Shown: piece by piece, positions 1 to 61,495 of the stretch
Numbering within the stretch: position 1 is the first letter of the stretch
Layout: the number at the start of each line of letters is the position of its first letter
Origin: an uncultured Rhizobium sp.
Lineage (GTDB): Bacteria > Pseudomonadota > Alphaproteobacteria > ATCC43930 > CGMCC-115725
Reading direction: 5' to 3'
NCBI GenBank assembly: GCA_964392845.1
Contig: CAYMRQ010000002.1
Span: 1 to 61,495 of the forward strand
Length of the DNA stretch: 61,495 nucleotides
The notes under the pieces: model-generated
What the model saw: only the letters and a program-made list of their open reading frames with translations
Told to the model about the DNA's origin: nothing
Databases searched by the model: none
Program-made: the position numbers and the translations under genes

Positions 1-108
1 GCTATTCTCGAAAAAGTGGCCCGTGGGCGACATGCGTTAGAGTCGGTACACTAGCACAACCCGCGCCGACCCACATCCACGGTCATTGCACGGCCAGGCG
101 GGTGCCGA

Positions 109-260
109 TTTTCCCTGCCAGCAGGGAAAAAATCCGGGGATGCGCGCTTATATCGTTGAAATATCACAATTGTTGGCGAACTGCAGGGAAATGGCGCAGG
201 GAATTTTTACCGCCTCGCAGGGAATTTTTTTGCCCCCGCAGGGAATTAGCAGGGAAATTC
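109..260. repeat. Array of seven copies of the octamer GCAGGGAA (one inverted, six direct), iteron-like or regulator-binding-site-like
   Basis: Palindrome TTTTCCCTGC-CA-GCAGGGAAAA at 109-130. Direct copies start at 183, 196, 217, 238 and 249 (spacings 13, 21, 21, 11 bp), most followed by an A/T run. The stretch is locally AT-richer and non-coding. Confidence 0.8.
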
Positions 261-394
261 GAGGGCATTTGCGAAGCCGCCCGTAAAACTCTAACGCTCC
301 GTATATTTGGTAGCGCGCCGCAAATAAGCCAATGGCGCAATAATCTTGTCGTCCCGGTGCAGGCCCGGACCCACTCGTCAACTATCTCGAATGC

Positions 395-430
395 TGATCA
401 GTGGATCCCGGCCTGCGCCGGGATGACCAC
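395..430. repeat. REP-like element, family A (cccggc-N4-gccggg hairpin, PGLRRDD-type)
   Basis: gatcccggcctgcgccgggatgac. The same core recurs at 10765-10830, 15046-15125 and 18588-18672. Confidence 0.7.
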
Positions 431-685
431 TTATGGGCGCCGCTCGGGCGGCAGGATCTCGGGCGCCAGGATCTCGTCGATCAAATGGGTGCGGCGGATG
501 TCGGCGAGGTGCGCCCGCTTCTCGTCGGCGGTGAGGCGCGTGCCGATGCCCTGCATCATCAGCCGGACCAGCGAGCGGTCGCCGAGGCTCAGCCAATATT
601 CGCGCCGGATCAGCTTGTCCTCGCCGTCGCGTGCGAACGGGTCTTCCTCGAAGCCGTCGAGTGGCGGGCGGTAGAAGCCGGTCAT
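431..685 (-). CDS. Small hypothetical protein (84 aa)
   Basis: Internal ATG at 685 is preceded by a GGAGGTG Shine-Dalgarno. It starts 17 nt downstream of the cyclase stop. Composition is balanced (MTGFYRPPLDGFEEDPFARDGEDKLIRREYW...). The longer 170-aa ORF version overlaps the cyclase gene and is Arg/Cys-rich. Confidence 0.55.
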   Translation of the reverse strand: MTGFYRPPLDGFEEDPFARDGEDKLIRREYWLSLGDRSLVRLMMQGIGTRLTADEKRAHLADIRRTHLIDEILAPEILPPERRP

Positions 686-701
686 CGTATCACCTCCCGT
701 G

Positions 702-2597
702 TCAACTCGTCTCGCCGGCGGCCAGGCGCAGGCCCGACAGCAACAGCTCACGGTCCTCGGGATTGCGCCAAGGAAGTTCGCTCGACACGACCAAAGGGGT
801 GATGGCGCGAAGCCGCGCGACGATCGCGCGCGCTTCGTCGAGCCGCCCCATATGGGCGTAGCACGCGGCGAGAAACCGGTATGGGAGGGGAGAGCCGGGA
901 TTGTCCTGCATGGCCAGGCGAAGCTTCGCCACCGCTTCGTCAAAGCTACGTTTGAAGAAATAGGCCATGCCGATCACGTATAGGGGCTGACCCATGCGCT
1001 CGCGCGGGCTCAGCCGTAGCGCGGTTTCGATATGCTCGATGGCGAGATCGGGTTGGCCGGCCCAGGCCCTGACAACGCCACTCCGAAGCCAGCCGTTGGC
1101 AAAGCTCGGGTTAAGCGCCAGCGCACGGTCAATCAGCCCGATCATGGCACCGATGTCCTCGCCGAAAAGAGCCAGCACAAACGCGGAGTTGGTAAGGATG
1201 CCCGGGTCGTTCTCCGCCACATCGAGCGCCTGCCGGGCAAGATCGATGGCCTTGCGGCGGCTTGTCTCCGGTGCTTCCGCCCAGCCGTCGCTGACCAGCC
1301 GCAGGTGGCAGAACGCCGCCCAGGAGAGGGCAGGCCCGTAGTGCCGATCGATCGCGATCGCCCGTTCGAGCAATTGGAGGGCCTCGAAAACCCGCTCTTT
1401 CGTTATGGGGTAGAAGGCGGCAAGCGCGCGCAGGTAGAGATCGTAGGCGGTAAGGTCGGTCGTTGGCCGCGCCGCGGATCGGCGCATCTCGGCGGCTTGC
1501 AACGCCGGTTCGATCACGCCAGCGACGCTGACCGCGATCTTGTCCTGAAGCTCGAAGACATCATCGAGCGAGCCGTCGAAGCGGTCCGCCCACAGATGCG
1601 TGCCGGTCAAGGCATCGATCAGCTGCCCGGTAATGCGAACGCGATTCCCCGCCTTGCGGACCGATCCTTCCAGCACATAGCGCACGCCGAGTTCACGTCC
1701 GACCTGCTTCACATCGACGGCCTGGCCTTTGTAGGTAAAGGTCGAGTTGCGAGCGATCACGAACAGCCAGCGGATCTGGGAGAGCGCGGTGATGATCTCC
1801 TCGACCATGCCGTCGGCGAAATATTCCTGCTCCGGATCGCCGCTCATGTTCTGGAACGGGAGGACCGCGATCGACGGCTTGTCGGGGAGGGCGAGGGTCG
1901 GTGATTCAGCAGCCCCCACCCTTCCCTCCCCCGCTTGCAGGGGAGGGTAAGTTAGTGAGCCCGCGCGCGGAACTCCCTCCCCCGCAGGCGGGGGAGCCCC
2001 CGGACGGCCGCCCGCTAGGGCGGGCGTTCCGGGGGTGGGGTGGGGGCTTTGCGGGCGAGACGCCCGCGGTCCCACGCGGTAAGCCCGCACCGGGCGCGCG
2101 ATGTTCTTGACCTGCTGCTCGCCCATGTCCTCGAACGCGAAGTCCAGCTTGTCGCGCACCTGGTCACGAACGACGCGGCTGACGCAGATCCCGCCCGGCT
2201 CGGCCAGGGCTTCGAGGCGGGCGGCGATGTTGACGCCATCGCCGTAGATATCGCCCTCGTCGATGATGATGTCGCCGAGATTGATGCCGATCCGGAATTC
2301 GATGCGCTGGTCCGCCGGAACGCCGATGTTGCGCGCGGCCATCTCCCGCTGCACGTCAACCGCGCACCGCACCGCATCGACGACGCTGGCGAATTCGGCG
2401 AGCAGGCCGTCGCCGGTGGTCTTGACGATGCGGCCGCGGTGTTCGCCGATCTTGGGGTCTATGACCTCGCGCCGGTGGCCCTTGAGCGCGGCAAGCGTGC
2501 CTTCCTCGTCAATCCCCATCAGCCGCGAGTAACCGGCAATGTCGGCCGCGAGGATCGCGGTCAGGCGGCGCTCAACCCGTTCCTCAGCCGTCGCCAT
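702..2597 (-). CDS. Class III adenylate/guanylate cyclase fused to a TolB-like N-terminal segment and C-terminal TPR repeats
   Basis: N-terminus RLTAILAADIAGYSRLMG...KTTGDGLLAEF...FRIGINLGDI...GDGVNIAARLE is the cyclase catalytic domain. PSIAVLPFQNMSGDPEQEYFADG follows, then TPR-like helices. The ORF is intact at 631 aa. Confidence 0.9.
   Translation of the reverse strand: MATAEERVERRLTAILAADIAGYSRLMGIDEEGTLAALKGHRREVIDPKIGEHRGRIVKTTGDGLLAEFASVVDAVRCAVDVQREMAARNIGVPADQRIEFRIGINLGDIIIDEGDIYGDGVNIAARLEALAEPGGICVSRVVRDQVRDKLDFAFEDMGEQQVKNIARPVRAYRVGPRASRPQSPHPTPGTPALAGGRPGAPPPAGEGVPRAGSLTYPPLQAGEGRVGAAESPTLALPDKPSIAVLPFQNMSGDPEQEYFADGMVEEIITALSQIRWLFVIARNSTFTYKGQAVDVKQVGRELGVRYVLEGSVRKAGNRVRITGQLIDALTGTHLWADRFDGSLDDVFELQDKIAVSVAGVIEPALQAAEMRRSAARPTTDLTAYDLYLRALAAFYPITKERVFEALQLLERAIAIDRHYGPALSWAAFCHLRLVSDGWAEAPETSRRKAIDLARQALDVAENDPGILTNSAFVLALFGEDIGAMIGLIDRALALNPSFANGWLRSGVVRAWAGQPDLAIEHIETALRLSPRERMGQPLYVIGMAYFFKRSFDEAVAKLRLAMQDNPGSPLPYRFLAACYAHMGRLDEARAIVARLRAITPLVVSSELPWRNPEDRELLLSGLRLAAGETS
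1911..2050. repeat. REP/MITE-like element, family C (ccctcccccgcttgc-ggggaggg), lying in frame inside the cyclase gene
   Basis: Imperfect palindrome from cccccaccc to ggggtggggtggggg with internal tcccccgcttgcaggggaggg and ctcccccgcaggcggggga. Related copies at 3050-3100 and 13962-14092 are intergenic. Confidence 0.8.
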
Positions 2598-2820
2598 CGC
2601 CCGATCCCCGCCTCCGATCCGCGCATCGAGAAGGCGCCCATCTTACCGCTTCGTCGAGGCGCGTCCCTCACCAATGTCGATGCGCTGATTACCGCCGGGC
2701 CTGTTCTCGCGCAATTGTCCCAACCCGAGGGCCGGGCAGAATTTGACATAGATTAATTCCCGCTATGAGAGATTCTGACATACTAACACCCGTAATAATG
2801 GTTTTCAGCGGAGAGACCGG

Positions 2821-3027
2821 ATGCGCGGCCTACGCTTCTTACGGTCGCCGGCCCACCATTGCAGCACGGCGACGGCACTCGAGTATGCTCTGATCGCGGC
2901 GCTGATCGCCGTGCCGATCATGGCGGCAACGACCTCGGTCGGGAGGGAACTGGCCGGCCTCTTGCACAATTTCGGCGCTTATCTGGCGGGTGTCCCTTTG
3001 GTGGAACCCGATCCGCCTTTGCCCTGA
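2821..3027 (+). CDS. Flp/Fap family type IVb pilin-like protein (orphan)
   Basis: The 68-aa product carries the Flp motif TATALEYALIAALIAVPIMAA after a short basic leader. Confidence 0.7.
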   Translation: MRGLRFLRSPAHHCSTATALEYALIAALIAVPIMAATTSVGRELAGLLHNFGAYLAGVPLVEPDPPLP

Positions 3028-3049
3028 TCCCGCTGCGGCGCAACCCCGA

Positions 3050-3100
3050 ATCCCCCTCCCTTCCCTCCCCCGCTTGGCGGAAGGAGGGAAGGGAGGGGGC
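3050..3100. repeat. REP-like element, family C
   Basis: tccccctcccttccctcccccgcttggcggaaggagggaagggaggggg hairpin just after the flp-like stop. Confidence 0.75.
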
Positions 3101-3141
3101 GGATCGCGGGTGACGCGCGGCGCGATTTCGCGCAGGTTGCG

Positions 3142-4422
3142 ATGATGAGCGACCCGCCCGCGATAGCCACCCGGCCGGCCATCCCCCCGGCCTGGCTGAT
3201 GCTCGGCGGCGCCTTTACCGCGTTCACGGTCAGCGCCGCGCTGATGCACTCCTACGCGGTCTACCTCGTCGCCTTTATCGAGGAGTTCGGCTGGGGCCGG
3301 GCCGAGACCTCGCTCGCCTATTCGGTCTCGCAGCTGGTTGCCGGGCTGAGTTCGCCCTTTGTCGGGGCGCTGGTCGACCGGCTCGGGCCGCGCCGGCTGT
3401 TGCTGCTCGGCGGCGGATTGCTGGTCGTCGGGCTGGCCGCCAGCGCCTATGTGACGGCGCTGTGGCAGATCATCGCGCTCTATGGGGTGGTGATGACGGT
3501 CGGGGCCAATTGCCTCGGGCTGGTGGTGTTCGTGCCGCTCCTGTCGCGCCATTTCGTGCGCCGGCGCGGCATGGCGATCGCGATCCTCCAGTCGGCCAAC
3601 GGCTTCGGCCGGGCCGTCTCGGCGCCGCTGGTACAGCTGACGATTTCGGGGATCGGCTGGCGCACCACCTATCTCGTTCAGGCCGTCTTGATGGCCGCGG
3701 TCGTGCTGCCGCTGGCGGCATTGTTCCGCCGCGCCGACCGGGTTGCCTCCGCAATCACCGACGGCACGGTGCCGGAAGGCGATTTCTCCGCACTCCCGGC
3801 CGCACCGCCGCGCCCGGGTTGGACCCTCACCGAGGCCATGTGCACGCCGCATTTCTGGCTGTTGTTCGCGGTCTACCTGTTCACCGGCCTCGGCAGCTAC
3901 TTCGTCTCGCTACACCAGTTCGCCTTCGCGATCGATATCGGCTTCGACCGGATCTATGCCGCCTGGGTCTTGGGGATGGGGGCGCTCCTCGCGGTATTCG
4001 GCACGATCGTCACCGGCACCTTGTCGGATTATGTCGGCCGCGAGATCTCGGCGATCCTCGCCTACGGGTTTTCGATCGTCGGGGTGATCTGCGCGCTCTT
4101 GATCACCAGCCCCGACCAGCATTTGCTGTTATGGGTGCACGCCTGCTTTTTCGGGCTGACCTGGGGGGCACGCGCCCCGATGATCACGGCGAAGACCGCC
4201 GACCTTTTTCCCGGCACCCAGCTCGGGGCGATCCTCGGCGTCGTCACGATCGGCAGCGGTCTCGGTAACGCGCTCGGCTCGTGGGGCGCCGGCTGGATCT
4301 TCGATGTGACGGGCAGCTACCGGGTCGCGTTCAGCCTGTCGATCGCATCCTATTTGTGCGGCATCGTTGCGTTCTGGGCCTTGCGCCGGCCGCCGGTGCG
4401 GCAGTCCAGGCGGCCAAGCTAG
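3142..4422 (+). CDS. MFS transporter
   Basis: 426 aa with about 12 hydrophobic segments in two halves separated by a cytoplasmic loop. The G-x-L-V-D-R-L-G-P-R-R motif lies after TM2. Confidence 0.85.
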   Translation: MMSDPPAIATRPAIPPAWLMLGGAFTAFTVSAALMHSYAVYLVAFIEEFGWGRAETSLAYSVSQLVAGLSSPFVGALVDRLGPRRLLLLGGGLLVVGLAASAYVTALWQIIALYGVVMTVGANCLGLVVFVPLLSRHFVRRRGMAIAILQSANGFGRAVSAPLVQLTISGIGWRTTYLVQAVLMAAVVLPLAALFRRADRVASAITDGTVPEGDFSALPAAPPRPGWTLTEAMCTPHFWLLFAVYLFTGLGSYFVSLHQFAFAIDIGFDRIYAAWVLGMGALLAVFGTIVTGTLSDYVGREISAILAYGFSIVGVICALLITSPDQHLLLWVHACFFGLTWGARAPMITAKTADLFPGTQLGAILGVVTIGSGLGNALGSWGAGWIFDVTGSYRVAFSLSIASYLCGIVAFWALRRPPVRQSRRPS

Positions 4423-5249
4423 CCCGGCTTTCTGACCAGCGCCTCGATGACCGCGCAGCGGCCTTCCTCGGTGTTGCGCAGCGAATTGATCTGCATCTCG
4501 CGGCTGCGCTCGCCGAGGATGATATCGGCCGCGACGCGCGGCAGTTCACCCTTTTCCAGCCGCTCGCGGTTGCGCCGTTGACCCTCGCGAATCGCCGCGG
4601 TGGTGTCGCGGAAATCGGCAATCTCGAAGCCGGCGGCGACGAGGTCGGCGCGCATTTCTCGCGCGGTCGCGAGAAAGCTCGTCTCGCGCGTCGTGGCCCA
4701 CGGCACCGGGTAATAGGGTTCGCCCGCCGCCCCGGCGCACAAATTCGACAGCGCCAGCCTGCCGCCCGGCCGCAAGGCGCGGAATGCCTCGCGATAGAAC
4801 AAAGTTTTCTCGGCGATGTTCATGATGACGTTCTGCGAATAGGCCGCATCGAAGGCGCCGTCGGGCACCGGCAGGGCGAGCGCGCTGCCGCGGATGATCG
4901 TGACCTGATCCTTCATCCCGGTCGCCGCGTTCAATGCCTCGGCGGCCTCGCAGAATTCGGGCGTCAGATCAACGCCGGTGACATGAACGCCGAATTTGGC
5001 GGCGATCCAGCGCGCCGGGCCGCCGATGCCGGAGCCGATGTCGAGCAGGCGCTCGCCCGCCTGCGGCTGAAGCAAGGCGACGAGCTCGCGGGTCGCCACC
5101 GGGCCGCGGCCGTGGAACTGGTCGAGCGGCGCCAGAGCGTCGACGGTGACCCGAGCCTCCGCGCCCTGCGCCTCGCGCAGCGCGGCAAGCACCCGCGCCG
5201 CGATGCCGGCATTGCCGTAATGCCGCGCGACCTCTTCTTCGATGCCCAT
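4419..5249 (-). CDS. Class I SAM-dependent methyltransferase
   Basis: Motif I LLDIGSGIGGPARW plus the downstream fold pattern. Start chosen at MGIEEEV (ATG 5249), which has an AAGGGAG RBS. Confidence 0.85.
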   Translation of the reverse strand: MGIEEEVARHYGNAGIAARVLAALREAQGAEARVTVDALAPLDQFHGRGPVATRELVALLQPQAGERLLDIGSGIGGPARWIAAKFGVHVTGVDLTPEFCEAAEALNAATGMKDQVTIIRGSALALPVPDGAFDAAYSQNVIMNIAEKTLFYREAFRALRPGGRLALSNLCAGAAGEPYYPVPWATTRETSFLATAREMRADLVAAGFEIADFRDTTAAIREGQRRNRERLEKGELPRVAADIILGERSREMQINSLRNTEEGRCAVIEALVRKPG

Positions 5250-5330
5250 CTCGCATGCTCCCTTGGAATCCGGCGTCACCAATGCTAACCGGAGGGCGGA
5301 ACCGAGTGAACCCTATCGGGGAGAGCGGTC

Positions 5331-5744
5331 ATGGCGTTAGAGATCGAGCGCAAACAGCCCGCGGGTATGAATGTCAGGATGCAGCAGGGCAAACCTGCCT
5401 ATTCGCACGTCGTCACCGTCAACGGTCCGGGCAAGACGATTTATGTCGCCGGCCAGCTGGCGCGCGACGTTAACGGCAATCTCGTCGGCAAGGGCGACAT
5501 GCGGGCGCAGATGGAGCAGACCTTCAAGAACCTCGATGCCTGCCTGAAGGCCGCCGGCGCGAACTGGGCCGACGTCGTTAAGAGCAACACCTATGTCACC
5601 GATTACCCGGAATTCTCGAAGAATTCCGACGTGCGGATGCGCTATTTCGGGGTCGCCTCGCCGACCAGCACGACCGTGCAGATCAGCCGGCTGGCCGATC
5701 CCGATGCGATGGTCGAGATCGAGATGATCGCCGTCGTCGGATAG
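5331..5744 (+). CDS. RidA/YjgF/Endoribonuclease L-PSP family protein
   Basis: 137 aa. TIYVAGQLARD...NLDACLKAAGANWADVVKSNTYV...VEIEMIAV is the typical RidA pattern. Confidence 0.85.
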   Translation: MALEIERKQPAGMNVRMQQGKPAYSHVVTVNGPGKTIYVAGQLARDVNGNLVGKGDMRAQMEQTFKNLDACLKAAGANWADVVKSNTYVTDYPEFSKNSDVRMRYFGVASPTSTTVQISRLADPDAMVEIEMIAVVG

Positions 5745-5757
5745 CTCGGTCGGGCTT

Positions 5758-5805
5758 GGACCGCGGGCGTTCCCGGCCGCCTGCGGGCCGGAAGGCCCGC
5801 GGTCC
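5758..5805. terminator. GC-rich hairpin between convergent genes (putative bidirectional terminator)
   Basis: ggaccgcgggc ... gcccgcggtcc with an inner cccggcc/ggccggg stem. It sits between the stops at 5744 (+) and 5807 (-). Confidence 0.55.
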
Positions 5806-5806
5806 G

Positions 5807-6511
5807 TCAGCGGATCGGCTCGTAGAGCCGCTCGTCGTACAGCGCGCCCGACATCGGCGTGAGTTTGCGCCGGAACTCGCGGGTCGGCTCGGCCATGACG
5901 TGCCCGTCATGTGCTTTGCGGTCGCGCCACGCCTCGACCACGGTGAAGTGGTTCGGCCGGCTGTCCTGCTGCAAGATGTCGAAGCGCAGGACCCCGGCAT
6001 CCTTGCGGGCATCTTCGGTCAGCCGCTTGAGCAGCACGATGCATTCGTCCTTCGACGGCGGCGGCACATCGACATGGGTCAGCACATAGACAGAATTGGC
6101 CATCGCGGCGTCGACCCCAGCAAGCGCCGTGGCGACCGCGAGCCCCAAGCTCGGCCGCACGTCAAACGGCGCGGCCAATTGCGCCTTTAATTGGTCTTGC
6201 AGCGCTGTCGACGCGCCGGCATGGGCGTCGAGCGCCTTCTTGTCGCGCCACCCCTCGACAAACGCAAAGCGGCCCGAGCGGCCCGTCTCGCGCAGCGCGA
6301 CAAAGCCGAGATTGCCATCTTCTTTGCGAGTGGCCGCAGCGAAAAGCTTGAGCGTTCCGGCGACCGCATTGGCCGAGGCGGAACCAGCTTCGAAATACGT
6401 CACGGCGTAGACCGGTGCGTTCGCGGCAGCGGGCGGTGGCGCCTGTGCCCAGGCGGGCAAAGCCGTAAACCCCAGGAGAATCGTCGAAAGAAACCGCCAG
6501 CTGATCGCCAT
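5807..6511 (-). CDS. Secreted tandem ABM (antibiotic biosynthesis monooxygenase-like) domain protein
   Basis: Signal peptide MAISWRFLSTILLGFTALPAWAQA. Two ABM-like repeats follow (VYAVTYFEA...AFVEGWRDKKALDAH and VYVLTHVDV...FTVVEAWRDRKAHDGH). Confidence 0.75.
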   Translation of the reverse strand: MAISWRFLSTILLGFTALPAWAQAPPPAAANAPVYAVTYFEAGSASANAVAGTLKLFAAATRKEDGNLGFVALRETGRSGRFAFVEGWRDKKALDAHAGASTALQDQLKAQLAAPFDVRPSLGLAVATALAGVDAAMANSVYVLTHVDVPPPSKDECIVLLKRLTEDARKDAGVLRFDILQQDSRPNHFTVVEAWRDRKAHDGHVMAEPTREFRRKLTPMSGALYDERLYEPIR

Positions 6512-6604
6512 CCTGTGCCGCCCCTCAATTTTGGGGCTGCCGACACAGCCCCGCCGAGCCAATCAATCTTCCGCCGAGCGCCGGCGCAACACCCGGGTCA
6601 CCGG

Positions 6605-7636
6605 CTATTTGAAGTGCGGCATCACCCTTTCGCACAGCAGCTGCAGCGAGCGCATCATCATCTCGGCCGGGATCGCGGCGCCGAAATTGAGCTCGAACAG
6701 GATGCCGTCGATGCCCAGCTCCTCTTCCAATTGCTTGAGCCGGTCGGTCACCCGATCGGGTCCGCCGACGACGACCTTGTCGCGCAGCACCTGTTCATAG
6801 CTGATCGTGCGGATCTCTTCCAATTCGGCGCGGCGGCGCACATTGGGCGACCCTTCGAGCCGGGTGGTCAGCGATCGGTAGCCGGCCATGATGCTCGGCT
6901 CGCCCTCCTCGAGGGCGCGCTTGTCGTCGTCGCCGACATGCATCGAGAGGCGGAGATAGACCTGGCCGCGGCCGGGGTGCCCCGCCGCCGTATAGGCCGC
7001 GCGATAGGCTTTCAGATCCGGGGCGAGCCCGGACAGCGAGGCGCTGCGAACCGAGACGAACAGCGGATAGCCGAGCGTGCCGAGCGTCGGAAAGGTGTCC
7101 TCGCTCGCGCCGGCGATGCGGATCGGCGGGTGCGGCTTTTGATAAGGCCGCGGCACCGCGCGCGCCTCGTTGAAGCTGTGATACTTCCCTTCGTAGGAAA
7201 AAGTATCCTCGGTCCAGGCGCGCTTCAAAATCTCGAGGGCCTCGAAAAACCGCTCGCGGCTTTCCTCGTAGGGAACGCCGTAGGCCCGGTACGAGCGCGG
7301 ATTGCCGCTGCGCCCGGCGCCGAGAATGAAGCGGCCGCGGCTCACGACATCGACCGTCGCGGTCTCCTCGGCCAGACGTAGCGGATGGGTCAACGGCAGC
7401 ACATGCACCGCGGTGCCGATCTTGATGCGCCTGGTGCGCGCGGCGATCTGGCCGGCGACATTCATCGGCGCCGACAATACCGAGCGGCGCGCCTGCTGGT
7501 GGATTTCCGCCAGCCAGAAAACGTCGAGCCCCCAGCGGTCGGCGGCCTCGACCTGCTGAAAGCCCTGCTCGAACGCGTCGGCGTCGCTTTGGCCTTCCAC
7601 CTGGCGATGAAACTCATGATACCAGCCGAATTCCAT
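6605..7636 (-). CDS. LLM-class (luciferase-like) flavin-dependent oxidoreductase
   Basis: MEFGWYHEFH...WGLDVFWLAEIH...IKIGTAVHVLPLTHPLRLAEE is the LLM signature. Start set at ATG 7636, as in the paralogs. Confidence 0.85.
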   Translation of the reverse strand: MEFGWYHEFHRQVEGQSDADAFEQGFQQVEAADRWGLDVFWLAEIHQQARRSVLSAPMNVAGQIAARTRRIKIGTAVHVLPLTHPLRLAEETATVDVVSRGRFILGAGRSGNPRSYRAYGVPYEESRERFFEALEILKRAWTEDTFSYEGKYHSFNEARAVPRPYQKPHPPIRIAGASEDTFPTLGTLGYPLFVSVRSASLSGLAPDLKAYRAAYTAAGHPGRGQVYLRLSMHVGDDDKRALEEGEPSIMAGYRSLTTRLEGSPNVRRRAELEEIRTISYEQVLRDKVVVGGPDRVTDRLKQLEEELGIDGILFELNFGAAIPAEMMMRSLQLLCERVMPHFK

Positions 7637-7818
7637 GGCGGCTCCCTCGACGCTCGACTCTGAACCCGTTCGCCACCCTAGGCCGGCCGCCGGCATCGCG
7701 CAAATACCGATGTTCGAGCCGCTCCATAAGGGATCGGCATGATTGAAGCTGTTTGGTGTAAGATCGGCGCCCGCGCTCAGCCCCCGCTGCGGCTCCGTAC
7801 CGCGGCGCAGGCGGGTGT

Positions 7819-8277
7819 TTAATCGGTATCGAAATCGGTCTCGATCGTCGCGGGAAGACGGGCAAAAACATCGCGCGCGAAAGCGGGTATCTCAGGAGAG
7901 TGCGAACCCGCGCTGCCGTACCAGAAGCAGCTCACATCGGCTTCCGCACCGTCGCGGGCCATCAAGTCGCGTAGGGCAGCGATATGGTCGGCCCGCCCTT
8001 CCGGGCAGACGACGGCGATAAGATGTCGAAAATGATCAGCAAGCTCGTTGCTGTGAACGCAGCGCCGGGTACTCAAATACCAGACGCCGGTGCGGCCCCG
8101 TACCTCGTGTCCGCGGCTACGCCGATAGACCTCTCCTTTGCGATAGGCTGTGGTCGGCTCCACGCCGAGAATGGCCGTAATCCGGTCGGGCTCCAGCCGA
8201 TCGCCTGAAAACCGCAACGTCGCAAAGACGCTGAGGGTCTCAGTCCGCTCGACTGTCTTCGTAGATATCTCCGACAT
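7819..8277 (-). CDS. DUF4279-like protein
   Basis: 152 aa from ATG 8277. LSVFATLRFSGDRLEPDRITAILGVEPT...GVWYLST...ADVSCFW matches the DUF4279 pattern as I recall it. Confidence 0.6.
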   Translation of the reverse strand: MSEISTKTVERTETLSVFATLRFSGDRLEPDRITAILGVEPTTAYRKGEVYRRSRGHEVRGRTGVWYLSTRRCVHSNELADHFRHLIAVVCPEGRADHIAALRDLMARDGAEADVSCFWYGSAGSHSPEIPAFARDVFARLPATIETDFDTD

Positions 8278-8503
8278 GCTCGCCGTTCGCGTCCACCACC
8301 ATTCCGCCATCGTAGATGGTAACACGGTCGTTGGCACCAAGTTTGCTGCGGTGCTTGATCTCATGAAGCGCCTCCCGCAGGCGCCAACGCGGGATGCCCA
8401 GCCTCGCTGCGACCGCATTTGTCGGGTTTTTAGAGCCGCTCCAGATAATCCGAGATCGTGCTCTCATGCGAAAACAGATAATGCATGGACGGCGGGTACG
8501 CAT
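8240..8503 (-). CDS. Small ORF, possibly the orphaned C-terminal fragment of a larger (toxin-like?) protein
   Basis: It overlaps the DUF4279 start by 38 nt. The C-terminal part is plausible (RLREALHEIKHRSKLGANDRVTIYDGGMVVDANGEHVGDIYED) but the N-terminal third is Arg/Cys-rich with no good RBS. Confidence 0.3.
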   Translation of the reverse strand: MRTRRPCIICFRMRARSRIIWSGSKNPTNAVAARLGIPRWRLREALHEIKHRSKLGANDRVTIYDGGMVVDANGEHVGDIYEDSRAD

Positions 8504-8614
8504 CGCTTTGTTGTCAACAACGGAACGCTGCTGTGAAAGCGATAAGAAACCGGTATTTTGAACATCGCCGCCGAGCAGCTAATCTGGCCGCAGGCAGGTT
8601 GGGAGCACGGAACC

Positions 8615-9688
8615 ATGCAATTCGGTCTGTTTGGCAGCGCGACGGCGCGGCGCCCTAATGGATCTGACGCCGCCGAGTTCGACAGCAGCGAGGGGTTTCG
8701 CGACTTCATCGAATACAATGTCGAAGCCGAGGCGCTCGGGTTTCGCAGCACCTTTGTCGTCGAGCACCATTTCACCGGCTATGGCCAGGTGTCGGCGACG
8801 ATCAACCTCCTCACCTGGCTCGGCGCGCGCACGTCAACCCTGCGCCTCGGCACGGCGGTCATCGTCTTACCCTGGCACAACCCGGTGCTGCTCGCCGAGC
8901 AGGCGGCGACGCTCGATCTGTTGTCCGGCGGCCGGCTCGATTTCGGCATCGGCAAGGGCTACCGCTACAACGAGTTCGCCGGGTTTTGCGTGCCGATGGA
9001 CGAGGCCGACGCGCGCTTCGACGAATGCCTCGAGGTCATCGTCAAGGCGTGGACCTCGGACAAGCCGTTCTCGCATCGCGGGCATTATTGGCAATTCGAC
9101 GAGATCGTCGTCGAGCCGCCGACCGCACAGCGGCCGCACCCGCCGATCTGGATGGGTGCGGGCGGCGAAAGCTCGGTGCGCCGGGTCGCGACACGCGGTT
9201 ACAACCTCCTGCTCGGCCAGTATGCGTCGCCCGCCGATGTCGGCCGCTCGATCGCCGCCTACAAGGCCGGGGTCGAGGCCGGCGGGCGGCGCTTCGATCC
9301 GCTGCAAATCGGCGTCACAAGGGCGTTCTTCGTCGCTGACAGCAAAGCCGACAGGGAGGGCGCACTCGAACGCCGGCTCGCCAACCGGGTGCGCCAGCTG
9401 AAGCTCGCGACAAGCCCCGACGGCACCGTGCATGGCGGACCGGATCGCGCCACCGGCGATCCCGATGTGATCAACCGGGGGAGCGCGATGTATGGCAGCC
9501 CGGAGGAGATCGCCGAGAAGCTCGACGAATTGCGCCGCGCCGGGGTCGGCTATGTGCTGGTCAATGGCGGCGGCTCGGGCGGCGGCTCGCGCGGCCGGAC
9601 CAGCCTGCGCCGGTTCGCCGCCGAGGTGATGCCGCACTTCGCCGACGCAGCGCCGGCCCGCGGGATTGGCCAACAGGCGGCGGAATGA
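8615..9688 (+). CDS. LLM-class flavin-dependent oxidoreductase
   Basis: MQFGLFGSA...GFRSTFVVEHHFTGYG...LRLGTAVIVLPWHNPVLLAEQAATLDLLSGGRLDFGIGKGY. Confidence 0.9.
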   Translation: MQFGLFGSATARRPNGSDAAEFDSSEGFRDFIEYNVEAEALGFRSTFVVEHHFTGYGQVSATINLLTWLGARTSTLRLGTAVIVLPWHNPVLLAEQAATLDLLSGGRLDFGIGKGYRYNEFAGFCVPMDEADARFDECLEVIVKAWTSDKPFSHRGHYWQFDEIVVEPPTAQRPHPPIWMGAGGESSVRRVATRGYNLLLGQYASPADVGRSIAAYKAGVEAGGRRFDPLQIGVTRAFFVADSKADREGALERRLANRVRQLKLATSPDGTVHGGPDRATGDPDVINRGSAMYGSPEEIAEKLDELRRAGVGYVLVNGGGSGGGSRGRTSLRRFAAEVMPHFADAAPARGIGQQAAE

Positions 9689-9713
9689 GCCTGGATTTCC
9701 AGGGAGGGACGCG

Positions 9714-10064
9714 ATGCGGATCCACAATCTCTACACCGACGCCAACGGCCAATCGCATTTCCGCGACATCGAGGTCGAATGGATCGAAACCCGGCGCGGC
9801 AGCAAATTGTCGAAGCGCCTGCCGGCGACCGGCGTGATTTTTCGCGAGACCGCGGCCGAGCACAACGTCGACTGGCATCCGGCGCCGCGCCGGCAATACA
9901 TCGTCAACCTCGATGCCGGGGTGAAGATCACCGCGAGCGACGGCGAAAGCCGCTTCATCGCCGCGGGCGAAGTGATCCTGGTCGAGGACACCACCGGCAA
10001 GGGTCACCTCTCGGACCACATCGAGGGCAAGATCCGCCACTCGATCTTCATCCCGATCGAATAG
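9714..10064 (+). CDS. Small cupin-like protein
   Basis: 116 aa from MRIHNLYTDANGQSHFRDIEVEW. Beta-rich, with a GEVILVEDTTGKGH motif. The GGAGGGA RBS lies upstream. Confidence 0.6.
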   Translation: MRIHNLYTDANGQSHFRDIEVEWIETRRGSKLSKRLPATGVIFRETAAEHNVDWHPAPRRQYIVNLDAGVKITASDGESRFIAAGEVILVEDTTGKGHLSDHIEGKIRHSIFIPIE

Positions 10065-10165
10065 GCGCATACCTCCCTCTCCGCCCCGGCTGGATCCACC
10101 GACCGATCGAAGGCGCGCAATATTGGCACGTTGGCTGGCCCGCCGGGGATCTCGGACCGGGCTTC

Positions 10166-10285
10166 GTGCGTCCTTCGAGACGGCCGCTTCGCGGCCTCCT
10201 CAGGATGAGGTAAATCGTTGTTTCCACATATGGATCTTCCTCATCCTGAGGAGCGCCCCGGCGGGGCGCGTCTCGAAGGACGCAC
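10166..10285. repeat. Palindromic REP/MITE-like element, family B (SFETR..GAPQDE type)
   Basis: gtgcgtccttcgagacg...cctcaggatgag / ctcatcctgaggag...cgtctcgaaggacgcac. A second copy lies at 19977-20092. Confidence 0.85.
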
Positions 10286-10320
10286 AACTCTTCCCCTCGG
10301 CGGCGAGGGATTTTCAGGAG

Positions 10321-10749
10321 ATGGCGATGTCGCTCGAAGACCGGCTGGCGATCAGCGATCTGTTCGTGCGCTACGCGACCGCGCTCGACGCCGGCGATGT
10401 CGAGACCGTCGTCGATTGCTTCACCGCCGACGCCGCGCTCGAAAGCCCGGTCATCGGGGTCATCGCCGGGCGCGAGGCGATCCGCGCCTTTGCCGGCCGT
10501 TTCGCCGCGCTGCGCGCGGGCGGCACGCAGTTTCGCCACATGGTCACCAACATCGCCGCCGAGGTTGCGGCCGCGGGCGATCGGGCGCGGGCCACGGCCT
10601 ACCTGCTGGTCTTGATCACCCGGGACGGCAAGAGCCGCCTGCTCCCGCCCGGCCGCTACGAATGCGAGGCGATCAAAGAAGGCGGCGCGTGGCGCTTCAC
10701 CCGCCGCGTCGTCTTCCACGACCACGACTACACGCTGGAGGGGATCTGA
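10321..10749 (+). CDS. SnoaL-like / NTF2-fold protein
   Basis: MAMSLEDRLAISDLFVRYATALDAGDVETVVDCFTADAAL is the typical SnoaL_4/NTF2 N-terminus. A CAGGAG RBS precedes the start. Confidence 0.75.
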   Translation: MAMSLEDRLAISDLFVRYATALDAGDVETVVDCFTADAALESPVIGVIAGREAIRAFAGRFAALRAGGTQFRHMVTNIAAEVAAAGDRARATAYLLVLITRDGKSRLLPPGRYECEAIKEGGAWRFTRRVVFHDHDYTLEGI

Positions 10750-10764
10750 GGCGCCCCCCTCTTG

Positions 10765-10830
10765 TGTCGTCCCGGCGAAGGCCGGGACCTACTTCTGCCG
10801 TGGATACCGGCCTTCGCCGGTATGACAAAT
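10765..10830. repeat. REP-like element, family A (two hairpins)
   Basis: gtcgtcccggcgaaggccgggac ... ataccggccttcgccggtatgac. Confidence 0.8.
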
Positions 10831-10842
10831 TTGTGTGTCGGG

Positions 10843-11835
10843 TCACGGCAATCGCGGCAGGATCTTCTCGGTCAGGAGCATGAAGGTCTCGTGGCTGAGC
10901 GGCGCGCATAGGAGATAGTCGAGGCCGATTTCCTCGCGCAGCCTGATGATCTGGTCGAGCACCGCCTCTGGCGTGCCGTAGAGGATTACGTCGTCGAGAT
11001 AGCGCTGCACCGGATCGGCGCCCGGCGCGGTAGGGTCGGTTACCCCGACCGGGCGGTGCTGCGCGCCAAAATACGAATCGACCATCCATTGCGCGCTGCG
11101 CCGCGCGACCTCGGCGGCCTTGGCGGTGGTGTCGCCCAGCGCCAAGAGCCGCGCCACCGGGAGATCGCGCCCCGCCAGCGAAAACCCGGCGGCCTCCAGC
11201 CGCTCGGCGTAGTATCGCCGCTTGCGCCCGATGTCGCGGGAAGAGGCGTGCGGGTCCATCAGGATCGAGAAGCCGCGCCCCGCCGCCCAGTCGAGCGCCG
11301 ATTCCGAGGTCGCCGCCATCCACACCGGCGGATGCGGGCGCTGCATCGGCTTCGGCAAGACCTCGACATCGTCGAAATGATAATGGCTGCCGGCAAAAGT
11401 GAGCTTTTCCTGCGTCCAGGCGCGCAGCACGATCTCGACCGTCTCGTGAAAGCGCGAGGTGCTTTCTTGCGGAGGCACCCCGAAATTCTCGAACTCGACC
11501 CGGGCGAAGCCGCGCCCGACACCCCAATTGACCCGCCCGCCGGACAAAACGTCGAGCAATGCCACTTCCTCGGCGAGGCGCAGCGGGTGGTAGAACGGCG
11601 CCAGCGACACCCCGGTGCCGATGCGCAGCCGCGTCGTGCGGGCGGCGGCGAGCATCCCCATCATGTGCACCGACGGGCACACGCTGAAGCTGCTGAAATG
11701 ATGCTCGGCGAGCCACACCGCGTCGAACCCGGTACGGTCCATGATCTCGATCCGCTGCAAGGCCCGGGCATAGACCGAGGCGAGATCGACGCGCCGCTCC
11801 GGCCAGCTGAAAAATTGAAGGACCGCGATTTTCAT
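10843..11835 (-). CDS. LLM-class flavin-dependent oxidoreductase
   Basis: MKIAVLQFFSWPE...GFDAVWLAEHHFSSF...LRIGTGVSLAPFYHPLRLAEEVALLDVLSGGRVNWGVGRGF. Confidence 0.9.
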   Translation of the reverse strand: MKIAVLQFFSWPERRVDLASVYARALQRIEIMDRTGFDAVWLAEHHFSSFSVCPSVHMMGMLAAARTTRLRIGTGVSLAPFYHPLRLAEEVALLDVLSGGRVNWGVGRGFARVEFENFGVPPQESTSRFHETVEIVLRAWTQEKLTFAGSHYHFDDVEVLPKPMQRPHPPVWMAATSESALDWAAGRGFSILMDPHASSRDIGRKRRYYAERLEAAGFSLAGRDLPVARLLALGDTTAKAAEVARRSAQWMVDSYFGAQHRPVGVTDPTAPGADPVQRYLDDVILYGTPEAVLDQIIRLREEIGLDYLLCAPLSHETFMLLTEKILPRLP

Positions 11836-11985
11836 GCTCCCGCCTCCACTCGGTCGCCGCGTCACGGCATCGTCAACACAAGCGGGCACATAATCGAATT
11901 GTCAAAGGGCTTGTCCCGGTGTTGACTGGGGCCCCGTTTTGACTGGTCCCCTGGGGGGCGTCCGCGACAGGGGGAGGAATGCCCG

Positions 11986-12747
11986 ATGATGACCGAGCGC
12001 CAGGCGGCGTTCCGCACCGATTACCGCACCCGCATCTCGCCCTGGTATAGCGGGCTCGGCCATGTGGCGGTCATCGCCGCGCTGGGGCTGGCGACGATCT
12101 GGTATTGCGCGCGCAACGTGAACCAGGCGACCCCGCTCGAATGGCTGGTGGTGCCGGCCGCGTTCCTCGCCAGCAACATCTTCGAGTGGGCGATGCACCG
12201 TTTCATCATGCATCGCCCGGTCAAGGGCCTCATGGGCATCTACAAGCGCCATGTCCTGGCGCATCACCAGTTCTTCACCGACCACGAGCCGCGGATCGAT
12301 ACGACGCGCGACTTCCGCATCACCTTCTTCCCACCCTATGCGCTGACCACCTTCATTTGCATGTCGGCGGCGGCCGCGTTGGTGCTCGGCGCCGTGTGGT
12401 CGGCCAATGCCGGCTGGCTCCTGGTCGCGACGACATCAGGCGTCTATCTCAATTACGAGCTGTTCCACTGGAGCTGCCATGTGAAGGACGACCGCATCAT
12501 CCGCCACATCCCGTTCATGAACACGATCCGGCGCCATCACATCGCCCATCACGACCAGGCGATCATGATGGGCACCAACATGAACCTGACCTATCCCTTT
12601 GCCGACTGGCTGTTCGGCACCAGCGATCTCGACCGCGGCCTCTTCGGGCATCTGTTCAACGGCTACGACAGCCGCTTTCGCAAGCAGAACCTGAAAAAGG
12701 CGCGCGCCACCGCAGCCGATTCGCGCCTCGCACCGATCCAGGCGTAA
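11986..12747 (+). CDS. Fatty acid hydroxylase / sterol desaturase superfamily membrane protein
   Basis: Three His boxes: HRFIMHR, HVLAHHQFF, RRHHIAHH. Hydrophobic segments are present. Confidence 0.8.
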   Translation: MMTERQAAFRTDYRTRISPWYSGLGHVAVIAALGLATIWYCARNVNQATPLEWLVVPAAFLASNIFEWAMHRFIMHRPVKGLMGIYKRHVLAHHQFFTDHEPRIDTTRDFRITFFPPYALTTFICMSAAAALVLGAVWSANAGWLLVATTSGVYLNYELFHWSCHVKDDRIIRHIPFMNTIRRHHIAHHDQAIMMGTNMNLTYPFADWLFGTSDLDRGLFGHLFNGYDSRFRKQNLKKARATAADSRLAPIQA

Positions 12748-12752
12748 GCGGG

Positions 12753-12929
12753 ATGGCGGCAACGCACGTCAAGCGCGGACTGCCGTCGCTGATCGGCGGC
12801 ATCTTCAGCGCGATCGTCGCCTTCGTGCTGTGGCTCCTGCTGTTCGGCACCGGCAGTGTGGCGATGATCGCGCTCGGCGCGGTCGTCGCCATCGCGCTCG
12901 GCACCTGGATCCGTCTCGCCGACCTTTGA
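12753..12929 (+). CDS. Small two-TM membrane protein (58 aa)
   Basis: The ATG lies 6 nt after the preceding stop. The product is two hydrophobic helices (LIGGIFSAIVAFVLWLLLF, VAMIALGAVVAIALGTWI). Confidence 0.5.
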   Translation: MAATHVKRGLPSLIGGIFSAIVAFVLWLLLFGTGSVAMIALGAVVAIALGTWIRLADL

Positions 12930-12965
12930 AGCCGGTCGGGCATCGTAGGGTCGGTTGAGCATCGC

Positions 12966-13028
12966 GAAACCCACCATTTCTCGCACGATCCGAAGCCGTG
13001 GTGGGTTACGCTTCGCTAACCCACCCTG
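12966..13028. repeat. REP-like element, family F (aacccacc / ggtgggtt arms)
   Basis: gaaacccaccatttctcgcacgatccgaagccgtggtgggttacgcttcgctaacccaccc. Confidence 0.6.
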
Positions 13029-13093
13029 CGGCAGCCGTCACGCCAGCCAGTGCTTGCGCCGTTTCGCGACGAACGTTCCGGAGGTTTCCCGCG

Positions 13094-13336
13094 ATGCCGA
13101 GGTTTGCCGTGTTGATCATGCTCGGGCTCGCCGCCTGCGCGGTCTTCGATATGGGCCAAGAGACCGAGTTCGGTTCAGGGGAAATGGCGGGCTGGCGGGC
13201 TGTCTCGGGCAAGGCGCCGAGCCGCGCCGAATACGCGGCGATGGTCGCGGCCTGCCAGGGTGGCGCGGTGCAGCGCGCAGTGGCGGCACCGCTCGAGGCC
13301 TGCCTCGCCGATCTCGGGCTCAAGCGCGCGCCATGA
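13094..13336 (+). CDS. Small putative lipoprotein
   Basis: MPRFAVLIMLGLAAC matches a lipobox (L-A-A-C). The product is 80 aa. Confidence 0.55.
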   Translation: MPRFAVLIMLGLAACAVFDMGQETEFGSGEMAGWRAVSGKAPSRAEYAAMVAACQGGAVQRAVAAPLEACLADLGLKRAP

Positions 13337-13364
13337 GCCGGCGCCCGCAACACGGAGACAGGCC

Positions 13365-13958
13365 ATGCTGATCGAAATTCCCGCGCGGCGGGGCAAGGCG
13401 GTGCGCCTGCGGCGCGGCCAGACCGTCCGTGTGATCAATACAGGGGGCCAGCAAGTCGTCGACACCTGGGCGTTCCGCGCCGACGATATCGCCGAGTTCA
13501 TGTCGATGGAGCACAGCCGGGTCGCCATCGGCCGGATCATCCCCGGCATCGGCGACACGCTCGTCACCAACCGCCGGCAGCCGATCCTGACGCTGACCGC
13601 GGACACCTCCGGCGGCATCCACGACACGCTGTTCGCCGCCTGCGACCGCTGGCGCTATGAGCTCCTAGGCTGCATCGGGTACCACGACAACTGCACCGAC
13701 AATCTCGCCGCCGCTCTGTTGGAATTGGGCCTGGTGCCGCCGGAGACGCCGTCGCCGCTCAACCTGTTCATGAACATCCCGGTGATCGACGGCAATCGGG
13801 TCGAGATCCGGCCGCCGGTCAGCACGCCCGGCAGCTATGCGAGCCTCCACGCCGAGACGGACTGCATCGTCGCCTTCTCCGCCTGTCCGCAGGACATCGT
13901 GCCGGTCAACGGGTTGGCATTACAGCCGACCGAGGCACATTTCGAAGTGCTCGATTGA
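13365..13958 (+). CDS. DUF1989 / urea carboxylase-associated family protein
   Basis: IPARRGKAVRLRRGQTVRVINTGGQQVVDTWAF...GDTLVTNRRQPILTLTADTSGGIHDTLFAACD is the characteristic DUF1989 pattern. Confidence 0.75.
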   Translation: MLIEIPARRGKAVRLRRGQTVRVINTGGQQVVDTWAFRADDIAEFMSMEHSRVAIGRIIPGIGDTLVTNRRQPILTLTADTSGGIHDTLFAACDRWRYELLGCIGYHDNCTDNLAAALLELGLVPPETPSPLNLFMNIPVIDGNRVEIRPPVSTPGSYASLHAETDCIVAFSACPQDIVPVNGLALQPTEAHFEVLD

Positions 13959-13961
13959 ACG

Positions 13962-14092
13962 TCACCCCCCACCCCTGCCCTCCCCCGCTTGCGGGGGAGG
14001 GAGTTCCCGCAAATCGTCCCGATGACCCTCCCGCGCAAGCGGGGGAGGGAGGGGCCCGCGCCGCAGGCGTGGGAGGGTGGGGGTCTACCGGC
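13962..14092. repeat. REP/MITE-like element, family C
   Basis: cccccacccctgccctcccccgcttgcgggggagggag ... ccctcccgcgcaagcgggggaggga ... gggagggtggggg. Confidence 0.8.
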
Positions 14093-14103
14093 CGATGCGC
14101 CGG

Positions 14104-14940
14104 CTACTTCAGGTGCTTCTTCATGAAGTCGACGACCGCGGCGTGGGTCGTGTCGGTGTTGCGTTTGGCATTGTCGAAATAGGCGATTTCGATGTCGCCG
14201 CCGGCCTTCCGGTAGTTGCTGACGAACCGCTCGGGCTCGTTGCCGGCGAAGCCGCCGTCGGGGTCGTGATAATCATGCACCTCGTCGGGCCGACCCTGAT
14301 GCCACAACGCCGGCGGCATCACGACCTTCTCGCCCTTTTCGAGGATCAGCATCGGGTTGCCCTCGGTCATCTCGGCCTCGGTGTGCCAATAGGTGTCGTG
14401 CTTTTCCTTCATGCCGATCGTGAATTGCGGCGGGTTGGCCTCCTTCGACCGGCGGATCGCGTTCCTATAGCGCGACAGCGGGTTGATCACCGGCCACTGC
14501 ATCACGACGCCCTTGACGCTGGCATCGACCCCGGCGGGACCCGGAATCGCGGCATAGCGCGGGTCGTTGGGGCGCATCGCCACCAGCATCGCCAGATGGC
14601 CGCCGCTCGAGGCGCCGCCGATCACCACCTGATTGGGATTGACCTTCAGCTCCTTGGCATGCGCCTTGGTCCAGCGGATGCCGTAATTGATGTCGGCGCA
14701 CGAAGTTGGATAACCGTCGGCGGCATGGCGGAAATTCAAGGTCACCATGACCGTGCCGCGCTGCGCCAGGTATTCGCCGAGCCCGGTGCGGTCGGCGAGG
14801 TCGCCATTGTTCCAGGCGCCGCCATGCAGGTCGATATAGCACGGGAACGGCCCGGCGCCTTCCGGCTTGAATACCCGCGCCATGATCTGGCGCTCACCGT
14901 GCTTCACATAGCAGACGTTTTCGGTGGTGAATTGAGGCAT
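14104..14940 (-). CDS. Alpha/beta hydrolase (esterase/lipase, HGG + GxSxG type)
   Basis: IDLHGGAW oxyanion motif and the nucleophile elbow GGASSGGH. Start at MPQFTT has a GGAGGAAC RBS. Confidence 0.85.
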   Translation of the reverse strand: MPQFTTENVCYVKHGERQIMARVFKPEGAGPFPCYIDLHGGAWNNGDLADRTGLGEYLAQRGTVMVTLNFRHAADGYPTSCADINYGIRWTKAHAKELKVNPNQVVIGGASSGGHLAMLVAMRPNDPRYAAIPGPAGVDASVKGVVMQWPVINPLSRYRNAIRRSKEANPPQFTIGMKEKHDTYWHTEAEMTEGNPMLILEKGEKVVMPPALWHQGRPDEVHDYHDPDGGFAGNEPERFVSNYRKAGGDIEIAYFDNAKRNTDTTHAAVVDFMKKHLK

Positions 14941-15045
14941 CGTCTCGGTTCCTCCCTGGATCGCGCCCCGAGGCGCTCGCATGATCGCGACCGACACCGT
15001 ACCCCGCGCGCGGCGGCGGGGCCAATGCGAAAATTACCGCGCAGC

Positions 15046-15125
15046 GGTATCCCGGCGAAGGCCGGGACCCATTGTTCCACCTCTCGGGCGCCGAAAGGTG
15101 GATCCCGGCTTTCGCCGGGAAATGC
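15046..15125. repeat. REP-like element, family A (two hairpins)
   Basis: tatcccggcgaaggccgggac ... ggatcccggctttcgccgggaaatg. Confidence 0.8.
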
Positions 15126-15208
15126 GGGTGTAGGGAGGAGAATTTCCTGGTCAGGACAGGAAGCGCAAACGCGCTAAGATAGGCAAAGCTTCACGGGAGG
15201 ACGCGACA

Positions 15209-16303
15209 ATGATGCGCTCATGGATCCATTTCACCCGCGGCCGCTTCGTGCGCCAGGCGCGGATCGGGCTCGACGAAGCGAAGCTCAAGGAGGAGCATCT
15301 GAGCCGGCAGGGCTTTGCCGGGCCGGTGGCGATGCTCTACCGCACCGATGGGCCGAACGAGGTCGTCCGCATCGAGGGCGACTACCGGCCGCGCGCGGTG
15401 GACAGCGCCGATGTCGTCGCGCCCGACGCCGATGACCCGCGCGGCGGCTGGCAGACCCTCTTGGCGAACCAGGATGTCGCGGTCGCGATCAGCCGGCGGC
15501 ATCAGGCGATGCCCTATTGCTACCGCGACATGGTCGGCGACCTCCTCTATTTCGTGCATCGCGGCCGCGGCACCTTCGCGACCGAGTTCGGCCCGATCGC
15601 CTACGAGCCCGGCGACTGGGTGTTTTTGCCGAAAGCGACGACCTTCCAACAGTTGCCCGATCCGGGCGACAGCCTCTTACTGGTCGTCGAGTCGCCAACG
15701 CCGATCCGCCTCGCCGAGCACGAGAATGTCGGCCGCCACACCCCGATCGATCCGACGATGCTCGACGTGCCGGACGTCGCCGATTACCGCCGCGCGCCGC
15801 AGAGCGAATACGAGGTGCGCATGAAGCACGAGGGCGGCCACAGCTCGATCTTCTACAAGAACGATCCCTTGAAGGTGGTCGGCTGGAAGGGCGATCTCTT
15901 CCCGTTCAAGTTCAATGTCCGGCACATCCTGCCGATCATGTCCGACCGGATTCACATCCCGCCCTCGTCATGGGTGACCTTCGAGGCGCCGGGCTTCTGC
16001 ATATTGACCATCCCGCCCCAAATCGCGGTGTCCGACATGCAATCGGAGGAATTGCCCTCCTATCACCGCAACATCGACATGGACGAAGTGATGCTGGGCC
16101 ACGCCGACACCGACCCCTCCGGCCGCCGCCCCGGCATGTTCCGGCATACCCCGCAAGGCATCCTGCACGGCGCCACCGAAGCCTACCGCGCCGAATTCCA
16201 GAAGAAACGCAAGCCGGGGACGCACCGCACCGCGACGATGGTCGGGGTCGACACCTACCGCCCGCTCAATGTGGCGCCGGAATTCGCCCGCATGGCGGGG
16301 TAG
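15209..16303 (+). CDS. Homogentisate 1,2-dioxygenase-like cupin protein
   Basis: 364 aa. The N-terminal EHLSRQGFAGPVAMLYR and the cupin core DLLYFVHRGRGTFATEFGPIAYEPGDWVFLPK resemble the HgmA-like family. The call is at family level only. Confidence 0.6.
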   Translation: MMRSWIHFTRGRFVRQARIGLDEAKLKEEHLSRQGFAGPVAMLYRTDGPNEVVRIEGDYRPRAVDSADVVAPDADDPRGGWQTLLANQDVAVAISRRHQAMPYCYRDMVGDLLYFVHRGRGTFATEFGPIAYEPGDWVFLPKATTFQQLPDPGDSLLLVVESPTPIRLAEHENVGRHTPIDPTMLDVPDVADYRRAPQSEYEVRMKHEGGHSSIFYKNDPLKVVGWKGDLFPFKFNVRHILPIMSDRIHIPPSSWVTFEAPGFCILTIPPQIAVSDMQSEELPSYHRNIDMDEVMLGHADTDPSGRRPGMFRHTPQGILHGATEAYRAEFQKKRKPGTHRTATMVGVDTYRPLNVAPEFARMAG

Positions 16304-16319
16304 CAGATCGAGGTCAGAC

Positions 16320-16601
16320 ATGAACGACAGAGGGAGCCTGGAATGGGAGGCAGAATTCGTGGAGGCTGGAGCGGCCCTAGAGCATGAGCGGTGGGCACGT
16401 TGGCAATCTTATCTATTTAGTAGGTGTACCCAAAACCAAGATGGCTCGCTCACTATAAGTCGCGAAGATGCAGAGCATTGGAAACGTCAACTCGCTACGC
16501 CCTATGAGGATTTATCCGATGCGGAAAAAGAGAGCGATCGAAAGGAAAGCAGGTTATATCTGCCTCTTGTGAGGGCAGCGCTATCACGTGCGCGAGATTA
16601 G
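16320..16601 (+). CDS. Small hypothetical protein with a weak RyR-domain-like motif
   Basis: First gene of the lower-GC islet. LEHERWARWQSY ... ATPYEDLSDAEKESDRKES resembles the E-x-W-A / P-Y-x-x-L-x-x-x-E-K-x-x-D-R pattern of bacterial RyR-like domains. Confidence 0.5.
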   Translation: MNDRGSLEWEAEFVEAGAALEHERWARWQSYLFSRCTQNQDGSLTISREDAEHWKRQLATPYEDLSDAEKESDRKESRLYLPLVRAALSRARD

Positions 16602-16614
16602 AAATATTCGAGGG

Positions 16615-17601
16615 TTATATTCGGGCGAGTTCAGCTAACTTCCGATAATGAGCTCCTAACGCGGTGAGTCGGCATGCTTTGGAATTGATAGCGGCATGGT
16701 ACATATGTTCCGCTTCGACAGGGACGACGAGCCCATGCCGGTTGCACATTTGCAATTCCTTGAAGATCCGTACGTGGGCCGCATCAACCGGTATGTGAGC
16801 GAGGTCAGGAAGGTTCGCGCGATCCTCCTCATACGAAGGATCTAACCTAAATACGAAAGCCGGTTCGGGGAAGTAGTTTGGCAGCCGCCGCAATGCATCT
16901 AGGGGGACTTTGGGCGTGACCTCACGCAATGTGACGAAGGTCTGGACATTCGCCTTGTAGACGGGCCGCTGTTCCCATGGCCCGAGGGTTTGGTCGATAT
17001 GGGAGTAGACTGAAGCGGGAGTAATGCGGCCGCATACGTCAGCCGCGCCTCCCTCCAAGCCGTCAAGCAATAGGCTCGTGAATAAGCCATGCCCATCCGC
17101 TTCAGCGGCGGTGCCCTCCCGGTGACAGGCAGTAAGGATGGTTACGCCTGCACCCACCATGGAGACATCCGTGCGACCTAAGCCCGATACTTCTCCCGCG
17201 TACCCAGCTTGGCAACTATCGAGTATGATGACCGAGGACTTGATCTGGGGGTGTGCTGTGTTGGCTCGGTCGAGTAGTTCGCTGAGCGGCGTGCCCCATG
17301 TCGGCTTAGAGCCATCCTGCATGATGATGTAGCCGGCATTCGTAGTCTCGTTGACAATTCCATGTCCAGCAAAGAAAAGCAGTGCAATGTCAGCGTCTCC
17401 TTTGAACAGGTTATCAAGCGCGTCGTGGACGAGAGCCGTCGTAACCTGCACCCTATCAGAAGTGAGAAGGCGCACTGCAAAATTGGGTGAGCCGTCTCCG
17501 TTCTCTTCGAGTATCTTCGCGACCGCGGTCGCATCGTTCACACAACCCTGCAGCGGCATCGTCGGGTAGTTATCTATCCCAACTACAAGCGCGCGTTTCA
17601 T
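16615..17601 (-). CDS. Caspase-like (peptidase C14) protein with an uncharacterised ~130-aa C-terminal domain
   Basis: MKRALVVGIDNYP...LQGCVNDA, a His in LLFFAGHGIV and a Cys in VIILDSCQAGYAG form the canonical caspase/metacaspase His-Cys dyad context. The gene is lower in GC than its flanks. Confidence 0.85.
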   Translation of the reverse strand: MKRALVVGIDNYPTMPLQGCVNDATAVAKILEENGDGSPNFAVRLLTSDRVQVTTALVHDALDNLFKGDADIALLFFAGHGIVNETTNAGYIIMQDGSKPTWGTPLSELLDRANTAHPQIKSSVIILDSCQAGYAGEVSGLGRTDVSMVGAGVTILTACHREGTAAEADGHGLFTSLLLDGLEGGAADVCGRITPASVYSHIDQTLGPWEQRPVYKANVQTFVTLREVTPKVPLDALRRLPNYFPEPAFVFRLDPSYEEDRANLPDLAHIPVDAAHVRIFKELQMCNRHGLVVPVEAEHMYHAAINSKACRLTALGAHYRKLAELARI

Positions 17602-17604
17602 GCG

Positions 17605-17994
17605 TCACCGAGCGCCGCCGATTAGGCTTTTGAGGTTATCCCATGCCCATCTGTATAGCTTGTCGCTTGTCTTTGCGGCCGTGGGTTTAGTGCAACTCTT
17701 GTCTGCATACCCCTTTAGGAGAAAATAAGGAACCTTCTCTTCCTGCGCGATTTTAACCTCGGCGCTCACACCGGCGGCTGTGTGCGTGTGCTGCCCGCAC
17801 AAGACGGCAACGACATCGACAGACCTGATGCGGGTGCGTGCCTTCTTTTTCCAATCCTCGGAAATTGCTTCCTTTATCGACCAATCAGCCAACTCGAATG
17901 GGCTATCCGAATGCTTTGCTTGGCCAACCAAAAGATGCTTCAAGCTTTCGTCGTGATCGTAGTCGAAGCTTACAAAGACGCGGCTCTTAGCCAT
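17605..17994 (-). CDS. TIR-like domain protein (DUF1863 / ThsB-like)
   Basis: 129 aa from ATG 17994 with a GAAGGAG RBS. SRVFVSFDYDHDESLK ... VVAVLCGQHTHTAAGVSAEVKIAQEEKVPYFLL matches the MTH538 TIR-like pattern, including a candidate catalytic Glu. Its stop is 3 nt before the caspase start. Confidence 0.75.
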   Translation of the reverse strand: MAKSRVFVSFDYDHDESLKHLLVGQAKHSDSPFELADWSIKEAISEDWKKKARTRIRSVDVVAVLCGQHTHTAAGVSAEVKIAQEEKVPYFLLKGYADKSCTKPTAAKTSDKLYRWAWDNLKSLIGGAR

Positions 17995-18259
17995 AGGGGG
18001 AACTCCTTCGAATCGACACGCTCTTAGATGATGCAGCAGTCCCGTGACCAATCCCAATCACGGGTGCCGTTGCGACCGTCCGGAACGCGAGCGATGCGGA
18101 TATTGCCCCCCAGCGTGTAGATGTCCAGCCCGCGACGCTTCGCCTCAGCAGCATGGCGTATGCTATTGATTTAAAAAAGCCTGAGCTCACGATGGTTAAT
18201 TTTTCCCCGGCTAATTCCCCCATCTGTCTCGAATTGCCGACGCTCGATTCGCAGCACGT

Positions 18260-18343
18260 TAGGATGGGCTGAACGGAGCGAAGCCCATCGCTGCGCGGCA
18301 GCCGACCGGGGTGATGGGCTTCGCTCCGTTCAGCCCATCCTAC
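18260..18343. repeat. Palindromic REP-like element, family E
   Basis: taggatgggctgaacggagcgaagcccatc ... gatgggcttcgctccgttcagcccatccta. The arms are near-perfect at about 30 bp. Confidence 0.85.
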
Positions 18344-18587
18344 GAAGCCATGCCTCGGGACAAAGAGGGAGGCGCGACACGAAACCGCGCCGCTAAATTT
18401 GCCACATTCATGTGGTAGTGTCGGTTTGTCATGGATCGGGGCGAGGGTGGCAATTCAACAAAAACGGGAATTCGACCTGATCCTGGCCTGATACATCAGG
18501 AATGCCGTTGCGCTTACTAAACTCCAGATTGCAAACGCCTAAGGCGCTCAGGCTTCCGGCGCTGACGATGTGATCGAATGATTTTTG

Positions 18588-18672
18588 TTGTCATGCCGGC
18601 GAAGGCCGGTATCCACTGATCCGCGGCACGAGCGGCCGAGGGGTGGGTCCCGGCCTCCGCCGGGACGACGAA
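18588..18672. repeat. REP-like element, family A (two hairpins)
   Basis: gtcatgccggcgaaggccggtatc ... ggtcccggcctccgccgggacgac. Confidence 0.8.
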
Positions 18673-18690
18673 TGGATTGAGGACCGAGCC

Positions 18691-19956
18691 ATGAAGCTGA
18701 TGTGGTTCCATTTGATGCCCTATACCGAGCTGCCCGACGATTTTCGGGAGAAGCATCCGTCGGTGTGGGTCGACGTTCATTCCTCGCTGTTCGACCCGCG
18801 GCGGGCGCATCACATGTACAACGACTTCATGGACGAACTCGAATTCGCCGCCGAATGCGGGTTCGACGCGGTTTGCGTCAACGAGCATCACTCGAACGGC
18901 TATGGCCTGATGCCATCGCCCAACCTGATCGCGAGCGCCCTGTCGCGCCGCACCACCGACACGGCGATCTGCGTCATGGGGAATTCGCTGGCGCTCTACA
19001 ACCCGCCGACCCGGGTCGCCGAGGAATTCGCGATGATCGACGTGATCTCGGGCGGGCGCCTCATTGCCGGGTTCCCGGTCGGCACGCCGATGGACACCTG
19101 CTTTGCCTATGGCCAGAACCCGTCGATGCTGCGCGAGCGCTATCTTGAAGCGCACGGCCTGGTCATGCGCGCCTGGCAGGAGCCGGACACCTTTGCCTTC
19201 AACGGCCGCTTCAACCAGCAGCGCTATGTCAACATCTGGCCGCGCCCCATACAGAAGCCGCACCCGCCGGTGTGGATCCCCGGCGGCGGCTCGGTCGAGA
19301 CCTGGCAGTGGTGCGCGCAGATGGACTACGTCTATGCCTATCTCTCCTATTTCGGCTACAAGGACGGACGGGCGACGATGCACGGCTTCTGGGACGAGAT
19401 GGCGCGGCTCGGCAAGGACAAGAACCCGTACCGTGCCGGCTTCCTGCAATTTGTCGGGGTCGCCGAGACACGCGAGCAGGCGATGGAATTGTATCGCGAG
19501 CCGGCCGAATATTTCTATGGCCGCTGCCTCAGGGTGGACCCGAAGTGGGCGGTGCCGCCGGGCTATATCACCGAGGCGACGCAGCGCGCCGGCATCGTCG
19601 GCCAGATCGGCCGCGCCGCCAGCCTCGACGCGAGGCAAAAGGCGCGGGCGACGACCCAGATGGAGGACATCGTCGAGCGCGGCTATGTGATCATCGGCTC
19701 GCCCGACGAAGTCGTCGAGCAGCTGACCACCGTCGCGACCGACCTCAATGTCGGCCATCTGATGATGCTCTTGCAGTTCGGTAACATGGGCAAAGACCTC
19801 GCCAAGTACAACACCAAGCTCTTCGCCGAAAAGGTCATGCCGCGGCTCAGCAATCTGTTCTCCGAGTGGGAGGACAGATGGTGGCCGGCGCCGATGCCGC
19901 GGGCCGAACGGGCCGAGCCGGCCGCGTTCACCGCGGGCGCGATCGCGGCGGAGTAG
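18691..19956 (+). CDS. LLM-class flavin-dependent oxidoreductase (long form)
   Basis: MKLMWFHLMPYTELPDDF...GFDAVCVNEHHSNGYGLMPSPNL. Start taken at ATG 18691, because the upstream part of the ORF lies in the REP element. Confidence 0.85.
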   Translation: MKLMWFHLMPYTELPDDFREKHPSVWVDVHSSLFDPRRAHHMYNDFMDELEFAAECGFDAVCVNEHHSNGYGLMPSPNLIASALSRRTTDTAICVMGNSLALYNPPTRVAEEFAMIDVISGGRLIAGFPVGTPMDTCFAYGQNPSMLRERYLEAHGLVMRAWQEPDTFAFNGRFNQQRYVNIWPRPIQKPHPPVWIPGGGSVETWQWCAQMDYVYAYLSYFGYKDGRATMHGFWDEMARLGKDKNPYRAGFLQFVGVAETREQAMELYREPAEYFYGRCLRVDPKWAVPPGYITEATQRAGIVGQIGRAASLDARQKARATTQMEDIVERGYVIIGSPDEVVEQLTTVATDLNVGHLMMLLQFGNMGKDLAKYNTKLFAEKVMPRLSNLFSEWEDRWWPAPMPRAERAEPAAFTAGAIAAE

Positions 19957-19976
19957 CCGGGGGGCTTAGGCCTCTA

Positions 19977-20092
19977 GCGTCCTTCGAGACGCGCCCCTGC
20001 GGGGCGCTCCTCAGGATGACGTAAGTTTATGAGGGAATTAGGAAAGAACGTCATCCTGAGGAGCCCGCAGAGCGGGCGTCTCGAAGGACGCA
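19977..20092. repeat. Palindromic REP/MITE-like element, family B
   Basis: agcgtccttcgagacg...ctcctcaggatgacg / cgtcatcctgaggag...cgtctcgaaggacgc. Confidence 0.85.
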
Positions 20093-20102
20093 CCGATCGG
20101 GT

Positions 20103-20774
20103 CTACCTCAGCGCGCAATGCGGCGCGGCCGGAAACTCGCGGTCCTTGCTGGGGATCAGATCGTAGGGCAGGGCAAAGCCGGGCATTGCCTTGAGCCGCC
20201 CGGCCCACGCCGCGAGGTGCGGCCATCGGGCGATCTCGAAGCCGCCCTCGGCCATGAACACCATGCGGCCCCAGCAGCCGATATCGGCGATCGTGCAGTG
20301 GTCGCCGAGGAGGAAGGGCCGGTCCTTGACCGTGTCGTCGACAAACGACAATGCCGCCTCGGCGCGCGGGCGGAACTCCGCGATCACCTCGGGGTGCGAG
20401 GCGCGGAACCGTGCCGAGTGGCGCACCTTGGCAACCGCGGTGATGTGGTCGGCCTCCCAGGACAGCCACTCGCGCGCCTGCCAGCATTGCTGCTCGGTCG
20501 CGCCTTCGAAATGTCCGGTCTCGCGCGCGAGGTAATCGAGGATCACATTCGATTGCAGGATGACGAGGCCGCGATGGCGCAGCGACGGCACGACGCCCCA
20601 GCGGTTGACCGCGAGATATTCTTGCGTTCGCTGCACCCCGGTCTTGAGATTGACCGTGCGGAACGAAAACGGCAGTCCGGCCAGGGCCAGATACAGTATC
20701 GGCTTGTAGCTCGAACTCGAGGTGAAGCTGCCGTAGAGCGTCAGCCGGTCGTCGCTGAGGGGCGAACCGATCAT
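20103..20774 (-). CDS. Glutathione S-transferase family protein
   Basis: LYGSFTSSSSYKPILYLALAGLPF...VNRWGVVPSL is a thioredoxin-like N-terminal domain. An alpha-helical C-terminal domain follows. Confidence 0.8.
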   Translation of the reverse strand: MIGSPLSDDRLTLYGSFTSSSSYKPILYLALAGLPFSFRTVNLKTGVQRTQEYLAVNRWGVVPSLRHRGLVILQSNVILDYLARETGHFEGATEQQCWQAREWLSWEADHITAVAKVRHSARFRASHPEVIAEFRPRAEAALSFVDDTVKDRPFLLGDHCTIADIGCWGRMVFMAEGGFEIARWPHLAAWAGRLKAMPGFALPYDLIPSKDREFPAAPHCALR

Positions 20775-20791
20775 CCGACAATTACCCCCGT

Positions 20792-20877
20792 GTCATTGCG
20801 AGCGCAGCGAAGCAATCTCGTGCAGATCCCGCGTGTCGGATCGAGATTGCCGCGTCGCTGCGCTCCTCGCAATGACA
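20792..20877. repeat. Palindromic REP-like element, family D (IASEAKQS type)
   Basis: gtcattgcgagcgcagcgaagcaatctcg ... cgagattgccgcgtcgctgcgctcctcgcaatgac. Confidence 0.85.
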
Positions 20878-20884
20878 ACCGGCC

Positions 20885-21949
20885 TCACTCGATGTCGTTG
20901 AGTTCGAGCTGGTCGGTCAGCCCATAGCCCTCGGCCAGGGCGCGCAGCTTGTACCAGGTCGCATCCTCGACCTCGATGCCGTTGGCGCGGCGGTCCTGCT
21001 CGCGCTGGTGCTCGATCTCGCCGGGATAGAGCACGCCCAGGCTGCCTTCGGCCGGCGGGGTTTCCTTCAGATAGCGGGCGAACTCGCCGACCTCCTTCTT
21101 GAATTCGGCGAGCGGGCGGAACGCATCGACCTTGAACACCGCCATGAAGCAGCCGTCATTGTGCCGCCCGGTCGGCTCGACCCCAAAGCCGAGCCCGGTC
21201 AACAGGCCGCACAGGATCTCGACCATGACGGCGAGCCCGGTCCCCTTGTAGCCGCCATCGGGGCCGCCCAGGGGCAACAGCGCGCCGCCCTGGCGCAGCT
21301 GGCGCGGGTCGGTGGTCGGCTTGCCGGCGGCGTCGATGACCCAGCCGGGCGGCACCGGCTCGTTGCGGGCGACGGCAACCGCGATCTTGCCGGCGGCGGC
21401 GGCCGAGGTTGCCATGTCGAGGTAGAGTGGCGCCTCGAGGTCGGAGGGGATCGCGATCGAGATCGGGTTGGTGCCGAGCCGCGCCTCGCGCCCGCCGAAC
21501 GGCGTCACCGCTTTTGGCGAGCGTCCGGAATCGGCGGTGATGAGGCCGATCATCCCGGCCCGCGCCGCCATCTGCGTATAGCTCGACAGCCGGCCGATAT
21601 GGCCCTGGCGAAACACCGTCGCGGCGGCGACGTTGCCCTTCTCCGCCTTCTCGATGGTGAGGCGCATCGCCCGCTCGTTGGCGACATAGCCAAACGCCCA
21701 GTGTCCATCGACGACCGTGTGGTTCGGCGACTCCTTGACGATGACCCAGGGCGCCCCGGGCACGATGTGGCCGACCTTGATGCGCTCGATATAGGTCGGG
21801 ATCTGGATGACCCCGTGCGAGTCGTGGCCGACGAGGTTGGCGCCGACGATGTGGCGCATGACGAGCGCGGCCTCCTCGGCGGGCGTCCCCGCGGCGACGA
21901 ACAGCGCGCGACCGATCTCTTCGAGGCGTTCGGCGGGAATTTTCGGCAT
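20885..21949 (-). CDS. Ldh_2 family (malate/L-lactate/ureidoglycolate dehydrogenase type 2) oxidoreductase
   Basis: LVGHDSHGVIQIPTYI...GHIGRL...LGTNPISIAIP...GGYKGTGLAVMVEIL. Start at MPKIPAERL (ATG 21949). The 647-aa ORF version runs through the tRNA gene. Confidence 0.85.
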   Translation of the reverse strand: MPKIPAERLEEIGRALFVAAGTPAEEAALVMRHIVGANLVGHDSHGVIQIPTYIERIKVGHIVPGAPWVIVKESPNHTVVDGHWAFGYVANERAMRLTIEKAEKGNVAAATVFRQGHIGRLSSYTQMAARAGMIGLITADSGRSPKAVTPFGGREARLGTNPISIAIPSDLEAPLYLDMATSAAAAGKIAVAVARNEPVPPGWVIDAAGKPTTDPRQLRQGGALLPLGGPDGGYKGTGLAVMVEILCGLLTGLGFGVEPTGRHNDGCFMAVFKVDAFRPLAEFKKEVGEFARYLKETPPAEGSLGVLYPGEIEHQREQDRRANGIEVEDATWYKLRALAEGYGLTDQLELNDIE

Positions 21950-22112
21950 TTTCCGATCCTCACTCTGCGGCGTTGCCGACGATACTCCGGCGCGGCCCGG
22001 CTCAGCAACGCGCGAGGATTTGTGGTCGCGGCTCAGTTTGTGTAGCAAATCGACCCCAACGGCTCTATCTCCCGGATCAAACCACAGACGAACCCAGCTG
22101 AGTCGACATGCT

Positions 22113-22202
22113 GGATGGGTGGCCGAGCGGTTGAAGGCACCGGTCTTGAAAACCGGCAGGGGTGCAAGCTCCTCGTGGGTTCGAATCCCACCCCATCCGC
22201 CA
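22113..22202 (+). tRNA. tRNA-Ser (anticodon UGA)
   Basis: A cloverleaf folds by hand. Acceptor GGATGGG/CCCATCC, D-arm GCCGAGCGGTTGAAGGC, anticodon stem CCGGT/ACCGG with loop CT-TGA-AA, a long variable arm, T-arm GTGGG-TTCGAAT-CCCAC, discriminator G and an encoded CCA. Confidence 0.93.
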
Positions 22203-22301
22203 TCTCTTGACGCGGGAGCGGATGCGCAGGCATGGTCTGGATCGCTGTGTGCCGATATGCCTCGATCGGGCGCGGCGATCGCCTTGCTAGGGAGAACAGA
22301 T

Positions 22302-22652
22302 ATGCGCAACCTGATGCTTGTTGGCGCATTTGCCCTTTTGCTTCTGTCACCATTGACCGCTTCCGCGCAACAGAGGGCGGCGCCGGCGCCGGCGCCGGCG
22401 ATTCCGTCGACCATTGAGGGGGTACCCATCGCCAAGGTGCTGGCGATCGCGATTGGCGTCCTCGCCGGGGCGGTGGCGGTGGAGGCGATTGCCGGCGGCG
22501 AAGTGGTCGCCGTGGTCGGCGGTGCTGCGGGCGGCCTGCTCGCGGCGTGGTGGTACGACCATTCGAATGGCGGTTCGGCCCGGGCGGCGATGCGCGAGCC
22601 GGCTGGGGCGCCCGCCCTCGCCCGCGCCGAGCGCCTCGCATTGGCCCGGTGA
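22302..22652 (+). CDS. Small secreted/membrane glycine-zipper protein, GGxxxxWWY family (member 1)
   Basis: Signal peptide MRNLMLVGAFALLLLSPLTASAQ. Gly/Ala zipper GVLAGAVAVEAIAGGEVVAVVGGAAGGLLAAWWYD. A GGGAGAA RBS precedes the start. Confidence 0.65.
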   Translation: MRNLMLVGAFALLLLSPLTASAQQRAAPAPAPAIPSTIEGVPIAKVLAIAIGVLAGAVAVEAIAGGEVVAVVGGAAGGLLAAWWYDHSNGGSARAAMREPAGAPALARAERLALAR

Positions 22653-22880
22653 GGCCGGGTGAGGGCTTGGCGTCGGGCGCCGACGGCCAGCGGCGCGCCG
22701 GGATCGGGGGCACCGTCGCGTAGGCCGATGCCTCCCCCGCGCCGATCGCCAGGCGGTGCCGAGCATTCTGGCGCCGGCGGTTTGCATCGATAATCCGCAA
22801 AGGGGTGATCTCGGCGCCGCCACGGCAACGCAACGGCAAGCTGATGCGGTTCGATTGACGGTCATCGGCGGAGCAACTTC

Positions 22881-23516
22881 TTGAAGTGCCTGCTCGTCCT
22901 TGTCGGCATTCTGATCGTGGCGACCGGCCCGCTCGTCGCGGCGCCCAATGATGGCTCCGACGCTCAAGCGAACGATTTCATGGCGACGCTGCGATCGTAT
23001 ACGGCCTCGATCGAGGCGGGTGTTTCGGTCGCATTGGAGAGCATGAGACCGTCGGCGGAAGGCGGTATCGGCACCATCGACGCCTTGATCGGCGATGCGT
23101 ATTACTATGGCCACGGCGTGTCGCGGGACTACACGGCGGCGGCCCGCTGGTACCGCCGCGCGGCAGAAAACTCCAATGCGATGGCGCAGAGCACGCTGGG
23201 CGATATCTATTATTACGGGCGCGGCGTCCCGCAAGATTTTGTCGAGGCCGGGCAATGGTGGCAGCTCGCGGCCGCGCAAGGGATGGCGGTGGCGCAGCTC
23301 AACCTCGGTGTCATGTACGCCAATGGCGACGGCGTCCCACAGGATTACGTCAAGGCGCACTTTTATACCAACCTCGCGGCCGCCCGCCTGCCGCCCGGCC
23401 AAGATCGCGACATCGCTGTCAAAAATCGCGAGATTGTCGGGAAGTTGATGAGCGCGGCGCAAATTGCCGAGGCGCAGCACCTGGCACGTGATTGGCGTCC
23501 GAAATCGCCGCAATAG
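22881..23516 (+). CDS. Sel1-repeat (SLR) protein with signal peptide (paralog 1)
   Basis: TTG start with a GGAG RBS. Repeats of A-x-x-x-LG-x-x-Y-x-x-G-x-GV-x-x-D (DAYYYGHGVSRDY, DIYYYGRGVPQDF, VMYANGDGVPQDY). The C-terminus is shared with the protein at 29095-29706. Confidence 0.85.
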   Translation: MKCLLVLVGILIVATGPLVAAPNDGSDAQANDFMATLRSYTASIEAGVSVALESMRPSAEGGIGTIDALIGDAYYYGHGVSRDYTAAARWYRRAAENSNAMAQSTLGDIYYYGRGVPQDFVEAGQWWQLAAAQGMAVAQLNLGVMYANGDGVPQDYVKAHFYTNLAAARLPPGQDRDIAVKNREIVGKLMSAAQIAEAQHLARDWRPKSPQ

Positions 23517-23617
23517 CCGCCGCGCCCGGGAGCGGAAGGTTCGGCGGTGATCGATCCCGAGGAGGTTAGCGATATAGCCGTCAATCTCGCCCGGCAAAGC
23601 GGCCGCGGCGCACCGGT

Positions 23618-25009
23618 TTGCCCGGTTCAATGACCACCGGCCCCGAGCGACGCGGCGTTCCGGCGGCGCGGATCGCCGCGGTGTGCGGAGCGCATCCTGC
23701 GCTGGTGTCGGTCGTGGCAGCGTTGGCCCTGGCGGCAGCGGCGGCGGGCGGCTACATCACTCATGCGACGATGTCGCAGCCGGCACCCGCCACAACGGCC
23801 GGCGCGCCGATCATCCAGCCTGGCATCGGGTCTCGCCCGGCCGAGAGCGACGCCAAGGTCCGCGATACCGTCGTCTGGCGCGACGAGGCGGGAGCCGTAT
23901 ACCGCGCCAAGGTCGGCGACGGGCGCCTCGACCAGTTTCTGCGCCAGCGCAAGGCGGTCCTTGAGACGGCCCGGACCGAGTCGCGCGAGCAGTCCGCCGC
24001 CGAAATCCTGGCGGCGCTCAAGCCCGTCTTCGCCGATATGACGGCGCGCGTGCCGGGTTATGCCGATTGGTATTTCGGTTACACAACGAAGTACGAATTG
24101 ATGGGCCACGCCGTCTTTCCGGCACTCGACTATCTGCTCCGCAGCCTCGATTTTTCCTCCCGTCCGGACAAGAGCCTGGCCCAAACGGTAGGGCCTCATG
24201 TGGTCGCGTATCTCGCGGAGCAATATGCCGAACGGGTGGTGCGGCCGCGCGAGGCGGAAATTCGGCTCCGGGCTGCGTTCGACAAATCCCATGACGCGGT
24301 GCAGGCGCATTGGCGACGCCTTGTCGACGAAGAGCGCGCGGCGATGCGGGCGTTCATCAAGGAACAGGCCGGCTCGGCCGAGCGCCTTTCGGCCGATCAG
24401 GCGGCTGGAATCGAACTTGACTGGGACGGGAGCCGTGAGCACGGTTCTGCCGTCCCGGAGGAACGCATGGTCGATCAGACCTTTCAGCGAGGATTGCTGT
24501 CGGTCACACTGAAGATCCCGAAGTCGGCCAAAGCATCGGCCCCGCCCGCCGGCGGTGAAAAAACACCGGAGGAAACCGATGAAATCACCCATGTCATCGT
24601 CGATCTTTTCAACAAGCTGATCGAGCCCGTGGTGTCGCGGATGAGCGATTTGGCGCTCGGCGTCTTCGCCGGCAGCGCCGCCGGCGGGACAGCCGCCGGG
24701 TTCGGGATGGCTCGCGGGTTCGGAATGGCTGGCGGGTTTGGCCCACCGGCCGGGTTCGCGACGGGCGTTGCGACGGGCGTCGCCACCGCGGTCCCGATCG
24801 GCGCCGCAATCGGTCTCGCGGCGACGGTTGCTGCAGAGATGTTGACCAATCGGCTGGAGGAGTCGCTGAACCGCGGCGAATTCGAGAAGGAAATAAAGCA
24901 GACCGTGGACGCTACGGAGAATGCCGTCGAAACCGGGATGATCGCGGCTCTCCACGAGCACGTCGAGGGGTGGTACGCCGACATCGTCAACCCGGTTGCG
25001 GTCAAATGA
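23618..25009 (+). CDS. Uncharacterised membrane protein, ~460-aa family (paralog 1)
   Basis: It has an N-terminal TM, then the conserved block VVWRDEAGAVYRA...RVPGYADWYFGY, and a C-terminal Gly-rich hydrophobic segment followed by an amphipathic tail. It is colinear with the protein at 27137-28525. Confidence 0.7.
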   Translation: MPGSMTTGPERRGVPAARIAAVCGAHPALVSVVAALALAAAAAGGYITHATMSQPAPATTAGAPIIQPGIGSRPAESDAKVRDTVVWRDEAGAVYRAKVGDGRLDQFLRQRKAVLETARTESREQSAAEILAALKPVFADMTARVPGYADWYFGYTTKYELMGHAVFPALDYLLRSLDFSSRPDKSLAQTVGPHVVAYLAEQYAERVVRPREAEIRLRAAFDKSHDAVQAHWRRLVDEERAAMRAFIKEQAGSAERLSADQAAGIELDWDGSREHGSAVPEERMVDQTFQRGLLSVTLKIPKSAKASAPPAGGEKTPEETDEITHVIVDLFNKLIEPVVSRMSDLALGVFAGSAAGGTAAGFGMARGFGMAGGFGPPAGFATGVATGVATAVPIGAAIGLAATVAAEMLTNRLEESLNRGEFEKEIKQTVDATENAVETGMIAALHEHVEGWYADIVNPVAVK

Positions 25010-25265
25010 AGCCCGGCAAGTGAGGCCCGGCGGCTGTCCGTCGGCCGCAACGCCAACGCCGTCGAGCCGGCAGCCGGTCGGCTGATCAGGTCGGGTGGCG
25101 GCCACCACGCGGCCACCAAAAAGCCGTTGGTAACGGGCCGGTAGATGCGCTAGCATTTTCTATAGTGCGGATAGCCGGCGTCCCCCTTTGGCCGTAGATG
25201 CAGCTGGTTGTGGCACGATGGTTTGTCGGAAAATTTTGGTGCCTTTCGCCCCATAGGGAAAGCCG

Positions 25266-25913
25266 ATGCGCAGACTCCTTTGCGTTGCCGCCGTTGCGCT
25301 GGTCGCTGTCGTCCCGGCGGCCAGTCATGCTCAAACGCCTGCGCCACCGCCGAGTTCGGGTGGTCTGACCGGTGGGCAAATCGTTGCCCTGGCGATCGTT
25401 GCCGCCGCCGCCGCTGCCGTCGCGTGGTACGCGGTGGCCGGCACGGCCGCGGTCACCGCCGGCGCGGCTGCGCCCGTGGGGCTCGGTGAACTGGGGGCTG
25501 GTGCCGGTGGTATGGCGGCTTTCGAATCGGCCGCAATGCCAGCCGCCGCTCGGGCCGCAGCGGCAGCCGAGATGGCGGCCGCCAGGGCGGCCGCTGCTGA
25601 TGCAGCGTCGGGCGCCGTCGGTGGCTCCAGTCACTTCGCCGGAATGCGCTTGGCCGGCGGAGGCGCTGGCCGGATGGCCGCCGCCGGTGAGCAGGGCGCC
25701 GCTGCCGAAGGCACTGCTCATGGTGCCGCTGTCGCCGGCGCCGCCGAGGTACCGGCAGCGGCGGCTGGCGACGCCGCCATGCCAGCCGGTGCCGGCGGCC
25801 CGCGGATGGCCGGAATGCACATGGCCGCTGACGGCGCCCCGATGGAGGCCGCACCCGGTGGCGCGGGCTTTATGGGTATGTTCGGCAGGATGCGTGGCGC
25901 CGCCATCGACTGA
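25266..25913 (+). CDS. Ala/Gly/Met-rich low-complexity secreted protein
   Basis: Signal peptide MRRLLCVAAVALVAVVPAASHAQ and a TM-like IVALAIVAAAAAAVAWYAV. The rest is about 60% Ala/Gly with a Met-rich tail (PRMAGMHMAADGAPMEAAPGGAGFMGMFGRM). All six frames are open here, so the frame choice rests on the signal peptide and an AGGGAA RBS. Confidence 0.45.
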   Translation: MRRLLCVAAVALVAVVPAASHAQTPAPPPSSGGLTGGQIVALAIVAAAAAAVAWYAVAGTAAVTAGAAAPVGLGELGAGAGGMAAFESAAMPAAARAAAAAEMAAARAAAADAASGAVGGSSHFAGMRLAGGGAGRMAAAGEQGAAAEGTAHGAAVAGAAEVPAAAAGDAAMPAGAGGPRMAGMHMAADGAPMEAAPGGAGFMGMFGRMRGAAID

Positions 25914-26079
25914 ATGGCCGCATTGGACTGAAAAGCCTGCGGTATTGAGTCGGGCGGGCTGGCATAGCGATTTCGGGCGGCTTCTGTCGACCGCCCGGGG
26001 TGAGCCGGATGCGCCACCGCCGGGGCGGTTAATTGCCGTCTGGCCGGATGACGCAGACCGCATCAGGAGGATAAGTCCG

Positions 26080-26373
26080 GTGCGAAAACTGTTGTTAGCC
26101 GCAATCATATCAATAAGCGCGATCGGACCGATGGCCGCCCATGCCGGCGAGAAGCTGACCCTCGTTCAACAGGGCGTGCCCGCGGCGATCGCAGGCCTTG
26201 ACCGCAACAAGGCGCTGGCGATCGGCGCCGGCATCGCCATTGGTGCGACCGCCGGATCGGCACTCTCGATGCGCGGGGCGATCATCGCCGGTGCCGTGGC
26301 GGGTGGCCTTCTCGGCGCCTGGTGGTACGGCGAGCGTTCGGAGTTCGCGACCCTTGAGCCACGCAAGAAATAG
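26080..26373 (+). CDS. Small glycine-zipper protein, GGxxxxWWY family (member 2)
   Basis: GTG start 8 nt after AGGAGG. Signal VRKLLLAAIISISAIGPMAAHA, then zipper AIGAGIAIGATAGS...AIIAGAVAGGLLGAWWYGE. Confidence 0.65.
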   Translation: MRKLLLAAIISISAIGPMAAHAGEKLTLVQQGVPAAIAGLDRNKALAIGAGIAIGATAGSALSMRGAIIAGAVAGGLLGAWWYGERSEFATLEPRKK

Positions 26374-26478
26374 AGCGGGTATGTCGGTCGGGGAATGTTT
26401 CCTGGCGATGGCGGCGCGGATCCGCCAGACACGAAATCGGCGGTAACCTCGGACGTGCGGCGGCGGGCGTCTCGCCGG

Positions 26479-26883
26479 ATGCGGGCACTGCTTGGCGTTG
26501 CCTTGGCCGCCGCCCTCTGGGCGTCGCCCGCCGCGACGTTTGCCGGTGAGGGGATGATGCCCGCCGACGAACCGGAAGATACGCTCGTTTTCGGCCTCAC
26601 GGCGACGCAGCTCGCGCTCGCTGCCGCTGTCGGAGCGGGCGCCGGGTTGGCGGGAGCGGTTGCCTCGGGCAATGTAATCGCTGGCGCGTCATTGGGGTTC
26701 GGCACGCTGGCGGCGATCTACGTCGCCCACCTGGCCGCCGAGGCTGTCTTGGTCGGCGGCATCTATTATTGGTGGCCCTGGGAGGCGTGGCCCTGGGAGG
26801 CGGACTCCGAATCCCCCACCTCGCGCCCCATCGCGATCAGGCGCGCGGGCGAGGCTGAGGCACGATCCCGAACCCTTCGCTGA
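26479..26883 (+). CDS. Small secreted/membrane protein with Gly/Ala zipper and a Trp-rich tail
   Basis: MRALLGVALAAALWASPAATFA signal. AAAVGAGAGLAGAVASGNVIAGASLGFG, then GGIYYWWPWEAWPWEA. The start is uncertain (the ORF opens at 26395). Confidence 0.5.
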   Translation: MRALLGVALAAALWASPAATFAGEGMMPADEPEDTLVFGLTATQLALAAAVGAGAGLAGAVASGNVIAGASLGFGTLAAIYVAHLAAEAVLVGGIYYWWPWEAWPWEADSESPTSRPIAIRRAGEAEARSRTLR

Positions 26884-27136
26884 TACCCGAGGCGCGCTTC
26901 GATCCGTCGACGACCTAGCCGCTGCCGGACGTGGGCTTCCCCGACACGAGATCGTTGCAGTGCTCGCTTGCGGCTCCGGGTCGCCATCCTAGGTCAGATC
27001 GATGCACGATCAAATTGGTGTCGAGCAGCCCGCTTGCGGCGGGAGTTTGCGGGCGCCCGGCGCGACGCCGTCACAGTTTTTGATCGAAGGGACCCGAGCC
27101 GCGGTCTGAAGATCGCGGGACTCCGCAATTATCCCC

Positions 27137-28525
27137 TTGGGGCCGCGCCGATTGGCTAGAATACGGAGGTCCAGCGACATAAGGGCCGACCGGTCCCCGG
27201 AGTCTCGCTTGCCGGAAGAGAACGAACCGAACATCAGGCCCGCTCGATCGGTTCTTCGCTTGTGGCCGGCGGCGGCTCGGTCACCCTGGGTGTGGCTGTT
27301 TTGTGTCGGGGTGGCGATGGGGGTCGTTGGCTTGCTGGTTGCCAGCTTGCCCTACCTGCCATGGGAACCGCCACCATCGGCAAATCGCCGAGCGGCAGCG
27401 CCGACATCCGCACCACCGCCTCCGATTGCCGCGCCCGCCGCGCCGGCCGCGGCAGCGGCAGGTGCCTCGCACACGATCGTCGCCTGGCGCGATGGCGAGG
27501 GAGCGCTGCGCCGAGCGGGCACCGACAGCGCGCGGTACGAGGAGTTTGTCGCGGCCGCGCGCCACCAGATCGACGAGGACCAGCGATCGCTGCTGGTGGC
27601 GCGAAGCAACCGGCTGCGCGCCGGATTGGCCCCGCTCTTCGAGCAGATCGACGAGCGGGTCTCAGGTTACGCCGACTGGGTGTTCGACTGGTGGACGAGT
27701 TGGATCCTCCTGGCCCGTACATTCGGGTGGACATGGGATGGCTTGACGACGGGTCCGGTGCTGACCCTGCCCGACAGAGTCCAGGCACAACTCGTTGCCG
27801 CCGTGCAGGAGCAGTTTATCGGGCGGGTCCTGGAGCCGGGTGAGCTCGAACCGAAGATCGACGCCGCCCTGCGTGGCGCACTCGTCGCGATGCGCGAAGA
27901 TCTGCTCGGCAACTGTGCAAAATATCAGCAGTCCTTCACCGGCTTCATCCGGAGCCAGGCACGAAAAGTCGAACGCCATGATCCGGCACAAGGGTGGATT
28001 CCCGATCCGTCGTGGGAGCGTAGCGCGGCCACTTTTCGACCGCTTTGCGATGGGATTGGAGCCATCGACGAAAGAGCGATGCGCGCCCAGTTCCCGGTCC
28101 TGCTCGAACTGAAAACCGCCGACAGCCCGGTCAATGACGTGATCTTGCGTCTGGCACGCCCATTCGCGACAAAGCTGATCAGCTTCGTGGTGTTGCCGGT
28201 GATCGTCGCCGCGATCCTCGGCGGCATCCTGCTGCCGCTGTTCGGCCAGTTGCCCGGCGTGCTGGCGAACGTCATTACCGGTGTCCTTACCGGCGCCGTC
28301 GGCGCGCTGATCATTGGCCTAGCCGCGAGCGCATCGATTGATTGGGTGCTGAACCGAACCGACGCGACGCTGAACCGCGCCGGCTTCGAGGCGAGTGTCC
28401 GCAAGGCGATAATCGCGACGGAACGCAGTTTCGAGACCCGAGTGCTCGACGCCCAGGAGGGTCCGCTCAAGCGGCAGATCGAGGCACTGGCGACGGCCAT
28501 GGCCGGCAAAATTGCCGCGCCGTAA
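27137..28525 (+). CDS. Uncharacterised membrane protein, ~460-aa family (paralog 2)
   Basis: It has the same architecture as 23618-25009: IVAWRDGEGALRRA...RVSGYADWVFDWW, a C-terminal hydrophobic Gly-rich segment, and the tail NRAGFEASVRKAIIATERSFE. The start codon is uncertain. Confidence 0.7.
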   Translation: MGPRRLARIRRSSDIRADRSPESRLPEENEPNIRPARSVLRLWPAAARSPWVWLFCVGVAMGVVGLLVASLPYLPWEPPPSANRRAAAPTSAPPPPIAAPAAPAAAAAGASHTIVAWRDGEGALRRAGTDSARYEEFVAAARHQIDEDQRSLLVARSNRLRAGLAPLFEQIDERVSGYADWVFDWWTSWILLARTFGWTWDGLTTGPVLTLPDRVQAQLVAAVQEQFIGRVLEPGELEPKIDAALRGALVAMREDLLGNCAKYQQSFTGFIRSQARKVERHDPAQGWIPDPSWERSAATFRPLCDGIGAIDERAMRAQFPVLLELKTADSPVNDVILRLARPFATKLISFVVLPVIVAAILGGILLPLFGQLPGVLANVITGVLTGAVGALIIGLAASASIDWVLNRTDATLNRAGFEASVRKAIIATERSFETRVLDAQEGPLKRQIEALATAMAGKIAAP

Positions 28526-28582
28526 ACGGCCCGGACCAAGGCGCAGCGGCCGCCTCAGCCCAATGCGCCAGGGCGCGCAGGC

Positions 28583-28951
28583 TCAATCCGCAGCCGCCGA
28601 GAATGCCGCGGTGTGCAATCCGGTCTGGCTCCTGCCGGGGTCGCCGATCAATTGGAACGATGGCGCCGGAGTGTCGGCGTAACGCATTTTCATTTTGCCC
28701 CCTGGCATCATTCCGTCGCGGCTCGTGGCGGCCATATACCACCACTCACCGATCGCGCCTCCGGCGACGACACCGATCACGGTCGCCGGGACACCGGTAA
28801 GATAATAATAGCCTACGGCGCCACCGACCGCGGCACCAGCGATCGTTGCGGCCACGGCGCCCACAGTCAGCCCACTCTCTTGCGCCGGCGCTTCGCGCGG
28901 AGCGGCGCCGATCAGCGCAAGGGCAACGGCGGCAACAGCCAAGCTTTTCAT
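28583..28951 (-). CDS. Small glycine-zipper protein, GGxxxxWWY family (member 3)
   Basis: An AAGGAGGG RBS precedes the start. MKSLAVAAVALALIGAAPREAPAQ signal, then GAVAATIAGAAVGGAVGYYY...VVAGGAIGEWWYMA. A Met-rich patch follows (DGMMPGGKMKM). Confidence 0.65.
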   Translation of the reverse strand: MKSLAVAAVALALIGAAPREAPAQESGLTVGAVAATIAGAAVGGAVGYYYLTGVPATVIGVVAGGAIGEWWYMAATSRDGMMPGGKMKMRYADTPAPSFQLIGDPGRSQTGLHTAAFSAAAD

Positions 28952-29094
28952 CGGAGCCCTCCTTTGACGCAGCGAGCGCGATCGATCTAACACAGATGCT
29001 CCGCGATGATCAAACGCCGATGATGCGAGCGGACAAGCGAAGCGTCGAGACAAAGCCGATGGAGGCCCTCGCGCGGCCAACCGGGCTCTTCAGG

Positions 29095-29706
29095 CTAGCG
29101 ATCCTCGCTCGGCGCCCAATTGCGGGCAGCCATCTGCGCGTCTGCGATTTGCGCGGCGGTCATGTTCGCCCCGACCGACTCGCGCAGCTTCGCCACGGCG
29201 TTACGGGGCTCCCCCGGCGGCAATCTGGATGCGGCCAGGTTGAGCCACAAATGCGCGGCAACCAGATCCCGCGTCACGCCGACCCCGTTCATGTAAAGCA
29301 AGCCGAGGCGGTATTGCGCCACCGGCACGCCGCGATCGGCGGCCATGCGATACCACCGCGCGGCTTCGCCCGTGTCCTGGGTTACCCCGATGCCCCATTC
29401 ATAGCAGGCGCCAAGCTGATATTGCGCCAGGCCAACCCCAGCCATCGCAGCTTTGCGCAGCCACTTCAAGCCTTCCGCACTATCGCGAGAAACCCCCTCT
29501 CCGGAAAAATACATTCGCCCCAACGCGTATTGCGCCGCCGGCGCGCCGCCGGCAGCGGCGGGGCCGAGTTCGCGATAGGCGGTTGCATAATCACCCCGGT
29601 CATAGGCAGCCAGGCCGTCATCCAGGCCGGCAAATGCCGGCGCTGTCAGCCCGATCGCGATCAGACCGCCGAGCACCAAGCCCCGCGTTGTCGTCGGCTT
29701 CGTCAT
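29095..29706 (-). CDS. Sel1-repeat (SLR) protein with signal peptide (paralog 2)
   Basis: MTKPTTTRGLVLGGLIAIGLTAPAFA signal. Sel1 repeats RMYFSGEGVSRDS, ACYEWGIGVTQDT, LLYMNGVGVTRDL. The C-terminus NLAASRLPPGE...MTAAQIADAQ..AR.W parallels 22881-23516. Confidence 0.85.
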   Translation of the reverse strand: MTKPTTTRGLVLGGLIAIGLTAPAFAGLDDGLAAYDRGDYATAYRELGPAAAGGAPAAQYALGRMYFSGEGVSRDSAEGLKWLRKAAMAGVGLAQYQLGACYEWGIGVTQDTGEAARWYRMAADRGVPVAQYRLGLLYMNGVGVTRDLVAAHLWLNLAASRLPPGEPRNAVAKLRESVGANMTAAQIADAQMAARNWAPSEDR

Positions 29707-29741
29707 TGCTCCGGTCCGGGCTGAGCGGACAAAATCGTGCG

Positions 29742-30521
29742 TCAACCGGCGTAACCATCCTTGCCGCGCCCGATCCCCAGCGCACCGGCCAGGTCGATCG
29801 GCAACGGAAACACGATCGTCGAACTCTTGTCTCCGGCGATGCTCTGCAGCGCAAGGAGGGAGCGCAACTGCATCGCCTGGGGCCATCCGGCCAGGATCTC
29901 GCCCGCCTGCCGCAACCGATCGGCGGCTTGCAGCTCACCCTCCGCGTCGATCACCTTGGCGCGCCGGTTTCGCTCGGCCTCCGCCTGGCGGGCGATCGCG
30001 CGGATCATGGTTTCGTTAAGATCGACGTTCTTGATCTCGACATTGAGCACCCTGATCCCCCATGAATGGTAATGCTCGTCGAGGATCGACAGGATGTTGT
30101 CGTTGATCTGTTTGCGTTCGGCCAGCATGGCGTCGAGATCGTGTTCGCCGAGAACCGAGCGCAGCGTGGTTTGGGCGAGCTGGCTGGTCGCATCTTCGAA
30201 ATCCTCGACCTGGAGGATCGCCTCATCGGGCCGGCTGACGCGGTAGTAAATGACGGCGCTCACTTTGACCGACACATTATCGCGCGAGATGACATCCTGA
30301 ACCGGCACGGGAAGGACCCGGACCCGCAGATCGACCCGCACCGCGTTCTGCAGCAGCGGCACGATGAAGACCAGGCCAGGTCCCTTGACCCCGGTGAACC
30401 GGCCGAGGGTGAACACCACAAAGCGCTCGTACTCGCGTAACGCCGAGATCGCCAAATATGCGATGCCGAGGACCAGCCCGCCGGCGAGCACGATCACAAA
30501 GGCGCTGTTGGTGCTAAACAT
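29742..30521 (-). CDS. SPFH/band-7 (stomatin-like, slipin) protein
   Basis: N-terminal TM then VPVQDVISRDNVSVKVSAVIYYRV...TLRSVLGEHDLDAMLAER...WGIRVLNVEIKNVDL...ARQAEAERNRRAKVIDAEGE. Confidence 0.88.
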   Translation of the reverse strand: MFSTNSAFVIVLAGGLVLGIAYLAISALREYERFVVFTLGRFTGVKGPGLVFIVPLLQNAVRVDLRVRVLPVPVQDVISRDNVSVKVSAVIYYRVSRPDEAILQVEDFEDATSQLAQTTLRSVLGEHDLDAMLAERKQINDNILSILDEHYHSWGIRVLNVEIKNVDLNETMIRAIARQAEAERNRRAKVIDAEGELQAADRLRQAGEILAGWPQAMQLRSLLALQSIAGDKSSTIVFPLPIDLAGALGIGRGKDGYAG

Positions 30522-30585
30522 CGAAACCTTCCTTTCGGCATTGCCGCACGGATAGGCTCGCTTCCGATACCGGCAAGGGCCTAAG

Positions 30586-31203
30586 TCATGGTCGCAAGGC
30601 GTGCTTTGCCCGCCCCCGATAGTATTGGAACATCACGGCAGCCAGCGCGATGGTCCAGAAATTCAACAGGTACAGCGTCCACAACAACAAGCAAACGGCG
30701 TAGATCGTGAGATAGGCCACGAACGCCGCCAGCGCCAAACTGAGGAGCGCCGCACGCCGCGCCATTCCCCCGTGCCAAAAAAGAAAAGGGGCCGCAACCG
30801 CCGCCACCAACAGCGCGGTCACGATGCTGATCAGGACCAGAAAGGTGGCGGTTGCCACGTTGCCGGCCGGGTCGTCGACCAGGGTGCCGATGCCGTAGTT
30901 CAACGGATTGGCACGATCACCCAGAAACTGCCAGAGCGACAGGTTCCACGGGCTTTCCGGAACGAACAGCGCGTTCAGATCGAAATAGCGCCGGTCAAAG
31001 CGAGCGTAAATCAGGGCGACTCCGAGCGCTATCCCCAGCAATTTGGCGACCGCGGTAACGAGCGGAACCTCGAAAAAATCGTCGGGAAGCACTCTCCGCT
31101 TGATGCGGCCGGCCAGCTTGATGGCGACGATCGGGAGCGCTACGACGAGCGCTATCTCAAGCGCGGCGCGGGCGATGGCAACAAGGCCGCCAATATCGCT
31201 CAT
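30586..31203 (-). CDS. Multi-pass membrane protein, uncharacterised
   Basis: 205 aa with 5-6 hydrophobic segments. No motif recognised. Confidence 0.55.
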   Translation of the reverse strand: MSDIGGLVAIARAALEIALVVALPIVAIKLAGRIKRRVLPDDFFEVPLVTAVAKLLGIALGVALIYARFDRRYFDLNALFVPESPWNLSLWQFLGDRANPLNYGIGTLVDDPAGNVATATFLVLISIVTALLVAAVAAPFLFWHGGMARRAALLSLALAAFVAYLTIYAVCLLLWTLYLLNFWTIALAAVMFQYYRGRAKHALRP

Positions 31204-31369
31204 CGCCGTCAGGCAACGCGGTCAGCGTCGCCGATGTGCCGCCGCCCCCGTCCCGAACACATCGAGCCACTCCTTACCGAGCACGCAGGCGCCGATCGGA
31301 TAGGCGCGGGCAACGGGAGGCGGCGACTATGACCCTGCGCGCCGTCAACGAAATATTCGTCCGGGTCGC

Positions 31370-34300
31370 CTAATAGGCTTCCGATCCCAACCCGGTTTCG
31401 TGCTGCTCGGCGAGCGCGCGCAGCGGCTTCTCGCCGAACCGCAAGAACAGGACAGGCGTCAGCACGGCATCCAATAGCGTGGCGCCGATCAACCCACCGA
31501 AGATCACCAGGGCGACGGGCGACAGGATTTCCTTCCCCGGCTGGTCACCGTTGAGCATCAGGGGGATCAGCGCGCAGCCGGCCGAGAGAGTCGTCATCAA
31601 TACCGGCGTCATGCGTTCGAGGCTGCCGCGCACGATCATCGCGCGCCCGAAAGTCTCGCCTTCATTGAGGACCAGATTGATGTAGTGGCTGATCTTGAGA
31701 ATGCCGTTGCGCGTGCTGATGCCGGCCAGGGTGATGAAGCCGATCATCGTCGCCAGCGACAACGTCCCACCGGCGAGCCACAGACCCAGGACGCTGCCGA
31801 TCAGCGCCAGCGGCACGTTGAAGATGACGATCAGGGCCAGCGCCGTCGAGTTGTAGCGCGTATAAAGAATTGCGAAAATCAGCATCAGCGAGACCAGCGA
31901 CAGCACCGCGATCCGCTTGGTCGCCGCCTGCTGCGCGGCATAATTACCCTCGACACTGACAAAGTAGCCGGCAGGGAGGCTCATCCGGGCGGCCTGCTGC
32001 TCGATCCCGCGGGCGATCGCCGCCATATCGGTGCCGTCGGTGTTGGCGAGGATCGCAACGCGCCGCAAGCCGTTGTCGCGGACGATCTGGTTGGGCCCGT
32101 CGCTGTCCCGGATATCGGCAAGCTGCTGCAACGGCACGTGGCCGAACGGCGTATCGATCAGCAAGAGGCGCAGCGCATCGCTCGTTCGATCGGCGTCATC
32201 GAGACGGATGAAGACGTCGTAGCGGCGGTTTTCGTCGACGACTTCGGAGGTAACCCGTCCGGCAGCGAGCGTCTCGAGCAGCCGCGTCAGCTGCGCCGAC
32301 GTGACCCCGTAGAGCCGTGCGGCATCGGGATCGATGCGGACGCGCAACTGCGGGATGCGGGCCTGAGTCTGAACCTTGAGGTCGGTCAGGCCCGGCACAT
32401 GGCCGAGCCGCCCACGCAGACCTTCGGCCAATTTCCCCAGCGTATCCAGATCGGGCCCGTAGACCTTGACCGCGAGTTGCGAGGGCAGACCGGTCATCAG
32501 GAGATTGAGTCTGTGGGTCAGCGGCTGGCCAATATGCAGCGCGCCAGGCATCCCGCTCAAATGATCGCGAATGTCCTGCAACACCACCGACAGCTTGCGT
32601 TGCGACGACCGTAAATCGACGTCGATATTGGTCTCGTAGATGCCGTCGGCATGCAGATCGAGCTCCGCACGCCCGGTGCGCCGAGCGACCGACTGGACCT
32701 CGGGAACCCCGAGCAGCAGCTTCTCCGCCGCCGCGCCCATGCGGTTCGACTGGATCAGCGAGATACCGGGACGGTACGTCAACTCGATCATGTACATGCC
32801 TTCGTTGAGCGGCGGCAGGAACGCGCGCGGCAGATAGCTCACGGTGACCGCGGCAACGACTACCCCGGCCAGCGCCGTCGCGATCAGGCCCGGCTGGTGT
32901 TCGAACGCCCAATTCAACAGCCGCGCGTTCTGTCGCTTCAACCAGGCGATCAGCGCGGAATCGCCATGGCGCATCTGCTTCATCTGCGGCAGCAGGTAAT
33001 AGGCGAGGACCGGCGTCAGGGTGATCGAGGTGATCAGACTGGCAAAAATCGATACGATATACGTGATGGCGAGCGGCGCGAACATGAGTCCTTCGATCCC
33101 GGGAAGCGCAAACAGGGGAAAGAAGACCAGAAGAACGATCAGCGTCGCATAGAAGATGCCGGAGCGCACTTCGACGGTGGCGTCGGCGATGACCCGCAGG
33201 GCCGGCAGCGGCTCTGCCAGCGCGCGATTGAGGCGCAGCCGGCGAAAGGTGTTTTCGACCCCGACCACGGCATCGTCGACCAGTTCGCCGGTCGCGATTG
33301 CCAAGCCGCCAAGGGTCATCGTGTTGATCGTCAGGCCGCCGAGCCAAAAGACCAGTATGGTGATGCAGATCGAGATCGGGATCGCGGTCAGCGAAATCAC
33401 CGTCGTGCGGAAGTTGAGCAGGAAGGCGAACAGCACTACGGCGACCACCGCCGCCGACTCGAGCAGCACGCGCTGCAGAGTGGCAATCGAATGCTCGATA
33501 AACTTCGCCTGCTCGAAGACGATCTTGTCGGCGCGGATGCCCTGCGGGAAGAACGGGCGCATCTCGACGAGCGCCTGCTCGACCCGCCGAGTCAATGCCA
33601 GGGTGTTGACCCCGGGCTGCTTGTGAACGCGCAGCTGCACCGCGGGTTTGCCCATGAGCCCGGCGTCACCCTGCTTGACGCGCGGTTCGAAGCCTACCCC
33701 GGCCAGCTGCCGCAGCAGGACCGGCCGTCCGTCGCGATATGCCACCACCAGGTCGCGCGCGCCTGCGATCACAGCCTCGGGCTCGCGGGTCCGGCCGAGG
33801 TTCATGATCAGGAACCGGCGGCCATATTGGTCGACCGAATCGCCACCGGTATTGGTGTTGTAAGCGGTCAAGGCCTGCTCGAGCTGGTCGACCGTCACAT
33901 TGAGAAAATCGAGCTTGCGCGGGTCGGGGGTGATGCGCAATTGGCGCACGTCGCCGCCCATCGGCAGCACCTGCGAGATGCCCGGGATGGCCATCAGCCG
34001 GGGCCGTAAATACCAGTCGGAAAAATCGCGCAACGCCATCATGTCGCCGGTATCGGAGGTCATGGCGATAATCAGGATCTCGCCCATCACCGAGGATATC
34101 GGCGCCATCTCGGGCGTCACATTGTTGGGCAGCATCTCCCGCGCCTGAGCAAGCCTTTCGGCGACCAGCTGCCGGTTGCGATAGGTGTCGGTGCCGAGCT
34201 CGAAATCGACGTTGACGATCGAGAGGCTCGAACTTGAGATTGAGCGCACGCGCGCGACGCTATTGAGCCCCGACATCGATGTCTCGATCGGGAAGGTGAC

Positions 34301-34492
34301 GCGCCGCTCAATCTCCTCGGGTGCCAGCCCCTCGCCTTCGGTGATGATCGAAACGGTAGAGCGGTCGATTTCCGGCAGGACGTCGACCGGCACCCGCTGC
34401 AGCCCGAGTGCGCCGCCAATGAATAAGAGGCCGGTGCCGCACAGGATTAAAACCCGGTGCGACAGACTCCGGCGGATCAAATATGCGAACAT
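31370..34492 (-). CDS. CusA/CzcA-family (HME-like) RND efflux permease, paralog 1
   Basis: 1040 aa. MFAYLIRRSL...VDVLPEI..., a 12-TM RND layout and the TM4 motif GGLAIATGELVDDAVVGVEN. It is co-linear with CusA/CzcA. Confidence 0.9.
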   Translation of the reverse strand: MFAYLIRRSLSHRVLILCGTGLLFIGGALGLQRVPVDVLPEIDRSTVSIITEGEGLAPEEIERRVTFPIETSMSGLNSVARVRSISSSSLSIVNVDFELGTDTYRNRQLVAERLAQAREMLPNNVTPEMAPISSVMGEILIIAMTSDTGDMMALRDFSDWYLRPRLMAIPGISQVLPMGGDVRQLRITPDPRKLDFLNVTVDQLEQALTAYNTNTGGDSVDQYGRRFLIMNLGRTREPEAVIAGARDLVVAYRDGRPVLLRQLAGVGFEPRVKQGDAGLMGKPAVQLRVHKQPGVNTLALTRRVEQALVEMRPFFPQGIRADKIVFEQAKFIEHSIATLQRVLLESAAVVAVVLFAFLLNFRTTVISLTAIPISICITILVFWLGGLTINTMTLGGLAIATGELVDDAVVGVENTFRRLRLNRALAEPLPALRVIADATVEVRSGIFYATLIVLLVFFPLFALPGIEGLMFAPLAITYIVSIFASLITSITLTPVLAYYLLPQMKQMRHGDSALIAWLKRQNARLLNWAFEHQPGLIATALAGVVVAAVTVSYLPRAFLPPLNEGMYMIELTYRPGISLIQSNRMGAAAEKLLLGVPEVQSVARRTGRAELDLHADGIYETNIDVDLRSSQRKLSVVLQDIRDHLSGMPGALHIGQPLTHRLNLLMTGLPSQLAVKVYGPDLDTLGKLAEGLRGRLGHVPGLTDLKVQTQARIPQLRVRIDPDAARLYGVTSAQLTRLLETLAAGRVTSEVVDENRRYDVFIRLDDADRTSDALRLLLIDTPFGHVPLQQLADIRDSDGPNQIVRDNGLRRVAILANTDGTDMAAIARGIEQQAARMSLPAGYFVSVEGNYAAQQAATKRIAVLSLVSLMLIFAILYTRYNSTALALIVIFNVPLALIGSVLGLWLAGGTLSLATMIGFITLAGISTRNGILKISHYINLVLNEGETFGRAMIVRGSLERMTPVLMTTLSAGCALIPLMLNGDQPGKEILSPVALVIFGGLIGATLLDAVLTPVLFLRFGEKPLRALAEQHETGLGSEAY

Positions 34493-34498
34493 AAAGGG

Positions 34499-36583
34499 TC
34501 AGCGCACCTCGTTGAGGAGGTCGGCCGATTCTGTCACCACGCGCATATCGGGAACCACGCCAGCGGTGACCAGCACTTTGCTGCCGTCGATCGACTCGAC
34601 CCGGACCGGGATCGACACGAAGCTTTCCGGATGGACGTGCTGCCAAACGATATCCTGACCCGCGGTGTTCCTCGTGACCGCCGCGCGGGGCAGGACCACC
34701 CCGGCCCGCTCGCCGCCGGTTTCGACCAGCACCGAGACGAGACTGCCCACGCTCAACCCCGCGTCGGGGTTGTCGATCTGGAAATAGAGCGGAATCGTCT
34801 GGCGCTGCAGCTGCGGTCCGCGGCTGATGAATTTGAGGTGATAGTTGCCGCCGGCCGAACCCTGCGCGTTGGCGTCGATCACCTTGCCGATCGCCGCCAC
34901 GTCATAGGCGTAGGCCTCGACCCACAGACGCTTCAGGTCGACGACCTGGAAGAGCTTTTGCTGCTCGTCGACGATCTGTCCGGCAACCGCGAAGCTGGCC
35001 GCAATGATTCCGCTGCTCGGGGCCAGCAGCGGCGCACGCAACGTGTCGCGGTCGCGCACCACCGCAGCGATCGCCTCGCGCCGGCGCGAGAGGTTTGCCA
35101 AGTCGGAGCGGGCGTCGTCGATCTCGCGCGGCGAGGCGCCGCTGTCGGCGACGCTGAGCCCGGTCACCCGCTGCTGTACGACGCCGATCTCGTGGTCGAT
35201 CTGCGCGACCTGCTGCAGAATGATGCCGCGATCGATCGGATTGACCACCGGCACCACCCAGGCCAGCACCTCGCCCGCCTCGACTTTCTGGCCCACCTTG
35301 GGCCAGGCGCCCTCGAACGGCTGCAGCCGGCCGCGGATTGTCGCATGGATCTCACCGCTGGTGCCCGGGTCGGGGATCACTTGGCCGACCATCCGCAGGG
35401 TACGGCCGACCTGGCTGGTGCGCGCGATGGTGGTCCGCAGATTGAGCAACCGCTGCGTGTCCTTCGGCACGAACAGGCTGCCATCCAACAGACGGCGGGG
35501 ACCGCTGGTGCCCTCGCCGCCGCTCGCGGCGGTCTGCGCCGCAGCCTGGCCCTCGTCGGGACCCTCATGAGCCAACACGCCGCGGCCGAACAGCAGCAGA
35601 GCGATCGCCACCAGCGTCACCACACAGATGACCGCGACCGTGGACGCTTCGACCCGTCCGCGGGGAAGCCATACCCGTACCGGCGCCGTGGCGGCGACAG
35701 CGCGCCGCTGAGGCTGGTCGTCGCTGTCCCCGGAGCCGTCCGCGCGCCGGGGGCGTACCGCCCTGGCCGGGATCAACACGGCCTGGTCGAAGCGATCCCG
35801 CAGCGATTTCAGCCCGGTCGCCAAGTCGAGGCCACGCAGGCTTGACGGCATGCGACGCGTCTGAAAATCGGGCAAAGCGGCGCCCGCGATCAATCGGGCT
35901 CTCGCGACGGATACCCCTTGCCGCAGCCGGGCCTTAACGCCGCCGAACCTGCCATTGGCTGCGCCGAGGATGCGCTGGCCGCTGCCGCGCACCCGGCCGG
36001 CGGCGGCGCGCACGGTTGCGGCAAGGGACGACCACCGAAACAACGCCGAACTCACCACCATGCCGAGCAGGAACGCGAAAATGTTGTCGATCGACGGAGC
36101 CGGCAGCCCACCGCCATTGGCCGAATGGCTTCCCGCCGCAGGCGCGGACGGCACTTCGAGAGTGCCAGCGAGCAGATCCGAACCCTGGTCCGACAGGATC
36201 GTGAAGACGATTTCGTGACGGCCCGCCTGCGCCACCCAATCCGCGGTCAAGGTGTAGACGCCGCTCGGATCCGCGGTCGCTTGCACGGCCTGGCCATCGA
36301 CCTCGACCTCGATCTTTGCCCCGAGCACCGGCTGATTATCGGCGAAGCGGTCGAGGTAGATGCTGAGCGTCCTGCCGCGGGCTATGCCGACCAGTTCGAA
36401 ATCGTCGCTGCGGGCGGCGACCCGCGGGCCGAGCGAGACGCCGCCGGACATTGTCGGCGCGTCGGCGTGCGCGTCCTCGCCATCGCCATGCGCCGATGCG
36501 GGCTGCGGCATGTTGCCGAGGCACAACCCGACAACCAGCGCCAACAGCACGAGGAGCCCTCTGAAACCTTCGGTGCTCAGCAT
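34499..36583 (-). CDS. RND periplasmic adaptor (MFP/HlyD-like) with a ~330-aa N-terminal extension
   Basis: The C-terminal ~350 aa contain barrel-sandwich/lipoyl and beta-barrel motifs (GEVLAWVVPV...LRAPLLAPSSGIIAA...LWVEAYAYD). The N-terminus has a signal peptide, a His/Asp-rich start (SAHGDGEDAHADAP), an Ig-like segment and extra TM segments. The stop is 7 nt before the pump start. Confidence 0.8.
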   Translation of the reverse strand: MLSTEGFRGLLVLLALVVGLCLGNMPQPASAHGDGEDAHADAPTMSGGVSLGPRVAARSDDFELVGIARGRTLSIYLDRFADNQPVLGAKIEVEVDGQAVQATADPSGVYTLTADWVAQAGRHEIVFTILSDQGSDLLAGTLEVPSAPAAGSHSANGGGLPAPSIDNIFAFLLGMVVSSALFRWSSLAATVRAAAGRVRGSGQRILGAANGRFGGVKARLRQGVSVARARLIAGAALPDFQTRRMPSSLRGLDLATGLKSLRDRFDQAVLIPARAVRPRRADGSGDSDDQPQRRAVAATAPVRVWLPRGRVEASTVAVICVVTLVAIALLLFGRGVLAHEGPDEGQAAAQTAASGGEGTSGPRRLLDGSLFVPKDTQRLLNLRTTIARTSQVGRTLRMVGQVIPDPGTSGEIHATIRGRLQPFEGAWPKVGQKVEAGEVLAWVVPVVNPIDRGIILQQVAQIDHEIGVVQQRVTGLSVADSGASPREIDDARSDLANLSRRREAIAAVVRDRDTLRAPLLAPSSGIIAASFAVAGQIVDEQQKLFQVVDLKRLWVEAYAYDVAAIGKVIDANAQGSAGGNYHLKFISRGPQLQRQTIPLYFQIDNPDAGLSVGSLVSVLVETGGERAGVVLPRAAVTRNTAGQDIVWQHVHPESFVSIPVRVESIDGSKVLVTAGVVPDMRVVTESADLLNEVR

Positions 36584-36871
36584 AACGCTCCGCTCCCCCC
36601 GCCAACCTTCCCCGATCGAGCTGGATGCTCGACGGTTGTGGCGGATGTCAGCACGGCTGGCAATCGCAAAACGCTATGGTAGGCAGCCCCTATATTATTG
36701 TCACGCGCGTGTAGGGAGACAAGCTATCGCAAATTCTCTCCGAATGCTTATATCGCCGGGCATATCGCGCTTCTCCTCATCGGGGAGAAGCGAAGCGCGG
36801 AGGAAGAACGCGCTCGCGAGATCGGGCAAGGCCCGCTCTCGCGCCTTGCGGGCGGCGTCGGCGCAATACCA

Positions 36872-38272
36872 TCAGAACAGGAGGGTGGTCCTGAGGCCGA
36901 GCACCAGCGCATTGCCGATGGTGCCGGTGCCGGTCGGGTTCGCCACGTTGCCGCCGGGATGGATCACGTATTGCAGATCGGGCTGAACCGTCCACCCCGC
37001 AGCGATGCTGGCGCTGTAGCTCAGCTCGAGGACGGCTTCGAGGTCGCGCACCGCGGTGGGCGGACCCGCGGCGCGGTCGGCGCGCGCGGCAGCATCACTG
37101 ATCTTGCCGTAGGCAAAGCCGAGCGTCAGCACATCATCGGGCCGGTCGGCAAGCGGTGCCTTGAGGCCGATCCCGCCATCGACGTACCAGGACACGAGAT
37201 TGCGATCGGACGGAACCCCGCCCGCACGGACGAACACATTCAGACTTTGATCCTCGTTGCCGGGCCGGCGCCACACCATCTGGTCCGCGATCCCGTATAT
37301 GCCCCAGTCGCCGGAACGATCGAGGACGCCGGTAAACTGGTTCAAGAAGGTCCCCGTCTCGCGCCAGCCGGCAAGCTTGTAGGTACCGGGCAATCCTGTC
37401 GCCGTCTTCTCCGAATTCAGGGCATATTGCGCCTCGCCTAGCCACAGGGTGCCCCCGCTGAAGCTGAAGGTCGTGCCATTCCGGTTACAAAGTTGCGGAT
37501 TGCCGAAGCAGCCCTGACCGCCCGGATTGCCGCTGAACACGGCAGCGTGCAACGTCACGTCGGACGCGGGCTTTACCTGAACGCGAACACCGGGAGTCGG
37601 CAGCGGATAGGCCGGGCCGCCGGCCGTCATGTTGGCCGAGGTGATCAGCGGAAAGCCGAACGTGCTGTTGATCAGATTGCTGGCGGTATCACTGATCGCG
37701 AATTCGTCATCCGCCGCGAGCTGGCCGACGCGGATCGAGAGCCGATCGTCGAAGAGGCTTTGGTCAAGCCAGAGCTTGTAAAGCCGCACTGCCGGGAGCG
37801 CCTCGATGCCACTCGCCACCATCAAATTGCCGCCGAGCAGATTGCGCGACGCGCCGCGACCGTGCACGTCGATCGCATTGACGTGCGCCCTGGCACCCGA
37901 CCAGCCGGCGAGCTTGTCGAGATCGACGTGGAGCGAAACACCGACCTGCCCCTCATAGACGAAACCCCGCCTAACGCCGCCCGAAACCACCCCCAGCGTT
38001 TCGCCGATATAGCTGACGCCGAGTTTGATCCCGGTGGCAGCCAACCCCGTGCGCAGACCGCCCAAGTCGCCGCCGAGCAGCTTTGGCTCGGTTGGCTGGT
38101 CGGGCTCGGCAGCCTGGCTGGGCTCGTCCGCCCGGCCGGGCTCGGTAGACTGGCTGGGTTCGGCAGCCTGGCTGGGGTCGACGGATTCGGCCGCCAGCGC
38201 GGCGGTGCTTAGAAAAATCAGCGCAGCCGCCGGCAGAGTGCTCAGGCCCCATCGCATTGTCGCGAATACCAC
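36872..38272 (-). CDS. OprB-family (carbohydrate-selective-type) porin with a Pro/Glu/Ser/Gln-rich N-terminal linker
   Basis: GIKLGVSYIGETLGVVSGG...LYKLWLDQSLFDDRLSIRVGQLAADDEF, ending in the aromatic residue F typical of beta-barrel proteins. A signal peptide is present. Confidence 0.8.
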   Translation of the reverse strand: MVFATMRWGLSTLPAAALIFLSTAALAAESVDPSQAAEPSQSTEPGRADEPSQAAEPDQPTEPKLLGGDLGGLRTGLAATGIKLGVSYIGETLGVVSGGVRRGFVYEGQVGVSLHVDLDKLAGWSGARAHVNAIDVHGRGASRNLLGGNLMVASGIEALPAVRLYKLWLDQSLFDDRLSIRVGQLAADDEFAISDTASNLINSTFGFPLITSANMTAGGPAYPLPTPGVRVQVKPASDVTLHAAVFSGNPGGQGCFGNPQLCNRNGTTFSFSGGTLWLGEAQYALNSEKTATGLPGTYKLAGWRETGTFLNQFTGVLDRSGDWGIYGIADQMVWRRPGNEDQSLNVFVRAGGVPSDRNLVSWYVDGGIGLKAPLADRPDDVLTLGFAYGKISDAAARADRAAGPPTAVRDLEAVLELSYSASIAAGWTVQPDLQYVIHPGGNVANPTGTGTIGNALVLGLRTTLLF

Positions 38273-38306
38273 GTCCTTTCTCCCTCTTCCGGAACCTGCG
38301 GTGATC

Positions 38307-41300
38307 CTAATACGCTTCCGAGCTGCGGCCGATCCAATGCGCCTGCAGCCGCGCCAGCGGCTTTGCGCCGAGCTTGAGAAAGAGGACCGGCGTCAGCACC
38401 GCGTCGAGCAGGGTGGCGCTGATCAGACCGCCGAAGATGACCACCGCCACCGGCGCCAGAACCTCCTTACCGGCGCCGGCGCTGCCCACCATGATCGGGA
38501 TCAGGGCAAGACCGGCACACAGCGCGGTCATCAGCACCGGCGTCATACGCTCCAGGCTGCCGCGCAAGATCATCTCGCGCCCGAAGGTCTCGCCTTCGTG
38601 GAGCACTAGATTGATGTAATGGCTGATCTTGAGGATGCCGTTGCGCGTGCTGATGCCCGCCAAGGTGATGAACCCGATCGCGCTGGCAAGCGACAGCGTG
38701 CCGCCGGTGATCCGCAGAGCAATGACGCTGCCGACCAGCGCCAATGGCACATTGGCCATGATGATCAGGGTCAGCACCGTTGAATTGTAACGAGAGTAGA
38801 GGATCGCAAAGATCAGCGTAAGCGACCCCAGCGACAACACGCCGATCTGCATCATCGCCGCCTTTTGCGCCTTGTAATCGCCTTCGATGCTGAAGAAGTA
38901 CCCGGGCGGCAGGTTGAGGCGGACGATCTCCTGCGCGATGCTCGCGGTGATCGCCGCCATATCCGACCCATCGGTATTGGCGAGAATGGCGATGCGGCGC
39001 TGGGCATTATCGCGAACGATCTCATTGGGCCCGTCGGTGTCGGTAAGCTCGGCAAGCTGGTGCAGCGGAATCCGTCCTGCCGGCGTGTCGATCAGCAGGC
39101 TCCGCAATCCGGTGGTGGTGCGATCGACATCATTGAGGCGGATGACCACGTCGTACCGTCGGCTTGCTTCGACGACCTCCGAGACCACCCGCCCCGCGGA
39201 CAGGGTTTCGAGCGTCCGCGTCAGCGCCGCCGGTGTGATGCCATAGAGCCGCGCCGCGTCCGAGTTGATCCGGATGCGCAGCTGGGGGATGCGGGCCTGG
39301 GTCTCCAGTCTCAGATCGGTAAGCCCGCCGACATTCGCCAAACGGCCGCGGAGCTGGTCGGCGAGCTTTACCAGGTTATCGAGATCCGGGCCGAACAGCT
39401 TGACCGCAAGCTGTGCGGGGAACCCCTCCATGATGGATTCGATCCGGTCGGTGATCGGCGCGGTGATATTGACCACCGCCGGCAGCACGCTGACACGCTT
39501 GCGGATATCCGCGATGATTTCGGAGCGTGGCCGCTGCGACGGCCCGACGCGAACGACGATCTCGAAGTGGTGGATCGGATCGGCATCGAGATCGCGCTCG
39601 GCCCGCCCGGTCCGATGACCGACGACCTTCACCTCCGGTATCTCCAGGATCAGCTTCTCGTTCGTCATCGCCAGCTCGTTCGATTGCGCCAGCGACATCC
39701 CGGGAAGGTAGGTGAACTGCACCAGGTAGGTCCCTTCGTTCAGCGGCGGCAGGGCGGCGCGCGGCAAGTACATAAGGTCGGCAGAAGCGAGGGACACTGC
39801 CGCCACGGCAACCCCGGCGACGGTTTTCCAATGATCGAAGCCCCAAGCCAGGAGCCGCGCGTTCTGCCGCTTGAGCAACCTCACGAGGCCAGCATCGCGA
39901 TGCGCCATGCGCTTCATGCGGGGCAGCAGGTAGTAGGCGAGCACCGGCGTCACGGTGATCGACGTGAACAGGCTCGCAACGATCGAAACGATGTAGGCGG
40001 TCGCCAGCGGCTTGAACATCAGCCCTTCAAAACCCGGCAGGGCGAAGAGCGGGAAAAGCACCAGCAGCACGATCACGGTCGCATAAAAGATCGCCGACCG
40101 CACTTCCACCGTGGCGTCGGAGATGACCTGGAGCGCGGGAAGCGGGTCGCCGAGCTGGCGGTTGAGGCGCAGCCGGCGAAAGATATTCTCGACCCCGACC
40201 ACGGCATCGTCGACCAGCTCGCCAATGGCGATGGCCAGCCCTCCCAAGGTCATCGTGTTGATCGTCTGGTGCAACAGCTTGAAGACCAGGACGGTGATCA
40301 GCAGCGAGATCGGCAGCGCCATCAGCGAGATGATCGTCGTCCGCGCGTTGAGCAGAAAGGCCGAGAGGACGACGATGACGATGACCGCCGCCATGATGAT
40401 CACGTCGGTGAGATTGGCAATCGACTCCTTGATGTACTCGGCCTGCTCGAAGAAGATGTTGTCGGCATGAACCCCGGGCGGCAGGAAGGGCCGCAGATCG
40501 AGCAGCGCCTTCTTGACGTCGCGCGTCAGCTCCAGCGTATTAACCCCGGGCTGCCGCAGGACATTCATGCCGACGGCCAGCTGGCCCATGAACCCGGCAT
40601 CGCCCTGCTTGACGCGGGGGGCGTAGCTTACGGTCGCCACCTCACGCAGCGAAATCGGCCGTCCGTGCGCGTTGCCGACCACCACATCGCGCGCGCCCTC
40701 GAGCAAAGCCTCGCTGTTTTGCGCGCGGCCGAGATTGACGATTTGAAACCGCCTTCCGTACTGGTCGACCGACCCGCCGCCGGTGCTGGTGTTGTACGCG
40801 GCAAGGGCCCGTTCGATCTGGTCGACGCCGATACCGTAGAAATCCAGCCGGCGCGGATCCGGGGTCACGCGCAGCTGGCGGACCTCGCCGCCATACACAA
40901 AGACCTGGGAGACGCCCGGGATCGCCAGCAGGCGAGGCCGGATCAGCCAATCGGTGACATCGCGCAGCGCCATCATGTCGCCATCGTCGGTGGTCAACCC
41001 GATGCGCAGGATCTCGCCGATCACCGACGCCAGCGGCCCCAGCTCGGGTCTCACGTTTGCCGGCAGTTGGGAACGCACCTGGGCGAGCCGCTCCACGACC
41101 ATCTGCCGGGCCCGGAAGATATCGGTGTTCATCACGAAGGCCACCGATACGATCGACAGGCCGGTGCCCGATTTCGAGCGCACCTTTTCAACGCCTTTGA
41201 CCCCCATCATCGCCGTCTCGAGCGGGAAGCTGATGCGCCTTTCAACCTCCTCCGGCGAGAGGCCAGCACTCTCGGTGACGATCCACACGACGGATCGGTC

Positions 41301-41426
41301 GATTTCCGGCAGCGCGTCTACCGGCATATGCCGCAATTGGATCGCGCCGACGACGATCAACACGGCGGCGCCGCATAAGACGAATATCCGATGGATCAGG
41401 CTCTGCCGGATCAGATACGCGAACAT
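38307..41426 (-). CDS. CusA/CzcA-family (HME-like) RND efflux permease, paralog 2
   Basis: 1039 aa. By eye it is roughly 60-65% identical to 31370-34492 over the N-terminal 240 aa. The TM4 motif is the same (GGLAIAIGELVDDAVVGVEN). Confidence 0.9.
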   Translation of the reverse strand: MFAYLIRQSLIHRIFVLCGAAVLIVVGAIQLRHMPVDALPEIDRSVVWIVTESAGLSPEEVERRISFPLETAMMGVKGVEKVRSKSGTGLSIVSVAFVMNTDIFRARQMVVERLAQVRSQLPANVRPELGPLASVIGEILRIGLTTDDGDMMALRDVTDWLIRPRLLAIPGVSQVFVYGGEVRQLRVTPDPRRLDFYGIGVDQIERALAAYNTSTGGGSVDQYGRRFQIVNLGRAQNSEALLEGARDVVVGNAHGRPISLREVATVSYAPRVKQGDAGFMGQLAVGMNVLRQPGVNTLELTRDVKKALLDLRPFLPPGVHADNIFFEQAEYIKESIANLTDVIIMAAVIVIVVLSAFLLNARTTIISLMALPISLLITVLVFKLLHQTINTMTLGGLAIAIGELVDDAVVGVENIFRRLRLNRQLGDPLPALQVISDATVEVRSAIFYATVIVLLVLFPLFALPGFEGLMFKPLATAYIVSIVASLFTSITVTPVLAYYLLPRMKRMAHRDAGLVRLLKRQNARLLAWGFDHWKTVAGVAVAAVSLASADLMYLPRAALPPLNEGTYLVQFTYLPGMSLAQSNELAMTNEKLILEIPEVKVVGHRTGRAERDLDADPIHHFEIVVRVGPSQRPRSEIIADIRKRVSVLPAVVNITAPITDRIESIMEGFPAQLAVKLFGPDLDNLVKLADQLRGRLANVGGLTDLRLETQARIPQLRIRINSDAARLYGITPAALTRTLETLSAGRVVSEVVEASRRYDVVIRLNDVDRTTTGLRSLLIDTPAGRIPLHQLAELTDTDGPNEIVRDNAQRRIAILANTDGSDMAAITASIAQEIVRLNLPPGYFFSIEGDYKAQKAAMMQIGVLSLGSLTLIFAILYSRYNSTVLTLIIMANVPLALVGSVIALRITGGTLSLASAIGFITLAGISTRNGILKISHYINLVLHEGETFGREMILRGSLERMTPVLMTALCAGLALIPIMVGSAGAGKEVLAPVAVVIFGGLISATLLDAVLTPVLFLKLGAKPLARLQAHWIGRSSEAY

Positions 41427-42275
41427 CGTTGGTCAGCGCGGCTCGGCCGCCGCATCTCCCGGCGCGGATGGCGCCCCGCCGACAGCCGCGAACCCGCCGC
41501 GTTCCGACCGCAGCACCACGTCGAAGGATGCAGCAATTGGCGCCACCGCGATCGGGCACTGCGGCCAAGCCGGAGTTCGCGCACACGCCTTTGGAGGCGC
41601 CCGAAGAGTGGCCCCTCGCGCCAACGCGGTACCTCCCCCAATCACTGGATCGCGAGCGCTCAAACCGAGTATCCGGGCGCCGAACGGCATCGAGCCCTCA
41701 CATGCTGCCGACGATAACCCAATGATAAACCCCCAGCAAGTTGTCGTGGCCACGGATGGCAGGGGGGCCGCCCGCCGCCGGTATCCTTGCCGCGCCACAA
41801 GATTTCGCTCGAGGCGTTGATCAGGCCAGGAGGTGACCAGGCTCCGTTTTTGAGTGGACTCATGTCCGCGCCCCTCCTAGGTTTCCGATGACCGCTCGCT
41901 GATCGAGGAGGCCAACGCGGTCTGCCGAGCAGCGGGCTTGTCGCCGGGCCGATCAATCTCGAAAAGACCCAGAGCGATCCCATGCCGAGAGTGCAGCGCC
42001 ATGCCGGCATTGGGCGGCGGACTGGTGAAACTAGCCCGCCGCGTGGTCCGATCCTGCCGGTCCGGTTCGGCTCGCGACACCATTGGCCCAGACCGGCGAT
42101 GGTCCGCCGCCGATATGGGGTAAGTCCAACGATCGCTTCGGCGTAGGGCGCCGTCCGCCTGGAAGACAACGGGCCGGCGAGTTGCATGAGGCTGTACATT
42201 CGCGGGAGTAACCTGGTGGCAACCAGCATCAAGAAGGTGCGTGTCGGTCCGGTCAGTCTGCTTCACGCCAGCCGG

Positions 42276-43424
42276 ATGGCGACTGCAGGCGTCGGTCCCG
42301 CGCTGCTCTGCGCGCTGATCATCATCGCTGTCGGCTGGGCCGGAACGGCATCGGCGCATCAGATGAACCTGTCCAACGCCCGCATTGCGGTGGCGCCCGA
42401 TCGCTCGGTCACCGTCGAGGTCGCGATGAAGGGCAACGACGTGGATCGCATCGTCGGGACCAAGATTTTTGACGACAGCAGCGGGCTCGTCCGCCCGGAA
42501 GCGGTCGCCGCGTCGGCGCCATCGATCGCGAGCTATATGACCGGGCATGCGATGGTGCTGGGCAAGGACGGGACGCTCTGCCGCCCGGGCGTGCCCGGGG
42601 TAACGCCGGACGAGGACGGCGTCATCGTCCGCGTGAAGTGGGATTGCGCCGGCGTCGAGGATCCCCTCGTCTACCGCTCCACGGTGCTGACGGACACCTA
42701 CCCGGAGGCGCGCCAGGTCGTGCTGATCGGCACTGGCGACGCGCAATCGCAGAACCTGCTCGATGCCGTGCGAACCGACCTCCCGCTGACCGGGGACGCT
42801 GCCGAGATGGGGCTATTCGCGGTCATCCTCAGGTATGTCGGCGCCGGGATGGAGCACATCTTCATCGGCTACGACCACATCGCCTTTCTGATTGCGATCA
42901 TGCTCTGGGCGCGTCGCTTGCTGCCGGTCGTCAAGATCGTCACCGCCTTCACGATCGCGCACTCCATAACGCTGTCGCTGGCCGCCACCGAAACCCTGAT
43001 GATTCCCAGTTCGATCGTCGAGCCGGCGATCGCCGCGTCGATCGTCTATGTCGCGCTTGAGAACTTCTTTTCGCGCGAGATCGACAAACGCTGGCGCATC
43101 ACCTTCCTCTTCGGTTTCATCCACGGCTTCGGCTTCGCGAGCGCGCTCCGGGAATTCGGCCTGCCCACCGGCGCACTCGTTCCGGCATTGGCGTCGTTCA
43201 ACATCGGGGTGGAGATCGGGCAGATCGCGATCGTGTCGATCGCTTTGCCCGTGCTGCTGGTGGTCGATCGATTGGTCGCCTCGCGTGGTTGGATAGCACG
43301 CGGCGTCCGAGCGCCGCAGGCGGTTTACGCCCTCTCCGGCGTGATCTGCCTCCTCGGCGCCTACTGGTTCCTGGTCCGCACCATTCTACCCGAGCCGGCA
43401 TGGGCGCAGATTCTCGGCCAATGA
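42276..43424 (+). CDS. HupE/UreJ family (type 2) membrane protein with a periplasmic N-terminal domain
   Basis: Signal ...GWAGTASAH. The C-terminal half has GMEHIFIGYDHIAFLIAIML...AFTIAHSITLSLA...FGFIHGFGFASAL...FNIGVEIGQI. Start chosen at MATAGV (ATG 42276). Confidence 0.8.
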   Translation: MATAGVGPALLCALIIIAVGWAGTASAHQMNLSNARIAVAPDRSVTVEVAMKGNDVDRIVGTKIFDDSSGLVRPEAVAASAPSIASYMTGHAMVLGKDGTLCRPGVPGVTPDEDGVIVRVKWDCAGVEDPLVYRSTVLTDTYPEARQVVLIGTGDAQSQNLLDAVRTDLPLTGDAAEMGLFAVILRYVGAGMEHIFIGYDHIAFLIAIMLWARRLLPVVKIVTAFTIAHSITLSLAATETLMIPSSIVEPAIAASIVYVALENFFSREIDKRWRITFLFGFIHGFGFASALREFGLPTGALVPALASFNIGVEIGQIAIVSIALPVLLVVDRLVASRGWIARGVRAPQAVYALSGVICLLGAYWFLVRTILPEPAWAQILGQ

Positions 43425-43488
43425 TGCCGATGGTAAGCTGTCGGCGCCGCCGGGCCGCCGCAGCGCCCCTCACAGACCCGCGGTGGGC

Positions 43489-43872
43489 TCAAATCGCCCA
43501 GCGACCCACGGCGGCGGGTTTGCCTGGGAACTCGATCACGACAACGATGCGCGAGCCTGGCCCCGCAGTCACCCCGATTTTGCCCGTCATCATGTTGCCG
43601 TCGCCGTCGGATGTGCCCGGCTCCAACACGATTGTCGCCTTCTCCTGACCCACGAGCACCGTTGCTCTGCCCTTGGCCTCCTTGGTGCCGACAGGGGCGT
43701 CGCCTTTCTGCTCGAAGAGGAAGACCTGCAGCTGGGTTTCCTTGACGACCAGCTCCATGTAGTAATCCCCCGCATCGGTCGTCGGGCCGCCATGCGGCCC
43801 CGGGCCCTCATGCGCGAAGACCGTTGCGGGCCATGCCAGCAACAGGCAGGCGGCCAGGATCCTGCCAAGCAT
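43489..43872 (-). CDS. Small periplasmic His-rich protein (possible metal-binding/chaperone-like)
   Basis: Signal MLGRILAACLLLAWPATVFA is followed by HEGPGPHGG and a beta-rich body. The pattern resembles the N-terminal module of the adaptor at 34499-36583. Confidence 0.6.
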   Translation of the reverse strand: MLGRILAACLLLAWPATVFAHEGPGPHGGPTTDAGDYYMELVVKETQLQVFLFEQKGDAPVGTKEAKGRATVLVGQEKATIVLEPGTSDGDGNMMTGKIGVTAGPGSRIVVVIEFPGKPAAVGRWAI

Positions 43873-43878
43873 CGAGCA

Positions 43879-43977
43879 CTCGCCTATCTCTACCGCGATC
43901 GAAACGCGACCGAACGCATGTTCAGGTGGTTCAACGGTTTCGGGCGTATTGCCACCCGATATGAGCGCGAAGCCTAA
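43879..43977 (+). mobile_element. IS5-family (DDE) transposase C-terminal remnant
   Basis: It translates to LAYLYRDRNATERMFRWFNGFGRIATRYEREA*. The Y-x-x-RN-x-x-ER-x-F-x-x-x-K-x-F-R-R-IATRY-[DE] block is the conserved end of IS5/IS427-group transposases. No upstream part or inverted repeats are visible. Confidence 0.7.
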
Positions 43978-45215
43978 TTCGACGCTGCGAGTTGCTCAAG
44001 CGCCTGCGACATTACGGTCGCGATCGCCTTGTCGGTGGCAAGACGGACGCTGGCATTCTTCAGCCACTCCGCCGCCACCAGTGCCGCCTCATCCTCCAGC
44101 AGCACGAGTTGGTGCACGGCCGCTTCGAGCTGGCCCTGATCGAGGCTGCGTGCGGCCAGCGCGATGACTGCGGCGTTGCGATCAACCGCCGCCCCCGCGG
44201 AGGCAGTGGTCGTGAACAGCGACTGCACCCAACCCCAGGCTTGCGCGGTGATCGGCGGCCGGTTCGCCGCGGCCACCGCCGCCAGACGGGGGACTAGGAC
44301 GGCGGTGAAGTTATCGCGAAGCTCCGCGACCGTCGCCACCCCTTGATCGGCGTCGGCAGCAAGTCCTTTGAGGGTGGTCAGGAGATCCGCATTCTGGCCA
44401 GCCATCGCCTGCGCCGCGACAACCTCACGGGTGAACGGGTTTCCGGTCCGGGTCAGGTCGCGCAGCTGCAAGGCTGCCAGGAAGAACTTCTCGGGCCTGT
44501 GGTCGACTTTCTGCAACACGCCGATATCGGCCTCGACCGCGCCGAGGCGGGCGGTCAGGATATCGTTGAGGTCTCGTTCCGTTGCGGCGAGCTTGTCCTG
44601 AACCGTCTTCAGATCGCCATCGAATGTGGCCAACCTCGCGTCGAGCGCGTCGGCGCGGGACGCCGCCATTCGATCGGCATCCCCCGCCGCCGCGGCAAGA
44701 CGCTGATTTGCTTGCCTGAGGCCCGCTTCAACCGCATCGAGCCGCCGCGTCGCCGAGCCGCTTCCGACCACCGTCTCGACCGCCTCGAGACGAGCGGCGC
44801 CGTCAGCCGCATTGCTTTCGAGGGTGGCAATCGATTGCGCCGCCGCAGCCAGCCGATCGTCGATGTCGGCGCGACTTCCGGTTACCAAATTGACGATCTC
44901 GGAATCGCCCAGCGTTTGGGTCAGCCATGAGCGTGCCGGCGGCGGCATGACGGCCGACACAGCGATGAGGACTGCGAGAAATGCCAGCATCAGCGCCGAA
45001 ACCGCGAGACCGCGCCCGGGTGCGTTCCGTCGCAAGGCTCCCGACGCGGCGGATGAAACCGCTTCCAGGCCGAGCAATTCTTTGTTGCCGGGCGCCAGGG
45101 GTGCATTGTCCTGCGTCGGGACGGCGGCCGGGCGCAGGCTGCCGCTGGGGAACTGCCCGGCAAGCGTGGCCAGTGCCGCTTCGTCTACACCTGGTATCGG
45201 CCGCTTGCGGCTCAT
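43974..45215 (-). CDS. Mic60/mitofilin-like membrane protein (TM + long coiled coil + mitofilin-type C-terminal domain)
   Basis: TM LAVSALMLAFLAVLIAVSAV and an Ala/Asp/Leu-rich coiled coil. The C-terminus is ARSLDQGQLEAAVHQLVLLEDEAALVAAEWLKNASVRLATDKAIATV. The start overlaps the parA-like stop (ATGA). Confidence 0.65.
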   Translation of the reverse strand: MSRKRPIPGVDEAALATLAGQFPSGSLRPAAVPTQDNAPLAPGNKELLGLEAVSSAASGALRRNAPGRGLAVSALMLAFLAVLIAVSAVMPPPARSWLTQTLGDSEIVNLVTGSRADIDDRLAAAAQSIATLESNAADGAARLEAVETVVGSGSATRRLDAVEAGLRQANQRLAAAAGDADRMAASRADALDARLATFDGDLKTVQDKLAATERDLNDILTARLGAVEADIGVLQKVDHRPEKFFLAALQLRDLTRTGNPFTREVVAAQAMAGQNADLLTTLKGLAADADQGVATVAELRDNFTAVLVPRLAAVAAANRPPITAQAWGWVQSLFTTTASAGAAVDRNAAVIALAARSLDQGQLEAAVHQLVLLEDEAALVAAEWLKNASVRLATDKAIATVMSQALEQLAASN

Positions 45216-45913
45216 GTCAGTTCAACCTGGCGAGCAAGTTTTGTTACGTGGGCTGATGGCCGGACCCGCAACAGCCACTCGACCTCCTTGGCCAGCAACG
45301 CGACCTCCGCCGCCGCCGTGCTCGACGGAGAAAGGACGGTCGGCGAGGCGCCGTGAAAGGTTGCCTCCTGAAACAGCACGCGGTCGGTCAGCTGGGCAAC
45401 GAGCGGGTTGGTCTTGAGGGCGGCAAGCTGGGCGCGGGCGTGCGTCGCGACGGCCGATCGCTTTACCCGACAAAGAAATGTATGCGCCGGAATGGTTCGG
45501 CGGGTCAGCTGCGCCGCACTCTCGACGATCTTGCAGGTACGCGCCGCTTCGAAGACGTTGGCCTCATCGGTCATCGCCGGGATCAATACCAGATCGGCCG
45601 CGCCGATGGCAAAGACCATTGCCTGATTGCCGAACCCGGCACAGTCGACCAGCACAAGGTCGCGGCCGCGCGCCAACTCGCCGATCGTCGGGATGATCGC
45701 GTACTCGTCGAGTTCGGTCCGCAGGGTCATCTCCGACAGGACGTTGCCCTTGGCGTGCCAGCGGGTCAGCGTTCGATTGGGATCCGCATCGAGGAGGGCG
45801 ACCTTTCGTCCGGCTTTGTGCCAATAAACCGCGAGGCAGGCGATCGTCGTCGATTTCCCCGCCCCTCCCTTGGCAGTGGCGGCGACCAGGACCTTCGCCA
45901 TCGGATCTGCCAT
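45212..45913 (-). CDS. ParA/MinD-family P-loop ATPase
   Basis: Deviant Walker A KVLVAATAKGGAGKSTT, LLDADPNRT and the VLVDCAG switch region. 233 aa. Confidence 0.88.
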   Translation of the reverse strand: MADPMAKVLVAATAKGGAGKSTTIACLAVYWHKAGRKVALLDADPNRTLTRWHAKGNVLSEMTLRTELDEYAIIPTIGELARGRDLVLVDCAGFGNQAMVFAIGAADLVLIPAMTDEANVFEAARTCKIVESAAQLTRRTIPAHTFLCRVKRSAVATHARAQLAALKTNPLVAQLTDRVLFQEATFHGASPTVLSPSSTAAAEVALLAKEVEWLLRVRPSAHVTKLARQVELT

Positions 45914-46433
45914 CTTACACCAACCGCCGCTTCATTTAGGACAACCAGCGCCGATAAGAATGTAGATCGATCTTCCCTTGCCAATCGGACAATCTGACTG
46001 ATCAAGGCCAAACGAACACCGTCGCCAAGTCTTTGACCAAAGACATTCGGCGAGATGCGGTGCCAATACTGGCCGAAATCCCCGATGCACCACTTTGCCC
46101 TCCTGATTTGACAACTTTAGCATGGGTCCGGCGGCACAGCGAAGCGTTTTTGGGTGACTCGCGAAACCGGCCGGGGCAACGACGGAGAGCAAAAAATGTG
46201 TACGATGGCCGTTGGCATCGTCAAGGAGTGATCGCCCCTGCATCGCGCTTGTCGAGAGACAACCGGATCGGTATGGATCGGATTACCTTGCTGACCACGG
46301 AGCTGCGCCGAAGGGGCCCGCCCGAGCAGGGGATCTTGCCGTGTGCGACGCCCCGATTGGTGCAGGGCCATGCCGAAGGCGCCGCCCGAGCGAGGGCGCA
46401 AATGACGGAGCAAGCAATCGCAGCGTGGGTGCG

Positions 46434-47651
46434 ATGGGGATGGCGATGCCGATATTTGGGCCGGTATTTGGGCCGATACTTGGAAAGCAAGGACAGAGGT
46501 TCCGAAGGAGGCGCGTAACCCTCGCGGCACTCGGGCTGGCGCTGCTGGTGATCGCGGGGCTCGCCGGGTGGTCGTCGGCAATGCCCGCATCGGCGCAGCC
46601 GAAGCAACCGGAAGCCCGCTCCGATGTTGTCCCCGGCGGCGGCGAGCAGGCGACGCCGCCAAGCGTCGATCTCAGCGACCGCCAGCAGCTGCTGATCGTC
46701 GGCTCAACCACCCTGGAGGATGTCACCGACGCGGTAATCGAGCGCTTGCGCCGCGATTACGAGATGCCGGAGCCGACCAGGCGATTCGAAGGCACGAGGG
46801 TGGGCATCGCCGCGTTTTGCGCCGGCATCGGTCCCGAACATCCGGATATCGTCGCGGCGACCGACCGGATGAGCCACGCCGAGTTCGAGACCTGTGTCGA
46901 GAACAACGTGCGCGATGTCATCGAGGTCAAAATCGGCAAAAGCGCGGTCCTCGTCGCCACCAAAAAGGGCGATCCCGTCTTCAACCTGACGCCGCGGATG
47001 GTCTATTTCGGGCTCGCCGAGCAGATCCCGATCAATGGAGAATTCGCGGTCAATCCGAACAAATCCTGGAACGAGGTCAACAAGGACGCGCCGGACCTGC
47101 CGATTAACGTCATCATCCCGGCCAAGGGCTCGGGTACGCGCAGCTTCTTCGACGACAACTTCATGCAGGGCGGCTGCCGCCACGTTAAGGCGATCGACGC
47201 CATCTTCGCCGCCGCCGACAGGGTGCCGCTGTGTATTACGCTGCGCGATGACGGGCTGGTCAGCCAGCCGGCCGAAAACCAAATCGTCGACGCGCTGACA
47301 AAGGCGCCGCGGGGAACCCTGGCAGTCGTCGCCTGGCTGGTCTATCACAGGAACGAAGACAAGCTGGAGGCGCTGCCGATCGACCGCGTCCCGCCGACCC
47401 ACGAGAACATAGGAAGCGATACTTACGAAATGAGCTCGACGGTACGGTTTTACTTCAAGCGAGCGCATATGCGGAACAAGGCCGGGCGCGGCGTGGTGCG
47501 CGGCATCCGCGAGTTCATGGCGGAGATCATCAAGGACGAGGCGTCCGGTGAGGAGGGCTATCTCGAGAAGCTGGGCATGGTGTACCTGGAGCCGGACGAC
47601 CGGCGCGCCCAGCGAGCCAATGTGCGCCGTCTGAAGCGGTTCGCACCGTAG
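46434..47651 (+). CDS. PstS-like (PBP_like_2) periplasmic substrate-binding-domain protein with an N-terminal TM/signal anchor
   Basis: LLIVGSTTLEDVTDAVIERL...IIPAKGSGTRSFF is the PstS-type fold signature. The start is uncertain (ATG 46434 or nearby). Confidence 0.65.
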   Translation: MGMAMPIFGPVFGPILGKQGQRFRRRRVTLAALGLALLVIAGLAGWSSAMPASAQPKQPEARSDVVPGGGEQATPPSVDLSDRQQLLIVGSTTLEDVTDAVIERLRRDYEMPEPTRRFEGTRVGIAAFCAGIGPEHPDIVAATDRMSHAEFETCVENNVRDVIEVKIGKSAVLVATKKGDPVFNLTPRMVYFGLAEQIPINGEFAVNPNKSWNEVNKDAPDLPINVIIPAKGSGTRSFFDDNFMQGGCRHVKAIDAIFAAADRVPLCITLRDDGLVSQPAENQIVDALTKAPRGTLAVVAWLVYHRNEDKLEALPIDRVPPTHENIGSDTYEMSSTVRFYFKRAHMRNKAGRGVVRGIREFMAEIIKDEASGEEGYLEKLGMVYLEPDDRRAQRANVRRLKRFAP

Positions 47652-47716
47652 ACAATTGCCCCTCGCTCTGAGGTGAAGAATCGCTGTGCCATTGCGGCGC
47701 CCCGCACGTCGCGCCG

Positions 47717-47743
47717 CCCGCATCGGCGGGCCGCCGATGCGGG
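47717..47743. terminator. Perfect 13-bp inverted repeat between convergent genes (putative terminator hairpin)
   Basis: cccgcatcggcgg-g-ccgccgatgcggg, between the stops at 47651 (+) and 47756 (-). Confidence 0.5.
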
Positions 47744-47755
47744 GCATGAGAGCGA

Positions 47756-48889
47756 TCAGTGGAAGGTGACGATCGTCGGGTTGGAAAACTTGCTGCGGGT
47801 TACCGGTACATCGTCGCGCCAGGCGAGGTGGAAGTAGAGGGCCGCGATCTCGGCGTAATTCTCGAAGTTCGCCGCTTCCTCGCGCGCCCTCCGTTCCAAC
47901 CGGGCAGCGGCTTCCTTATCGCCCGCGAGCTTCTTCGCCTCCGCCCACAGGGCAAGCGCCGTCGAGCTTTGTGGATTGGCCTCGACCGCCTTCGCCAACA
48001 TTTTGTCGGCGCCCGGAAGGTCGCGCAGGCCCATCCGCGCCGCCCCCCAGGTCATATAGGCGGTGGCGAGCAGCACCTTGCTTGTCGGCGGCGCGATGCG
48101 CACCAGCTCCGCCATGCGATCGGCCGCCTTGTGGTAGTCGTTCAACTGTATATCGGTGAGCGCCGCGTTGAGAAAGGCCACCGGGTTGGTGGGGTCACCG
48201 AACATCGCGGCGTCGAACGCCTTCCGCGCGGCTTGCGGATCGTTTTTGAACAGCGCGATGAGGCCGAGCAAATTGTCGAACAGCGCCCGGTCAAAGCTGG
48301 TGGGGGTCGCCGGCAGCAGCGACTTGGCCTGCTCGATGAGTGCGACGGCGTCGGTGAAGTCATTGTCCGCCGCGTGCTTTTGCAGCAGGTGGAGCGCGGT
48401 GGAGTAGGGCGCAAGCTGGGAGGCGCTCCACAAGGCGCAGCGTTGCACAAAGGCGATCAGGACTTCTCCCTCATGGGGGATCATGACTTGATGGATATTT
48501 CCTATCACGTGGCTATAGCCGTGGACCAGGCCGCGCAGCGCGCCCTTGTCGACAAACAGAGTGAACCGGATGTTGTCGGGCTTGAACCCGAACTGGCGTT
48601 GGAGGGCAAAGGCGATCTTCTGCGCGTTGACGGCCTCCGCCAGCGCCATGCCGAGCCCCTGCTCGTCTCGTGACCGGATTTCCGGCGGCCGAACCAACGA
48701 CAGAGTCGATGAGATCGCGTCGAACTGGTCCTGGAATTCGGCCGCAAGCGTGTTCTCGTCTACGGAAATGGTCTCGATCTTCGGCGCGATCGACACTTCG
48801 ATGGAGACGCTGCCGGAATTTATCACCGAGTCGGCCGCCAACAGGCCGAGCGCGAGCATTACTGCGATGGCAATCGTCGTCAAATCCAC
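47756..48889 (-). CDS. Membrane-anchored TPR-containing protein (tandem paralog A)
   Basis: N-terminal TM MDLTTIAIAVMLALGLLAA and C-terminal TPR-like helices (DPQAARKAFDAAMFGDPTNPVAFLNAAL...). It aligns along its whole length with 49117-50259. Confidence 0.75.
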   Translation of the reverse strand: MDLTTIAIAVMLALGLLAADSVINSGSVSIEVSIAPKIETISVDENTLAAEFQDQFDAISSTLSLVRPPEIRSRDEQGLGMALAEAVNAQKIAFALQRQFGFKPDNIRFTLFVDKGALRGLVHGYSHVIGNIHQVMIPHEGEVLIAFVQRCALWSASQLAPYSTALHLLQKHAADNDFTDAVALIEQAKSLLPATPTSFDRALFDNLLGLIALFKNDPQAARKAFDAAMFGDPTNPVAFLNAALTDIQLNDYHKAADRMAELVRIAPPTSKVLLATAYMTWGAARMGLRDLPGADKMLAKAVEANPQSSTALALWAEAKKLAGDKEAAARLERRAREEAANFENYAEIAALYFHLAWRDDVPVTRSKFSNPTIVTFH

Positions 48890-49116
48890 GTCACTGATCC
48901 CGGCAGCCTTGGACCGCCCAAGCCGCGTCGCGTCGCTGCTGGCTTATCGGCAGCGACCTCGGTCACGCAGCAACGCAACCATAGCCAATCACAACGATGA
49001 GTTAAATACGGTTCACGCGACAACCGGCGCCGTGCACCTGCGGAAAACCGCGCCGGCACGGCTTGATGGCCGCCTTCCACCGCCTCAGCCGAGATCGTCA
49101 AAGCGCACGACGGCGA

Positions 49117-50259
49117 TCAATGTAAGGTAACGACCCTCGGGTTCGAGAACTTGTTGCGGATGATTGGTTCCTTGTCACGCCAGGAAAGGTTGAAGTAGAG
49201 GGCCGCGACCTCCTCAAAGTTCGCGAAGGTCGCCGAGGCCTCGCCCGCCAGAAGGTTCAACCGGTCGGCAGCCGCTTGATTGCCCTCTAAACTCTTCACC
49301 GCCGCCCACAGGGCAAACGCTGCAGCGCTTTGCGGGTTGACCTCGACCGTCTTCGCCAACATTCGGTCGGCGCCCGGGAGGTCGCGCAGAGCTAACCGCG
49401 CCGCTCCCCAGGTCATGTAGGCGGTCGCGAGCAGCACCTTGTTTTCCGGCGGCGCGATACGCACCAGCTCTGCCATGCGATCGGCCGCCTTCTGATTGTC
49501 GTCCAGCAGCAGATCGGTGAACGCCGCGTTGAGGAAGGGCACCGGGTTGGTGGGGTCCGCGAACATCGCGGCGTCGAACGCCTTGCGGGCGGCTTGCGGA
49601 TCGTTCTTGAACAACGCGACAAGGCCGAGCAAGTTGTCGAACAACGCACGATCAAAGCTGGTGGGCGTCGGCGGCAGCAGCGCCTTGGCGTCCTCGACGA
49701 GGGTGACCAGTTCGGTGAAATCCTTGTCGGAGGAGTGTTTCTGCAGGAAGTAGAGTGCGGTGGAATAGGGCGCGAGTTGCGAGGCTGCCCACAAGGCGCA
49801 GCGTTGGGCGAAGGCGATCACGGTTTCACCGGGATCGGGGACCATGACCTGACCGAAATTTCCGAATCGCTGGCTCTGGCCGCTGACAAAGCCGCGCAGC
49901 GCGCCGTCCTGGGAGAAGAGGGTAAACCGGATCGTGTCGGGCTTGTATCCGAATTCGTGTTGCAGGGCATAGGCGATGTTCTGCACGTTGACCGCCTTGG
50001 CCAGCGCCATGCCGACGCCCTGATCGCGCTTTGACCGGATTTCCGGGTGGGCAATCGTGGGAACCACCGAAAAGGTCTGGACGATCGTGTTGAGCTGATT
50101 CTGGAACACCGCCGCGAGGCTGGGCTCGTCGATGGAAATTTTCTCGATCCTTGGCGCGATGCCCACTTCGACGGCGACGCTGCCGGCTTTGATGACGGTG
50201 TCGGTCGCCAACACACCGAGCGCGAGCAATACCGCAACGGCGAGCGTCGTCAAATCCAT
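49117..50259 (-). CDS. Membrane-anchored TPR-containing protein (tandem paralog B)
   Basis: MDLTTLAVAVLLALGVLAT... Blocks identical to paralog A include LFDNLLGL.ALFKNDPQAARKAFDAAMF.DPTNPV and ADRMAELVRIAPP. Start set by alignment to the paralog. Confidence 0.75.
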   Translation of the reverse strand: MDLTTLAVAVLLALGVLATDTVIKAGSVAVEVGIAPRIEKISIDEPSLAAVFQNQLNTIVQTFSVVPTIAHPEIRSKRDQGVGMALAKAVNVQNIAYALQHEFGYKPDTIRFTLFSQDGALRGFVSGQSQRFGNFGQVMVPDPGETVIAFAQRCALWAASQLAPYSTALYFLQKHSSDKDFTELVTLVEDAKALLPPTPTSFDRALFDNLLGLVALFKNDPQAARKAFDAAMFADPTNPVPFLNAAFTDLLLDDNQKAADRMAELVRIAPPENKVLLATAYMTWGAARLALRDLPGADRMLAKTVEVNPQSAAAFALWAAVKSLEGNQAAADRLNLLAGEASATFANFEEVAALYFNLSWRDKEPIIRNKFSNPRVVTLH

Positions 50260-50723
50260 GTTACCGATCCCGACAACATTGGGCCGTCCGGGCAACCATA
50301 GCGAATGACAGCGGGGTAATAAATATCAGGTTGGGCGATGACTTCCAGCGTATGCCCCCTCTTACGTATGTCCGGGCGAAGCGTGGTGAGCGGCATCCGC
50401 CGGCTCATGGCCGGCGATCACACGGATGGGAGGGGGCGAGGGCGTCTTTTGGCTGAACTCGGCGCATCGGATTTTTTCAGCTTGCGGCTTGCGGAGAGCA
50501 ACGCTGCCGGGTAATGGATCACCTTGACGAGGTTGCCCTACTCGCCCTTAAAGGGGCACCGGGCGGTGGAGCGGTGGCCGGATACGCCCGCCAGCCGCGG
50601 ACAGGGGCGATAGCGATATCGATGCCAGCGCGTCTCGCGATCGCGGGATGGGTGATCGACCGCGGCGCCAGCACCAAACCCGGGCTGCGATGCAAGTTGC
50701 GGCTGTAATGGGAGACTGGTTCG

Positions 50724-51353
50724 ATGACCCGCTACACCAGGGGAGTGCGGCTGCTACAAGCTGTCGCGCTGATCTTGACTGTATCCCACCCGCGTGATGC
50801 CGCAGCGGGGCTTGAGGACGTGGCCAACTCGCTGCAGGAGACGGTCTCGGACTTCATCAATGACTTCTTCCCATCGTTTACCAAGTCGACGGTGGCGTCG
50901 GTGACGAAGGTGAAGCCGAAAACCGTCGTTCATGGCATGGACGTCGGGGGCCATTTCTTGGAACACCTCTCAGATGCCGGCTACGCGTTGAGCGAGATCC
51001 ACATGTCGGTCGGCCTGATCCCTGATGTCAAGCTGACGTTCCAAATTGTCCGGGAGCTGTCGGAAGCCGACCGCACCGCGCTCGAACGCAGCCTCGAGAT
51101 CGACGACAAGCGGGTGCCGGGAGTGACCGCGATGGCCCACCGGCAAATCATCCGCACCCTCCTGGCGATCTCCAAGTCGGAGGAGATGCGGGTCAGCAAG
51201 TTGGTCATCGGCATCCTGCCCCTGCCTTCAGCGGAATTCTCCATCGAGCCTGCCGAAGCGCCGCTGAGCGAGGAGCACGGCGCCCTATATCGTGCGATCA
51301 AGAGCAAGACGGCCGAGAAGGCAGAGGATCACAAGAAGCCGCCGCCGAAATAG
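50724..51353 (+). CDS. Hypothetical secreted protein
   Basis: 209 aa with a signal-like N-terminus (LLQAVALILTVSHPRDAAA) and balanced composition. No motif recognised. Confidence 0.5.
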   Translation: MTRYTRGVRLLQAVALILTVSHPRDAAAGLEDVANSLQETVSDFINDFFPSFTKSTVASVTKVKPKTVVHGMDVGGHFLEHLSDAGYALSEIHMSVGLIPDVKLTFQIVRELSEADRTALERSLEIDDKRVPGVTAMAHRQIIRTLLAISKSEEMRVSKLVIGILPLPSAEFSIEPAEAPLSEEHGALYRAIKSKTAEKAEDHKKPPPK

Positions 51354-51386
51354 GGCCGCGCCGCCAATCGGAGCGCGGCCGGCGCG

Positions 51387-52175
51387 CTATCCCGACGGGG
51401 ATTTCGCGAACGCCACATAGGCGCTCGGCGCGATCCCGTAATCGCCGCCGAACGGATAGCTCAGCTTCAAGATCACCAGAAAAATCGACATCGTCACCGT
51501 TGCCACCAGGGTCGACATGATAAGCGGCGCAACGAGGCTCGGGCTGCCGAAGAACCAGGGGAAGATGATACAGATCAATGTGCCGACGGCCGCAACCCCC
51601 CACAAGAGCGGGGTCAGCGCACCGAGACTGAGGCGAATTCGGGCGCCGCGATGGTTGCGCACGACATCGAGCATCTGCAACGAATATTGAAAGGCCGATA
51701 TTTCCTTTTCGGTCTGCGGCTCTATTGCGAGATACGTATAGTACAAGTCGTCGAGAGCGGCCGAGCTCTCGAAGCTCAGCAAACGCGCCTGCATCCGCGG
51801 CCACTCGAGGTCGGCAACCGAACTTGCATAGTCGCGCAACTCCCTGCGCAGCTGGTTTCTCGTGTCTCTCGGATAGGCGCTGGCGATGCGATCGAGCGTG
51901 GTCAGCGCATTGACCTCGACGATGATATCCGAGCGTACATCATCGTATTTCTGATAGACGCCAAACAGCAGCAATCCGATGTAGCCGGCATACACGGACG
52001 ACAGAAACGCATATTTGAAGCCGCCGATGATGTTGTTGACAACGAGTTGACCGGGAGTGACGTAATAATTGACGATCAGCGTGCCCAGTACCGTGATTGC
52101 GATGCCGCCGCCGATCGTAAGCACGGCGCCGGTGCCGACCGGAAGGTCATTCAGCCATTGTATGAGGCGCATCAT
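51387..52175 (-). CDS. DUF4239-like membrane protein (paralog A)
   Basis: It has two N-terminal TMs, a helical middle region (EVNALTTLDRIASAYP...LRDYASSVADLEWP) and two C-terminal TMs ending LKLSYPFGGDYGI.PSAY. It is colinear with 52698-53492. Confidence 0.65.
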   Translation of the reverse strand: MMRLIQWLNDLPVGTGAVLTIGGGIAITVLGTLIVNYYVTPGQLVVNNIIGGFKYAFLSSVYAGYIGLLLFGVYQKYDDVRSDIIVEVNALTTLDRIASAYPRDTRNQLRRELRDYASSVADLEWPRMQARLLSFESSAALDDLYYTYLAIEPQTEKEISAFQYSLQMLDVVRNHRGARIRLSLGALTPLLWGVAAVGTLICIIFPWFFGSPSLVAPLIMSTLVATVTMSIFLVILKLSYPFGGDYGIAPSAYVAFAKSPSG

Positions 52176-52443
52176 CCCTTGCGATCCCTCTCACCGCCAC
52201 CCACCAGCACCGCGACGATCCGGCACTGTCGGGGCGCCGGTTGCGTTCCTTCCGCGAGTGCCGACAACCCAGGCAATTGTTCTTGAGATCAGATGATGTG
52301 ACAACCGGAAACTGGCGTTGGTCCCACGCTGATCCCGCCCGCCGCTTCCCGGGGTGGCGGTGCGGCGATCAAATAGGGCAGATTTGCCGGCGCACCGTTG
52401 TGCGCCATGGGCTGTGCCGGCCGAACCGGCGGGAGCGCGTTTC

Positions 52444-52632
52444 ATGATCAACGAATCGGTGCGCTGCCCGGATTGCGGCCACTGCGGCTATATCGTCGCG
52501 ACCGGGGCCGCAGATCTTGAGGAATTCGTGGCGACAATCTGCCACTACTGCGGACACATCCTCGATCGCGACGGGCTTGCCGAATGCCTCGCACGGTGCG
52601 ACGCCGAGCGCAACACGGGCAAGCCCAAATAG
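52444..52632 (+). CDS. Small zinc-ribbon protein (CxxC...CxxC)
   Basis: 62 aa with CPDCGHC at the N-terminus and CHYCGH 28 residues later. It lies between the two DUF4239-like genes on the opposite strand. Confidence 0.4.
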   Translation: MINESVRCPDCGHCGYIVATGAADLEEFVATICHYCGHILDRDGLAECLARCDAERNTGKPK

Positions 52633-52697
52633 GGTATGCCGCTTGCCGCGGCGGACGGGTCACGAACGGCAAGATCACCCCGAGGGTGGAAGCCGCT

Positions 52698-53492
52698 CTA
52701 ACTCCCGCGCGCAGAGACTTCCTCGATAAACGCCGAGTACGGCGTCGGAAGGATGCCGTAGTCACCGCTGAACGGATAGCTCAGCTTGAGGACGACCAGC
52801 ACCACGGACGCCATCTGCAGAGTGGACAGGATGGACATCAGCATCGCTGCGTTGACGTTCGGGCTGCCAAACACCCAGGGGAAGACGATCGCGACTGCCG
52901 TGCCCGTGAGGGTCACCCCCCAGAGCAGGACCTGGAGAGCTCCCAGGCTGCGAAGGAAGCGAACACCACGGTTATCCCTGATATCGCCCAGTATTTTATG
53001 CGAGTATTTTAGCACCACCCGCTGTTTGCGAGTCGTCGGCTCCACTGCGCCATAGGCATAATCGAGGGTGTCGAGCGCAGAAATCACGGTCATGCGGGCG
53101 GTGCGGCCGCGCAATTGCGGCCACTCCACGTCGACCACCTGACGCGCATATTCCTTGAGCTCTTCTCGCAGCCGGATTCTTGTCGCGGCAGGAAACGCAA
53201 CGGCGAGCCGATCCAGCGTCGTAAGCTCGGTCACCTCGCCGATGACGGCGGCGCGCGTCTTGTCGTAACGATTGTAAACGCCGAACAGCAAAAAGCCGAG
53301 AAAACCTGCGTAAATTCCCGCAATAAACAAGTACTCGAAACCGCCGACAATGTTGTTGAGACTGAGCTGCTGCTCACCGAAGAATATTCTGGAAACCGCC
53401 GTCCCGATGATCGACAGCGCGATCGACCCGCCAACCAGGACGAGGACGCTTGCCCATAACGGCAGATCGTTGAGCCACAGAATCGCGGCCAT
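52698..53492 (-). CDS. DUF4239-like membrane protein (paralog B)
   Basis: MAAILWLNDLPLW... EVTELTTLDRLAVAFP...LKEYARQVVDVEWP... LKLSYPFSGDYGILPTPY. Confidence 0.65.
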   Translation of the reverse strand: MAAILWLNDLPLWASVLVLVGGSIALSIIGTAVSRIFFGEQQLSLNNIVGGFEYLFIAGIYAGFLGFLLFGVYNRYDKTRAAVIGEVTELTTLDRLAVAFPAATRIRLREELKEYARQVVDVEWPQLRGRTARMTVISALDTLDYAYGAVEPTTRKQRVVLKYSHKILGDIRDNRGVRFLRSLGALQVLLWGVTLTGTAVAIVFPWVFGSPNVNAAMLMSILSTLQMASVVLVVLKLSYPFSGDYGILPTPYSAFIEEVSARGS

Positions 53493-53524
53493 GGTCGTCG
53501 GTCCCGCCCCACGAACAACCAGCT

Positions 53525-53872
53525 CTAACGCCGCAGGGCGATGCCCTCGACAATCGGGCGGTCACGCGCATTTGCCGCCGCGCTGGCGCGGTCCGGCTTC
53601 AACAGGGGGCGAAGCTGGGCCTCGCCGCCATTCTGGTACCACCAATGGGCCGCAAGCCCGCCGCCAACACCGCCCGCGAGATAGGCAAAATCGGCGGGAA
53701 CGATGAGGTGCACGACGAGCGCGCCGGCGATGATTCCTGCACCGACGACCAGGGCCTGCTCTTTGGATATGCCGACCATGTCCCGGAACTGATCCTGATC
53801 CGAGAGGGCGAAGGCGAAATTCGGCGCGCACAGGCACCACGAGACAAGCACCGCAGCGGTCCACTTAGGCAT
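53525..53872 (-). CDS. Small glycine-zipper protein, GGxxxxWWY family (member 4)
   Basis: Signal MPKWTAAVLVSWCLCAPNFAFA, then VVGAGIIAGALVVH...LAGGVGGGLAAHWWYQNGG. Confidence 0.6.
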   Translation of the reverse strand: MPKWTAAVLVSWCLCAPNFAFALSDQDQFRDMVGISKEQALVVGAGIIAGALVVHLIVPADFAYLAGGVGGGLAAHWWYQNGGEAQLRPLLKPDRASAAANARDRPIVEGIALRR

Positions 53873-53925
53873 CGTGTTACCCTTGAAGATAATATTCTAC
53901 GGCCAGCGATGCCGCCCGCTGCGCG

Positions 53926-54228
53926 CTAAAACAGCAAATAGCCAACGCCGCCGCCGACCACGACGCCGACGAGCACGGGGGTGCTCGCCGCCGCTATCGC
54001 GCCCGCCACGCCGGTCGCCACCACCGGAACGGCGGCGCCAATCGCGCTGGCCGTGGCGGCCGCGGCGGAACTAACTGCCGCAGCGGTCGCATTGAGGCCG
54101 GTGGCGTAGACCGATCCGGCGAGACCGCCCAGCACCGCGCCGGCCGTGGCGGCTCCGGCCTGGGCATGCGCCGCTGTCGGGGCAATCAGAGCAAAAGCAA
54201 TCGCTGCGAGGAGGAGAAATTTCCGCAT
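53926..54228 (-). CDS. Small secreted Gly/Ala-rich (glycine-zipper-like) protein
   Basis: MRKFLLLAAIAFALIAPTAAHA signal. The body is almost entirely A/G/V/T and ends in VGVVVGGGVGYLLF. Confidence 0.55.
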   Translation of the reverse strand: MRKFLLLAAIAFALIAPTAAHAQAGAATAGAVLGGLAGSVYATGLNATAAAVSSAAAATASAIGAAVPVVATGVAGAIAAASTPVLVGVVVGGGVGYLLF

Positions 54229-54353
54229 GGCGCTCAAACCCTCGATCCGCGGACCGGCCGGACCCGCCGGACCGGCCAGAATACTGCATGTTATATCGAA
54301 TTTCCGCCGCCTGCCACCGCTTCGCGTCCGGCGGCGGGCGATGTTCACCGGGT

Positions 54354-54773
54354 TCAGGGCAGCGTGACGTTGTTGGTATCCGCCTGACCCGACAGGCGTG
54401 CCCGCACGTACGACCACGACACGCCGACGGCCAACAAATTGGCCAAATTCACCAGCGCGATCGTCGCCACGGTGCCTGAGCCGGCGATCCGGATCAGGCC
54501 GAGGTCGATCATCGTCCAGGTCACGACGGTGAAGAAGAGCAGCCACGCGGCAATTCCGAGCCGGCCAAGCGAGCGCTGGGTGGCCAAGCCGAATGTCGCG
54601 TAGAGGATGACGAGCAGGACCCCGATCAGCAGCTTCAGAATCCAATTGCCGATGTCCAGCTCGCTGACCCAATGATAGTAGGAATATCCGCTCGGATTGT
54701 AGGTCGCCAGGACCAGAAACATCGCGGCCAGCCAGCGCGTGACAAACCTCTGGATGCCAAACGACTCGAACAT
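54354..54773 (-). CDS. Four-TM membrane protein (DUF6524-like), paralog A
   Basis: FLVLATYNPSGYSYYHWV is shared with 56002-56439 (ALVFSTYNPTGYSVYHWI). Confidence 0.6.
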   Translation of the reverse strand: MFESFGIQRFVTRWLAAMFLVLATYNPSGYSYYHWVSELDIGNWILKLLIGVLLVILYATFGLATQRSLGRLGIAAWLLFFTVVTWTMIDLGLIRIAGSGTVATIALVNLANLLAVGVSWSYVRARLSGQADTNNVTLP

Positions 54774-54837
54774 CGATCAGAATACCCAGGCAGTGGAGCG
54801 GCGGTCGACGTTATCGCCGGCTCGGTCAGATCGAAAT

Positions 54838-55647
54838 TCAGGAGCGCTGCGCCAAAATCCCCACCCGTGATTGGGCCACGGTTTCGAGGAATTCGAGAAC
54901 CTGGTTCGCGGCCAGGCGGCTTTGCACCGCCCTGATCCAAGGTTCGGCAACCGCGGCCTCCGGGCCCGTCAGCTTGCCGAGCGCGGCCGCCGCCCCGGCC
55001 AGATCTCCGCTATCGAGATGGGTCTTCGCCTCCCACACGATCGTGGAGGCCGGCCGCGTATCGTGGAGCCAGTGCGCGAGTGCGTGCAGGCGCAGCGCCG
55101 CGGCCGCGGCAATGACGGCGCGGTCGAACCGGCTCGACTGCGTGCCGATGACATCGTTCAGCACGATCGCGTTGGCGAAAGTGACGAAGCTCGCCTGCAA
55201 CTCCGGCAAAACCGGCACCCCCTGATCGGCGTAGGCGCTGAGCATCTCAAGCGCCTGATTGACGTCCGGCTGGCGTGGCATCACGCCTCTGACCAGGGTC
55301 AGCTCATTCCTGAAAGGCTCGTTGCTCAGCAGAGCCGGACGCAGCTGCGCGACGCCAAGAATCATGAATTGCGCCGAGCCGGGATTGCCATAGATCGTCG
55401 GCGACCACTTTGGTCCGGTCATCGCCATAACCAGGCTAAGCACCGCGAGGATGAGCGCAGTACGCGTGAGGTCCCGCAACCCGGTTGCGGTGATGCCGGT
55501 AGTCGCCGGGCCGACGCCGGCACCGCCGGTCGCCGCCGCTGGATCGGTCGCGGCGGGGTTCGCGGAAGGATTGTCGGGCGGCATGGGTTCGCCGTCGCGG
55601 CGGACGCCGTTGGTCGTGCTGCCCGTTGGCTCCTGGTCAGATGTCAT
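54838..55647 (-). CDS. Membrane protein with a Pro/Ala-rich N-terminus and a mitofilin-like C-terminal segment
   Basis: TM ALILAVLSLVMAM. The C-terminus THLDSGDLAGAAAALGKLTGPEAAVAEPWIRAVQSRLAANQVLEFLE parallels the C-terminus of 43974-45215. Confidence 0.55.
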   Translation of the reverse strand: MTSDQEPTGSTTNGVRRDGEPMPPDNPSANPAATDPAAATGGAGVGPATTGITATGLRDLTRTALILAVLSLVMAMTGPKWSPTIYGNPGSAQFMILGVAQLRPALLSNEPFRNELTLVRGVMPRQPDVNQALEMLSAYADQGVPVLPELQASFVTFANAIVLNDVIGTQSSRFDRAVIAAAAALRLHALAHWLHDTRPASTIVWEAKTHLDSGDLAGAAAALGKLTGPEAAVAEPWIRAVQSRLAANQVLEFLETVAQSRVGILAQRS

Positions 55648-56001
55648 GATGCACCATCTTCCAATCAGATCGGCGTGTTCATCCTCATAGGTTGGATGGT
55701 CATGAGGTCCGTTATTGGGGGCGGACCGGCGCGGGGATACAAGCCTTTATGCGCCAAAAGGCGGTGGGTTCCAAGGGCGTTTCGTCGGGTAATGGCGGCC
55801 GATCCGGCGGCCGGCGACAGCCACTCCCGCGACTGGCCGCCTGTCCGTCGCGTCGCCGCCGCCCTCGCCGCGCGAGGGGTGACAGGGCTAGCGCCTTGCC
55901 TATAAGCTTTCTTCGACCGGGCGATCCTGTCGCCGATGCCCGGAGCCTGTGCGCCCCGGGGCTCCCTGGCCGATCGGCGACCATTTGAACTGGCTGTGGC
56001 G

Positions 56002-56439
56002 ATGGTGAATGAGCCTCTTCCGTGGAGCTTTTTTCTCGCCCGGTTCCTTTGCAGCCTTGCTCTTGTGTTCTCGACGTACAACCCGACCGGATACTCCGTT
56101 TACCATTGGATTACCGATTTCGGGACGGGTCTGCCATCGCTGAAAGTGATTGTCGCGCTCACTCTGGTGATGATTTATTACGCCATATTTCGCGTCGTCT
56201 TCGCGGCGTTCCAGCGATCCGGGTTGATCGTCGCCGGTCTCGCCATCGTTCTCTTTGGCAGTGAATTGGCGTCCGTGGTTGCCGCACCGCAGTCACCGCA
56301 CTCCTGGCATTTCTACCTGCTGGTAAGCCAATACGGCACCTTGTGTGCCGTCGCGATTGTCCTCGCGCTCGGTACCTCATGGTCGCACCTGATCGAGCGG
56401 CTGACCGGCCAGTTGCAGAAGCGCTATGTCCAACGCTGA
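56002..56439 (+). CDS. Four-TM membrane protein (DUF6524-like), paralog B
   Basis: Start fixed by alignment to paralog A. Hydrophobic segments are present throughout. Confidence 0.6.
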   Translation: MVNEPLPWSFFLARFLCSLALVFSTYNPTGYSVYHWITDFGTGLPSLKVIVALTLVMIYYAIFRVVFAAFQRSGLIVAGLAIVLFGSELASVVAAPQSPHSWHFYLLVSQYGTLCAVAIVLALGTSWSHLIERLTGQLQKRYVQR

Positions 56440-56494
56440 TGTGGAAGACGATGCCGGCCATCGCCTCGAGTCTCGGGCACCCGGCAGGAGAAAC

Positions 56495-56878
56495 ATGTCC
56501 GGCATCGAGATCCCGCTGCTCGTCGCGGTCGGGATCGGCGGTCGCCTGGAACTGACAGCGGAACAGATCAGGCTCGTCAAGGGCGGCGTCTTCGGGCACG
56601 CGGTCGAGCTGTTGTGGCTTGGTTACGGCGTCACCGAAAAGAGCATACCGGTCCGGGAGATTTCTGCCGTCGAGATCGTCAAACCGCTGTTGCTGCCGGA
56701 CTTCATTCGCTTTTCCTATCCCGGCAGCCCGCGGCAAACCGGCAACTACATCGATGATGCGCTGGCAGAAAATGCCCTGGTCATGAGCTGGTTCGATAAT
56801 CGCGTATTCTACCAGATAAAAGCCTGGATTGATCGCTGGCCGCACGTACCGCCGCTGCCGGTCGTTACCGACACGTGA
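56495..56878 (+). CDS. Small PH-like (bacterial PH / YokE-like) domain protein
   Basis: An AGGAGA RBS precedes the start. GGRLELTAEQIRLVKGG...EKSIPVREISAVEIVKP...IRFSYPG is the typical bPH-type pattern. Its stop overlaps the next start (GTGA). Confidence 0.5.
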   Translation: MSGIEIPLLVAVGIGGRLELTAEQIRLVKGGVFGHAVELLWLGYGVTEKSIPVREISAVEIVKPLLLPDFIRFSYPGSPRQTGNYIDDALAENALVMSWFDNRVFYQIKAWIDRWPHVPPLPVVTDT

Positions 56879-58098
56879 GGTCCTGCGTGAATATTCTGGC
56901 GGCACGCGCCGCGCGGCAATGGGCCCTCGCGGTCTGCGCGGCGCTCGCGGTCTCCGTGTCGTCAAGCCTCGCCTGGGCAGCGGCGGAGGACTTTGATACA
57001 AACACGGAACCGAGCCTCGCCAGCCGCCTTGGCGAGATCGCCGGATCGGTCTACGACACAGCGGAGAGCCGCCTCATCGCGCCCTCGCGGCAGGCGGCAG
57101 AGGAGTTTCTCGCTCACCCGCGGACCCAGGAGATTTACCAGGATCTGAGCGAAACGGCGCAGGGCCTCGCAGCGCTGGCCGACACCCATGTCCTCCAGCC
57201 GATTTCGCGCGAGTCGGCCGAACTCATCGGCCGGTCGGACGTGCGGCAGTCGTATGAGGCGGTCCACGCGATCGCGGGCGATCTCGCGGAAAAGCTGCGC
57301 CTTGGTGTTCTCGATCCCCTCACTGCCAAGCTGAAGCACGCCGCCGAACGCGCCATGGCGGCGCCGCCCGCCCCCAGTGCCGCCGCACCTCGCTTCGCCA
57401 TCGCCGCCGATCCGCTCGTGCCAGTATTGGCAATCCCCGGCCTGTCAGAAAGCGACATCCTGCGCAATCTGAACGACGATGATCCGCTCGAGCCTTTCAA
57501 TCGGGCGATGTTCCGGCTGAATGTAGGGCTGCAGACCAACGTCTTCGCACCGGTCAGCCAGCTTTATTTCGATCATACGCCGCCGGAGGTGCAGCTCGGC
57601 GTCGGGAATTTCTTCCGCAACTTGCGCGAGCCGGCAACCTTTGTCAGTAGCGCGCTCGAGGGTCAGTTGGATGATGCCGGCACCTCCGCCGCGCCCTTCG
57701 GCATCAACACGACGTTCGGCATTGCCGGCTTCCGCGACCCCGCGACGGAGCTGGGCTATACGGTAAGGCCGCGCAATCTCGAAGAGACTTTGTGCGCCTA
57801 CGAGCTGCCCTCGGGCCCCTATCTGGTGCTGCCGATTTACGGGCCGGCAACGCTGCGCGATGCCGCCGGCCGGATCGCTACCGTTGTCATGTATTTCGAA
57901 GTGATGGGCCTGTCGGTATATGTGCCTTATCGGGTCGCCGGCTTCATCGTTCAGCCTGGAATAGCCGAAGAAAAAAGGGATTTCTTCAATACGCTTTCGA
58001 ATGACCCCTATGCGGCACAGAGGGCGTTGTATCTGGCGATCAGCCAGCTGGACTGCGACCGCCAGACCGCACTCCATCGCCAGTTTTTTACACGGTGA
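56875..58098 (+). CDS. MlaA/VacJ family protein with a long N-terminal extension
   Basis: The hallmark DPLEPFNRAMFRLN and the downstream NLREPATFVSSALEG...TTFGIAGFRDPA...GPYLVLPIYGPATLRD are present. It has a signal peptide and a GTG start (exact start uncertain). Confidence 0.8.
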   Translation: MRSCVNILAARAARQWALAVCAALAVSVSSSLAWAAAEDFDTNTEPSLASRLGEIAGSVYDTAESRLIAPSRQAAEEFLAHPRTQEIYQDLSETAQGLAALADTHVLQPISRESAELIGRSDVRQSYEAVHAIAGDLAEKLRLGVLDPLTAKLKHAAERAMAAPPAPSAAAPRFAIAADPLVPVLAIPGLSESDILRNLNDDDPLEPFNRAMFRLNVGLQTNVFAPVSQLYFDHTPPEVQLGVGNFFRNLREPATFVSSALEGQLDDAGTSAAPFGINTTFGIAGFRDPATELGYTVRPRNLEETLCAYELPSGPYLVLPIYGPATLRDAAGRIATVVMYFEVMGLSVYVPYRVAGFIVQPGIAEEKRDFFNTLSNDPYAAQRALYLAISQLDCDRQTALHRQFFTR

Positions 58099-58161
58099 GG
58101 CACACACCGACACGCTGCCGGCGTGACGCGGCAAACCGGGCCGAAAGATGCCGCTCGCCGG

Positions 58162-58620
58162 TCAGATTTTCCGGAACCACTTTCGGGTGCCGAAGATCCG
58201 GCGCGTCCGCCGCCCGTTCCAGCCGCGCTCCTGGACCATCTGCTTGACGCGCTTTTTGATTTCGGGGACCGCAAGGCTGCCGTTGGTCAGCTTGGCGTAG
58301 ACGGCGACGACGTCGGCGAATTCCTTTTGGCCGATCTTGCCGCGCTTCACCACCTGCTCGAGCATGACCTCCACGTGATGCTCGGCCTGGCTGGTCAGCG
58401 CGATGTCGTGCTCGGCGGCGACGCTGAGCATGACCCCGGTCGCCTCGTCGAGCTCCATCCGGTAGCGCGTGATGCCTTCCTTGAGAACCTTCATCTCGTC
58501 TTCGCGGGTGATCAGGTTCCCGTTGATCGCGTGGATCCGCACAAAATCGGCAAATTGCTTCTTGTCCCGCCGCGCTTCGGGCTTGCGTCGATTCCCGCTC
58601 CCCTGGTCTTCAACCGACAT
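58162..58620 (-). CDS. Hypothetical cytoplasmic protein
   Basis: 152 aa from ATG 58620 with a charged, helical composition. No motif recognised. Confidence 0.45.
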   Translation of the reverse strand: MSVEDQGSGNRRKPEARRDKKQFADFVRIHAINGNLITREDEMKVLKEGITRYRMELDEATGVMLSVAAEHDIALTSQAEHHVEVMLEQVVKRGKIGQKEFADVVAVYAKLTNGSLAVPEIKKRVKQMVQERGWNGRRTRRIFGTRKWFRKI

Positions 58621-58821
58621 GATGTCGTATTCCAATCGACAATTTGCGCAGAGCCAATCCGAAGCCCTCGCCGGCAGCGACAAAGTGCAAGGCGCAAACC
58701 AGCGCAACCTCGCACGCTATCGTTAACCCCCAGTCTAATCGCGCTTCTTGGCGACGGAGATTATGAGTTTCAACCCGCAATAGCTAGCGAAACCCGCGGC
58801 GCCGGCCGATCGATCATTACG

Positions 58822-59958
58822 TCATGGCGCTCTTGTTGTGGGACCGCGCATCGGCGGCGCGTCGCCTTGCCAGTCATTTCTGCCGTGACGAGCCGGCTGC
58901 AATTCAGGTGCGGTTGCCGGCGCAGCCGCGATCGCCTCGCTCGGCGTGGCTGGGCTGAACCACGCGGTGATTACTTCGCCAACGCCGACCAGGAGCCGGT
59001 GGACTTCGCCAAACGCAACAACGAACACGCTGCCGACTGCCGCATACCAGGGGCGCTGGCTCTCCGCGGGGGTATCCTGAAGGAGGATTTGCGCAACCTT
59101 CTCCGACAACGTCACGTCGGCCGTCGCATTCACCACCGCGCCGAGCGAGGTGCAGGTCGTGTGATACGGGCGCCCCGACGAGAACCATCCCGGGTTGCCA
59201 AATTTGATCTGTCGCAGCACGTACGGCAGTCTGCCGCGCGACGCCCCGATGACGATATCCTCGGAAAAGAACGGGACCAGGTCGAGCGCATCGGCATCGA
59301 TCATGTCGAAGACAAGGCCGCCGGTGTACGGCGCCAGGACCAGGAACAACGCCGCATCGGTTTCGCCGGTAGTCACCCGGCCGAGCGCGCGGGCGCCGCC
59401 AAGGTGTTCGAGCCGGAGATTGGCAAGCGACCGGTCGATTCCCCGCAGGGTCGCGAAGGTCGCGGCAAGCTGCCCCGTCGCCGGCCCCACATCGAGCGAC
59501 GTCTGACGGTTGGTTCGCACCCTGACGAGATCGCCGTAGCTCTGGATCTGCGATCCCTTGCGCACCACCGCCATCAGGCAGACCGGGATATTGCCGTAGA
59601 ATTCGAAGCGGGTGTCGCTGTCAGCGTGGTCGCGCAAATACTGGATATAGCGGTCGCGCTGAACCAGTCCGATGCTGCGAGGATCTGCAGCAATTCGCTG
59701 CATGACCTCTCGATCGGTGTCAATGCTCGCCAGCGTAAACTTGAATTGCTCGGCAAGCGATTGAAGTAATGCCGATCCAAGATCGGCGCTGGAATATCCC
59801 TGCGGTGCATCGACATAAATCATGCCGCCATCCGCCTTTGCACGCGACGGCGAGCCAAGTGACAGGCCAATCACGGCGAGACATCCGCAAACGGCGACCA
59901 ACAGCGGGTTCAGCCCGACGCGAGTGGGTCCGCCCCGTATTCCTGCAGAGGCCGCCAT
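58822..59958 (-). CDS. Periplasmic solute-binding-like (TAXI/phosphonate-binding-like) protein
   Basis: A signal anchor is followed by an alternating alpha/beta pattern (IGLVQRDR...LMAVVRKGS...LDVGPATGQLAATF). The assignment is weak. Confidence 0.4.
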   Translation of the reverse strand: MAASAGIRGGPTRVGLNPLLVAVCGCLAVIGLSLGSPSRAKADGGMIYVDAPQGYSSADLGSALLQSLAEQFKFTLASIDTDREVMQRIAADPRSIGLVQRDRYIQYLRDHADSDTRFEFYGNIPVCLMAVVRKGSQIQSYGDLVRVRTNRQTSLDVGPATGQLAATFATLRGIDRSLANLRLEHLGGARALGRVTTGETDAALFLVLAPYTGGLVFDMIDADALDLVPFFSEDIVIGASRGRLPYVLRQIKFGNPGWFSSGRPYHTTCTSLGAVVNATADVTLSEKVAQILLQDTPAESQRPWYAAVGSVFVVAFGEVHRLLVGVGEVITAWFSPATPSEAIAAAPATAPELQPARHGRNDWQGDAPPMRGPTTRAP

Positions 59959-60042
59959 CCGATCCCCCCGCTATGTGGCGCGACTATACGAGTGATCGGC
60001 CGCTTTTGTCACCCGTCCCGCGGCGGGGGCCTGGCGGGGGCC

Positions 60043-60165
60043 TCAATGCGCCATCAGGACCGGCAAGGTCATGCTGTCGAGAACGGTTCGCGTGGCGCCG
60101 CCAAGCACCAGCTCGCGCACCCGCGAATGACCATAGGCGCCCATCACCAGGAGATCGGCGCCGAG
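60043..60165 (-). pseudogene. Universal stress protein (UspA family) C-terminal fragment
   Basis: ADLLVMGAYGHSRVRELVLGGATRTVLDSMTLPVLMAH* is the conserved Usp C-terminus (G-x2-G-x9-G-S/T region). Upstream in this frame the sequence is Arg-rich nonsense and overlaps the helicase gene. Confidence 0.7.
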
Positions 60166-61495
60166 CCCTCCGCCTCGACGGCCGACGCGACGGGCGGGTG
60201 CTCCGCCGCAACCGTCTGCACCTGCTGCGCCTCCAGGTCGGCCACGCGGCGCCAGATGGTCTCGGCACTCTCGATGTCCTGGCGCTCGCCGACGAGGCTC
60301 GCCGCGAGCGCGGTCGTGATGTCCATGCTGTCCGACATCGCCGCCAGCCCGTCCATGGAGAACCGACCTTCGATCGCCAGCGAGCTCTGGATCTTGGAGC
60401 CCAGAAGGCTCAGCGCCGTCGCGCCAACGGAATCTTCGTAGGCGAGGTAGACGACGCGGACTGGACGATCCGAGCCGATCCGGTGGCTGCGCCGCGAAGC
60501 CTGGCGGAGCGTGTAGGCCGACAGCGGGGCCTGGTAGAAGACGAGCGTGGGGAAGTCGAGGGCACCCGTGAGGTCCAGGCCGGTCTGGACGAGGCCGGGG
60601 TTGCCGACAACGATCTGTACGCCCTTGGCCACTTGGTGCCCGAGCCACTGCTCGCGGTGCTCCGGCGCGACGCTCGCGCGGAGCGTCTCGGCCTGGTACC
60701 CGCGCTCGGTGAGGATGCGCGCCAGGCGCCCGGCGACGTCATGGCGCTCCGTGTTGGTCACGAAGACGAACACGCGCCGAGACGCCGCGGCCTCCTCCGC
60801 GAGGATCTCCAGCAGCGCCCGGGCCTTGGCGTAGAGGTGATCGAGCGGCAGCGAGCGGGGCACCGCGATGATGGTGTCCTGAGACGGGTGCCGGATCGGC
60901 GAGAAGCCCGCGGGATGGTCGAGGTAGGCCAGGAGCGTCGTGATGTAGGAGCCCAGGAGTCCGCGGTAGCGCCGGTGGAGCGCGTGGACGACGGCGCCGC
61001 GAAGATCCTGCCGGAGCTCGTCGTAGGCCGCGCGAAGGGGCGGGTCCATCTCGACCGTCCGGACTTCCTCGGTGAGGGGCGGCAGCGCGACGGCGAGATC
61101 GGCGAGTTCGAGGAACGCGACCTGGTCGATCAGGTGACGCGCGAAGACCACAGGTGAGATGCCAGGCCGCTCGTAGTGATGGCGCTTCGTCTGCGCCGGC
61201 CCGGTCGTGCTCGCCGGCGTGGTGACGGTCACGCGCTCGTGGATGCCGTACCGGCGGATCCACTCGCTGGTGTTGCGGTAGCCGAGGCCCTCCCGCAGGA
61301 GCGACGGCATCGCGATGCGCGCGATGAGGAGGTGGATGTTCGAGGCGAGGCCCCCGGAGAGCGTTCCGGTCAGGATGAGCGTCCGGCGCGCGGCGGCCGC
61401 GAGCCGCCCGAAGGCCTGCCCCTGCGCGGTCGTCGCGCCCTTGAGCTCGTGCGCCTCGTCCGCGATGAAGAACGTGAACCAGCCCTTGAGGTGGC
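60144..61495 (-). CDS. DEAH-box / SNF2-like superfamily-2 helicase, 5'-partial (continues beyond the window)
   Basis: The frame stays open to the window edge. FFIADEAHELKG is motif II and LILTGTL is motif III. The C-terminal helicase domain shows VFVFVTNTERHDV...VVGNPGLVQTGLDL...LVFYQAPLSAYTLRQASRRSHRIGS (motifs IV-VI). Confidence 0.8.
   Translation of the reverse strand, partial: HLKGWFTFFIADEAHELKGATTAQGQAFGRLAAAARRTLILTGTLSGGLASNIHLLIARIAMPSLLREGLGYRNTSEWIRRYGIHERVTVTTPASTTGPAQTKRHHYERPGISPVVFARHLIDQVAFLELADLAVALPPLTEEVRTVEMDPPLRAAYDELRQDLRGAVVHALHRRYRGLLGSYITTLLAYLDHPAGFSPIRHPSQDTIIAVPRSLPLDHLYAKARALLEILAEEAAASRRVFVFVTNTERHDVAGRLARILTERGYQAETLRASVAPEHREQWLGHQVAKGVQIVVGNPGLVQTGLDLTGALDFPTLVFYQAPLSAYTLRQASRRSHRIGSDRPVRVVYLAYEDSVGATALSLLGSKIQSSLAIEGRFSMDGLAAMSDSMDITTALAASLVGERQDIESAETIWRRVADLEAQQVQTVAAEHPPVASAVEAEGSAPISW

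What the first reader, a model, noticed from the sequence alone, without database searches (positions are those of the whole stretch)
16320..18343. Lower-GC islet carrying a TIR-like + caspase-like two-gene operon (candidate anti-phage signalling system)
Two minus-strand genes separated by only 3 nt sit between two high-GC metabolic genes, in a stretch whose base composition and codon usage are visibly more AT-rich than the rest of the window.

The upstream gene (17605-17994) encodes a 129-aa stand-alone TIR-like domain of the DUF1863/ThsB type (VFVSFDYDHDE..., GVSAEVKIAQEE with a candidate catalytic Glu).

The downstream gene (16615-17601) encodes a caspase/metacaspase-fold protease with an intact His (FAGHG) - Cys (DSCQAG) dyad. 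It also has an unassigned ~130-aa C-terminal domain that could be a ligand sensor.

Bacterial TIR proteins in Thoeris-type systems make NAD-derived signals that activate a partner effector. A TIR plus caspase-like-protease pairing has only very recently been reported as a defence architecture (type IV Thoeris, as I recall it). This pair is compact, orphan (no ThsA/SIR2/SLOG partner) and bounded on the right by REP palindromes, consistent with horizontal acquisition.
Basis: partly seen in the sequence, partly recalled or inferred. Interest (0 to 1): 0.9.

Follow-up and report, generated by a model that had tools for sequence, protein, structure and literature searches.

The report
Type IV Thoeris with RyR-like gene
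This low-GC islet is a horizontally acquired copy of a known anti-phage system (type IV Thoeris: a TIR signal-maker plus a caspase-like killer protease), and beside it lies an overlooked small RyR-domain gene that accompanies many such systems and resembles proteins phages use to destroy or soak up the same kind of immune signal.

Summary
Two minus-strand genes 3 nt apart encode a 129-aa ThsB-type TIR and a 328-aa caspase-like protein. They sit in the only strongly low-GC stretch of the window (55% vs 65% GC; GC3 0.61 vs 0.88).

The pair is a bona fide type IV Thoeris system, which is already known:
- The caspase is 48% and 46% identical over its full length to the experimentally validated PsCaspase and EcCaspase, and Cys130 aligns with PsCaspase C129.
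- The TIR is 37% identical to PsTIR, and Glu79 aligns with E79.
- Syntenic relatives carry the same flanking genes without the cassette, so it was inserted.

It is a divergent RyR/R12-domain protein.
- In 73 of 80 species-representative genomes that encode a relative, the gene lies beside a type IV Thoeris caspase, usually as the third gene of the operon.
- About 40% of plasmid-borne type IV systems carry it.
- In 79 viral contigs the relatives stand alone.

Phage RyR-domain proteins (RyDEP, RyR Tad) hydrolyse or sequester cADPR signals, and the matching His, Trp and Asp are invariant here. I infer a host-encoded buffer or off-switch for the signal. I found no report of this association.

The parts
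17605..17994 (-). thsB: 129-aa stand-alone TIR (ThsB/DUF1863 type), the predicted signal synthase. The catalytic residue is Glu79.
   Evidence: PF08937 at 35.1 bits. 37% identity over the full length to PsTIR, E=7e-23, with Glu79 aligned to PsTIR E79. The ATG at 17994 gives the 129-aa length shared by homologues.
16615..17601 (-). thsE: 328-aa caspase-like effector protease. The Peptidase_C14 domain covers about residues 1-206 (His80/Cys130). The C-terminal domain, about residues 207-328, is the proposed signal receptor.
   Evidence: PF00656 at 64.8 bits. 48% identity, E=4e-98, to PsCaspase. 46% identity, E=2e-100, to EcCaspase. Caspase fold by Foldseek. More than 3500 homologues, the closest 67-82% identical over the full length.
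16320..16601 (+). 93-aa divergent RyR/R12-domain protein, convergent on thsE (the thsE ORF ends 13 nt past this gene's stop). Inferred binder or hydrolase of the cADPR-type signal. A GAGG Shine-Dalgarno sequence lies 6 nt upstream of the ATG.
   Evidence: 66-76% identical orthologues lie next to the closest caspase homologues. 26 of 38 family members hit PF02026. The family profile hits PDB RyR-domain chains at E=1.1e-5. 73 of 80 genomic relatives lie beside a type IV Thoeris caspase. H22, W25 and D73 are invariant.
16304..18250 (.). Inserted low-GC segment: the three-gene cassette plus about 250 nt upstream of thsB, presumably holding the promoter.
   Evidence: Homology to 9 syntenic cassette-free loci stops at 16301-16306 and resumes at 18678-18689. 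Native spacer elements are shared from 18257 onward. DNA homology to cassette-bearing contigs in other contexts covers exactly 16337-17988.
18260..18342 (.). Perfect palindrome (30-nt arms, 23-nt loop). It is native to the host intergenic spacer and is not part of the cassette.
   Evidence: 82-85% identical copies lie in the empty-site spacers of L190 and L218.
18590..18669 (.). Inverted pair of a dispersed REP-like element (GTCATGCCGGCGAAGGCCGG family), native to the host.
   Evidence: 6 copies in the window against 0.07 expected by chance.

Best explanation
The islet is a roughly 1.9-kb horizontally inserted type IV Thoeris anti-phage module.

Core system, by homology to the Pseudomonas sp. 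1-7 and E. coli 328 systems:
- The TIR protein (ThsB, Glu79) responds to phage infection by cyclising NAD+ into N7-cADPR.
- The caspase-like ThsE binds that signal, probably through its C-terminal domain in a dimer.
- Its His80/Cys130 site then cleaves cellular proteins after arginine, aborting the infection.

Third gene. The adjacent gene (16320-16601) is a host-encoded member of the RyR/R12-domain superfamily. Phage members of that superfamily (RyDEP, RyR Tad) hydrolyse or sequester cADPR-type Thoeris signals.

Inference for the host copy. I infer that it binds or hydrolyses the TIR product. That would buffer leaky signalling, set the activation threshold or reset the system. The analogy is the ring nucleases of type III CRISPR, whose viral relatives act as anti-CRISPRs. 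On the same reasoning, the stand-alone phage relatives would be candidate inhibitors of type IV Thoeris.

What is shown and what is inferred:
- Shown: homology, catalytic residues, conserved gene linkage and the insertion.
- Inferred: the chemistry, the phenotype and the role of the third gene.

My confidence is about 0.9 that this is type IV Thoeris and about 0.4-0.45 for the damping role of the RyR-like protein.
For: Core system.
- Pfam hits for both proteins are above the curated cut-offs.
- The caspase is 48% identical to PsCaspase (E=4e-98, C130 aligned to C129) and 46% identical to EcCaspase (E=2e-100), in both cases including the C-terminal domain.
- The TIR is 37% identical to PsTIR, with Glu79 aligned to E79.
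- The mechanism of the reference systems comes from bioRxiv 10.1101/2024.10.24.620036.
- TIR-caspase synteny holds in all loci examined.

Insertion.
- None of 80 syntenic loci carries any of the three genes. In 20 of them both flanking genes are present, 103-2304 nt apart, against 2384 nt in the window.
- The homology breakpoints lie at 16301-16306 and 18678-18689.
- GC3 is 0.47-0.62 in the cassette against 0.85-0.89 in the flanking genes.
- The same three-gene block occurs in an unrelated context in L011.

Third gene.
- It is conserved next to the closest caspase homologues.
- RyR assignment: PF02026 hits in 26 of 38 members, the best at 9.7e-6. The family profile matches PDB RyR-domain chains 6uhi (1.1e-5) and 6uag/3nrt.
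- H22, W25 and D73 fall on the same PF02026 positions as RyDEP H75, W78 and D117. They are invariant in 83 host and 79 viral copies.
- Linkage in genomes: 73 of 80 species-representative loci carry a full ThsE. In 68 of those it lies directly upstream on the same strand, a median of about 12 nt away.
- Linkage on plasmids: 21 of 22 RyR-like-positive plasmids have ThsE nearby, which is 21 of 50 ThsE-positive plasmids.
- None of 79 viral loci has a TIR or caspase within 5 kb.
- Phage RyR-domain proteins degrade or sponge 2'cADPR, 3'cADPR and cADPR (PMC13232231; bioRxiv 10.64898/2026.06.04.730250).
- Rousset et al. report slight toxicity of the E. coli two-gene operon on induction. That would give a rationale for a damper.
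Against:
- The window's RyR-like protein scores only 17.2 bits on PF02026, against a cut-off of 27.4.
- Direct comparisons with RyDEP are not significant (hhalign; hmmsearch).
- A confident AlphaFold2 model (pLDDT 93.5) finds no Foldseek match in PDB or BFVD.
- The phosphate-binding His100 of RyDEP is not conserved; the equivalent position is R56, which varies.
- N7-cADPR has a ribose-adenine N7 linkage, which differs chemically from the ribose-ribose bond that RyDEP cuts.
- The validated Pseudomonas and E. coli systems lack the gene and defend without it. It is therefore dispensable for the core function.
- In the window the gene is convergent rather than co-transcribed.
- No promoter-like site was found upstream of thsB.
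Confidence: 0.55

Rival explanations
1. A plain two-gene type IV Thoeris system. On this view the RyR-like gene is a functionally independent passenger, for example a phage-derived anti-Thoeris gene that mobile elements carry next to defence genes. It would not be part of the system.
For: - The validated systems work without it, and the native Pseudomonas sp. 1-7 and E. coli loci lack it.
- In the window it is convergent and could be read through from the upstream metabolic gene.
- Relatives are common in phages, in regions of small accessory genes.
- The window copy is about as close to viral relatives as to the more distant host relatives, roughly 56% identity to each.
Against: - 68 of 73 genomic loci have it as a tightly spaced third gene on the same strand, across Actinomycetota, Pseudomonadota and Acidobacteriota.
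- Host copies form a tighter group, with host-specific invariant residues E21, R24 and Q29 that the window copy also has.
- A constitutively co-transcribed inhibitor with no system role would simply disable the defence, and selection would be expected to remove it.
Confidence: 0.2
2. The RyR-like protein is a positive component of the three-gene systems. It could be a co-receptor that hands the signal to ThsE, an enzyme that converts the TIR product into the active ligand, or a sensor or guard that detects phage sponges.
For: - The operonic position and strict conservation of ligand-contacting residues are equally compatible with signal binding for activation.
- Host-only invariant residues suggest an interaction that is absent from the phage copies.
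- Phage copies could then act as dominant-negative mimics.
Against: - Two-gene systems from two species are sufficient for signal production and protease activation. One of them uses a PsTIR-type TIR up to 85% identical to TIRs found in three-gene operons.
- All characterised relatives remove signal rather than relay it.
Confidence: 0.15
3. The TIR-caspase pair in this genome is not an active immune system. It would be either a decaying remnant or a module used for another purpose, such as stress-induced cell death.
For: No promoter-like site was detected. The islet is isolated among metabolic genes rather than lying in a defence island. The organism is unknown and no expression data exist.
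Against: - All three ORFs are intact and of full length.
- Every catalytic and family-invariant residue is present.
- Identity to homologues across bacterial classes is 67-82%, which implies strong purifying selection.
Confidence: 0.05

Closest known systems
Type IV Thoeris (ThsB TIR + ThsE caspase-like protease; Rousset et al., bioRxiv 10.1101/2024.10.24.620036, published in Science 2025)
   Same: - The gene order is TIR then caspase, 3 nt apart here and overlapping in Pseudomonas sp. 1-7.
- The proteins have the same sizes (TIR 123-133 aa, caspase 321-331 aa).
[quoted passage not shown]
- Glu79 of the TIR and the Cys-His dyad of the protease are in register.
- The system is carried on mobile DNA.
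   Different: - The TIR belongs to a 129-aa subclade that is only 37% identical to PsTIR.
- There is no second TIR gene, which many loci have.
- An RyR-like gene is attached. The papers I read do not mention this gene, and the two validated loci lack it.
RyDEP (mycobacteriophage DyoEdafos gp78) and RyR Tad (Pectobacterium phage CB1 gp68): phage RyR/R12-domain anti-Thoeris proteins
   Same: - Small proteins matching Pfam PF02026.
- The H-x-x-W motif and the downstream Asp fall on the same HMM positions as RyDEP H75, W78 and D117.
- Close relatives of the window protein are encoded as stand-alone genes in phages.
   Different: - The window protein is host-encoded and physically linked to the system that makes the signal.
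- It is sub-threshold on PF02026 and not significantly similar to RyDEP in direct comparisons.
- It has a 9-residue insertion (the DGSLTIP beta-hairpin) and lacks the phosphate-binding His.
- Its presumed ligand would be N7-cADPR. I found no mention of that ligand in the RyDEP paper and none of type IV Thoeris in the RyR Tad paper.
Ring nucleases of type III CRISPR (Crn/Csx) and their viral relatives AcrIII-1 (from my own knowledge of the field)
   Same: One protein family is used by the host inside the immune locus to degrade its own second messenger, and by viruses as a stand-alone anti-defence gene. This is the same host/virus split seen here: 73 of 80 genomic loci are linked to the system and 0 of 79 viral loci are.
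   Different: The fold, the chemistry and the immune system are all unrelated. This is an analogy only, and the host role here is untested.
TadIV-1 (T-even phage sponge for N7-cADPR; PMC13243611)
   Same: A small protein (92-101 aa) proposed or shown to act on the type IV Thoeris signal.
   Different: TadIV-1 is described as lacking any recognisable protein domain and as a helical dimer. Its structure, PDB 9WIW, did not appear among the profile hits of the ORF93 family. It is known only from phages.

Membership tests
Type IV Thoeris | A TIR-domain protein matching PF08937 (ThsB) or PF13676 (TIR_2), as required by the authors' detection rule | tested here: met
   PF08937 at 35.1 bits against a cut-off of 21.2. 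The rule is given.
Type IV Thoeris | Catalytic glutamate of the TIR (PsTIR E79, whose E79Q mutant abolishes defence) | tested here: met
   Glu79 in GVSAEV aligns with PsTIR E79 in a full-length BLASTP alignment, E=7e-23.
Type IV Thoeris | [quoted passage not shown] | tested here: met
   48% identity over residues 1-328, E=4e-98, against PsCaspase. 46% identity over residues 1-328, E=2e-100, against EcCaspase.
Type IV Thoeris | An intact caspase His-Cys dyad (PsCaspase C129, whose C129A mutant abolishes defence) | tested here: met
   His80 (FAGHG) and Cys130 (DSCQAG). Cys130 aligns with C129. Both are invariant in 40 homologues.
Type IV Thoeris | TIR and caspase genes adjacent, with at most one intervening gene | tested here: met
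   The gap is 3 nt, on the same strand.
Type IV Thoeris | The TIR makes N7-cADPR on infection, and that signal activates the protease | not testable with these tools
   This needs lysate or LC-MS and reporter assays.
Type IV Thoeris | Protection against phage by abortive infection, with promiscuous Arg-specific cleavage | not testable with these tools
   This needs cloning and phage challenge.
RyR / R12 domain (Pfam PF02026) | A match to PF02026 above the gathering score | tested here: not met
   The window protein scores 17.2 bits against a cut-off of 27.4. 26 of 38 family members match at E<=0.1, the best at 26.2 bits. The family profile hits PDB RyR-domain chains at E=1.1e-5. I therefore treat it as a divergent relative of the superfamily and do not file it as a curated member.
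RyR / R12 domain (Pfam PF02026) | The RyR-repeat fold | tested here: inconclusive
   The AlphaFold2 monomer has pLDDT 93.5. Foldseek finds no match with E below 1 in PDB or BFVD. Characterised relatives are obligate dimers, and no dimer was modelled here.
RyDEP-type cADPR glycosidase/sponge | The catalytic dyad His75/Asp117 and the adenine-stacking Trp78 | tested here: met
   H22, W25 and D73 map to PF02026 positions 29, 32 and 71, as do RyDEP H75, W78 and D117. This mapping assumes an ungapped match. The three residues are invariant in 162 sequences.
RyDEP-type cADPR glycosidase/sponge | The phosphate-coordinating His100 | tested here: not met
   The equivalent position is R56, which varies. 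The neighbouring Q57 is conserved instead.
RyDEP-type cADPR glycosidase/sponge | Significant direct sequence similarity to RyDEP | tested here: not met
   hhalign gives probability 0.1. hmmsearch gives E=0.28 for a single comparison.
RyDEP-type cADPR glycosidase/sponge | Binding or hydrolysis of a cADPR-type signal | not testable with these tools
   This needs purified protein and ligand assays.

The most novel reading that the evidence does not exclude
A large subset of type IV Thoeris systems is really a three-gene system. This subset is about 40% of the plasmid-borne systems, and its third gene has relatives in at least 225 species-representative genomes. The third gene encodes a host RyR/R12-domain protein that binds or hydrolyses N7-cADPR, acting as a built-in off-switch or threshold-setter. 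Its stand-alone phage relatives (105 IMG/VR contigs, and Microcystis phages of the LMM01/MaMV group) would then be a new family of inhibitors of type IV Thoeris. That would extend RyR-domain signal control from the viral side to the host side, and to an N7-linked cADPR isomer.
Probability: 0.4. Interest if true: 0.75.

Novelty: new variant of a known kind. Interest (0 to 1): 0.55.

Why it matters
The TIR-caspase pair on its own is one more copy of a published and abundant defence system.

The conserved RyR-like partner is what matters. I found no described host mechanism for switching off or buffering Thoeris signalling in the papers I searched and read. RyR-domain proteins have only just been shown to degrade or sponge cADPR signals, and only as phage weapons.

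A host-encoded copy wired into the operon would give Thoeris the equivalent of the CRISPR ring nucleases. It would also predict a new anti-type-IV-Thoeris family in phages. And it would add a bacterial data point to the old question of whether RyR R12 domains recognise cADPR-type ligands.

All of this can be tested directly with assays that already exist: the EEKAR-AMC caspase reporter, LC-MS of N7-cADPR, and phage challenge.

Tried and rejected
- An exact-match DNA search for the start of the PsCaspase gene in the species-representative genomes found nothing. I recovered PsCaspase later through PsTIR and EcCaspase through E. coli genomes.
- A sequence search of the PDB with the caspase found only metacaspase-4, weakly. 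The TIR found nothing. No type IV Thoeris structure turned up in either the sequence search or the fold search of the PDB copies.
- PADLOC (2023) has only a generic caspase model and weak ThsB hits. NCBIfam 'caspase_w_EACC1' matched only the protease domain, below its cut-off. I rejected an EACC1-type conflict system for that reason.
- Foldseek with the RyR-like model against PDB and BFVD found nothing.
- hhalign and hmmsearch of the family against RyDEP were not significant.
- PHROGs gave no useful hit for the RyR-like family.
- The metallophosphoesterase downstream in the Bradyrhizobium sp. BTAi1 plasmid is not a conserved fourth gene; it occurs in 3 of 80 loci.
- The promoter and terminator scan gave no promoter-like site and no more terminator-like sites than in shuffled sequence. 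Rfam gave only a spurious microRNA hit on the palindrome.
- I could not identify the organism. An exact look-up of the left flanking protein failed. The cluster look-up shows only that the window is a 61,495-nt NCBI contig whose relatives are unnamed metagenome sequences.
- I considered the palindrome as a boundary of the insert and rejected it, because it also occurs in the empty sites.
Full report
**1. The observation**

- Pfam places the first in ThsB_TIR (PF08937, 35.1 bits, cut-off 21.2) and the second in Peptidase_C14 (PF00656, 64.8 bits, cut-off 21.4).
- The motifs are present: His80 in FAGHG, Cys130 in DSCQAG and Glu79 in GVSAEV.
- An AlphaFold2 model of the larger protein (pLDDT 81) matches MALT1 paracaspase, caspases 1, 6, 7, 8 and 9, and metacaspases, with Foldseek E down to 5e-9.
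- The compositional anomaly is real and unique in the window.
  - 16304-18642 is 55.2% GC against 65.2% elsewhere.
  - GC3 is 0.47-0.62 in the islet genes against 0.85-0.89 in the neighbours.
  - No other segment falls as low: the minimum is 0.518 against a mean of 0.648 +/- 0.034, and only one other short stretch (51.5-52.3 kb) dips below 0.58.
- The neighbours are metabolic genes: an HgmA_N-like protein on the left and a luciferase-like monooxygenase on the right.

**2. What the two genes are**

Type IV Thoeris was described by Rousset et al. [quoted passage not shown]
- The TIR makes N7-cADPR on infection.
- The signal activates the protease, which cleaves proteins promiscuously after arginine and aborts infection.
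- The mutants PsTIR E79Q and PsCaspase C129A abolish defence.

I obtained both reference systems.
- PsTIR came from the paper's Table S2.
- The native Pseudomonas sp. 1-7 locus came by looking up PsTIR.
- The E. coli system came from a complete genome that carries an EcTIR gene 100% identical over the 399 nt printed in Table S2.

Comparisons with the window proteins:

| Window protein | Reference | Identity | E-value | Key residue |
|---|---|---|---|---|
| Caspase (328 aa) | PsCaspase | 48% over all 328 residues | 4e-98 | Cys130 aligned to C129 |
| Caspase (328 aa) | EcCaspase | 46% over its full length | 2e-100 | - |
| TIR (129 aa) | PsTIR | 37% over its full length | 7e-23 | Glu79 aligned to E79 |
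| TIR (129 aa) | EcTIR | 23% over the C-terminal 77 residues only | 1e-6 | - |

In both caspase comparisons the C-terminal domain is among the best-conserved parts. EcTIR belongs to a different TIR class.

The effector family is very large: more than 3500 hits, the closest 67-82% identical across alpha-, beta- and gammaproteobacteria. In every locus I examined the 123-138-aa TIR gene sits directly upstream. Every sequence-level defining feature of type IV Thoeris is met. The chemistry and the phenotype cannot be tested here.

**3. Acquisition**

- A scan of metagenome contigs with the left flanking protein returned 80 syntenic loci at 72-93% identity. None contains a TIR, caspase or RyR-like sequence.
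- In the 20 loci that hold both flanking genes, these lie in the same order 103-2304 nt apart. In the window they are 2384 nt apart.
- Nucleotide homology to nine of these loci stops at 16301-16306 and resumes at 18678-18689.
- DNA homology to cassette-bearing contigs from other genomic contexts covers exactly 16337-17988.
- The insert is therefore about 16304-18250.
- The 30-nt-arm perfect palindrome at 18260-18342 recurs in the empty-site spacers of L190 and L218. The GTCATGCCGGCGAAGGCCGG elements are dispersed through the window. Both are host features, not marks of the insert.

**4. The third gene**

The start of the finding's range, 16320, is the ATG of a 93-aa + strand ORF (16320-16601).
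- It is preceded by GAGG at -6 and begins 16 nt after the stop codon of the upstream gene.
- It converges on the caspase gene, whose ORF ends 13 nt past its stop codon.
- Its GC3 of 0.47 is the lowest in the islet.

It is a real gene.
- Orthologues 66-76% identical lie in the same convergent position next to the closest caspase homologues, in five independent contigs.
- The family has strongly conserved motifs: LEHERWxxWQ, DGSLTIP and YxDLSxxEKESDR.

It is a divergent RyR/R12 domain.
- 26 of 38 members match PF02026 at E<=0.1 (best 9.7e-6, 26.2 bits, cut-off 27.4).
- The family profile hits RyR-domain chains in the PDB: 6uhi at 1.1e-5, and the Bacteroides 'putative ryanodine receptor' chains 6uag and 3nrt at 0.003-0.02.

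**5. Why the third gene matters**

Two 2026 preprints show that phage RyR-domain proteins defeat Thoeris by acting on its signals.
- RyDEP (DyoEdafos gp78) is a glycosidase for 2'cADPR and 3'cADPR. Its key residues are H75, W78, H100 and D117. Other family members act as nanomolar sponges (PMC13232231).
- RyR Tad (Pectobacterium phage CB1 gp68) sponges 3'cADPR, 2'cADPR and canonical cADPR (bioRxiv 10.64898/2026.06.04.730250).

I retrieved RyDEP.
- It matches PF02026 positions 26-71 with residues 72-117. The window protein matches positions 19-79 with residues 12-81.
- H22, W25 and D73 therefore fall on the same model positions as H75, W78 and D117. This assumes an ungapped match.
- These three residues, with W28 and W54, are invariant in 83 host-encoded and 79 viral relatives.
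- The His100 equivalent is not conserved.

**6. Linkage to type IV Thoeris**

- Genomes. A scan of one genome per species found 225 loci encoding a relative.
  - Of the best 80, 73 carry a full-length ThsE.
  - In 68 of those, ThsE lies directly upstream on the same strand, a median of about 12 nt away, and is itself preceded by a PsTIR-type TIR up to 85% identical to PsTIR.
  - These loci come from Actinomycetota, Alpha-, Beta- and Gammaproteobacteria and Acidobacteriota.
  - Achromobacter sp. M1 is a clean example.
- Plasmids.
  - 22 records carry the gene. In 19 it lies immediately downstream of ThsE, and in 2 it lies nearby.
  - 50 records carry ThsE, so about 42% of plasmid-borne systems have the gene.
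- Viruses. 105 IMG/VR contigs encode relatives, and none of the 79 I examined has a TIR or caspase within 5 kb. Other relatives sit among small accessory genes of phages.
- Host versus viral copies. Host copies cluster together and share invariant residues E21, R24 and Q29, which are variable in viral copies.
- Validated loci. The Pseudomonas sp. 1-7 and E. coli loci lack the gene. It is an accessory, not a core part.
- Arrangement. In the window's caspase clade the gene is convergent or displaced (window, L011-13, L074, L047, L090, L095). In the BTAi1/PsTIR-type clade it is the third gene of the operon.

**7. Interpretation and caveats**

The best-supported reading is that the RyR-like protein binds or hydrolyses the TIR-made signal and so damps or resets the system. 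Its phage relatives would then be candidate inhibitors of type IV Thoeris. The host-linked versus virus-alone split is the pattern known for CRISPR ring nucleases and AcrIII-1. That comparison is from my own knowledge and is an analogy only.

Against this reading:
- The window protein is below the Pfam threshold.
- Direct comparisons with RyDEP are not significant.
- A confident monomer model has no Foldseek match. This may be because relatives are dimers.
- N7-cADPR has a different linkage from the bonds RyDEP cuts.
- Two-gene systems work without the protein.

A passenger anti-defence gene and a positive co-factor remain possible.

**8. Literature**

I searched the full text for combinations of Thoeris, RyR, ryanodine, PF02026, RyDEP and N7-cADPR, and I read the type IV Thoeris, Thoeris-survey, TadIV-1, RyDEP and RyR Tad papers. 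I found no mention of a host-encoded RyR-domain gene in Thoeris operons. The library is incomplete, so the association may be known elsewhere.

**9. Verdict**

The two-gene system is already known and abundant, so on its own it would rate low. The conserved RyR-like partner makes the locus a new variant of a known kind, with a specific and testable mechanism.

Noticed in passing
L001-L004 (7011-7487), L007 (1536-2012), L008 (5197-5688), L009 (3113-3595); several of L041-L052: Many type IV Thoeris loci carry a second TIR gene of about 158 aa (TIR_2/EcTIR-like), either before the first TIR or after the caspase. Table S1 of Rousset et al. has a column for it. The window has no second TIR.
   Followed up: partly
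L005 7096-7842; L099/L100 3799-4389; L101 2923-3513: A DUF6338 gene recurs next to type IV Thoeris loci that lack the RyR-like gene: Burkholderia cepacia, Pseudomonas sp. 1-7 and its relatives. It could be another accessory gene or a separate defence gene.
   Followed up: no
L010 (E. coli strain 165, NZ_CP020509.1 3886579-3887956): The E. coli type IV Thoeris, whose EcTIR gene is 100% identical over the 399 nt printed for the cloned E. coli 328 system, sits in a lambdoid prophage between the Q antiterminator and the holin. This is a classic moron position. 14 of 5426 complete E. coli genomes carry it.
   Followed up: partly
window 18260-18342: A perfect 30-nt-arm palindrome with a 23-nt loop, unique in the window. 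It is conserved at 82-85% identity in the same intergenic spacer of cassette-free relatives (L190, L218). Its function is unknown. The only Rfam hit on it is a spurious microRNA match.
   Followed up: partly
window 408, 10766, 10807, 15046, 18590, 18650: A dispersed REP-like element (GTCATGCCGGCGAAGGCCGG family) has 6 copies against 0.07 expected, often as inverted pairs in intergenic regions. From my own knowledge it resembles the repeats of Bradyrhizobium-like alphaproteobacteria. The organism was not identified.
   Followed up: partly
window 51387-52175 (-): The second, milder low-GC patch (0.568) overlaps a 262-aa ORF whose sequence looks like a multi-pass membrane protein. I did not search it.
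   Followed up: no
window 31370-34492 (-) and 38307-41426 (-): Two ORFs of about 1040 aa. The cluster of the second one (38307-41426) contains a member named 'HME family heavy-metal exporter'. The cluster of the first holds only the window protein. This suggests a metal-efflux region downstream of the islet.
   Followed up: no
L009 5299-6678; L052 6245-7588; L075 6340-7728: In three loci a metallophosphoesterase gene follows the RyR-like gene directly. In the Bradyrhizobium sp. BTAi1 plasmid it overlaps the RyR-like gene by 1 nt. It is not generally conserved (3 of 80 loci).
   Followed up: partly
NC_008562.1 32409-32624 (Microcystis phage LMM01) and related MaMV phages; MT835687.1 3649-3876: Cultured cyanophages and a gut phage encode stand-alone relatives of the window's RyR-like protein (42-45% identity). 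These are candidate anti-type-IV-Thoeris genes.
   Followed up: no
bioRxiv 10.1101/2024.10.24.620036, Methods versus Results: The paper gives the PsTIR catalytic mutant as E79Q in the Results and as E89Q in one Methods passage. The PsTIR sequence has Glu at position 79 and none at 89, so E79 is the correct residue.
   Followed up: yes

Follow-up and report, generated by a model that had tools for sequence, protein, structure and literature searches.

Several described systems share features with the locus analysed here. In MICOS (Mic60 and Mic10) and in alphaproteobacterial Mic60/Orf52, an N-anchored inner-membrane protein that lies mostly in the periplasm or intermembrane space occurs with small Gly-rich two-helix membrane proteins and TPR/Sel1-type partners. 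Within the Rhodospirillales, mitofilin-domain paralogs and TPR proteins have been recruited to specialised membrane structures (10.1101/2022.06.14.496148). Exported Sel1 adaptors such as MerG, ExoR, MotX and AlgK combine a signal peptide with Sel1 repeats, and glycine-zipper families such as Gly-zipper_Omp (PF13488) and Rick_17kDa_Anti/glycine zipper 2TM (PF05433), with SlyB/Pcp-type lipoproteins as examples, comprise small, exported proteins with a GxxxG-type core of ~40 residues. Glycine-zipper 2TM proteins were among the most induced genes of Erwinia amylovora under copper shock (PMC12542790).

We analysed a stretch of 61,495 nt (the window). All nine open reading frames of the original prediction were present at the positions given for them, and we delineated the following arrangement.

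22113–22202, plus strand: tRNA-Ser(UGA), a neighbour outside the system (ARAGORN; Rfam tRNA, 61 bits)
22302–22652, plus strand: WWY1, a glycine-zipper mini-protein of 116 aa, predicted to be Sec-exported (orthologs, family alignment, hhalign)
22881–23516, plus strand: Sel1-1, predicted exported protein of 211 aa with three Sel1 repeats (Pfam PF08238, E=7.5e-26)
23618–25009, plus strand: Big1, ~450-aa protein of a new family (54 close homologs, AF2, hydropathy)
25266–25913, plus strand: GA215, predicted signal peptide, one TM segment, Ala/Gly spacer and Met/Gly tail (orthologs)
26080–26373, plus strand: WWYb, third WWY-family mini-protein, 97 aa (hhalign, family alignment)
26395–26883, plus strand: WW162, predicted exported Gly-zipper protein with C-terminus YYWWPWE (orthologs)
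27137–28525, plus strand: Big2, a Big1 paralog (BLASTP, ortholog comparison)
28583–28951, minus strand: WWY2, WWY-family mini-protein, 122 aa (orthologs, hhalign)
29095–29706, minus strand: Sel1-2, predicted exported Sel1-repeat protein, 203 aa (Pfam PF08238, E=6.8e-33)
29742–30521, minus strand: SPFH/Band-7 membrane scaffold protein (Pfam PF01145, E=2.3e-39)
30586–31203, minus strand: polytopic membrane protein, 205 aa, conserved between RND pump and SPFH; domain searches gave no match
31370–34492, minus strand: CusA/CzcA-family RND transporter (TIGR00914, 714 bits; Pfam ACR_tran)
34499–36583, minus strand: MFP adaptor reading frame, at the head of the minus-strand string with the RND pump
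54357–59958: distant partner block of DUF6524, mitofilin-domain, DUF6524, 129-aa, MlaA-like lipoprotein, 153-aa and 378-aa proteins

The plus-strand genes follow the order WWY1-Sel1-1-Big1-GA215-WWYb-WW162-Big2. A minus-strand string converges on them, running from the MFP through the RND pump, the membrane protein and SPFH to Sel1-2 and WWY2; the SPFH gene lies directly upstream of Sel1-2 with a gap of 35 nt. The original prediction had described a duplicated, rearranged set in two three-gene modules. Duplication and rearrangement hold, but both modules belong to a single, larger conserved locus of ~13 genes, which also contains SPFH, the 205-aa membrane protein and the RND pump. Module 2 is not one unit, as Big2 ends the plus-strand string and WWY2 and Sel1-2 end the convergent one. 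The three small Gly/Ala-rich proteins noted between the modules proved to be genuine, and they are conserved; one of them (26080–26373) is itself a WWY paralog, so that the window holds three WWY proteins and not two.

Some gene starts were revised. For Big2, TTG 27209 is the most likely start, with GGAG 7 nt upstream and ortholog N-termini beginning there, which would yield 438 instead of 462 aa. Big1 probably starts at ATG 23630, as in the gene call of the protein collection (459 aa), and WW162 likely at ATG 26479. WWYb has a GTG start codon, with AGGAGG 8 nt upstream.

Big1 and Big2 are paralogs, as predicted (BLASTP, 26% identity over 363 aa, E=3e-24), with the motifs WRD..GA..RA and RV.GYADW and the Gly-rich C-terminal hydrophobic stretch aligned between them. 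They fall into separate deep clades of the family tree, and we found no DNA-level repeat between the modules. Judged from these comparisons, the modules are ancient paralogs, and a recent duplication is not supported. Searches of Pfam, NCBIfam, PADLOC and PDB returned no match for the large protein, and a Foldseek fold search no significant one. The family comprises about 480 cluster representatives, including a eukaryotic clade; there are eukaryotic members with presequence-like N-termini. Distant bacterial members (L019–L021) and the one eukaryotic locus read (L022) are solitary, with neither a Sel1 nor a WWY partner. Two Cys (C260, C304) in the predicted periplasmic part are invariant within the Big2 family; the wider family lacks any conserved Cys, His or Met column, and the core proteins are predicted to have no conserved catalytic or metal-ligand residues. 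The single apparent GTPase fusion, P0132, looks like a chimeric contig of 1.7 kb.

The Sel1 proteins are likewise paralogs (BLASTP, E=7e-44, 49% identity over 140 aa, a stretch that contains the C-terminal motif noted before) and pass the Pfam Sel1 cut-off of 30.7 bits with 90 and 112 bits for Sel1-1 and Sel1-2. Their orthologs share 47–82% and 46–85% identity, respectively. Both resemble the exported Sel1 adaptors in having a predicted signal peptide and 3–4 repeats. MerG is the best NCBIfam match of both, near full length (E=8e-20 and 1e-18), but its scores of 72 and 68 bits fall far short of the cut-off of 350; ExoR, MotX and AlgK also score far under their cut-offs. In contrast to those systems, the locus has no mer, exoS/chvI, flagellar or alginate genes next to it.

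For the WWY proteins, pairwise comparison gave weak evidence of the predicted paralogy, a 15-aa match with E=6e-4, but profile-profile comparison with hhalign, using alignments that include orthologs, joined WWY1, WWYb and WWY2 into one family at 95.5–99.3% probability (WWY1 versus WWYb 99.3%; WWY2 versus both 95.5–96.9%). The family alignment (A4, 19 sequences) has invariant G52, G56, G77, G78, W84 and Y85. In WWY1, a predicted signal peptide ending ASA|QQ precedes the core GxxxG...GG..WWY, and orthologs with 40–71% identity occur in L001, L002, L005, L010 and L024. WWYb represents the subfamily that occurs in the largest number of related loci, with identities down to 36–43%, and WWY2 (orthologs at 37–77%) has a longer C-terminal tail containing GKMKM. 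These proteins resemble the known glycine-zipper families in size, predicted export and zipper core. Sub-threshold matches to PF13488 and PF05433 were obtained for 5/19 and 3/19 members (best E=0.0014), and NCBIfam YiaD glycine zipper matched at E=0.02, all far under the family cut-offs. The WWY proteins differ from them in the invariant WWY motif after the zipper, in pairing with Sel1 and 450-aa protein genes, and, compared with the lipoproteins, in lacking a lipobox cysteine, their signals looking like SPase-I type.

WW162 (orthologs at 44–75% identity) forms a family apart from WWY (hhalign 27–64%). In GA215, a TM segment (GLTGGQIVALAIV..AWY) follows the predicted signal peptide. The N-terminal 40–55 aa are 54–82% conserved among orthologs, and the low-complexity Ala/Gly-rich spacer, made of Ala/Pro/Glu repeats in orthologs, varies from 129 to 381 aa. 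The Met/Gly-rich C-terminal tail recurs in orthologs as a Met-rich tail and resembles Cu(I)-binding Met motifs; such low-complexity tails could also be a mere composition effect of a 67% GC genome.

That these are envelope proteins, as originally predicted, agrees with their N-termini. All seven small and Sel1 proteins have hydrophobic N-terminal segments with AxA-type cleavage motifs, read as SPase-I-type signal peptides, and hydropathy and the family alignment give both large proteins an N-terminal membrane anchor with positive-inside bias. In the large-protein alignment (A1), K+R is 2.7 ahead of TM1 and 1.35 behind it, and in 81% of sequences the side ahead of TM1 has the higher count. The AF2 model of Big1 shows a confident helical bundle (pLDDT > 90 at residues 84–250) and a low-confidence Gly-rich hairpin. 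For Big1, the predicted features are a TM anchor at the N-terminus, a long helical bundle in the periplasm, a hydrophobic hairpin rich in Gly and, at the C-terminus, a conserved helix.

We identified 35 non-redundant loci with a large-protein gene (33–82% identity). The predicted three-gene signature recurs among them: WWY and Sel1 genes lie within 6 kb of a Big gene in 26/35 loci, and a WWY gene in 30/35. L024 and L025 are collinear over the whole locus at 62–92% identity. SPFH orthologs occupy the same position (69–95% identity), the 205-aa membrane protein also occurs in an Azospirillum MAG locus (L018), and the position of the RND pump is conserved in L008, L013, L014, L025, L026, L030, L032 and L052. 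The named homolog matches came from Stellaceae, from Rhodospirillales or from unclassified alphaproteobacterial MAGs. These comparisons establish the reality of the genes, their paralogy, conservation and synteny, and the region forms part of an envelope locus conserved on the chromosomes of Stellaceae-like Rhodospirillales.

HMM searches agreed with the original prediction that the large and the small non-Sel1 proteins carry no assignable domain, yet gene context provides leads to function. The RND pump encoded in the minus-strand string scores above the CusA/CzcA cut-off of 701 bits. The closest relatives hold a multicopper oxidase and an AlgE-like barrel within the locus. An orthologous oxidase separates WW162 from Big in L004, L007, L009, L010, L023, L024–L034 and L036, and sits mid-locus in 11/11 close metagenome relatives with upstream sequence (L025–L034, L036). 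CopC and a CopD-cytochrome c fusion follow downstream in L004 and L007, the L023 locus has DUF2946 and a CDF transporter, and a small neighbouring protein carries MPGMPGM. On the other hand, the known cop, pco, cus and czc families include no Big, Sel1 or WWY protein, multicopper oxidase, AlgE-like barrel and cop genes are all absent from the present window, and the association with metal genes is limited to a Stellaceae-like clade (44–82% identity).

The second lead is the partner block, which in the window lies 25 kb from the cluster at 54.3–60 kb. It directly adjoins the WWY-Sel1-Big cluster in L006, L015, L054, L055, L058, L059 and L063–L065, where at 33–37% identity DUF6524 (immediately downstream), the 129-aa protein and the MlaA-like protein are the deepest conserved neighbours of Big, and likewise in L002, L005, L010, L018, L042 and L051, which have these same neighbours.

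From this context we tentatively propose, as the most likely of several readings, a non-enzymatic, periplasm-facing envelope scaffold linked to copper or metal stress and to maintenance of the outer membrane. Its core would be a trio in two copies, the ~450-aa protein, a Sel1 adaptor and WWY glycine-zipper mini-proteins, accompanied by a membrane-anchored protein with an Ala/Gly-rich spacer and Met-rich tail. The ~450-aa inner-membrane protein would have a cytoplasmic N-terminus, and its hairpin may dip back into a membrane. Through the Sel1 proteins, the helical bundles would be connected to glycine-zipper peptide oligomers. Embedded in the membrane, the scaffold might keep the envelope stable, or reorganise it, when the periplasm is under copper or heavy-metal stress, working beside the SPFH scaffold and the pump and, in relatives, beside the multicopper oxidase and the MlaA-like outer-membrane lipid system. 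We infer both the physical complex and its connection with metal stress and the upkeep of the envelope. Paralogy, conserved co-location, predicted export and topology, structure, metal and envelope context and the copper-shock analogy support this proposal; it is weakened by the lack of conserved ligands, the absence of oxidase and cop genes here, the clade-limited metal genes and the solitary distant members.

Alternatively, Big, Sel1 and WWY together with the MlaA-like, DUF6524, mitofilin-domain and SPFH proteins may form inner-outer membrane contacts or shape and maintain membrane domains independently of metals, the metal genes being lineage-specific hitch-hikers. We consider such an architecture or lipid-homeostasis system somewhat unlikely, though the deeply conserved neighbours, the presence of the same partner genes in the window, the Rhodospirillales precedent and the eukaryotic members with their presequence-like N-termini all speak for it. 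The topology mirrors Mic60 plus Mic10, an N-anchored periplasm-facing protein with small Gly-rich hairpin proteins, and Big loci are physically linked to mitofilin-domain genes in several genomes. However, no homology to mitofilin proteins (hhalign probability 0.1%) or Pfam match to Mic10 was detected, Foldseek gave no significant match of Big to the helical bundle of Mic60 (E about 2–4), and the locus does not lie at hemC/hemD, the site of canonical alphaproteobacterial mic60. The distance to the partner block in this window also argues against it, and the mid-locus oxidase in all 11 close relatives is hard to ascribe to chance.

It is highly improbable that the locus encodes a set of glycine-zipper bacteriocins or pore-forming toxins plus immunity proteins, comparable to contact-dependent killing by Caulobacter CdzC/CdzD or to ClyA-type alpha-pore-forming toxins. 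In the Cdz system, small glycine-zipper proteins are the toxic agents (PMC5380434), and the helical-bundle toxins ClyA, Hbl-B and AhlB were among the top Foldseek matches of Big, which shares with them and with the stalk/paddle of bacterial dynamin-like proteins an elongated helical bundle with a hydrophobic hairpin. These matches are non-significant (E 0.36 to 4, probability ≤0.23, TM-score ≤0.25), and Big lacks the GTPase domain of the dynamin-like proteins. Moreover, the small proteins bear predicted Sec rather than type-I secretion signals, domain searches found no ABC exporter in the locus, the Big proteins have an N-terminal membrane anchor, and stable chromosomal synteny with ordinary divergence is unlike polymorphic toxin loci.

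The tRNA adjacency was correctly predicted for this window but is not a conserved system feature, being absent from 13/14 related loci scanned (the exception, L001, has a different tRNA, tRNA-Ser(GGA), about 5.5 kb upstream), and is incidental. A horizontally acquired island integrated at tRNA-Ser can hardly be maintained: the cluster begins 100 nt past the tRNA and flanking genes vary between genomes, but its GC of 0.64–0.70 equals that of the flanks, the locus is kept within one taxonomic group, and we found no integrase, no att repeat at the distal end, no direct repeat flanking the cluster as an attachment site would, and no case of this cluster beside tRNA-Ser in an unrelated taxon.

The set of exported and membrane proteins encoded here is real, and it is conserved in soil alphaproteobacteria. 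By sequence comparison, the ~450-residue core protein of the locus lies outside every described family and has relatives in protists.

The locus starts behind a tRNA-Ser(UGA) gene, which precedes seven genes directed along the plus strand. After a gap of 57 nt, a minus-strand string of genes converges on the last of these. The locus encodes two membrane proteins, Big1 and Big2, of an undescribed ~450-aa family (the Big family), three glycine-zipper mini-proteins (WWY1, WWYb, WWY2) and two exported Sel1-repeat proteins (Sel1-1, Sel1-2).

Gene arrangement of the locus (coordinates, strand, feature)
22113–22202: tRNA-Ser(UGA), preceding the seven plus-strand genes
22302–22652, plus: WWY1
22881–23516, plus: Sel1-1 (Pfam PF08238)
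23618–25009, plus: Big1
25266–25913, plus: GA215, Ala/Gly-rich membrane-anchored protein
26080–26373, plus: WWYb (GTG start at 26080, AGGAGG 8 nt before it)
26395–26883, plus: WW162, Gly-zipper protein
27137–28525, plus: Big2 (probable start TTG 27209)
28583–28951, minus: WWY2, last gene of the minus-strand string, converging on Big2
29095–29706, minus: Sel1-2 (Pfam PF08238)
29742–30521, minus: SPFH/Band-7 protein
30586–31203, minus: 205-aa membrane protein
31370–34492, minus: CusA/CzcA-type RND pump (TIGR00914)
34499–36583, minus: RND adaptor ORF

Translation of Big2 probably starts at TTG 27209, which has a GGAG 7 nt upstream and lies at the point where the N-termini of its orthologs begin. 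Scanning for regulatory signals yielded no sigma-70-like promoter, and terminator-like matches were at background level (9 observed vs. 6.5 expected). The tRNA was the sole element found in the Rfam scan; a match to the proteobacterial sRNA sX4 overlapping it (22101–22257, plus strand) reached 34.9 bits where the gathering score is 70 and is probably spurious.

The original prediction described two paralogous modules, each with a WWY, a Sel1-repeat and a large membrane protein. Pairwise alignment bore this out for Big1 and Big2 (26% identity over 363 aa, E = 3e-24) and for Sel1-1 and Sel1-2 (49% identity, E = 7e-44), both of which have three repeats and exceed the Pfam Sel1 cut-off of 30.7 bits (90.1 and 112.4 bits). 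WWY1 and WWY2 match pairwise over 15 residues only; alignments built with their orthologs placed them in one family together with WWYb (hhalign probabilities of 99.3% for WWY1/WWYb, 96.9% for WWYb/WWY2 and 95.5% for WWY1/WWY2). An alignment of 19 WWY members displays a GxxxG zipper and the invariant residues G52, G56, G77, G78, W84 and Y85. Because hhalign and this alignment join all three proteins, the number of WWY genes in the window is three. WW162 resembles them in its plan of signal peptide, Gly zipper and aromatic end (YYWWPWE), yet belongs to a separate family. The repeat scan found no DNA-level repeat between the modules, hence no signal of recent duplication, and a rough NJ tree separates Big1 and Big2 into different deep clades. 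The duplication is thus an old one.

We mapped 26 proteins of the window and other neighbour proteins onto 70 fetched homologous loci (L-numbers below). Co-occurrence was counted, for partners within 6 kb, in 35 non-redundant loci whose Big gene has 3 kb or more of flanking sequence. The three-gene signature recurs elsewhere, with WWY and Sel1 genes both near the Big gene in 26 of the 35 loci. A WWY-family gene was present in 30, WW162 in 17, a multicopper oxidase in 13, an AlgE-like barrel in 11, SPFH and the 205-aa membrane protein in 10 each and DUF6524 in 8. The earlier description of an uncharacterised, duplicated envelope system was right in substance and has to take in a larger conserved locus.

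The closest arrangements are those of L024 and L025 (62–92% identity), which reproduce the window gene for gene and carry two inserts. One, separating WW162 from Big2, consists of a CsbD-like gene and a multicopper oxidase; the other, separating Big2 from WWY2, is an AlgE-like beta-barrel. Insert-carrying relatives comprise L024 (13558–15601), L025 (7687–9727), L026–L034 and L036, and the oxidase is found in 11 of 11 close metagenome relatives that have upstream sequence (L025–L034, L036). The window is a reduced variant of this type of locus, with gaps of 325 and 57 nt; the oxidase and barrel inserts were either lost from it or never there. In Rhodospirillales MAGs from Lake Baikal (42–46% identity), Big2 lies between WWY2 and Sel1-2 on the opposite strand and adjoins the membrane protein and the RND pump. 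Since these MAGs keep Big2, WWY2 and Sel1-2 together, the second module is a conserved neighbourhood, though not an operon.

Deeper lineages (33–37% identity) keep Sel1, WWYb, WW162 and Big together, directly followed by DUF6524 (minus), DUF6524 (plus), a 129-aa protein and an MlaA-like gene. In an Azospirillum MAG the Big gene stands beside mitofilin-domain, MlaA-like, DUF6524 and TPR genes, and the most distant bacterial members stand alone. In the window, the genes that abut the cluster in other lineages form a partner block 25 kb away, at 54357–59958: DUF6524, a 269-aa mitofilin-domain protein, DUF6524, a 129-aa protein, an MlaA-like lipoprotein, a 153-aa protein and a 378-aa protein. The MlaA-like lipoprotein bears a 200-aa N-terminal extension.

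Several further genes were recorded around the cluster. The region 31370–43424, between the cluster and the partner block, has a metal-transport flavour, with an OprB-family porin (36872–38272), a second CusA/CzcA-like RND pump (38307–41426; 693 bits, just under the TIGR00914 cut-off) and a HupE/UreJ protein (42186–43424). A ParA/MinD-like ATPase (45212–45913; whole region 43974–45913, minus strand) is followed directly downstream by a 413-aa mitofilin-domain protein (PF09731, E = 3.7e-10). L018, the locus of the Azospirillum MAG, has this pairing too, and L014 has it in part; the gene for the 413-aa protein is not at hemC/hemD, the site of canonical alphaproteobacterial mic60. At 47756–50295 (minus strand) two TPR paralogs (377 and 392 aa), which share 68% identity, stand in tandem, and their homologs lie beside the cluster in L005, L018, L038 and L051. 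A low-GC patch at 16000–19000 (0.55–0.59 vs. about 0.65) holds an ORF for a caspase/CHAT-like peptidase C14 (16615–17601, minus strand) and may be foreign DNA.

When all cluster proteins were scanned with Pfam, NCBIfam and PADLOC, Sel1 and SPFH were the only families to emerge. The expectation that the large proteins carry no domain of known function held: Big1 and Big2 had no match in Pfam, NCBIfam, PADLOC or PDB sequences, 98 diverse family members shared no recurrent Pfam domain, and single-protein as well as profile queries of PDB sequences returned nothing. The RND pump scored 714.2 bits with TIGR00914 (cut-off 701.45), which assigns it to CusA/CzcA. For the Sel1 proteins, MerG (NF033786, phenylmercury resistance) was rejected with 71.7 and 68.1 bits against an equivalog cut-off of at least 350; their likeness to MerG, ExoR, MotX and AlgK is confined to the Sel1 repeats, with scores far under the family cut-offs. 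The WWY proteins of the window gave no match at E ≤ 0.1 to PF13488, PF05433 or PF13441, for which the 19 members yielded 5, 3 and 1 sub-threshold matches, respectively (best E = 0.0014). A SlyB/Pcp-type lipoprotein was dismissed for WWY, as the 19-protein alignment shows A-x-A cleavage motifs without a conserved Cys. PADLOC anti-phage models gave nothing at E ≤ 0.01, the best being oMTase on Sel1-1 (E = 0.03, 10.6 bits).

All seven small and Sel1 proteins possess a hydrophobic N-terminal segment ending in an A-x-A-type motif, judged from sequences and hydropathy. Orthologs of GA215 have in common a signal peptide and one TM segment, followed by an Ala/Pro/Glu-rich spacer of highly variable length (e.g., repeated AAEPAAAAAAAP) and a Met/Gly-rich tail. 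Big1 and Big2 have a single N-terminal TM segment with a positive-inside bias; in family alignment A1 the mean K+R count is 2.7 before and 1.35 after the segment, and before exceeds after in 81% of the sequences. Because of this bias, the bulk of Big should face the periplasm. AlphaFold models made from 37- and 98-sequence alignments both predict a beta-hairpin at residues 84–98, a long helical bundle at 103–250 with pLDDT above 90 and then a small beta-sheet, a helix, a low-confidence Gly-rich hydrophobic hairpin and a long conserved C-terminal helix. A Foldseek search of the PDB with the two models gave nothing below E = 0.36, the best matches being generic helical bundles (ClyA, BDLP, designed proteins). 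Two invariant cysteines lie in the predicted periplasm-facing part of the Big2 family. Across the wider Big family there is no conserved Cys, His or Met column, which speaks against enzymatic activity or direct metal binding.

We infer the function of the locus from its gene context. On the reading we favour, the Big, Sel1 and WWY proteins would constitute a periplasm-facing scaffold that supports envelope integrity and would have been recruited to a copper or heavy-metal response in the Stellaceae clade. Metal context is provided by the CusA/CzcA-type RND pump, by the multicopper oxidase inserted in related loci, by CopC and a CopD-cytochrome c fusion after Big2 in L004 and L007, by DUF2946 and a CDF transporter in L023, by the Met-rich tails of GA215 orthologs and by a neighbouring 168-aa protein carrying MPAMPGMPGMGNMQAMPGM. 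A tblastn search with the orthologous oxidase and CopC/CopD found no cop/pco locus in the window; such a locus is present in L004, L007, L023, L024 and others. A role purely in envelope architecture or lipid homeostasis is nearly as likely as the metal-recruited scaffold, because the envelope/lipid-type neighbours (SPFH, MlaA-like lipoprotein, DUF6524, mitofilin-domain and TPR proteins) are more deeply conserved than the metal ones. We take the two sets of neighbours to be compatible.

A toxin or bacteriocin set is poorly supported: no gene between 22.3 and 36.6 kb has the ABC_tran domain of a Cdz-type exporter, all zipper proteins have Sec-type signals where Cdz toxins are expected to have none, and Foldseek comparison with ClyA-family alpha-pore-forming toxins and bacterial dynamin-like proteins gave E = 0.36 and 0.63 with TM-scores ≤ 0.25. 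A mobile island integrated at the tRNA is likewise poorly supported, with no integrase-like domain among the scanned ORFs, no direct repeat (att) flanking the cluster and no deviant composition, and the adjacency to tRNA-Ser, mentioned in the original prediction, carries no significance.

Among 1.84 billion cluster representatives, a profile search identified 483 Big-family members with E ≤ 1e-3, 291 of them with E ≤ 1e-10; a word-indexed search with the 98-sequence profile added almost nothing, and tblastn of an Azospirillum-type member against 72,556 plasmids gave no match. The close homologs are all metagenome or MAG proteins, named, where names are given, as Stellaceae, Rhodospirillales or Alphaproteobacteria. 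One 386-aa member (P0132) joins a CysN/EF-Tu-like GTPase fragment (first 130 residues) to the C-terminal half of a Big2 ortholog; it sits on a 1.7-kb contig, is most likely a chimeric assembly and was dropped.

Some members are labelled as coming from eukaryotes: Sphaeroforma arctica (XP_014155427), the dinoflagellates Yihiella and Gymnodinium, a Nitzschia diatom and an MMETSP transcript. Another, P0238, is encoded on a metagenomic contig (L022) among genes for BCAS2, CNOT9 and DNA polymerase epsilon. Big1 matches the Sphaeroforma protein over its full length (25% identity, E = 5e-24), a likeness equal to that between Big1 and Big2. In the rough NJ tree the labelled eukaryotic sequences share one clade with about 15 unlabelled ones. 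The eukaryotic members (P0172, P0238, P0247, P0258, P0267 and P0273, from an ichthyosporean, dinoflagellates, a diatom and the metagenomic contig) are apparently monophyletic. Several have Arg-rich, acid-poor N-termini resembling mitochondrial presequences. The clade is compatible with either mitochondrial ancestry or a single transfer.

Neither Big1, Big2 nor the 98 family members matched the C-terminal mitofilin domain of Mic60 (PF09731) in Pfam, homology of Big to the window's own mitofilin-domain proteins was rejected at an hhalign probability of 0.1%, and no WWY, WW162 or GA protein matched Mic10 (PF04418), whose hallmark is a GxGxGxG TM hairpin, whereas the WWY zipper is of the GxxxG/GG..WWY type. 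Within the library searched, no paper mentioned DUF6524 or the Sphaeroforma accession and none combined Mic60, alphaproteobacteria and MlaA. On a further reading, which we consider improbable, alphaproteobacteria and eukaryotes would share the Big family as an unrecognised protein lineage. Its eukaryotic members would probably reside in the mitochondrial inner membrane and face the intermembrane space. Among Rhodospirillales the family would form the centre of a system organising the inner and outer membranes, in which Big would act with Sel1, glycine-zipper hairpins like those of Mic10, mitofilin-domain proteins and the MlaA-like lipoprotein; this system would be a hitherto unseen relative of the mitochondrial contact-site machinery or a functional forerunner of it.

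Neither the large-protein family nor the system as a whole matches anything described. With ~480 cluster representatives, the Big family has no Pfam, NCBIfam, PADLOC or PDB entry and no significant fold match despite its confidently predicted core, and it is housed in a strongly conserved multi-gene envelope locus. The context of this locus yields two directly testable hypotheses: a role in copper or metal stress in the periplasm, and one in the upkeep of outer-membrane lipids or contact sites. Besides having a eukaryotic clade, the family has mitofilin-domain and MlaA-like genes as its neighbours in bacteria. If the link is real, it would add a new member to the short list of envelope-organising proteins from the mitochondrial ancestor and offer a bacterial model in which to study such a component.

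Follow-up and report, generated by a model that had tools for sequence, protein, structure and literature searches.

The cargos known to be positioned by ATPases of the ParA/MinD superfamily range from DNA and protein microcompartments to chemoreceptor arrays, flagella and the divisome, and several of its members localise envelope machines. The closest described systems to the one presented here are the type Ib DNA-partition systems, such as ParF-ParG of TP228 or the ParA of the Acaryochloris plasmid pREB5 with its 96-aa RHH-like protein. They combine a small ATPase (~210-230 aa) with a partner that is encoded directly downstream, often by a gene overlapping that of the ATPase, and that carries a basic N-terminal peptide and an RHH DNA-binding domain. 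More generally, partners of ParA/MinD ATPases bind via their positively charged N-terminus, the cargo being bound by the remaining part (10.1101/2022.06.09.495121). ParG, ParB, McdB and MinE are known to dock on their ATPase partner with their N-terminal tails and to stimulate it. The McdA-McdB, PpfA, ParC, FlhG and MipZ systems likewise have a ParA-type ATPase beside a cargo-specific adaptor with a proposed charged N-terminal peptide (10.1101/2022.06.09.495121), and in the case of HubP, BcsQ, TadZ(CpaE) or VirC1 a cytoplasmic ATPase of the family is tied to a membrane partner or machine. Canonical alphaproteobacterial Mic60, for its part, is mostly periplasmic: an N-terminal transmembrane segment (TM) is followed by a coiled coil and, at the C-terminus, by a mitofilin domain. 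Its gene is found in the conserved order hemC-hemD-mic60-orf52, and paralogues of mic60 and orf52 located in the magnetosome island affect organelle number and size (10.1101/2022.06.14.496148). No description of a ParA dedicated to a Mic60-type membrane-shaping protein was found, and a literature search on Mic60/mitofilin with ParA, on DUF6524 and on DUF4239 returned nothing relevant.

The stretch of DNA analysed here (hereafter the window) comprises 61,495 nucleotides from an uncultured Rhizobium sp. (GCA_964392845.1 CAYMRQ010000002.1:1-61495). On its minus strand, a parA-like gene (45212-45913; ORF of 233 aa) is directly followed by a mic60-like gene (43974-45215), whose 413-aa product is made of an N-terminal peptide (N-peptide), a linker, a TM, a helical spacer and a mitofilin domain. 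The two genes share the 4 bases ATGA (45212-45215, minus strand), with the ATG of the mic60-like gene at 45215-45213 and the TGA of parA at 45214-45212 (context CTGACATGAGCC). The same 4-nt overlap is present at three related loci, but is not universal: elsewhere, the junction is either an 11-nt overlap or a gap of 2-34 nt. An earlier reading made on the sequence only, without database searches, had reported both ORFs and the ATGA overlap, which were confirmed, and had noticed no parB or parS-like partner. This also held, as none is adjacent and the context is chromosomal; Pfam and NCBIfam family searches of the neighbouring ORFs found no ParB, RHH or HTH gene adjoining the pair.

The ATPase displays the deviant Walker A signature KGGxxGK[ST] of the ParA/MinD superfamily, in the form KGGAGKST at residues 15-22 (45848-45871, minus strand). 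It belongs to a discrete and strongly conserved clade (48-96% identity), in the alignment of which K15, G16, G17, A18, G19, K20 and T22 are invariant and the mean column identity is 69%, with a variable C-terminal tail. As in the type Ib systems, it is collinear with ParF, aligning over its full length with TP228 ParF/ParA (5u1g_D, 4dzz_A; residues 7-214 on 2-204, E 1e-13). Matching Pfam families are VirC1 (the best), CbiA, AAA_31 and MipZ, and the NCBIfam ParA_partition model (NF041546) is matched with 116.8 bits, under its equivalog cut-off of 180. The nearest named relatives are plasmid ParAs, the closest of which are at most 43% identical to the clade, the pREB5 ParA being the nearest with 42.8%; McdA is only a weak and partial match (E about 8e-7), restricted to the N-terminal P-loop region. 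From sequence alone, we infer that this is a ParF-like ATPase of the type Ib plasmid-partition kind, whose closest relatives are genuine partition ATPases; there are no data on ATP-dependent dimerisation or matrix binding. A conserved C-terminal amphipathic membrane-targeting helix of the MinD/FlhG type is absent from the clade alignment, where length and composition vary past residue ~215 and several members end directly after the ATPase core. MinD-like membrane binding by the ATPase was rejected because there is no such helix.

The downstream partner differs from that of the type Ib systems, with a mitofilin domain, preceded by a TM and a coiled coil, in place of the RHH domain, and 413 aa as compared to the 96-231 aa of the adaptors encoded after the nearest plasmid ParAs. 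PF09731 (Mitofilin) matches residues 236-405 with 39.8 bits (E 3.7e-10; gathering cut-off 27.4) and over profile positions 435-613 of 614, and homologues of the protein are precomputed as members of this family; the mitofilin signature claimed by the sequence-only reading was thus upheld. The C-terminal mitofilin domain (residues 234-413; 43977-44516, minus strand) is all-helical in an AF2 model (pLDDT 85.8, pTM 0.77). A profile of the mitofilin-domain family has as its best PDB match Mic60 fused to Mic19 (7pv1_A, E 2.3e-5), with only the last helices covered, while phmmer with the single mic60-like sequence gave no match in the PDB and Foldseek with the modelled domain gave no significant solved structure, nothing being below E 0.7. 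The full-length AF2 model (pLDDT 49.9) was too poor for a fold search.

A single TM is predicted at residues ~68-90 (44946-45014, minus strand) in the N-in orientation, from hydropathy, flanking charges and a helix at residues 68-88 of the low-confidence model: the N side has 2 K/R within 15 residues in addition to an invariant R68, and the C side has 1 (net +2 versus 0). It is preceded by a hydrophilic tail of 67 residues, so that the N-terminal TM initially proposed is only partly borne out: one TM is present, but not at the extreme N-terminus. Residues 93-233 (44517-44939, minus strand) form a helical, coiled-coil-like and predicted periplasmic spacer, with helices at 115-148 and 155-237 in the low-confidence full-length model. 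For the coiled coil that had been claimed, there is thus a predicted long helix (~115-237) of low confidence. Spacer length varies among homologues, with indels and a mean identity of 0.44 in the alignment. The topology that we infer is that of an inner-membrane protein with a cytoplasmic N-terminal tail and a periplasmic spacer and mitofilin domain. The exact sequence of this protein is absent from the contig collection searched, and only 16 of 537 related clusters score ≤1e-30 with it.

The general layout is therefore that of canonical alphaproteobacterial Mic60, which differs in that it lacks the 67-residue cytoplasmic tail with a ParA-type peptide and is not obligately paired with a ParA. 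In addition, an SLVT[VI]RR-type motif, which is our own reading of the sequences rather than a published definition, is found in 12/12 canonical-type Mic60 proteins inspected, whereas neither the window protein nor its ParA-linked relatives have it. The statement of the sequence-only reading that canonical mic60 genes lie beside heme-biosynthesis genes was confirmed from the literature (10.1101/2022.06.14.496148), and the synteny with hemC, hemD and orf52 (HemY_N) is absent from the window and from all related loci examined. Besides the pair, the window holds a second, short mitofilin gene. A third homologue search, with the mitofilin-domain profile, returned nearly exclusively the short paralogue family and not canonical Mic60, so that co-occurrence with a canonical copy is not shown. 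The Mic60 paralogues of the magnetosome island provide a precedent for recruitment to a specialised membrane-organelle locus. However, neither the mic60-like protein nor the short mitofilin paralogue matches an NCBIfam family, and there is consequently no evidence linking either of them to a magnetosome protein.

A feature missed by the sequence-only reading is that the first 24 residues of the mic60-like protein (MSRKRPIPGVDEAALATLAGQFPS; 45144-45215, minus strand) are its best-conserved part, with a mean pairwise identity of 0.77, while the mitofilin domain reaches 0.64 and the linker 0.28. The pattern is a basic RKR followed by IPGVDxxAL..LA..FP. This N-peptide is identical at 14/24 positions (58%; BLASTP E 1e-5) to the N-terminus of the 96-aa RHH-like protein of pREB5, a putative partition adaptor encoded directly after the closest plasmid ParA. 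A basic N-terminal peptide, as in the partners of type Ib partition systems, is thus present and nearly invariant in the mic60-like family, although there are no binding data. The DUF3102 partners of Azospirillum plasmid ParAs start with MARKRQLESIDADEL or MARKLTPRIVTADEV. Among mitofilin proteins, the N-peptide was found in 11/13 of the top-scoring long representatives, but was missing from all 12 canonical-type Mic60 proteins and all 4 short paralogues compared; it goes with ParA linkage and not with the mitofilin domain. On the basis of its conservation and of the match to the pREB5 adaptor, we propose that this predicted cytoplasmic peptide docks on the ParA and stimulates its ATPase activity. 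A tblastn search of plasmids with a 29-aa peptide gave only noise (E about 6). In about one third of the ParA-linked proteins, the N-terminus is degenerate (four loci) or unrecognisable (five loci, among them that of Magnetospirillum aberrantis), which could mean either that the N-peptide evolves fast or that docking is possible by another route.

The two genes are linked in both directions. A search for relatives with the ParA alignment brought up mostly generic ParAs (25-35% identity) and was replaced by one with a DNA pattern specific to the clade, made from the ParA motif MTDEANVFEA, which found 26 genomes. The next gene encodes a mitofilin protein of this family in 22/22 assessable loci with this ParA clade. 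The mitofilin C-terminus of the family is present in 21/21 loci with a complete downstream ORF, and L092 is the same contig as L001, which has it as well. A mitofilin protein is likewise encoded downstream on metagenome contigs with a ParA 65-91% identical. In the reverse search, a pattern for the N-terminal motif led to 12 loci, and ParA is directly upstream in all 11 that could be assessed. The pair is kept at more than 35 loci in diverse Alphaproteobacteria, in taxonomically scattered carriers that include the cultured Magnetospirillum aberrantis SpK and Terasakiella sp. PR1, and also Magnetospirillum sp. WYHS-4. It is therefore a conserved module that recurs at every assessable related locus, with an adjacency far beyond chance, and the survey did not bear out the objection, raised in advance, that the pair might not be conserved elsewhere.

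The pair is part of a larger conserved locus, which covers ~23-60 kb of the window, has a tRNA-Ser gene at its left border and is rich in membrane and envelope proteins. Divergently from parA, a plus-strand gene (46431-47651) encodes a membrane-anchored PstS-like periplasmic binding protein (PBP_like_2, 99.2 bits in Pfam), which scores only 58.6 against the NCBIfam PstS family (cut-off 206.6). It is found at 19/37 related loci and is one of the two commonest conserved neighbours; besides it, a Na/Pi-cotransporter is also encoded in the neighbourhood. Equally found at 19/37 related loci is the gene for a conserved 209-aa protein of unknown function (50724-51353, plus strand), with a hydrophobic N-terminal leader (RLLQAVALILTV) and no Pfam or NCBIfam family, while a conserved 205-aa four-TM protein of unknown family (30586-31203, minus strand; family search and hydropathy) is encoded at 15/37. 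A second mitofilin protein, of 269 aa (54838-55647, minus strand; PF09731 29.8 bits versus a cut-off of 27.4), has a TM and a mitofilin domain, but no N-peptide, and is not encoded beside a ParA. Such short mitofilin proteins form an abundant family of ~233 aa, with genes near the pair at three related loci. In the window, the short mitofilin gene is flanked by the genes of two small multi-TM DUF6524 proteins (54354-54773, minus strand; 55936-56439, plus strand; Pfam and hydropathy), an arrangement that is repeated at four loci. The window further encodes two four-TM proteins that are bestrophin-like (PF14023; 51387-52175 and 52698-53492, minus strand; Pfam and hydropathy), present in 1-3 copies at three related loci, and two tandem paralogous membrane-anchored TPR proteins of 377 and 392 aa (47756-50295, minus strand; family search and hydropathy), kept only in four close relatives. 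Other envelope components are RND pumps, an OprB porin and MlaA, with Alginate_exp in relatives, and the locus also includes SPFH/Band 7 proteins, Sel1/TPR scaffolds and several unknown families. The window annotation shows no genes for a T4SS, cellulose synthase, pili or flagella near the pair, and the conserved leader that precedes parA has no match in Rfam.

The reading that we favour, by a modest margin, is that a type Ib partition ATPase has exchanged DNA for a Mic60-like membrane scaffold as its target; this is an inference, made without localisation, biochemistry or complex prediction. The two genes would make up a positioning module of two components that arose from a type Ib (ParF/ParG-type) cassette when a Mic60 paralogue took the place of the DNA-binding adaptor. 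With the TM in the N-in orientation, the spacer and mitofilin domain would face the periplasm and membrane, as in canonical bacterial Mic60, leaving the 67-residue tail in the cytoplasm. There, the N-peptide would engage the ParA dimer in its ATP-bound form and stimulate ATP hydrolysis; the topology, the interaction and the stimulation are all inferred. Gradients of ParA, for which the nucleoid is the most likely matrix, would in turn space and position Mic60-like assemblies and partition them at division, and a membrane invagination, contact site or compartment built with other envelope proteins of the locus may move along with them, the ParA matrix and the nature of the cargo structure being inferred as well. 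Such a module would differ from McdA-McdB and similar systems by having as adaptor an integral inner-membrane protein, predicted to be mostly periplasmic, and as presumed cargo a membrane structure instead of a protein shell or array. That the N-peptide is shared with a plasmid adaptor and lies on the predicted cytoplasmic tail, the only part of the protein that ParA could reach, strengthens the idea of membrane positioning. The sequence-only reading had already suggested the positioning of a membrane structure rather than DNA partition, and had named as refutations the lack of a mitofilin-domain hit, the absence of the pair elsewhere and an immediately adjacent parB/parS; none of the three was observed and this suggestion is supported, although the function remains inferred.

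The rival that is hardest to set aside, and that remains possible, is that the ATPase is a localisation or assembly factor, or a landmark client, rather than a gradient-forming motor, with recruitment or control of assembly as the outcome instead of equidistant spacing. The mic60-like protein could then capture the ATPase and anchor it to the membrane, in the manner of HubP with ParA1, ParC and FlhG, or the ATPase could license an envelope machine to assemble at a fixed site, as with BcsQ, TadZ/CpaE and VirC1. The evidence from the N-peptide and from gene linkage applies equally to this reading, and the best Pfam match of the ATPase is VirC1, in a locus rich in envelope-spanning components. 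Against it, the ATPase has its closest relatives in ParF and in plasmid ParAs that have a small adaptor, all of them genuine partition ATPases, and the partner here is of the mitofilin family, with none of the machine genes of the HubP, BcsQ, TadZ(CpaE) or VirC1 systems nearby; sequence cannot, however, separate localisation from positioning. It is less likely that the two genes are merely co-transcribed and functionally unrelated, with an N-peptide serving another end (membrane insertion, proteolytic control or another cytoplasmic factor), or that the protein is the sole Mic60 of the cell, moved away from hemCD. Some clade members do lack the N-peptide, and a canonical hemC-hemD-mic60-orf52 copy in the same genome is neither shown nor excluded. 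Yet the obligate two-way adjacency, down to 48% ParA identity, is hard to explain without a joint function, and the N-peptide recurs on an unrelated protein, the RHH-like adaptor that accompanies a related plasmid ParA. The SLVTVRR-type motif is also missing, and the small number of clusters scoring ≤1e-30 and the scattered carriers both fit an accessory paralogue.

That the pair is a cassette for DNA partition, belonging to a plasmid, chromid or integrated element, with the mic60-like protein tethering DNA to the membrane or with an unseen ParB/parS nearby, is largely refuted and appears very unlikely. In its favour are the type Ib plasmid kind of the ATPase, with its sub-threshold ParA_partition match and its nearest named relatives on plasmids, and the tRNA-Ser gene at the border of the locus. 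However, no RHH, HTH or ParB domain is present in the partner, most of which is predicted to lie in the periplasm; no iterons, inverted-repeat arrays or other centromere-like repeats were found near the operon, in contrast to type Ib systems; the pair sits in a chromosomal context inside a membrane-gene locus, flanked by ordinary metabolic genes without any rep, tra or integrase gene; and none of 72,556 plasmids (PLSDB) was matched, either by DNA or with the mic60-like protein. The ATPase clade also stands apart from the plasmid ParAs. Two other candidates were considered and rejected. The only tandem repeat of the window (3 x 12 nt, 46448-46483) lies within the PBP-like gene, in the part that codes for the N-terminus, and is a window-specific expansion, relatives having one copy, which excludes it as a centromere. 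A small ORF upstream of parA was dismissed as a ParB or regulator, its versions in the window and in a related locus being different proteins without a family match.

A bolder version of the membrane-positioning reading can be envisaged, in which the conserved locus builds a membrane compartment or envelope contact-site system, so far undescribed, in diverse Alphaproteobacteria, and the pair is its segregation and positioning module. If true, this would be the first ParA-type motor that partitions a lipid-bounded structure via the homologue of a crista organiser; to our knowledge, no membrane structure has been reported in any carrier organism. This uncharacterised multi-gene locus is present in the cultured M. 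aberrantis SpK and Terasakiella sp. PR1, where these ideas are testable. Should re-targeting to a membrane scaffold be confirmed, membrane architecture would join the cargos of ParA, and cargo would have been acquired by keeping a ParA-docking peptide and swapping the cargo domain, from RHH to a TM plus mitofilin domain. The pair would also provide a genetic handle on the spacing and inheritance of Mic60-organised membrane sites in bacteria, and may bear on the evolution of intracytoplasmic membranes and cristae.

The ParA-like ATPase gene (233 aa, minus strand, 45913..45212) and the Mic60-like gene (413 aa, minus strand, 45215..43974) are two ORFs whose junction reads ...GAACTGACATGAGCCGC...; because the second gene starts with an ATG at 45215-45213 and the first ends with a TGA at 45214-45212, the four bases ATGA are common to both. 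Residues 15-22 of the ATPase form the deviant Walker A motif KGGAGKST, while residues 236-405 of its partner match Pfam Mitofilin (PF09731, profile positions 435-613 of 614) with 39.8 bits, the gathering cut-off being 27.4. The sequence-only reading, which had described a ParA-like ATPase coupled by an ATGA overlap to a Mic60/mitofilin-like protein, thus held as written for both ORFs, the overlap, the Walker A motif and the mitofilin match, the last above the gathering threshold in an HMM search. Upstream of parA lies a non-coding leader (45914-46230, minus strand), the DNA of which is conserved among close relatives. It contains a hairpin and, after it, a T-run (46221-46202), as well as an AGGAGGG...GTG element; its small ORFs vary from genome to genome, and an Rfam search of this leader gave no match.

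Almost all homologues of the 413-aa protein (37-88% identity) come from metagenomes. A ParA gene lies directly upstream in the contigs bearing homologues of 71%, 56% and 42% identity, with an overlap of 4 nt in two of the three and of 11 nt in the other, and three distant members of the ParA clade (65-71% identity) are followed by a mitofilin-type protein of 450-480 aa. Linkage was then searched in both directions. The motif MTDEANVFEA, specific to the ParA clade, was turned into a DNA pattern that, run on species-representative genomes, retrieved 26 of them, nearly all alphaproteobacterial MAGs (one is labelled Chloroflexi), with Terasakiella sp. PR1 and Magnetospirillum aberrantis SpK as cultured carriers. 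The complete downstream ORF matched an HMM of the family's mitofilin C-terminus in 21/21 loci, a count excluding four loci cut at the stretch end and L092, which is on the same contig as L001, a locus that also bears the pair. Conversely, a DNA pattern for the first 24 residues of the Mic60-like protein (hereafter the N-peptide) gave 12 loci, nine of them already known via ParA; in the new loci L118 and L120, the gene directly upstream encodes a ParA with 64-65% identity, and L119 is truncated at the edge of the locus. The two genes therefore constitute a conserved module, with obligate two-way linkage in the loci where the neighbour could be assessed, and the conservation that the sequence-only reading had proposed to survey held in both directions. 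Of note, the Mic60-like gene is broken into 303-aa and 145-aa ORFs at 10001-11327 of the 274-kb contig L007, through either a frameshift or an assembly error, in which nanopore polishing is perhaps involved.

The ATPase is matched by ParA/MinD Pfam families, VirC1 being the top one (50.2 bits), and its top NCBIfam model is ParA_partition (116.8 bits, under the 180-bit equivalog cut-off). The TP228 plasmid ParF/ParA, a solved type Ib partition ATPase (5u1g, 4dzz), aligns end to end with residues 7-214 (E 1e-13). A conserved C-terminal amphipathic helix is absent and the protein is therefore not MinD-like. Its clade is large and very conserved (1215 matches, at least 120 of them 63-96% identical), with named members from Stellaceae, Rhodospirillales, Magnetospirillum sp. 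WYHS-4 and Gemmobacter. The clade is also discrete, as identity is 48% or more inside it and does not exceed 35% for the next genomic ParAs or 43% for those of plasmids.

The Mic60-like protein has a single hydrophobic segment (about residues 68-90), preceded by a hydrophilic tail of 67 residues and followed, in a low-confidence model, by a long helix leading to the mitofilin domain. Residues 225-413, modelled from a 62-sequence alignment, are confidently predicted to be all-helical (pLDDT 85.8, pTM 0.77). Foldseek found no significant structural neighbour of this model; the profile of the same alignment had as its top PDB match 7pv1, a solved Mic60-Mic19 fusion (E 2.3e-5), the match being confined to the last helices. 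In the 15 residues flanking the TM on each side, two K/R are found on the N side, in addition to the invariant R68, versus one on the C side, and net charge is +2 versus 0. This bias predicts an N-in topology, the orientation described for bacterial Mic60, so that a cytoplasmic ATPase would be able to reach only the 67-residue tail.

It is precisely at the start of this tail that conservation peaks. In an alignment of 19 homologues, mean pairwise identity is 0.77 for the N-peptide (residues 1-24, MSRKxPIPGVDEAALAxLAGQFPS), compared to 0.64 for the mitofilin domain (234-413), 0.55 for the TM (67-92), 0.44 for the helical spacer (93-233) and 0.28 for the Pro/Ala-rich linker (25-66). The N-peptide is kept in ParA-linked proteins whose mitofilin domains share just 25-35% identity with that of the window, such as those of Magnetospirillum sp. 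WYHS-4 (MTHKHEIPGVDPEALDDLAKQFP) and of the related locus L011 (MANRKSIPRIGEDALAELARQFP). Among representative clusters, it is present in 11/13 top-scoring long proteins and in 0/12 canonical-type Mic60 representatives; it is likewise found in none of four short mitofilin paralogues encoded in these loci. It is not universal, since about one third of ParA-linked proteins are degenerate or unrecognisable at their N-terminus: this end is degenerate and basic in L093, L101, L106 and L111, and no N-peptide could be recognised in L099, L100, L110, L114 and L115 (M. aberrantis).

On plasmids, the ATPase has its nearest relatives in ordinary type Ib cassettes, where the gene for a ParA of ~210 aa usually overlaps the next one, which encodes a small protein (96-231 aa). 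The top match (42.8% identity) is from the Acaryochloris marina plasmid pREB5, where a 96-aa hypothetical protein is encoded downstream of ParA (L124 2156-2446, i.e., NC_009930.1 11753-12043). This protein starts with MANKRNIPAVDVAALGQLAEELPS and, when compared with the N-peptide of the Mic60-like protein (residues 1-24), is identical at 14/24 positions (pairwise BLASTP E 1e-5); its remainder appears ribbon-helix-helix-like, on the basis of weak RHH_10 (E 0.0018) and Omega repressor (E 0.0098) matches only, both below cut-off. DUF3102 partners of Azospirillum plasmid ParAs start with MARKRQLESIDADELKRML or MARKLTPRIVTADEVSDIL. The peptide therefore travels with this ParA branch, on different cargo-binding domains. 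This agrees with the published generalisation that ParA/MinD partners use a positively charged stretch at the N-terminus to contact the ATPase and the remainder to bind cargo (10.1101/2022.06.09.495121).

Canonical alphaproteobacterial mic60 is preceded by hemC and hemD and followed by orf52 (10.1101/2022.06.14.496148), in line with the sequence-only reading, which had placed it beside heme-biosynthesis genes. hemC, hemD and orf52 are absent from the window and from all related loci, and the SLVT[VI]RR-type motif common to the 12 canonical-type representatives is missing from the window protein, which is thus not the canonical Mic60. Only 16 of 537 related clusters in a 50%-identity library score <=1e-30, and carriers of the ParA clade are taxonomically scattered; this would fit an accessory paralogue, a canonical copy in the same genome being unchecked. 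Paralogues of mic60 and orf52 occur in the magnetosome island, where their disruption leads to fewer, larger magnetosomes (10.1101/2022.06.14.496148), and are a precedent for Mic60 paralogues in a specialised membrane organelle.

Around the pair as its hub extends a conserved neighbourhood (about 22.9-60 kb), on which no paper was found in the literature searched and whose products are nearly all membrane or envelope proteins. Across 37 related loci, most just 8 kb long, a membrane-anchored PstS-like binding protein (46431-47651) and a 209-aa protein of no family with a hydrophobic N-terminal leader (50724-51353) each recur in 19, a four-TM 205-aa protein of no family (30586-31203) in 15, DUF6524 membrane proteins (54354-54773, 55936-56439) in 12-14, and bestrophin-like proteins (51387-52175, 52698-53492) in eight. 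Between the two DUF6524 genes, 9.6 kb from the Mic60-like gene, lies a second, short mitofilin gene (269 aa, 54838-55647, minus strand; PF09731 29.8 bits, cut-off 27.4), whose product belongs to an abundant ~233-aa family found on ParA-clade contigs. A separate short gene was called in L005, L009 and L011; the tblastn count of 20/37 is too high, since the mitofilin domain of the long protein is picked up by the query as well. Tandem duplicate TPR proteins, membrane-anchored by a single TM (47756-48889, 49117-50295, minus strand), are encoded next to the PstS-like gene and are not Orf52 by Pfam, as they lack a HemY_N match. Two paralogous ~460-aa proteins (23618-25009, 27137-28525, plus strand), with an N-terminal TM, C-terminal glycine-zipper TMs and no Pfam family, have homologues in L007, L009, L011 and L016; the coding signal of the 25-27 kb stretch between them is ambiguous. 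Sel1 and TPR proteins are encoded here as well, together with an SPFH/Band 7 protein and small proteins with glycine zippers; further neighbours are MlaA, an OprB porin and RND pumps accompanied by a long membrane-fusion protein, joined in relatives by Alginate_exp, MlaC and a Na/Pi cotransporter. In WYHS-4 (L008 3426-7515), the latter and three bestrophin-like genes precede the pair in one direction, hinting at an anion or phosphate theme. That the locus serves an anion- or phosphate-handling membrane domain is a mere guess from this cotransporter and the weak PstS-like match (NCBIfam PstS 58.6 bits, cut-off 206.6).

The window differs from the syntenic contig L002 by additional genes at 36872-43872, which separate the Mic60-like gene from the MFP+RND pair: an OprB porin (36872-38272), a second RND pump (38307-41426), a HupE/UreJ_2 protein (42186-43424) and a His/Gly-rich secreted protein of 127 aa (43489-43872), apparently a metal or efflux insertion. 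At the left border of the conserved neighbourhood, a tRNA-Ser(TGA) gene (22113-22202, plus strand) lies just before the first conserved gene (Sel1, 22881); no integrase was seen nearby, and a 647-aa ORF overlapping it on the opposite strand is presumably spurious. Further left, a low-GC patch (16000-18000, 0.56 versus about 0.65) contains a caspase-like Peptidase_C14/CHAT gene (16615-17601, minus strand), around which luciferase-like monooxygenase genes are found (6605-7696, 8558-9688, 10843-11889, 18643-19956).

A ParA-like ATPase overlapping its partner gene could be a DNA-partition cassette, but this is unlikely. The Mic60-like partner has no Pfam or NCBIfam match to a DNA-binding domain, no iterated or palindromic arrays were found around the operon, the small ORF preceding parA shows no protein-level conservation, the window's left 22 kb encodes ordinary metabolic genes (luciferase-like monooxygenases, MFS transporter, GST, hydrolases), and 72,556 plasmids gave no match by DNA or by Mic60-like protein. 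The sole tandem repeat near the operon (3 x 12 nt, 46448-46483, unit GCCGATATTTGG and variants) was rejected as a centromere-like array, as relatives have one copy and it falls within the part of the PstS-like gene that codes for the N-terminus. The doubt that the sequence-only reading had cast on DNA partition is thus supported by partner domains, repeats, flanks and plasmid search. It is also unlikely that the two genes are unrelated neighbours. Gene anatomy, two-way linkage, the conservation profile, the peptide in common with a plasmid RHH-like adaptor and the missing DNA-partition features are all shown. The main rival retains the interaction, and is possible: the ATPase could act in recruitment or assembly, or the Mic60-like protein could be a landmark.

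In the positioning model that we favour, the predicted N-in topology would place the Mic60-like tail in the cytoplasm, where the N-peptide would dock on the ATP-bound ParA dimer and stimulate its ATPase activity, although there are no binding data. ParA gradients would then form, probably on the nucleoid (nucleoid binding being itself inferred), so that Mic60-like assemblies, and the membrane structure built by the locus, may be spaced and inherited. A bolder possibility is that the locus gives rise to a membrane compartment or contact-site system not described so far, which ParA would partition. A ParA/MinD-type two-component system is of a known kind; for this partner and class of cargo, no earlier description was found in the literature searched. 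The pREB5 96-aa protein provides a ready-made control for binding assays, and the evolutionary route becomes traceable, with the docking peptide retained and the cargo domain swapped.
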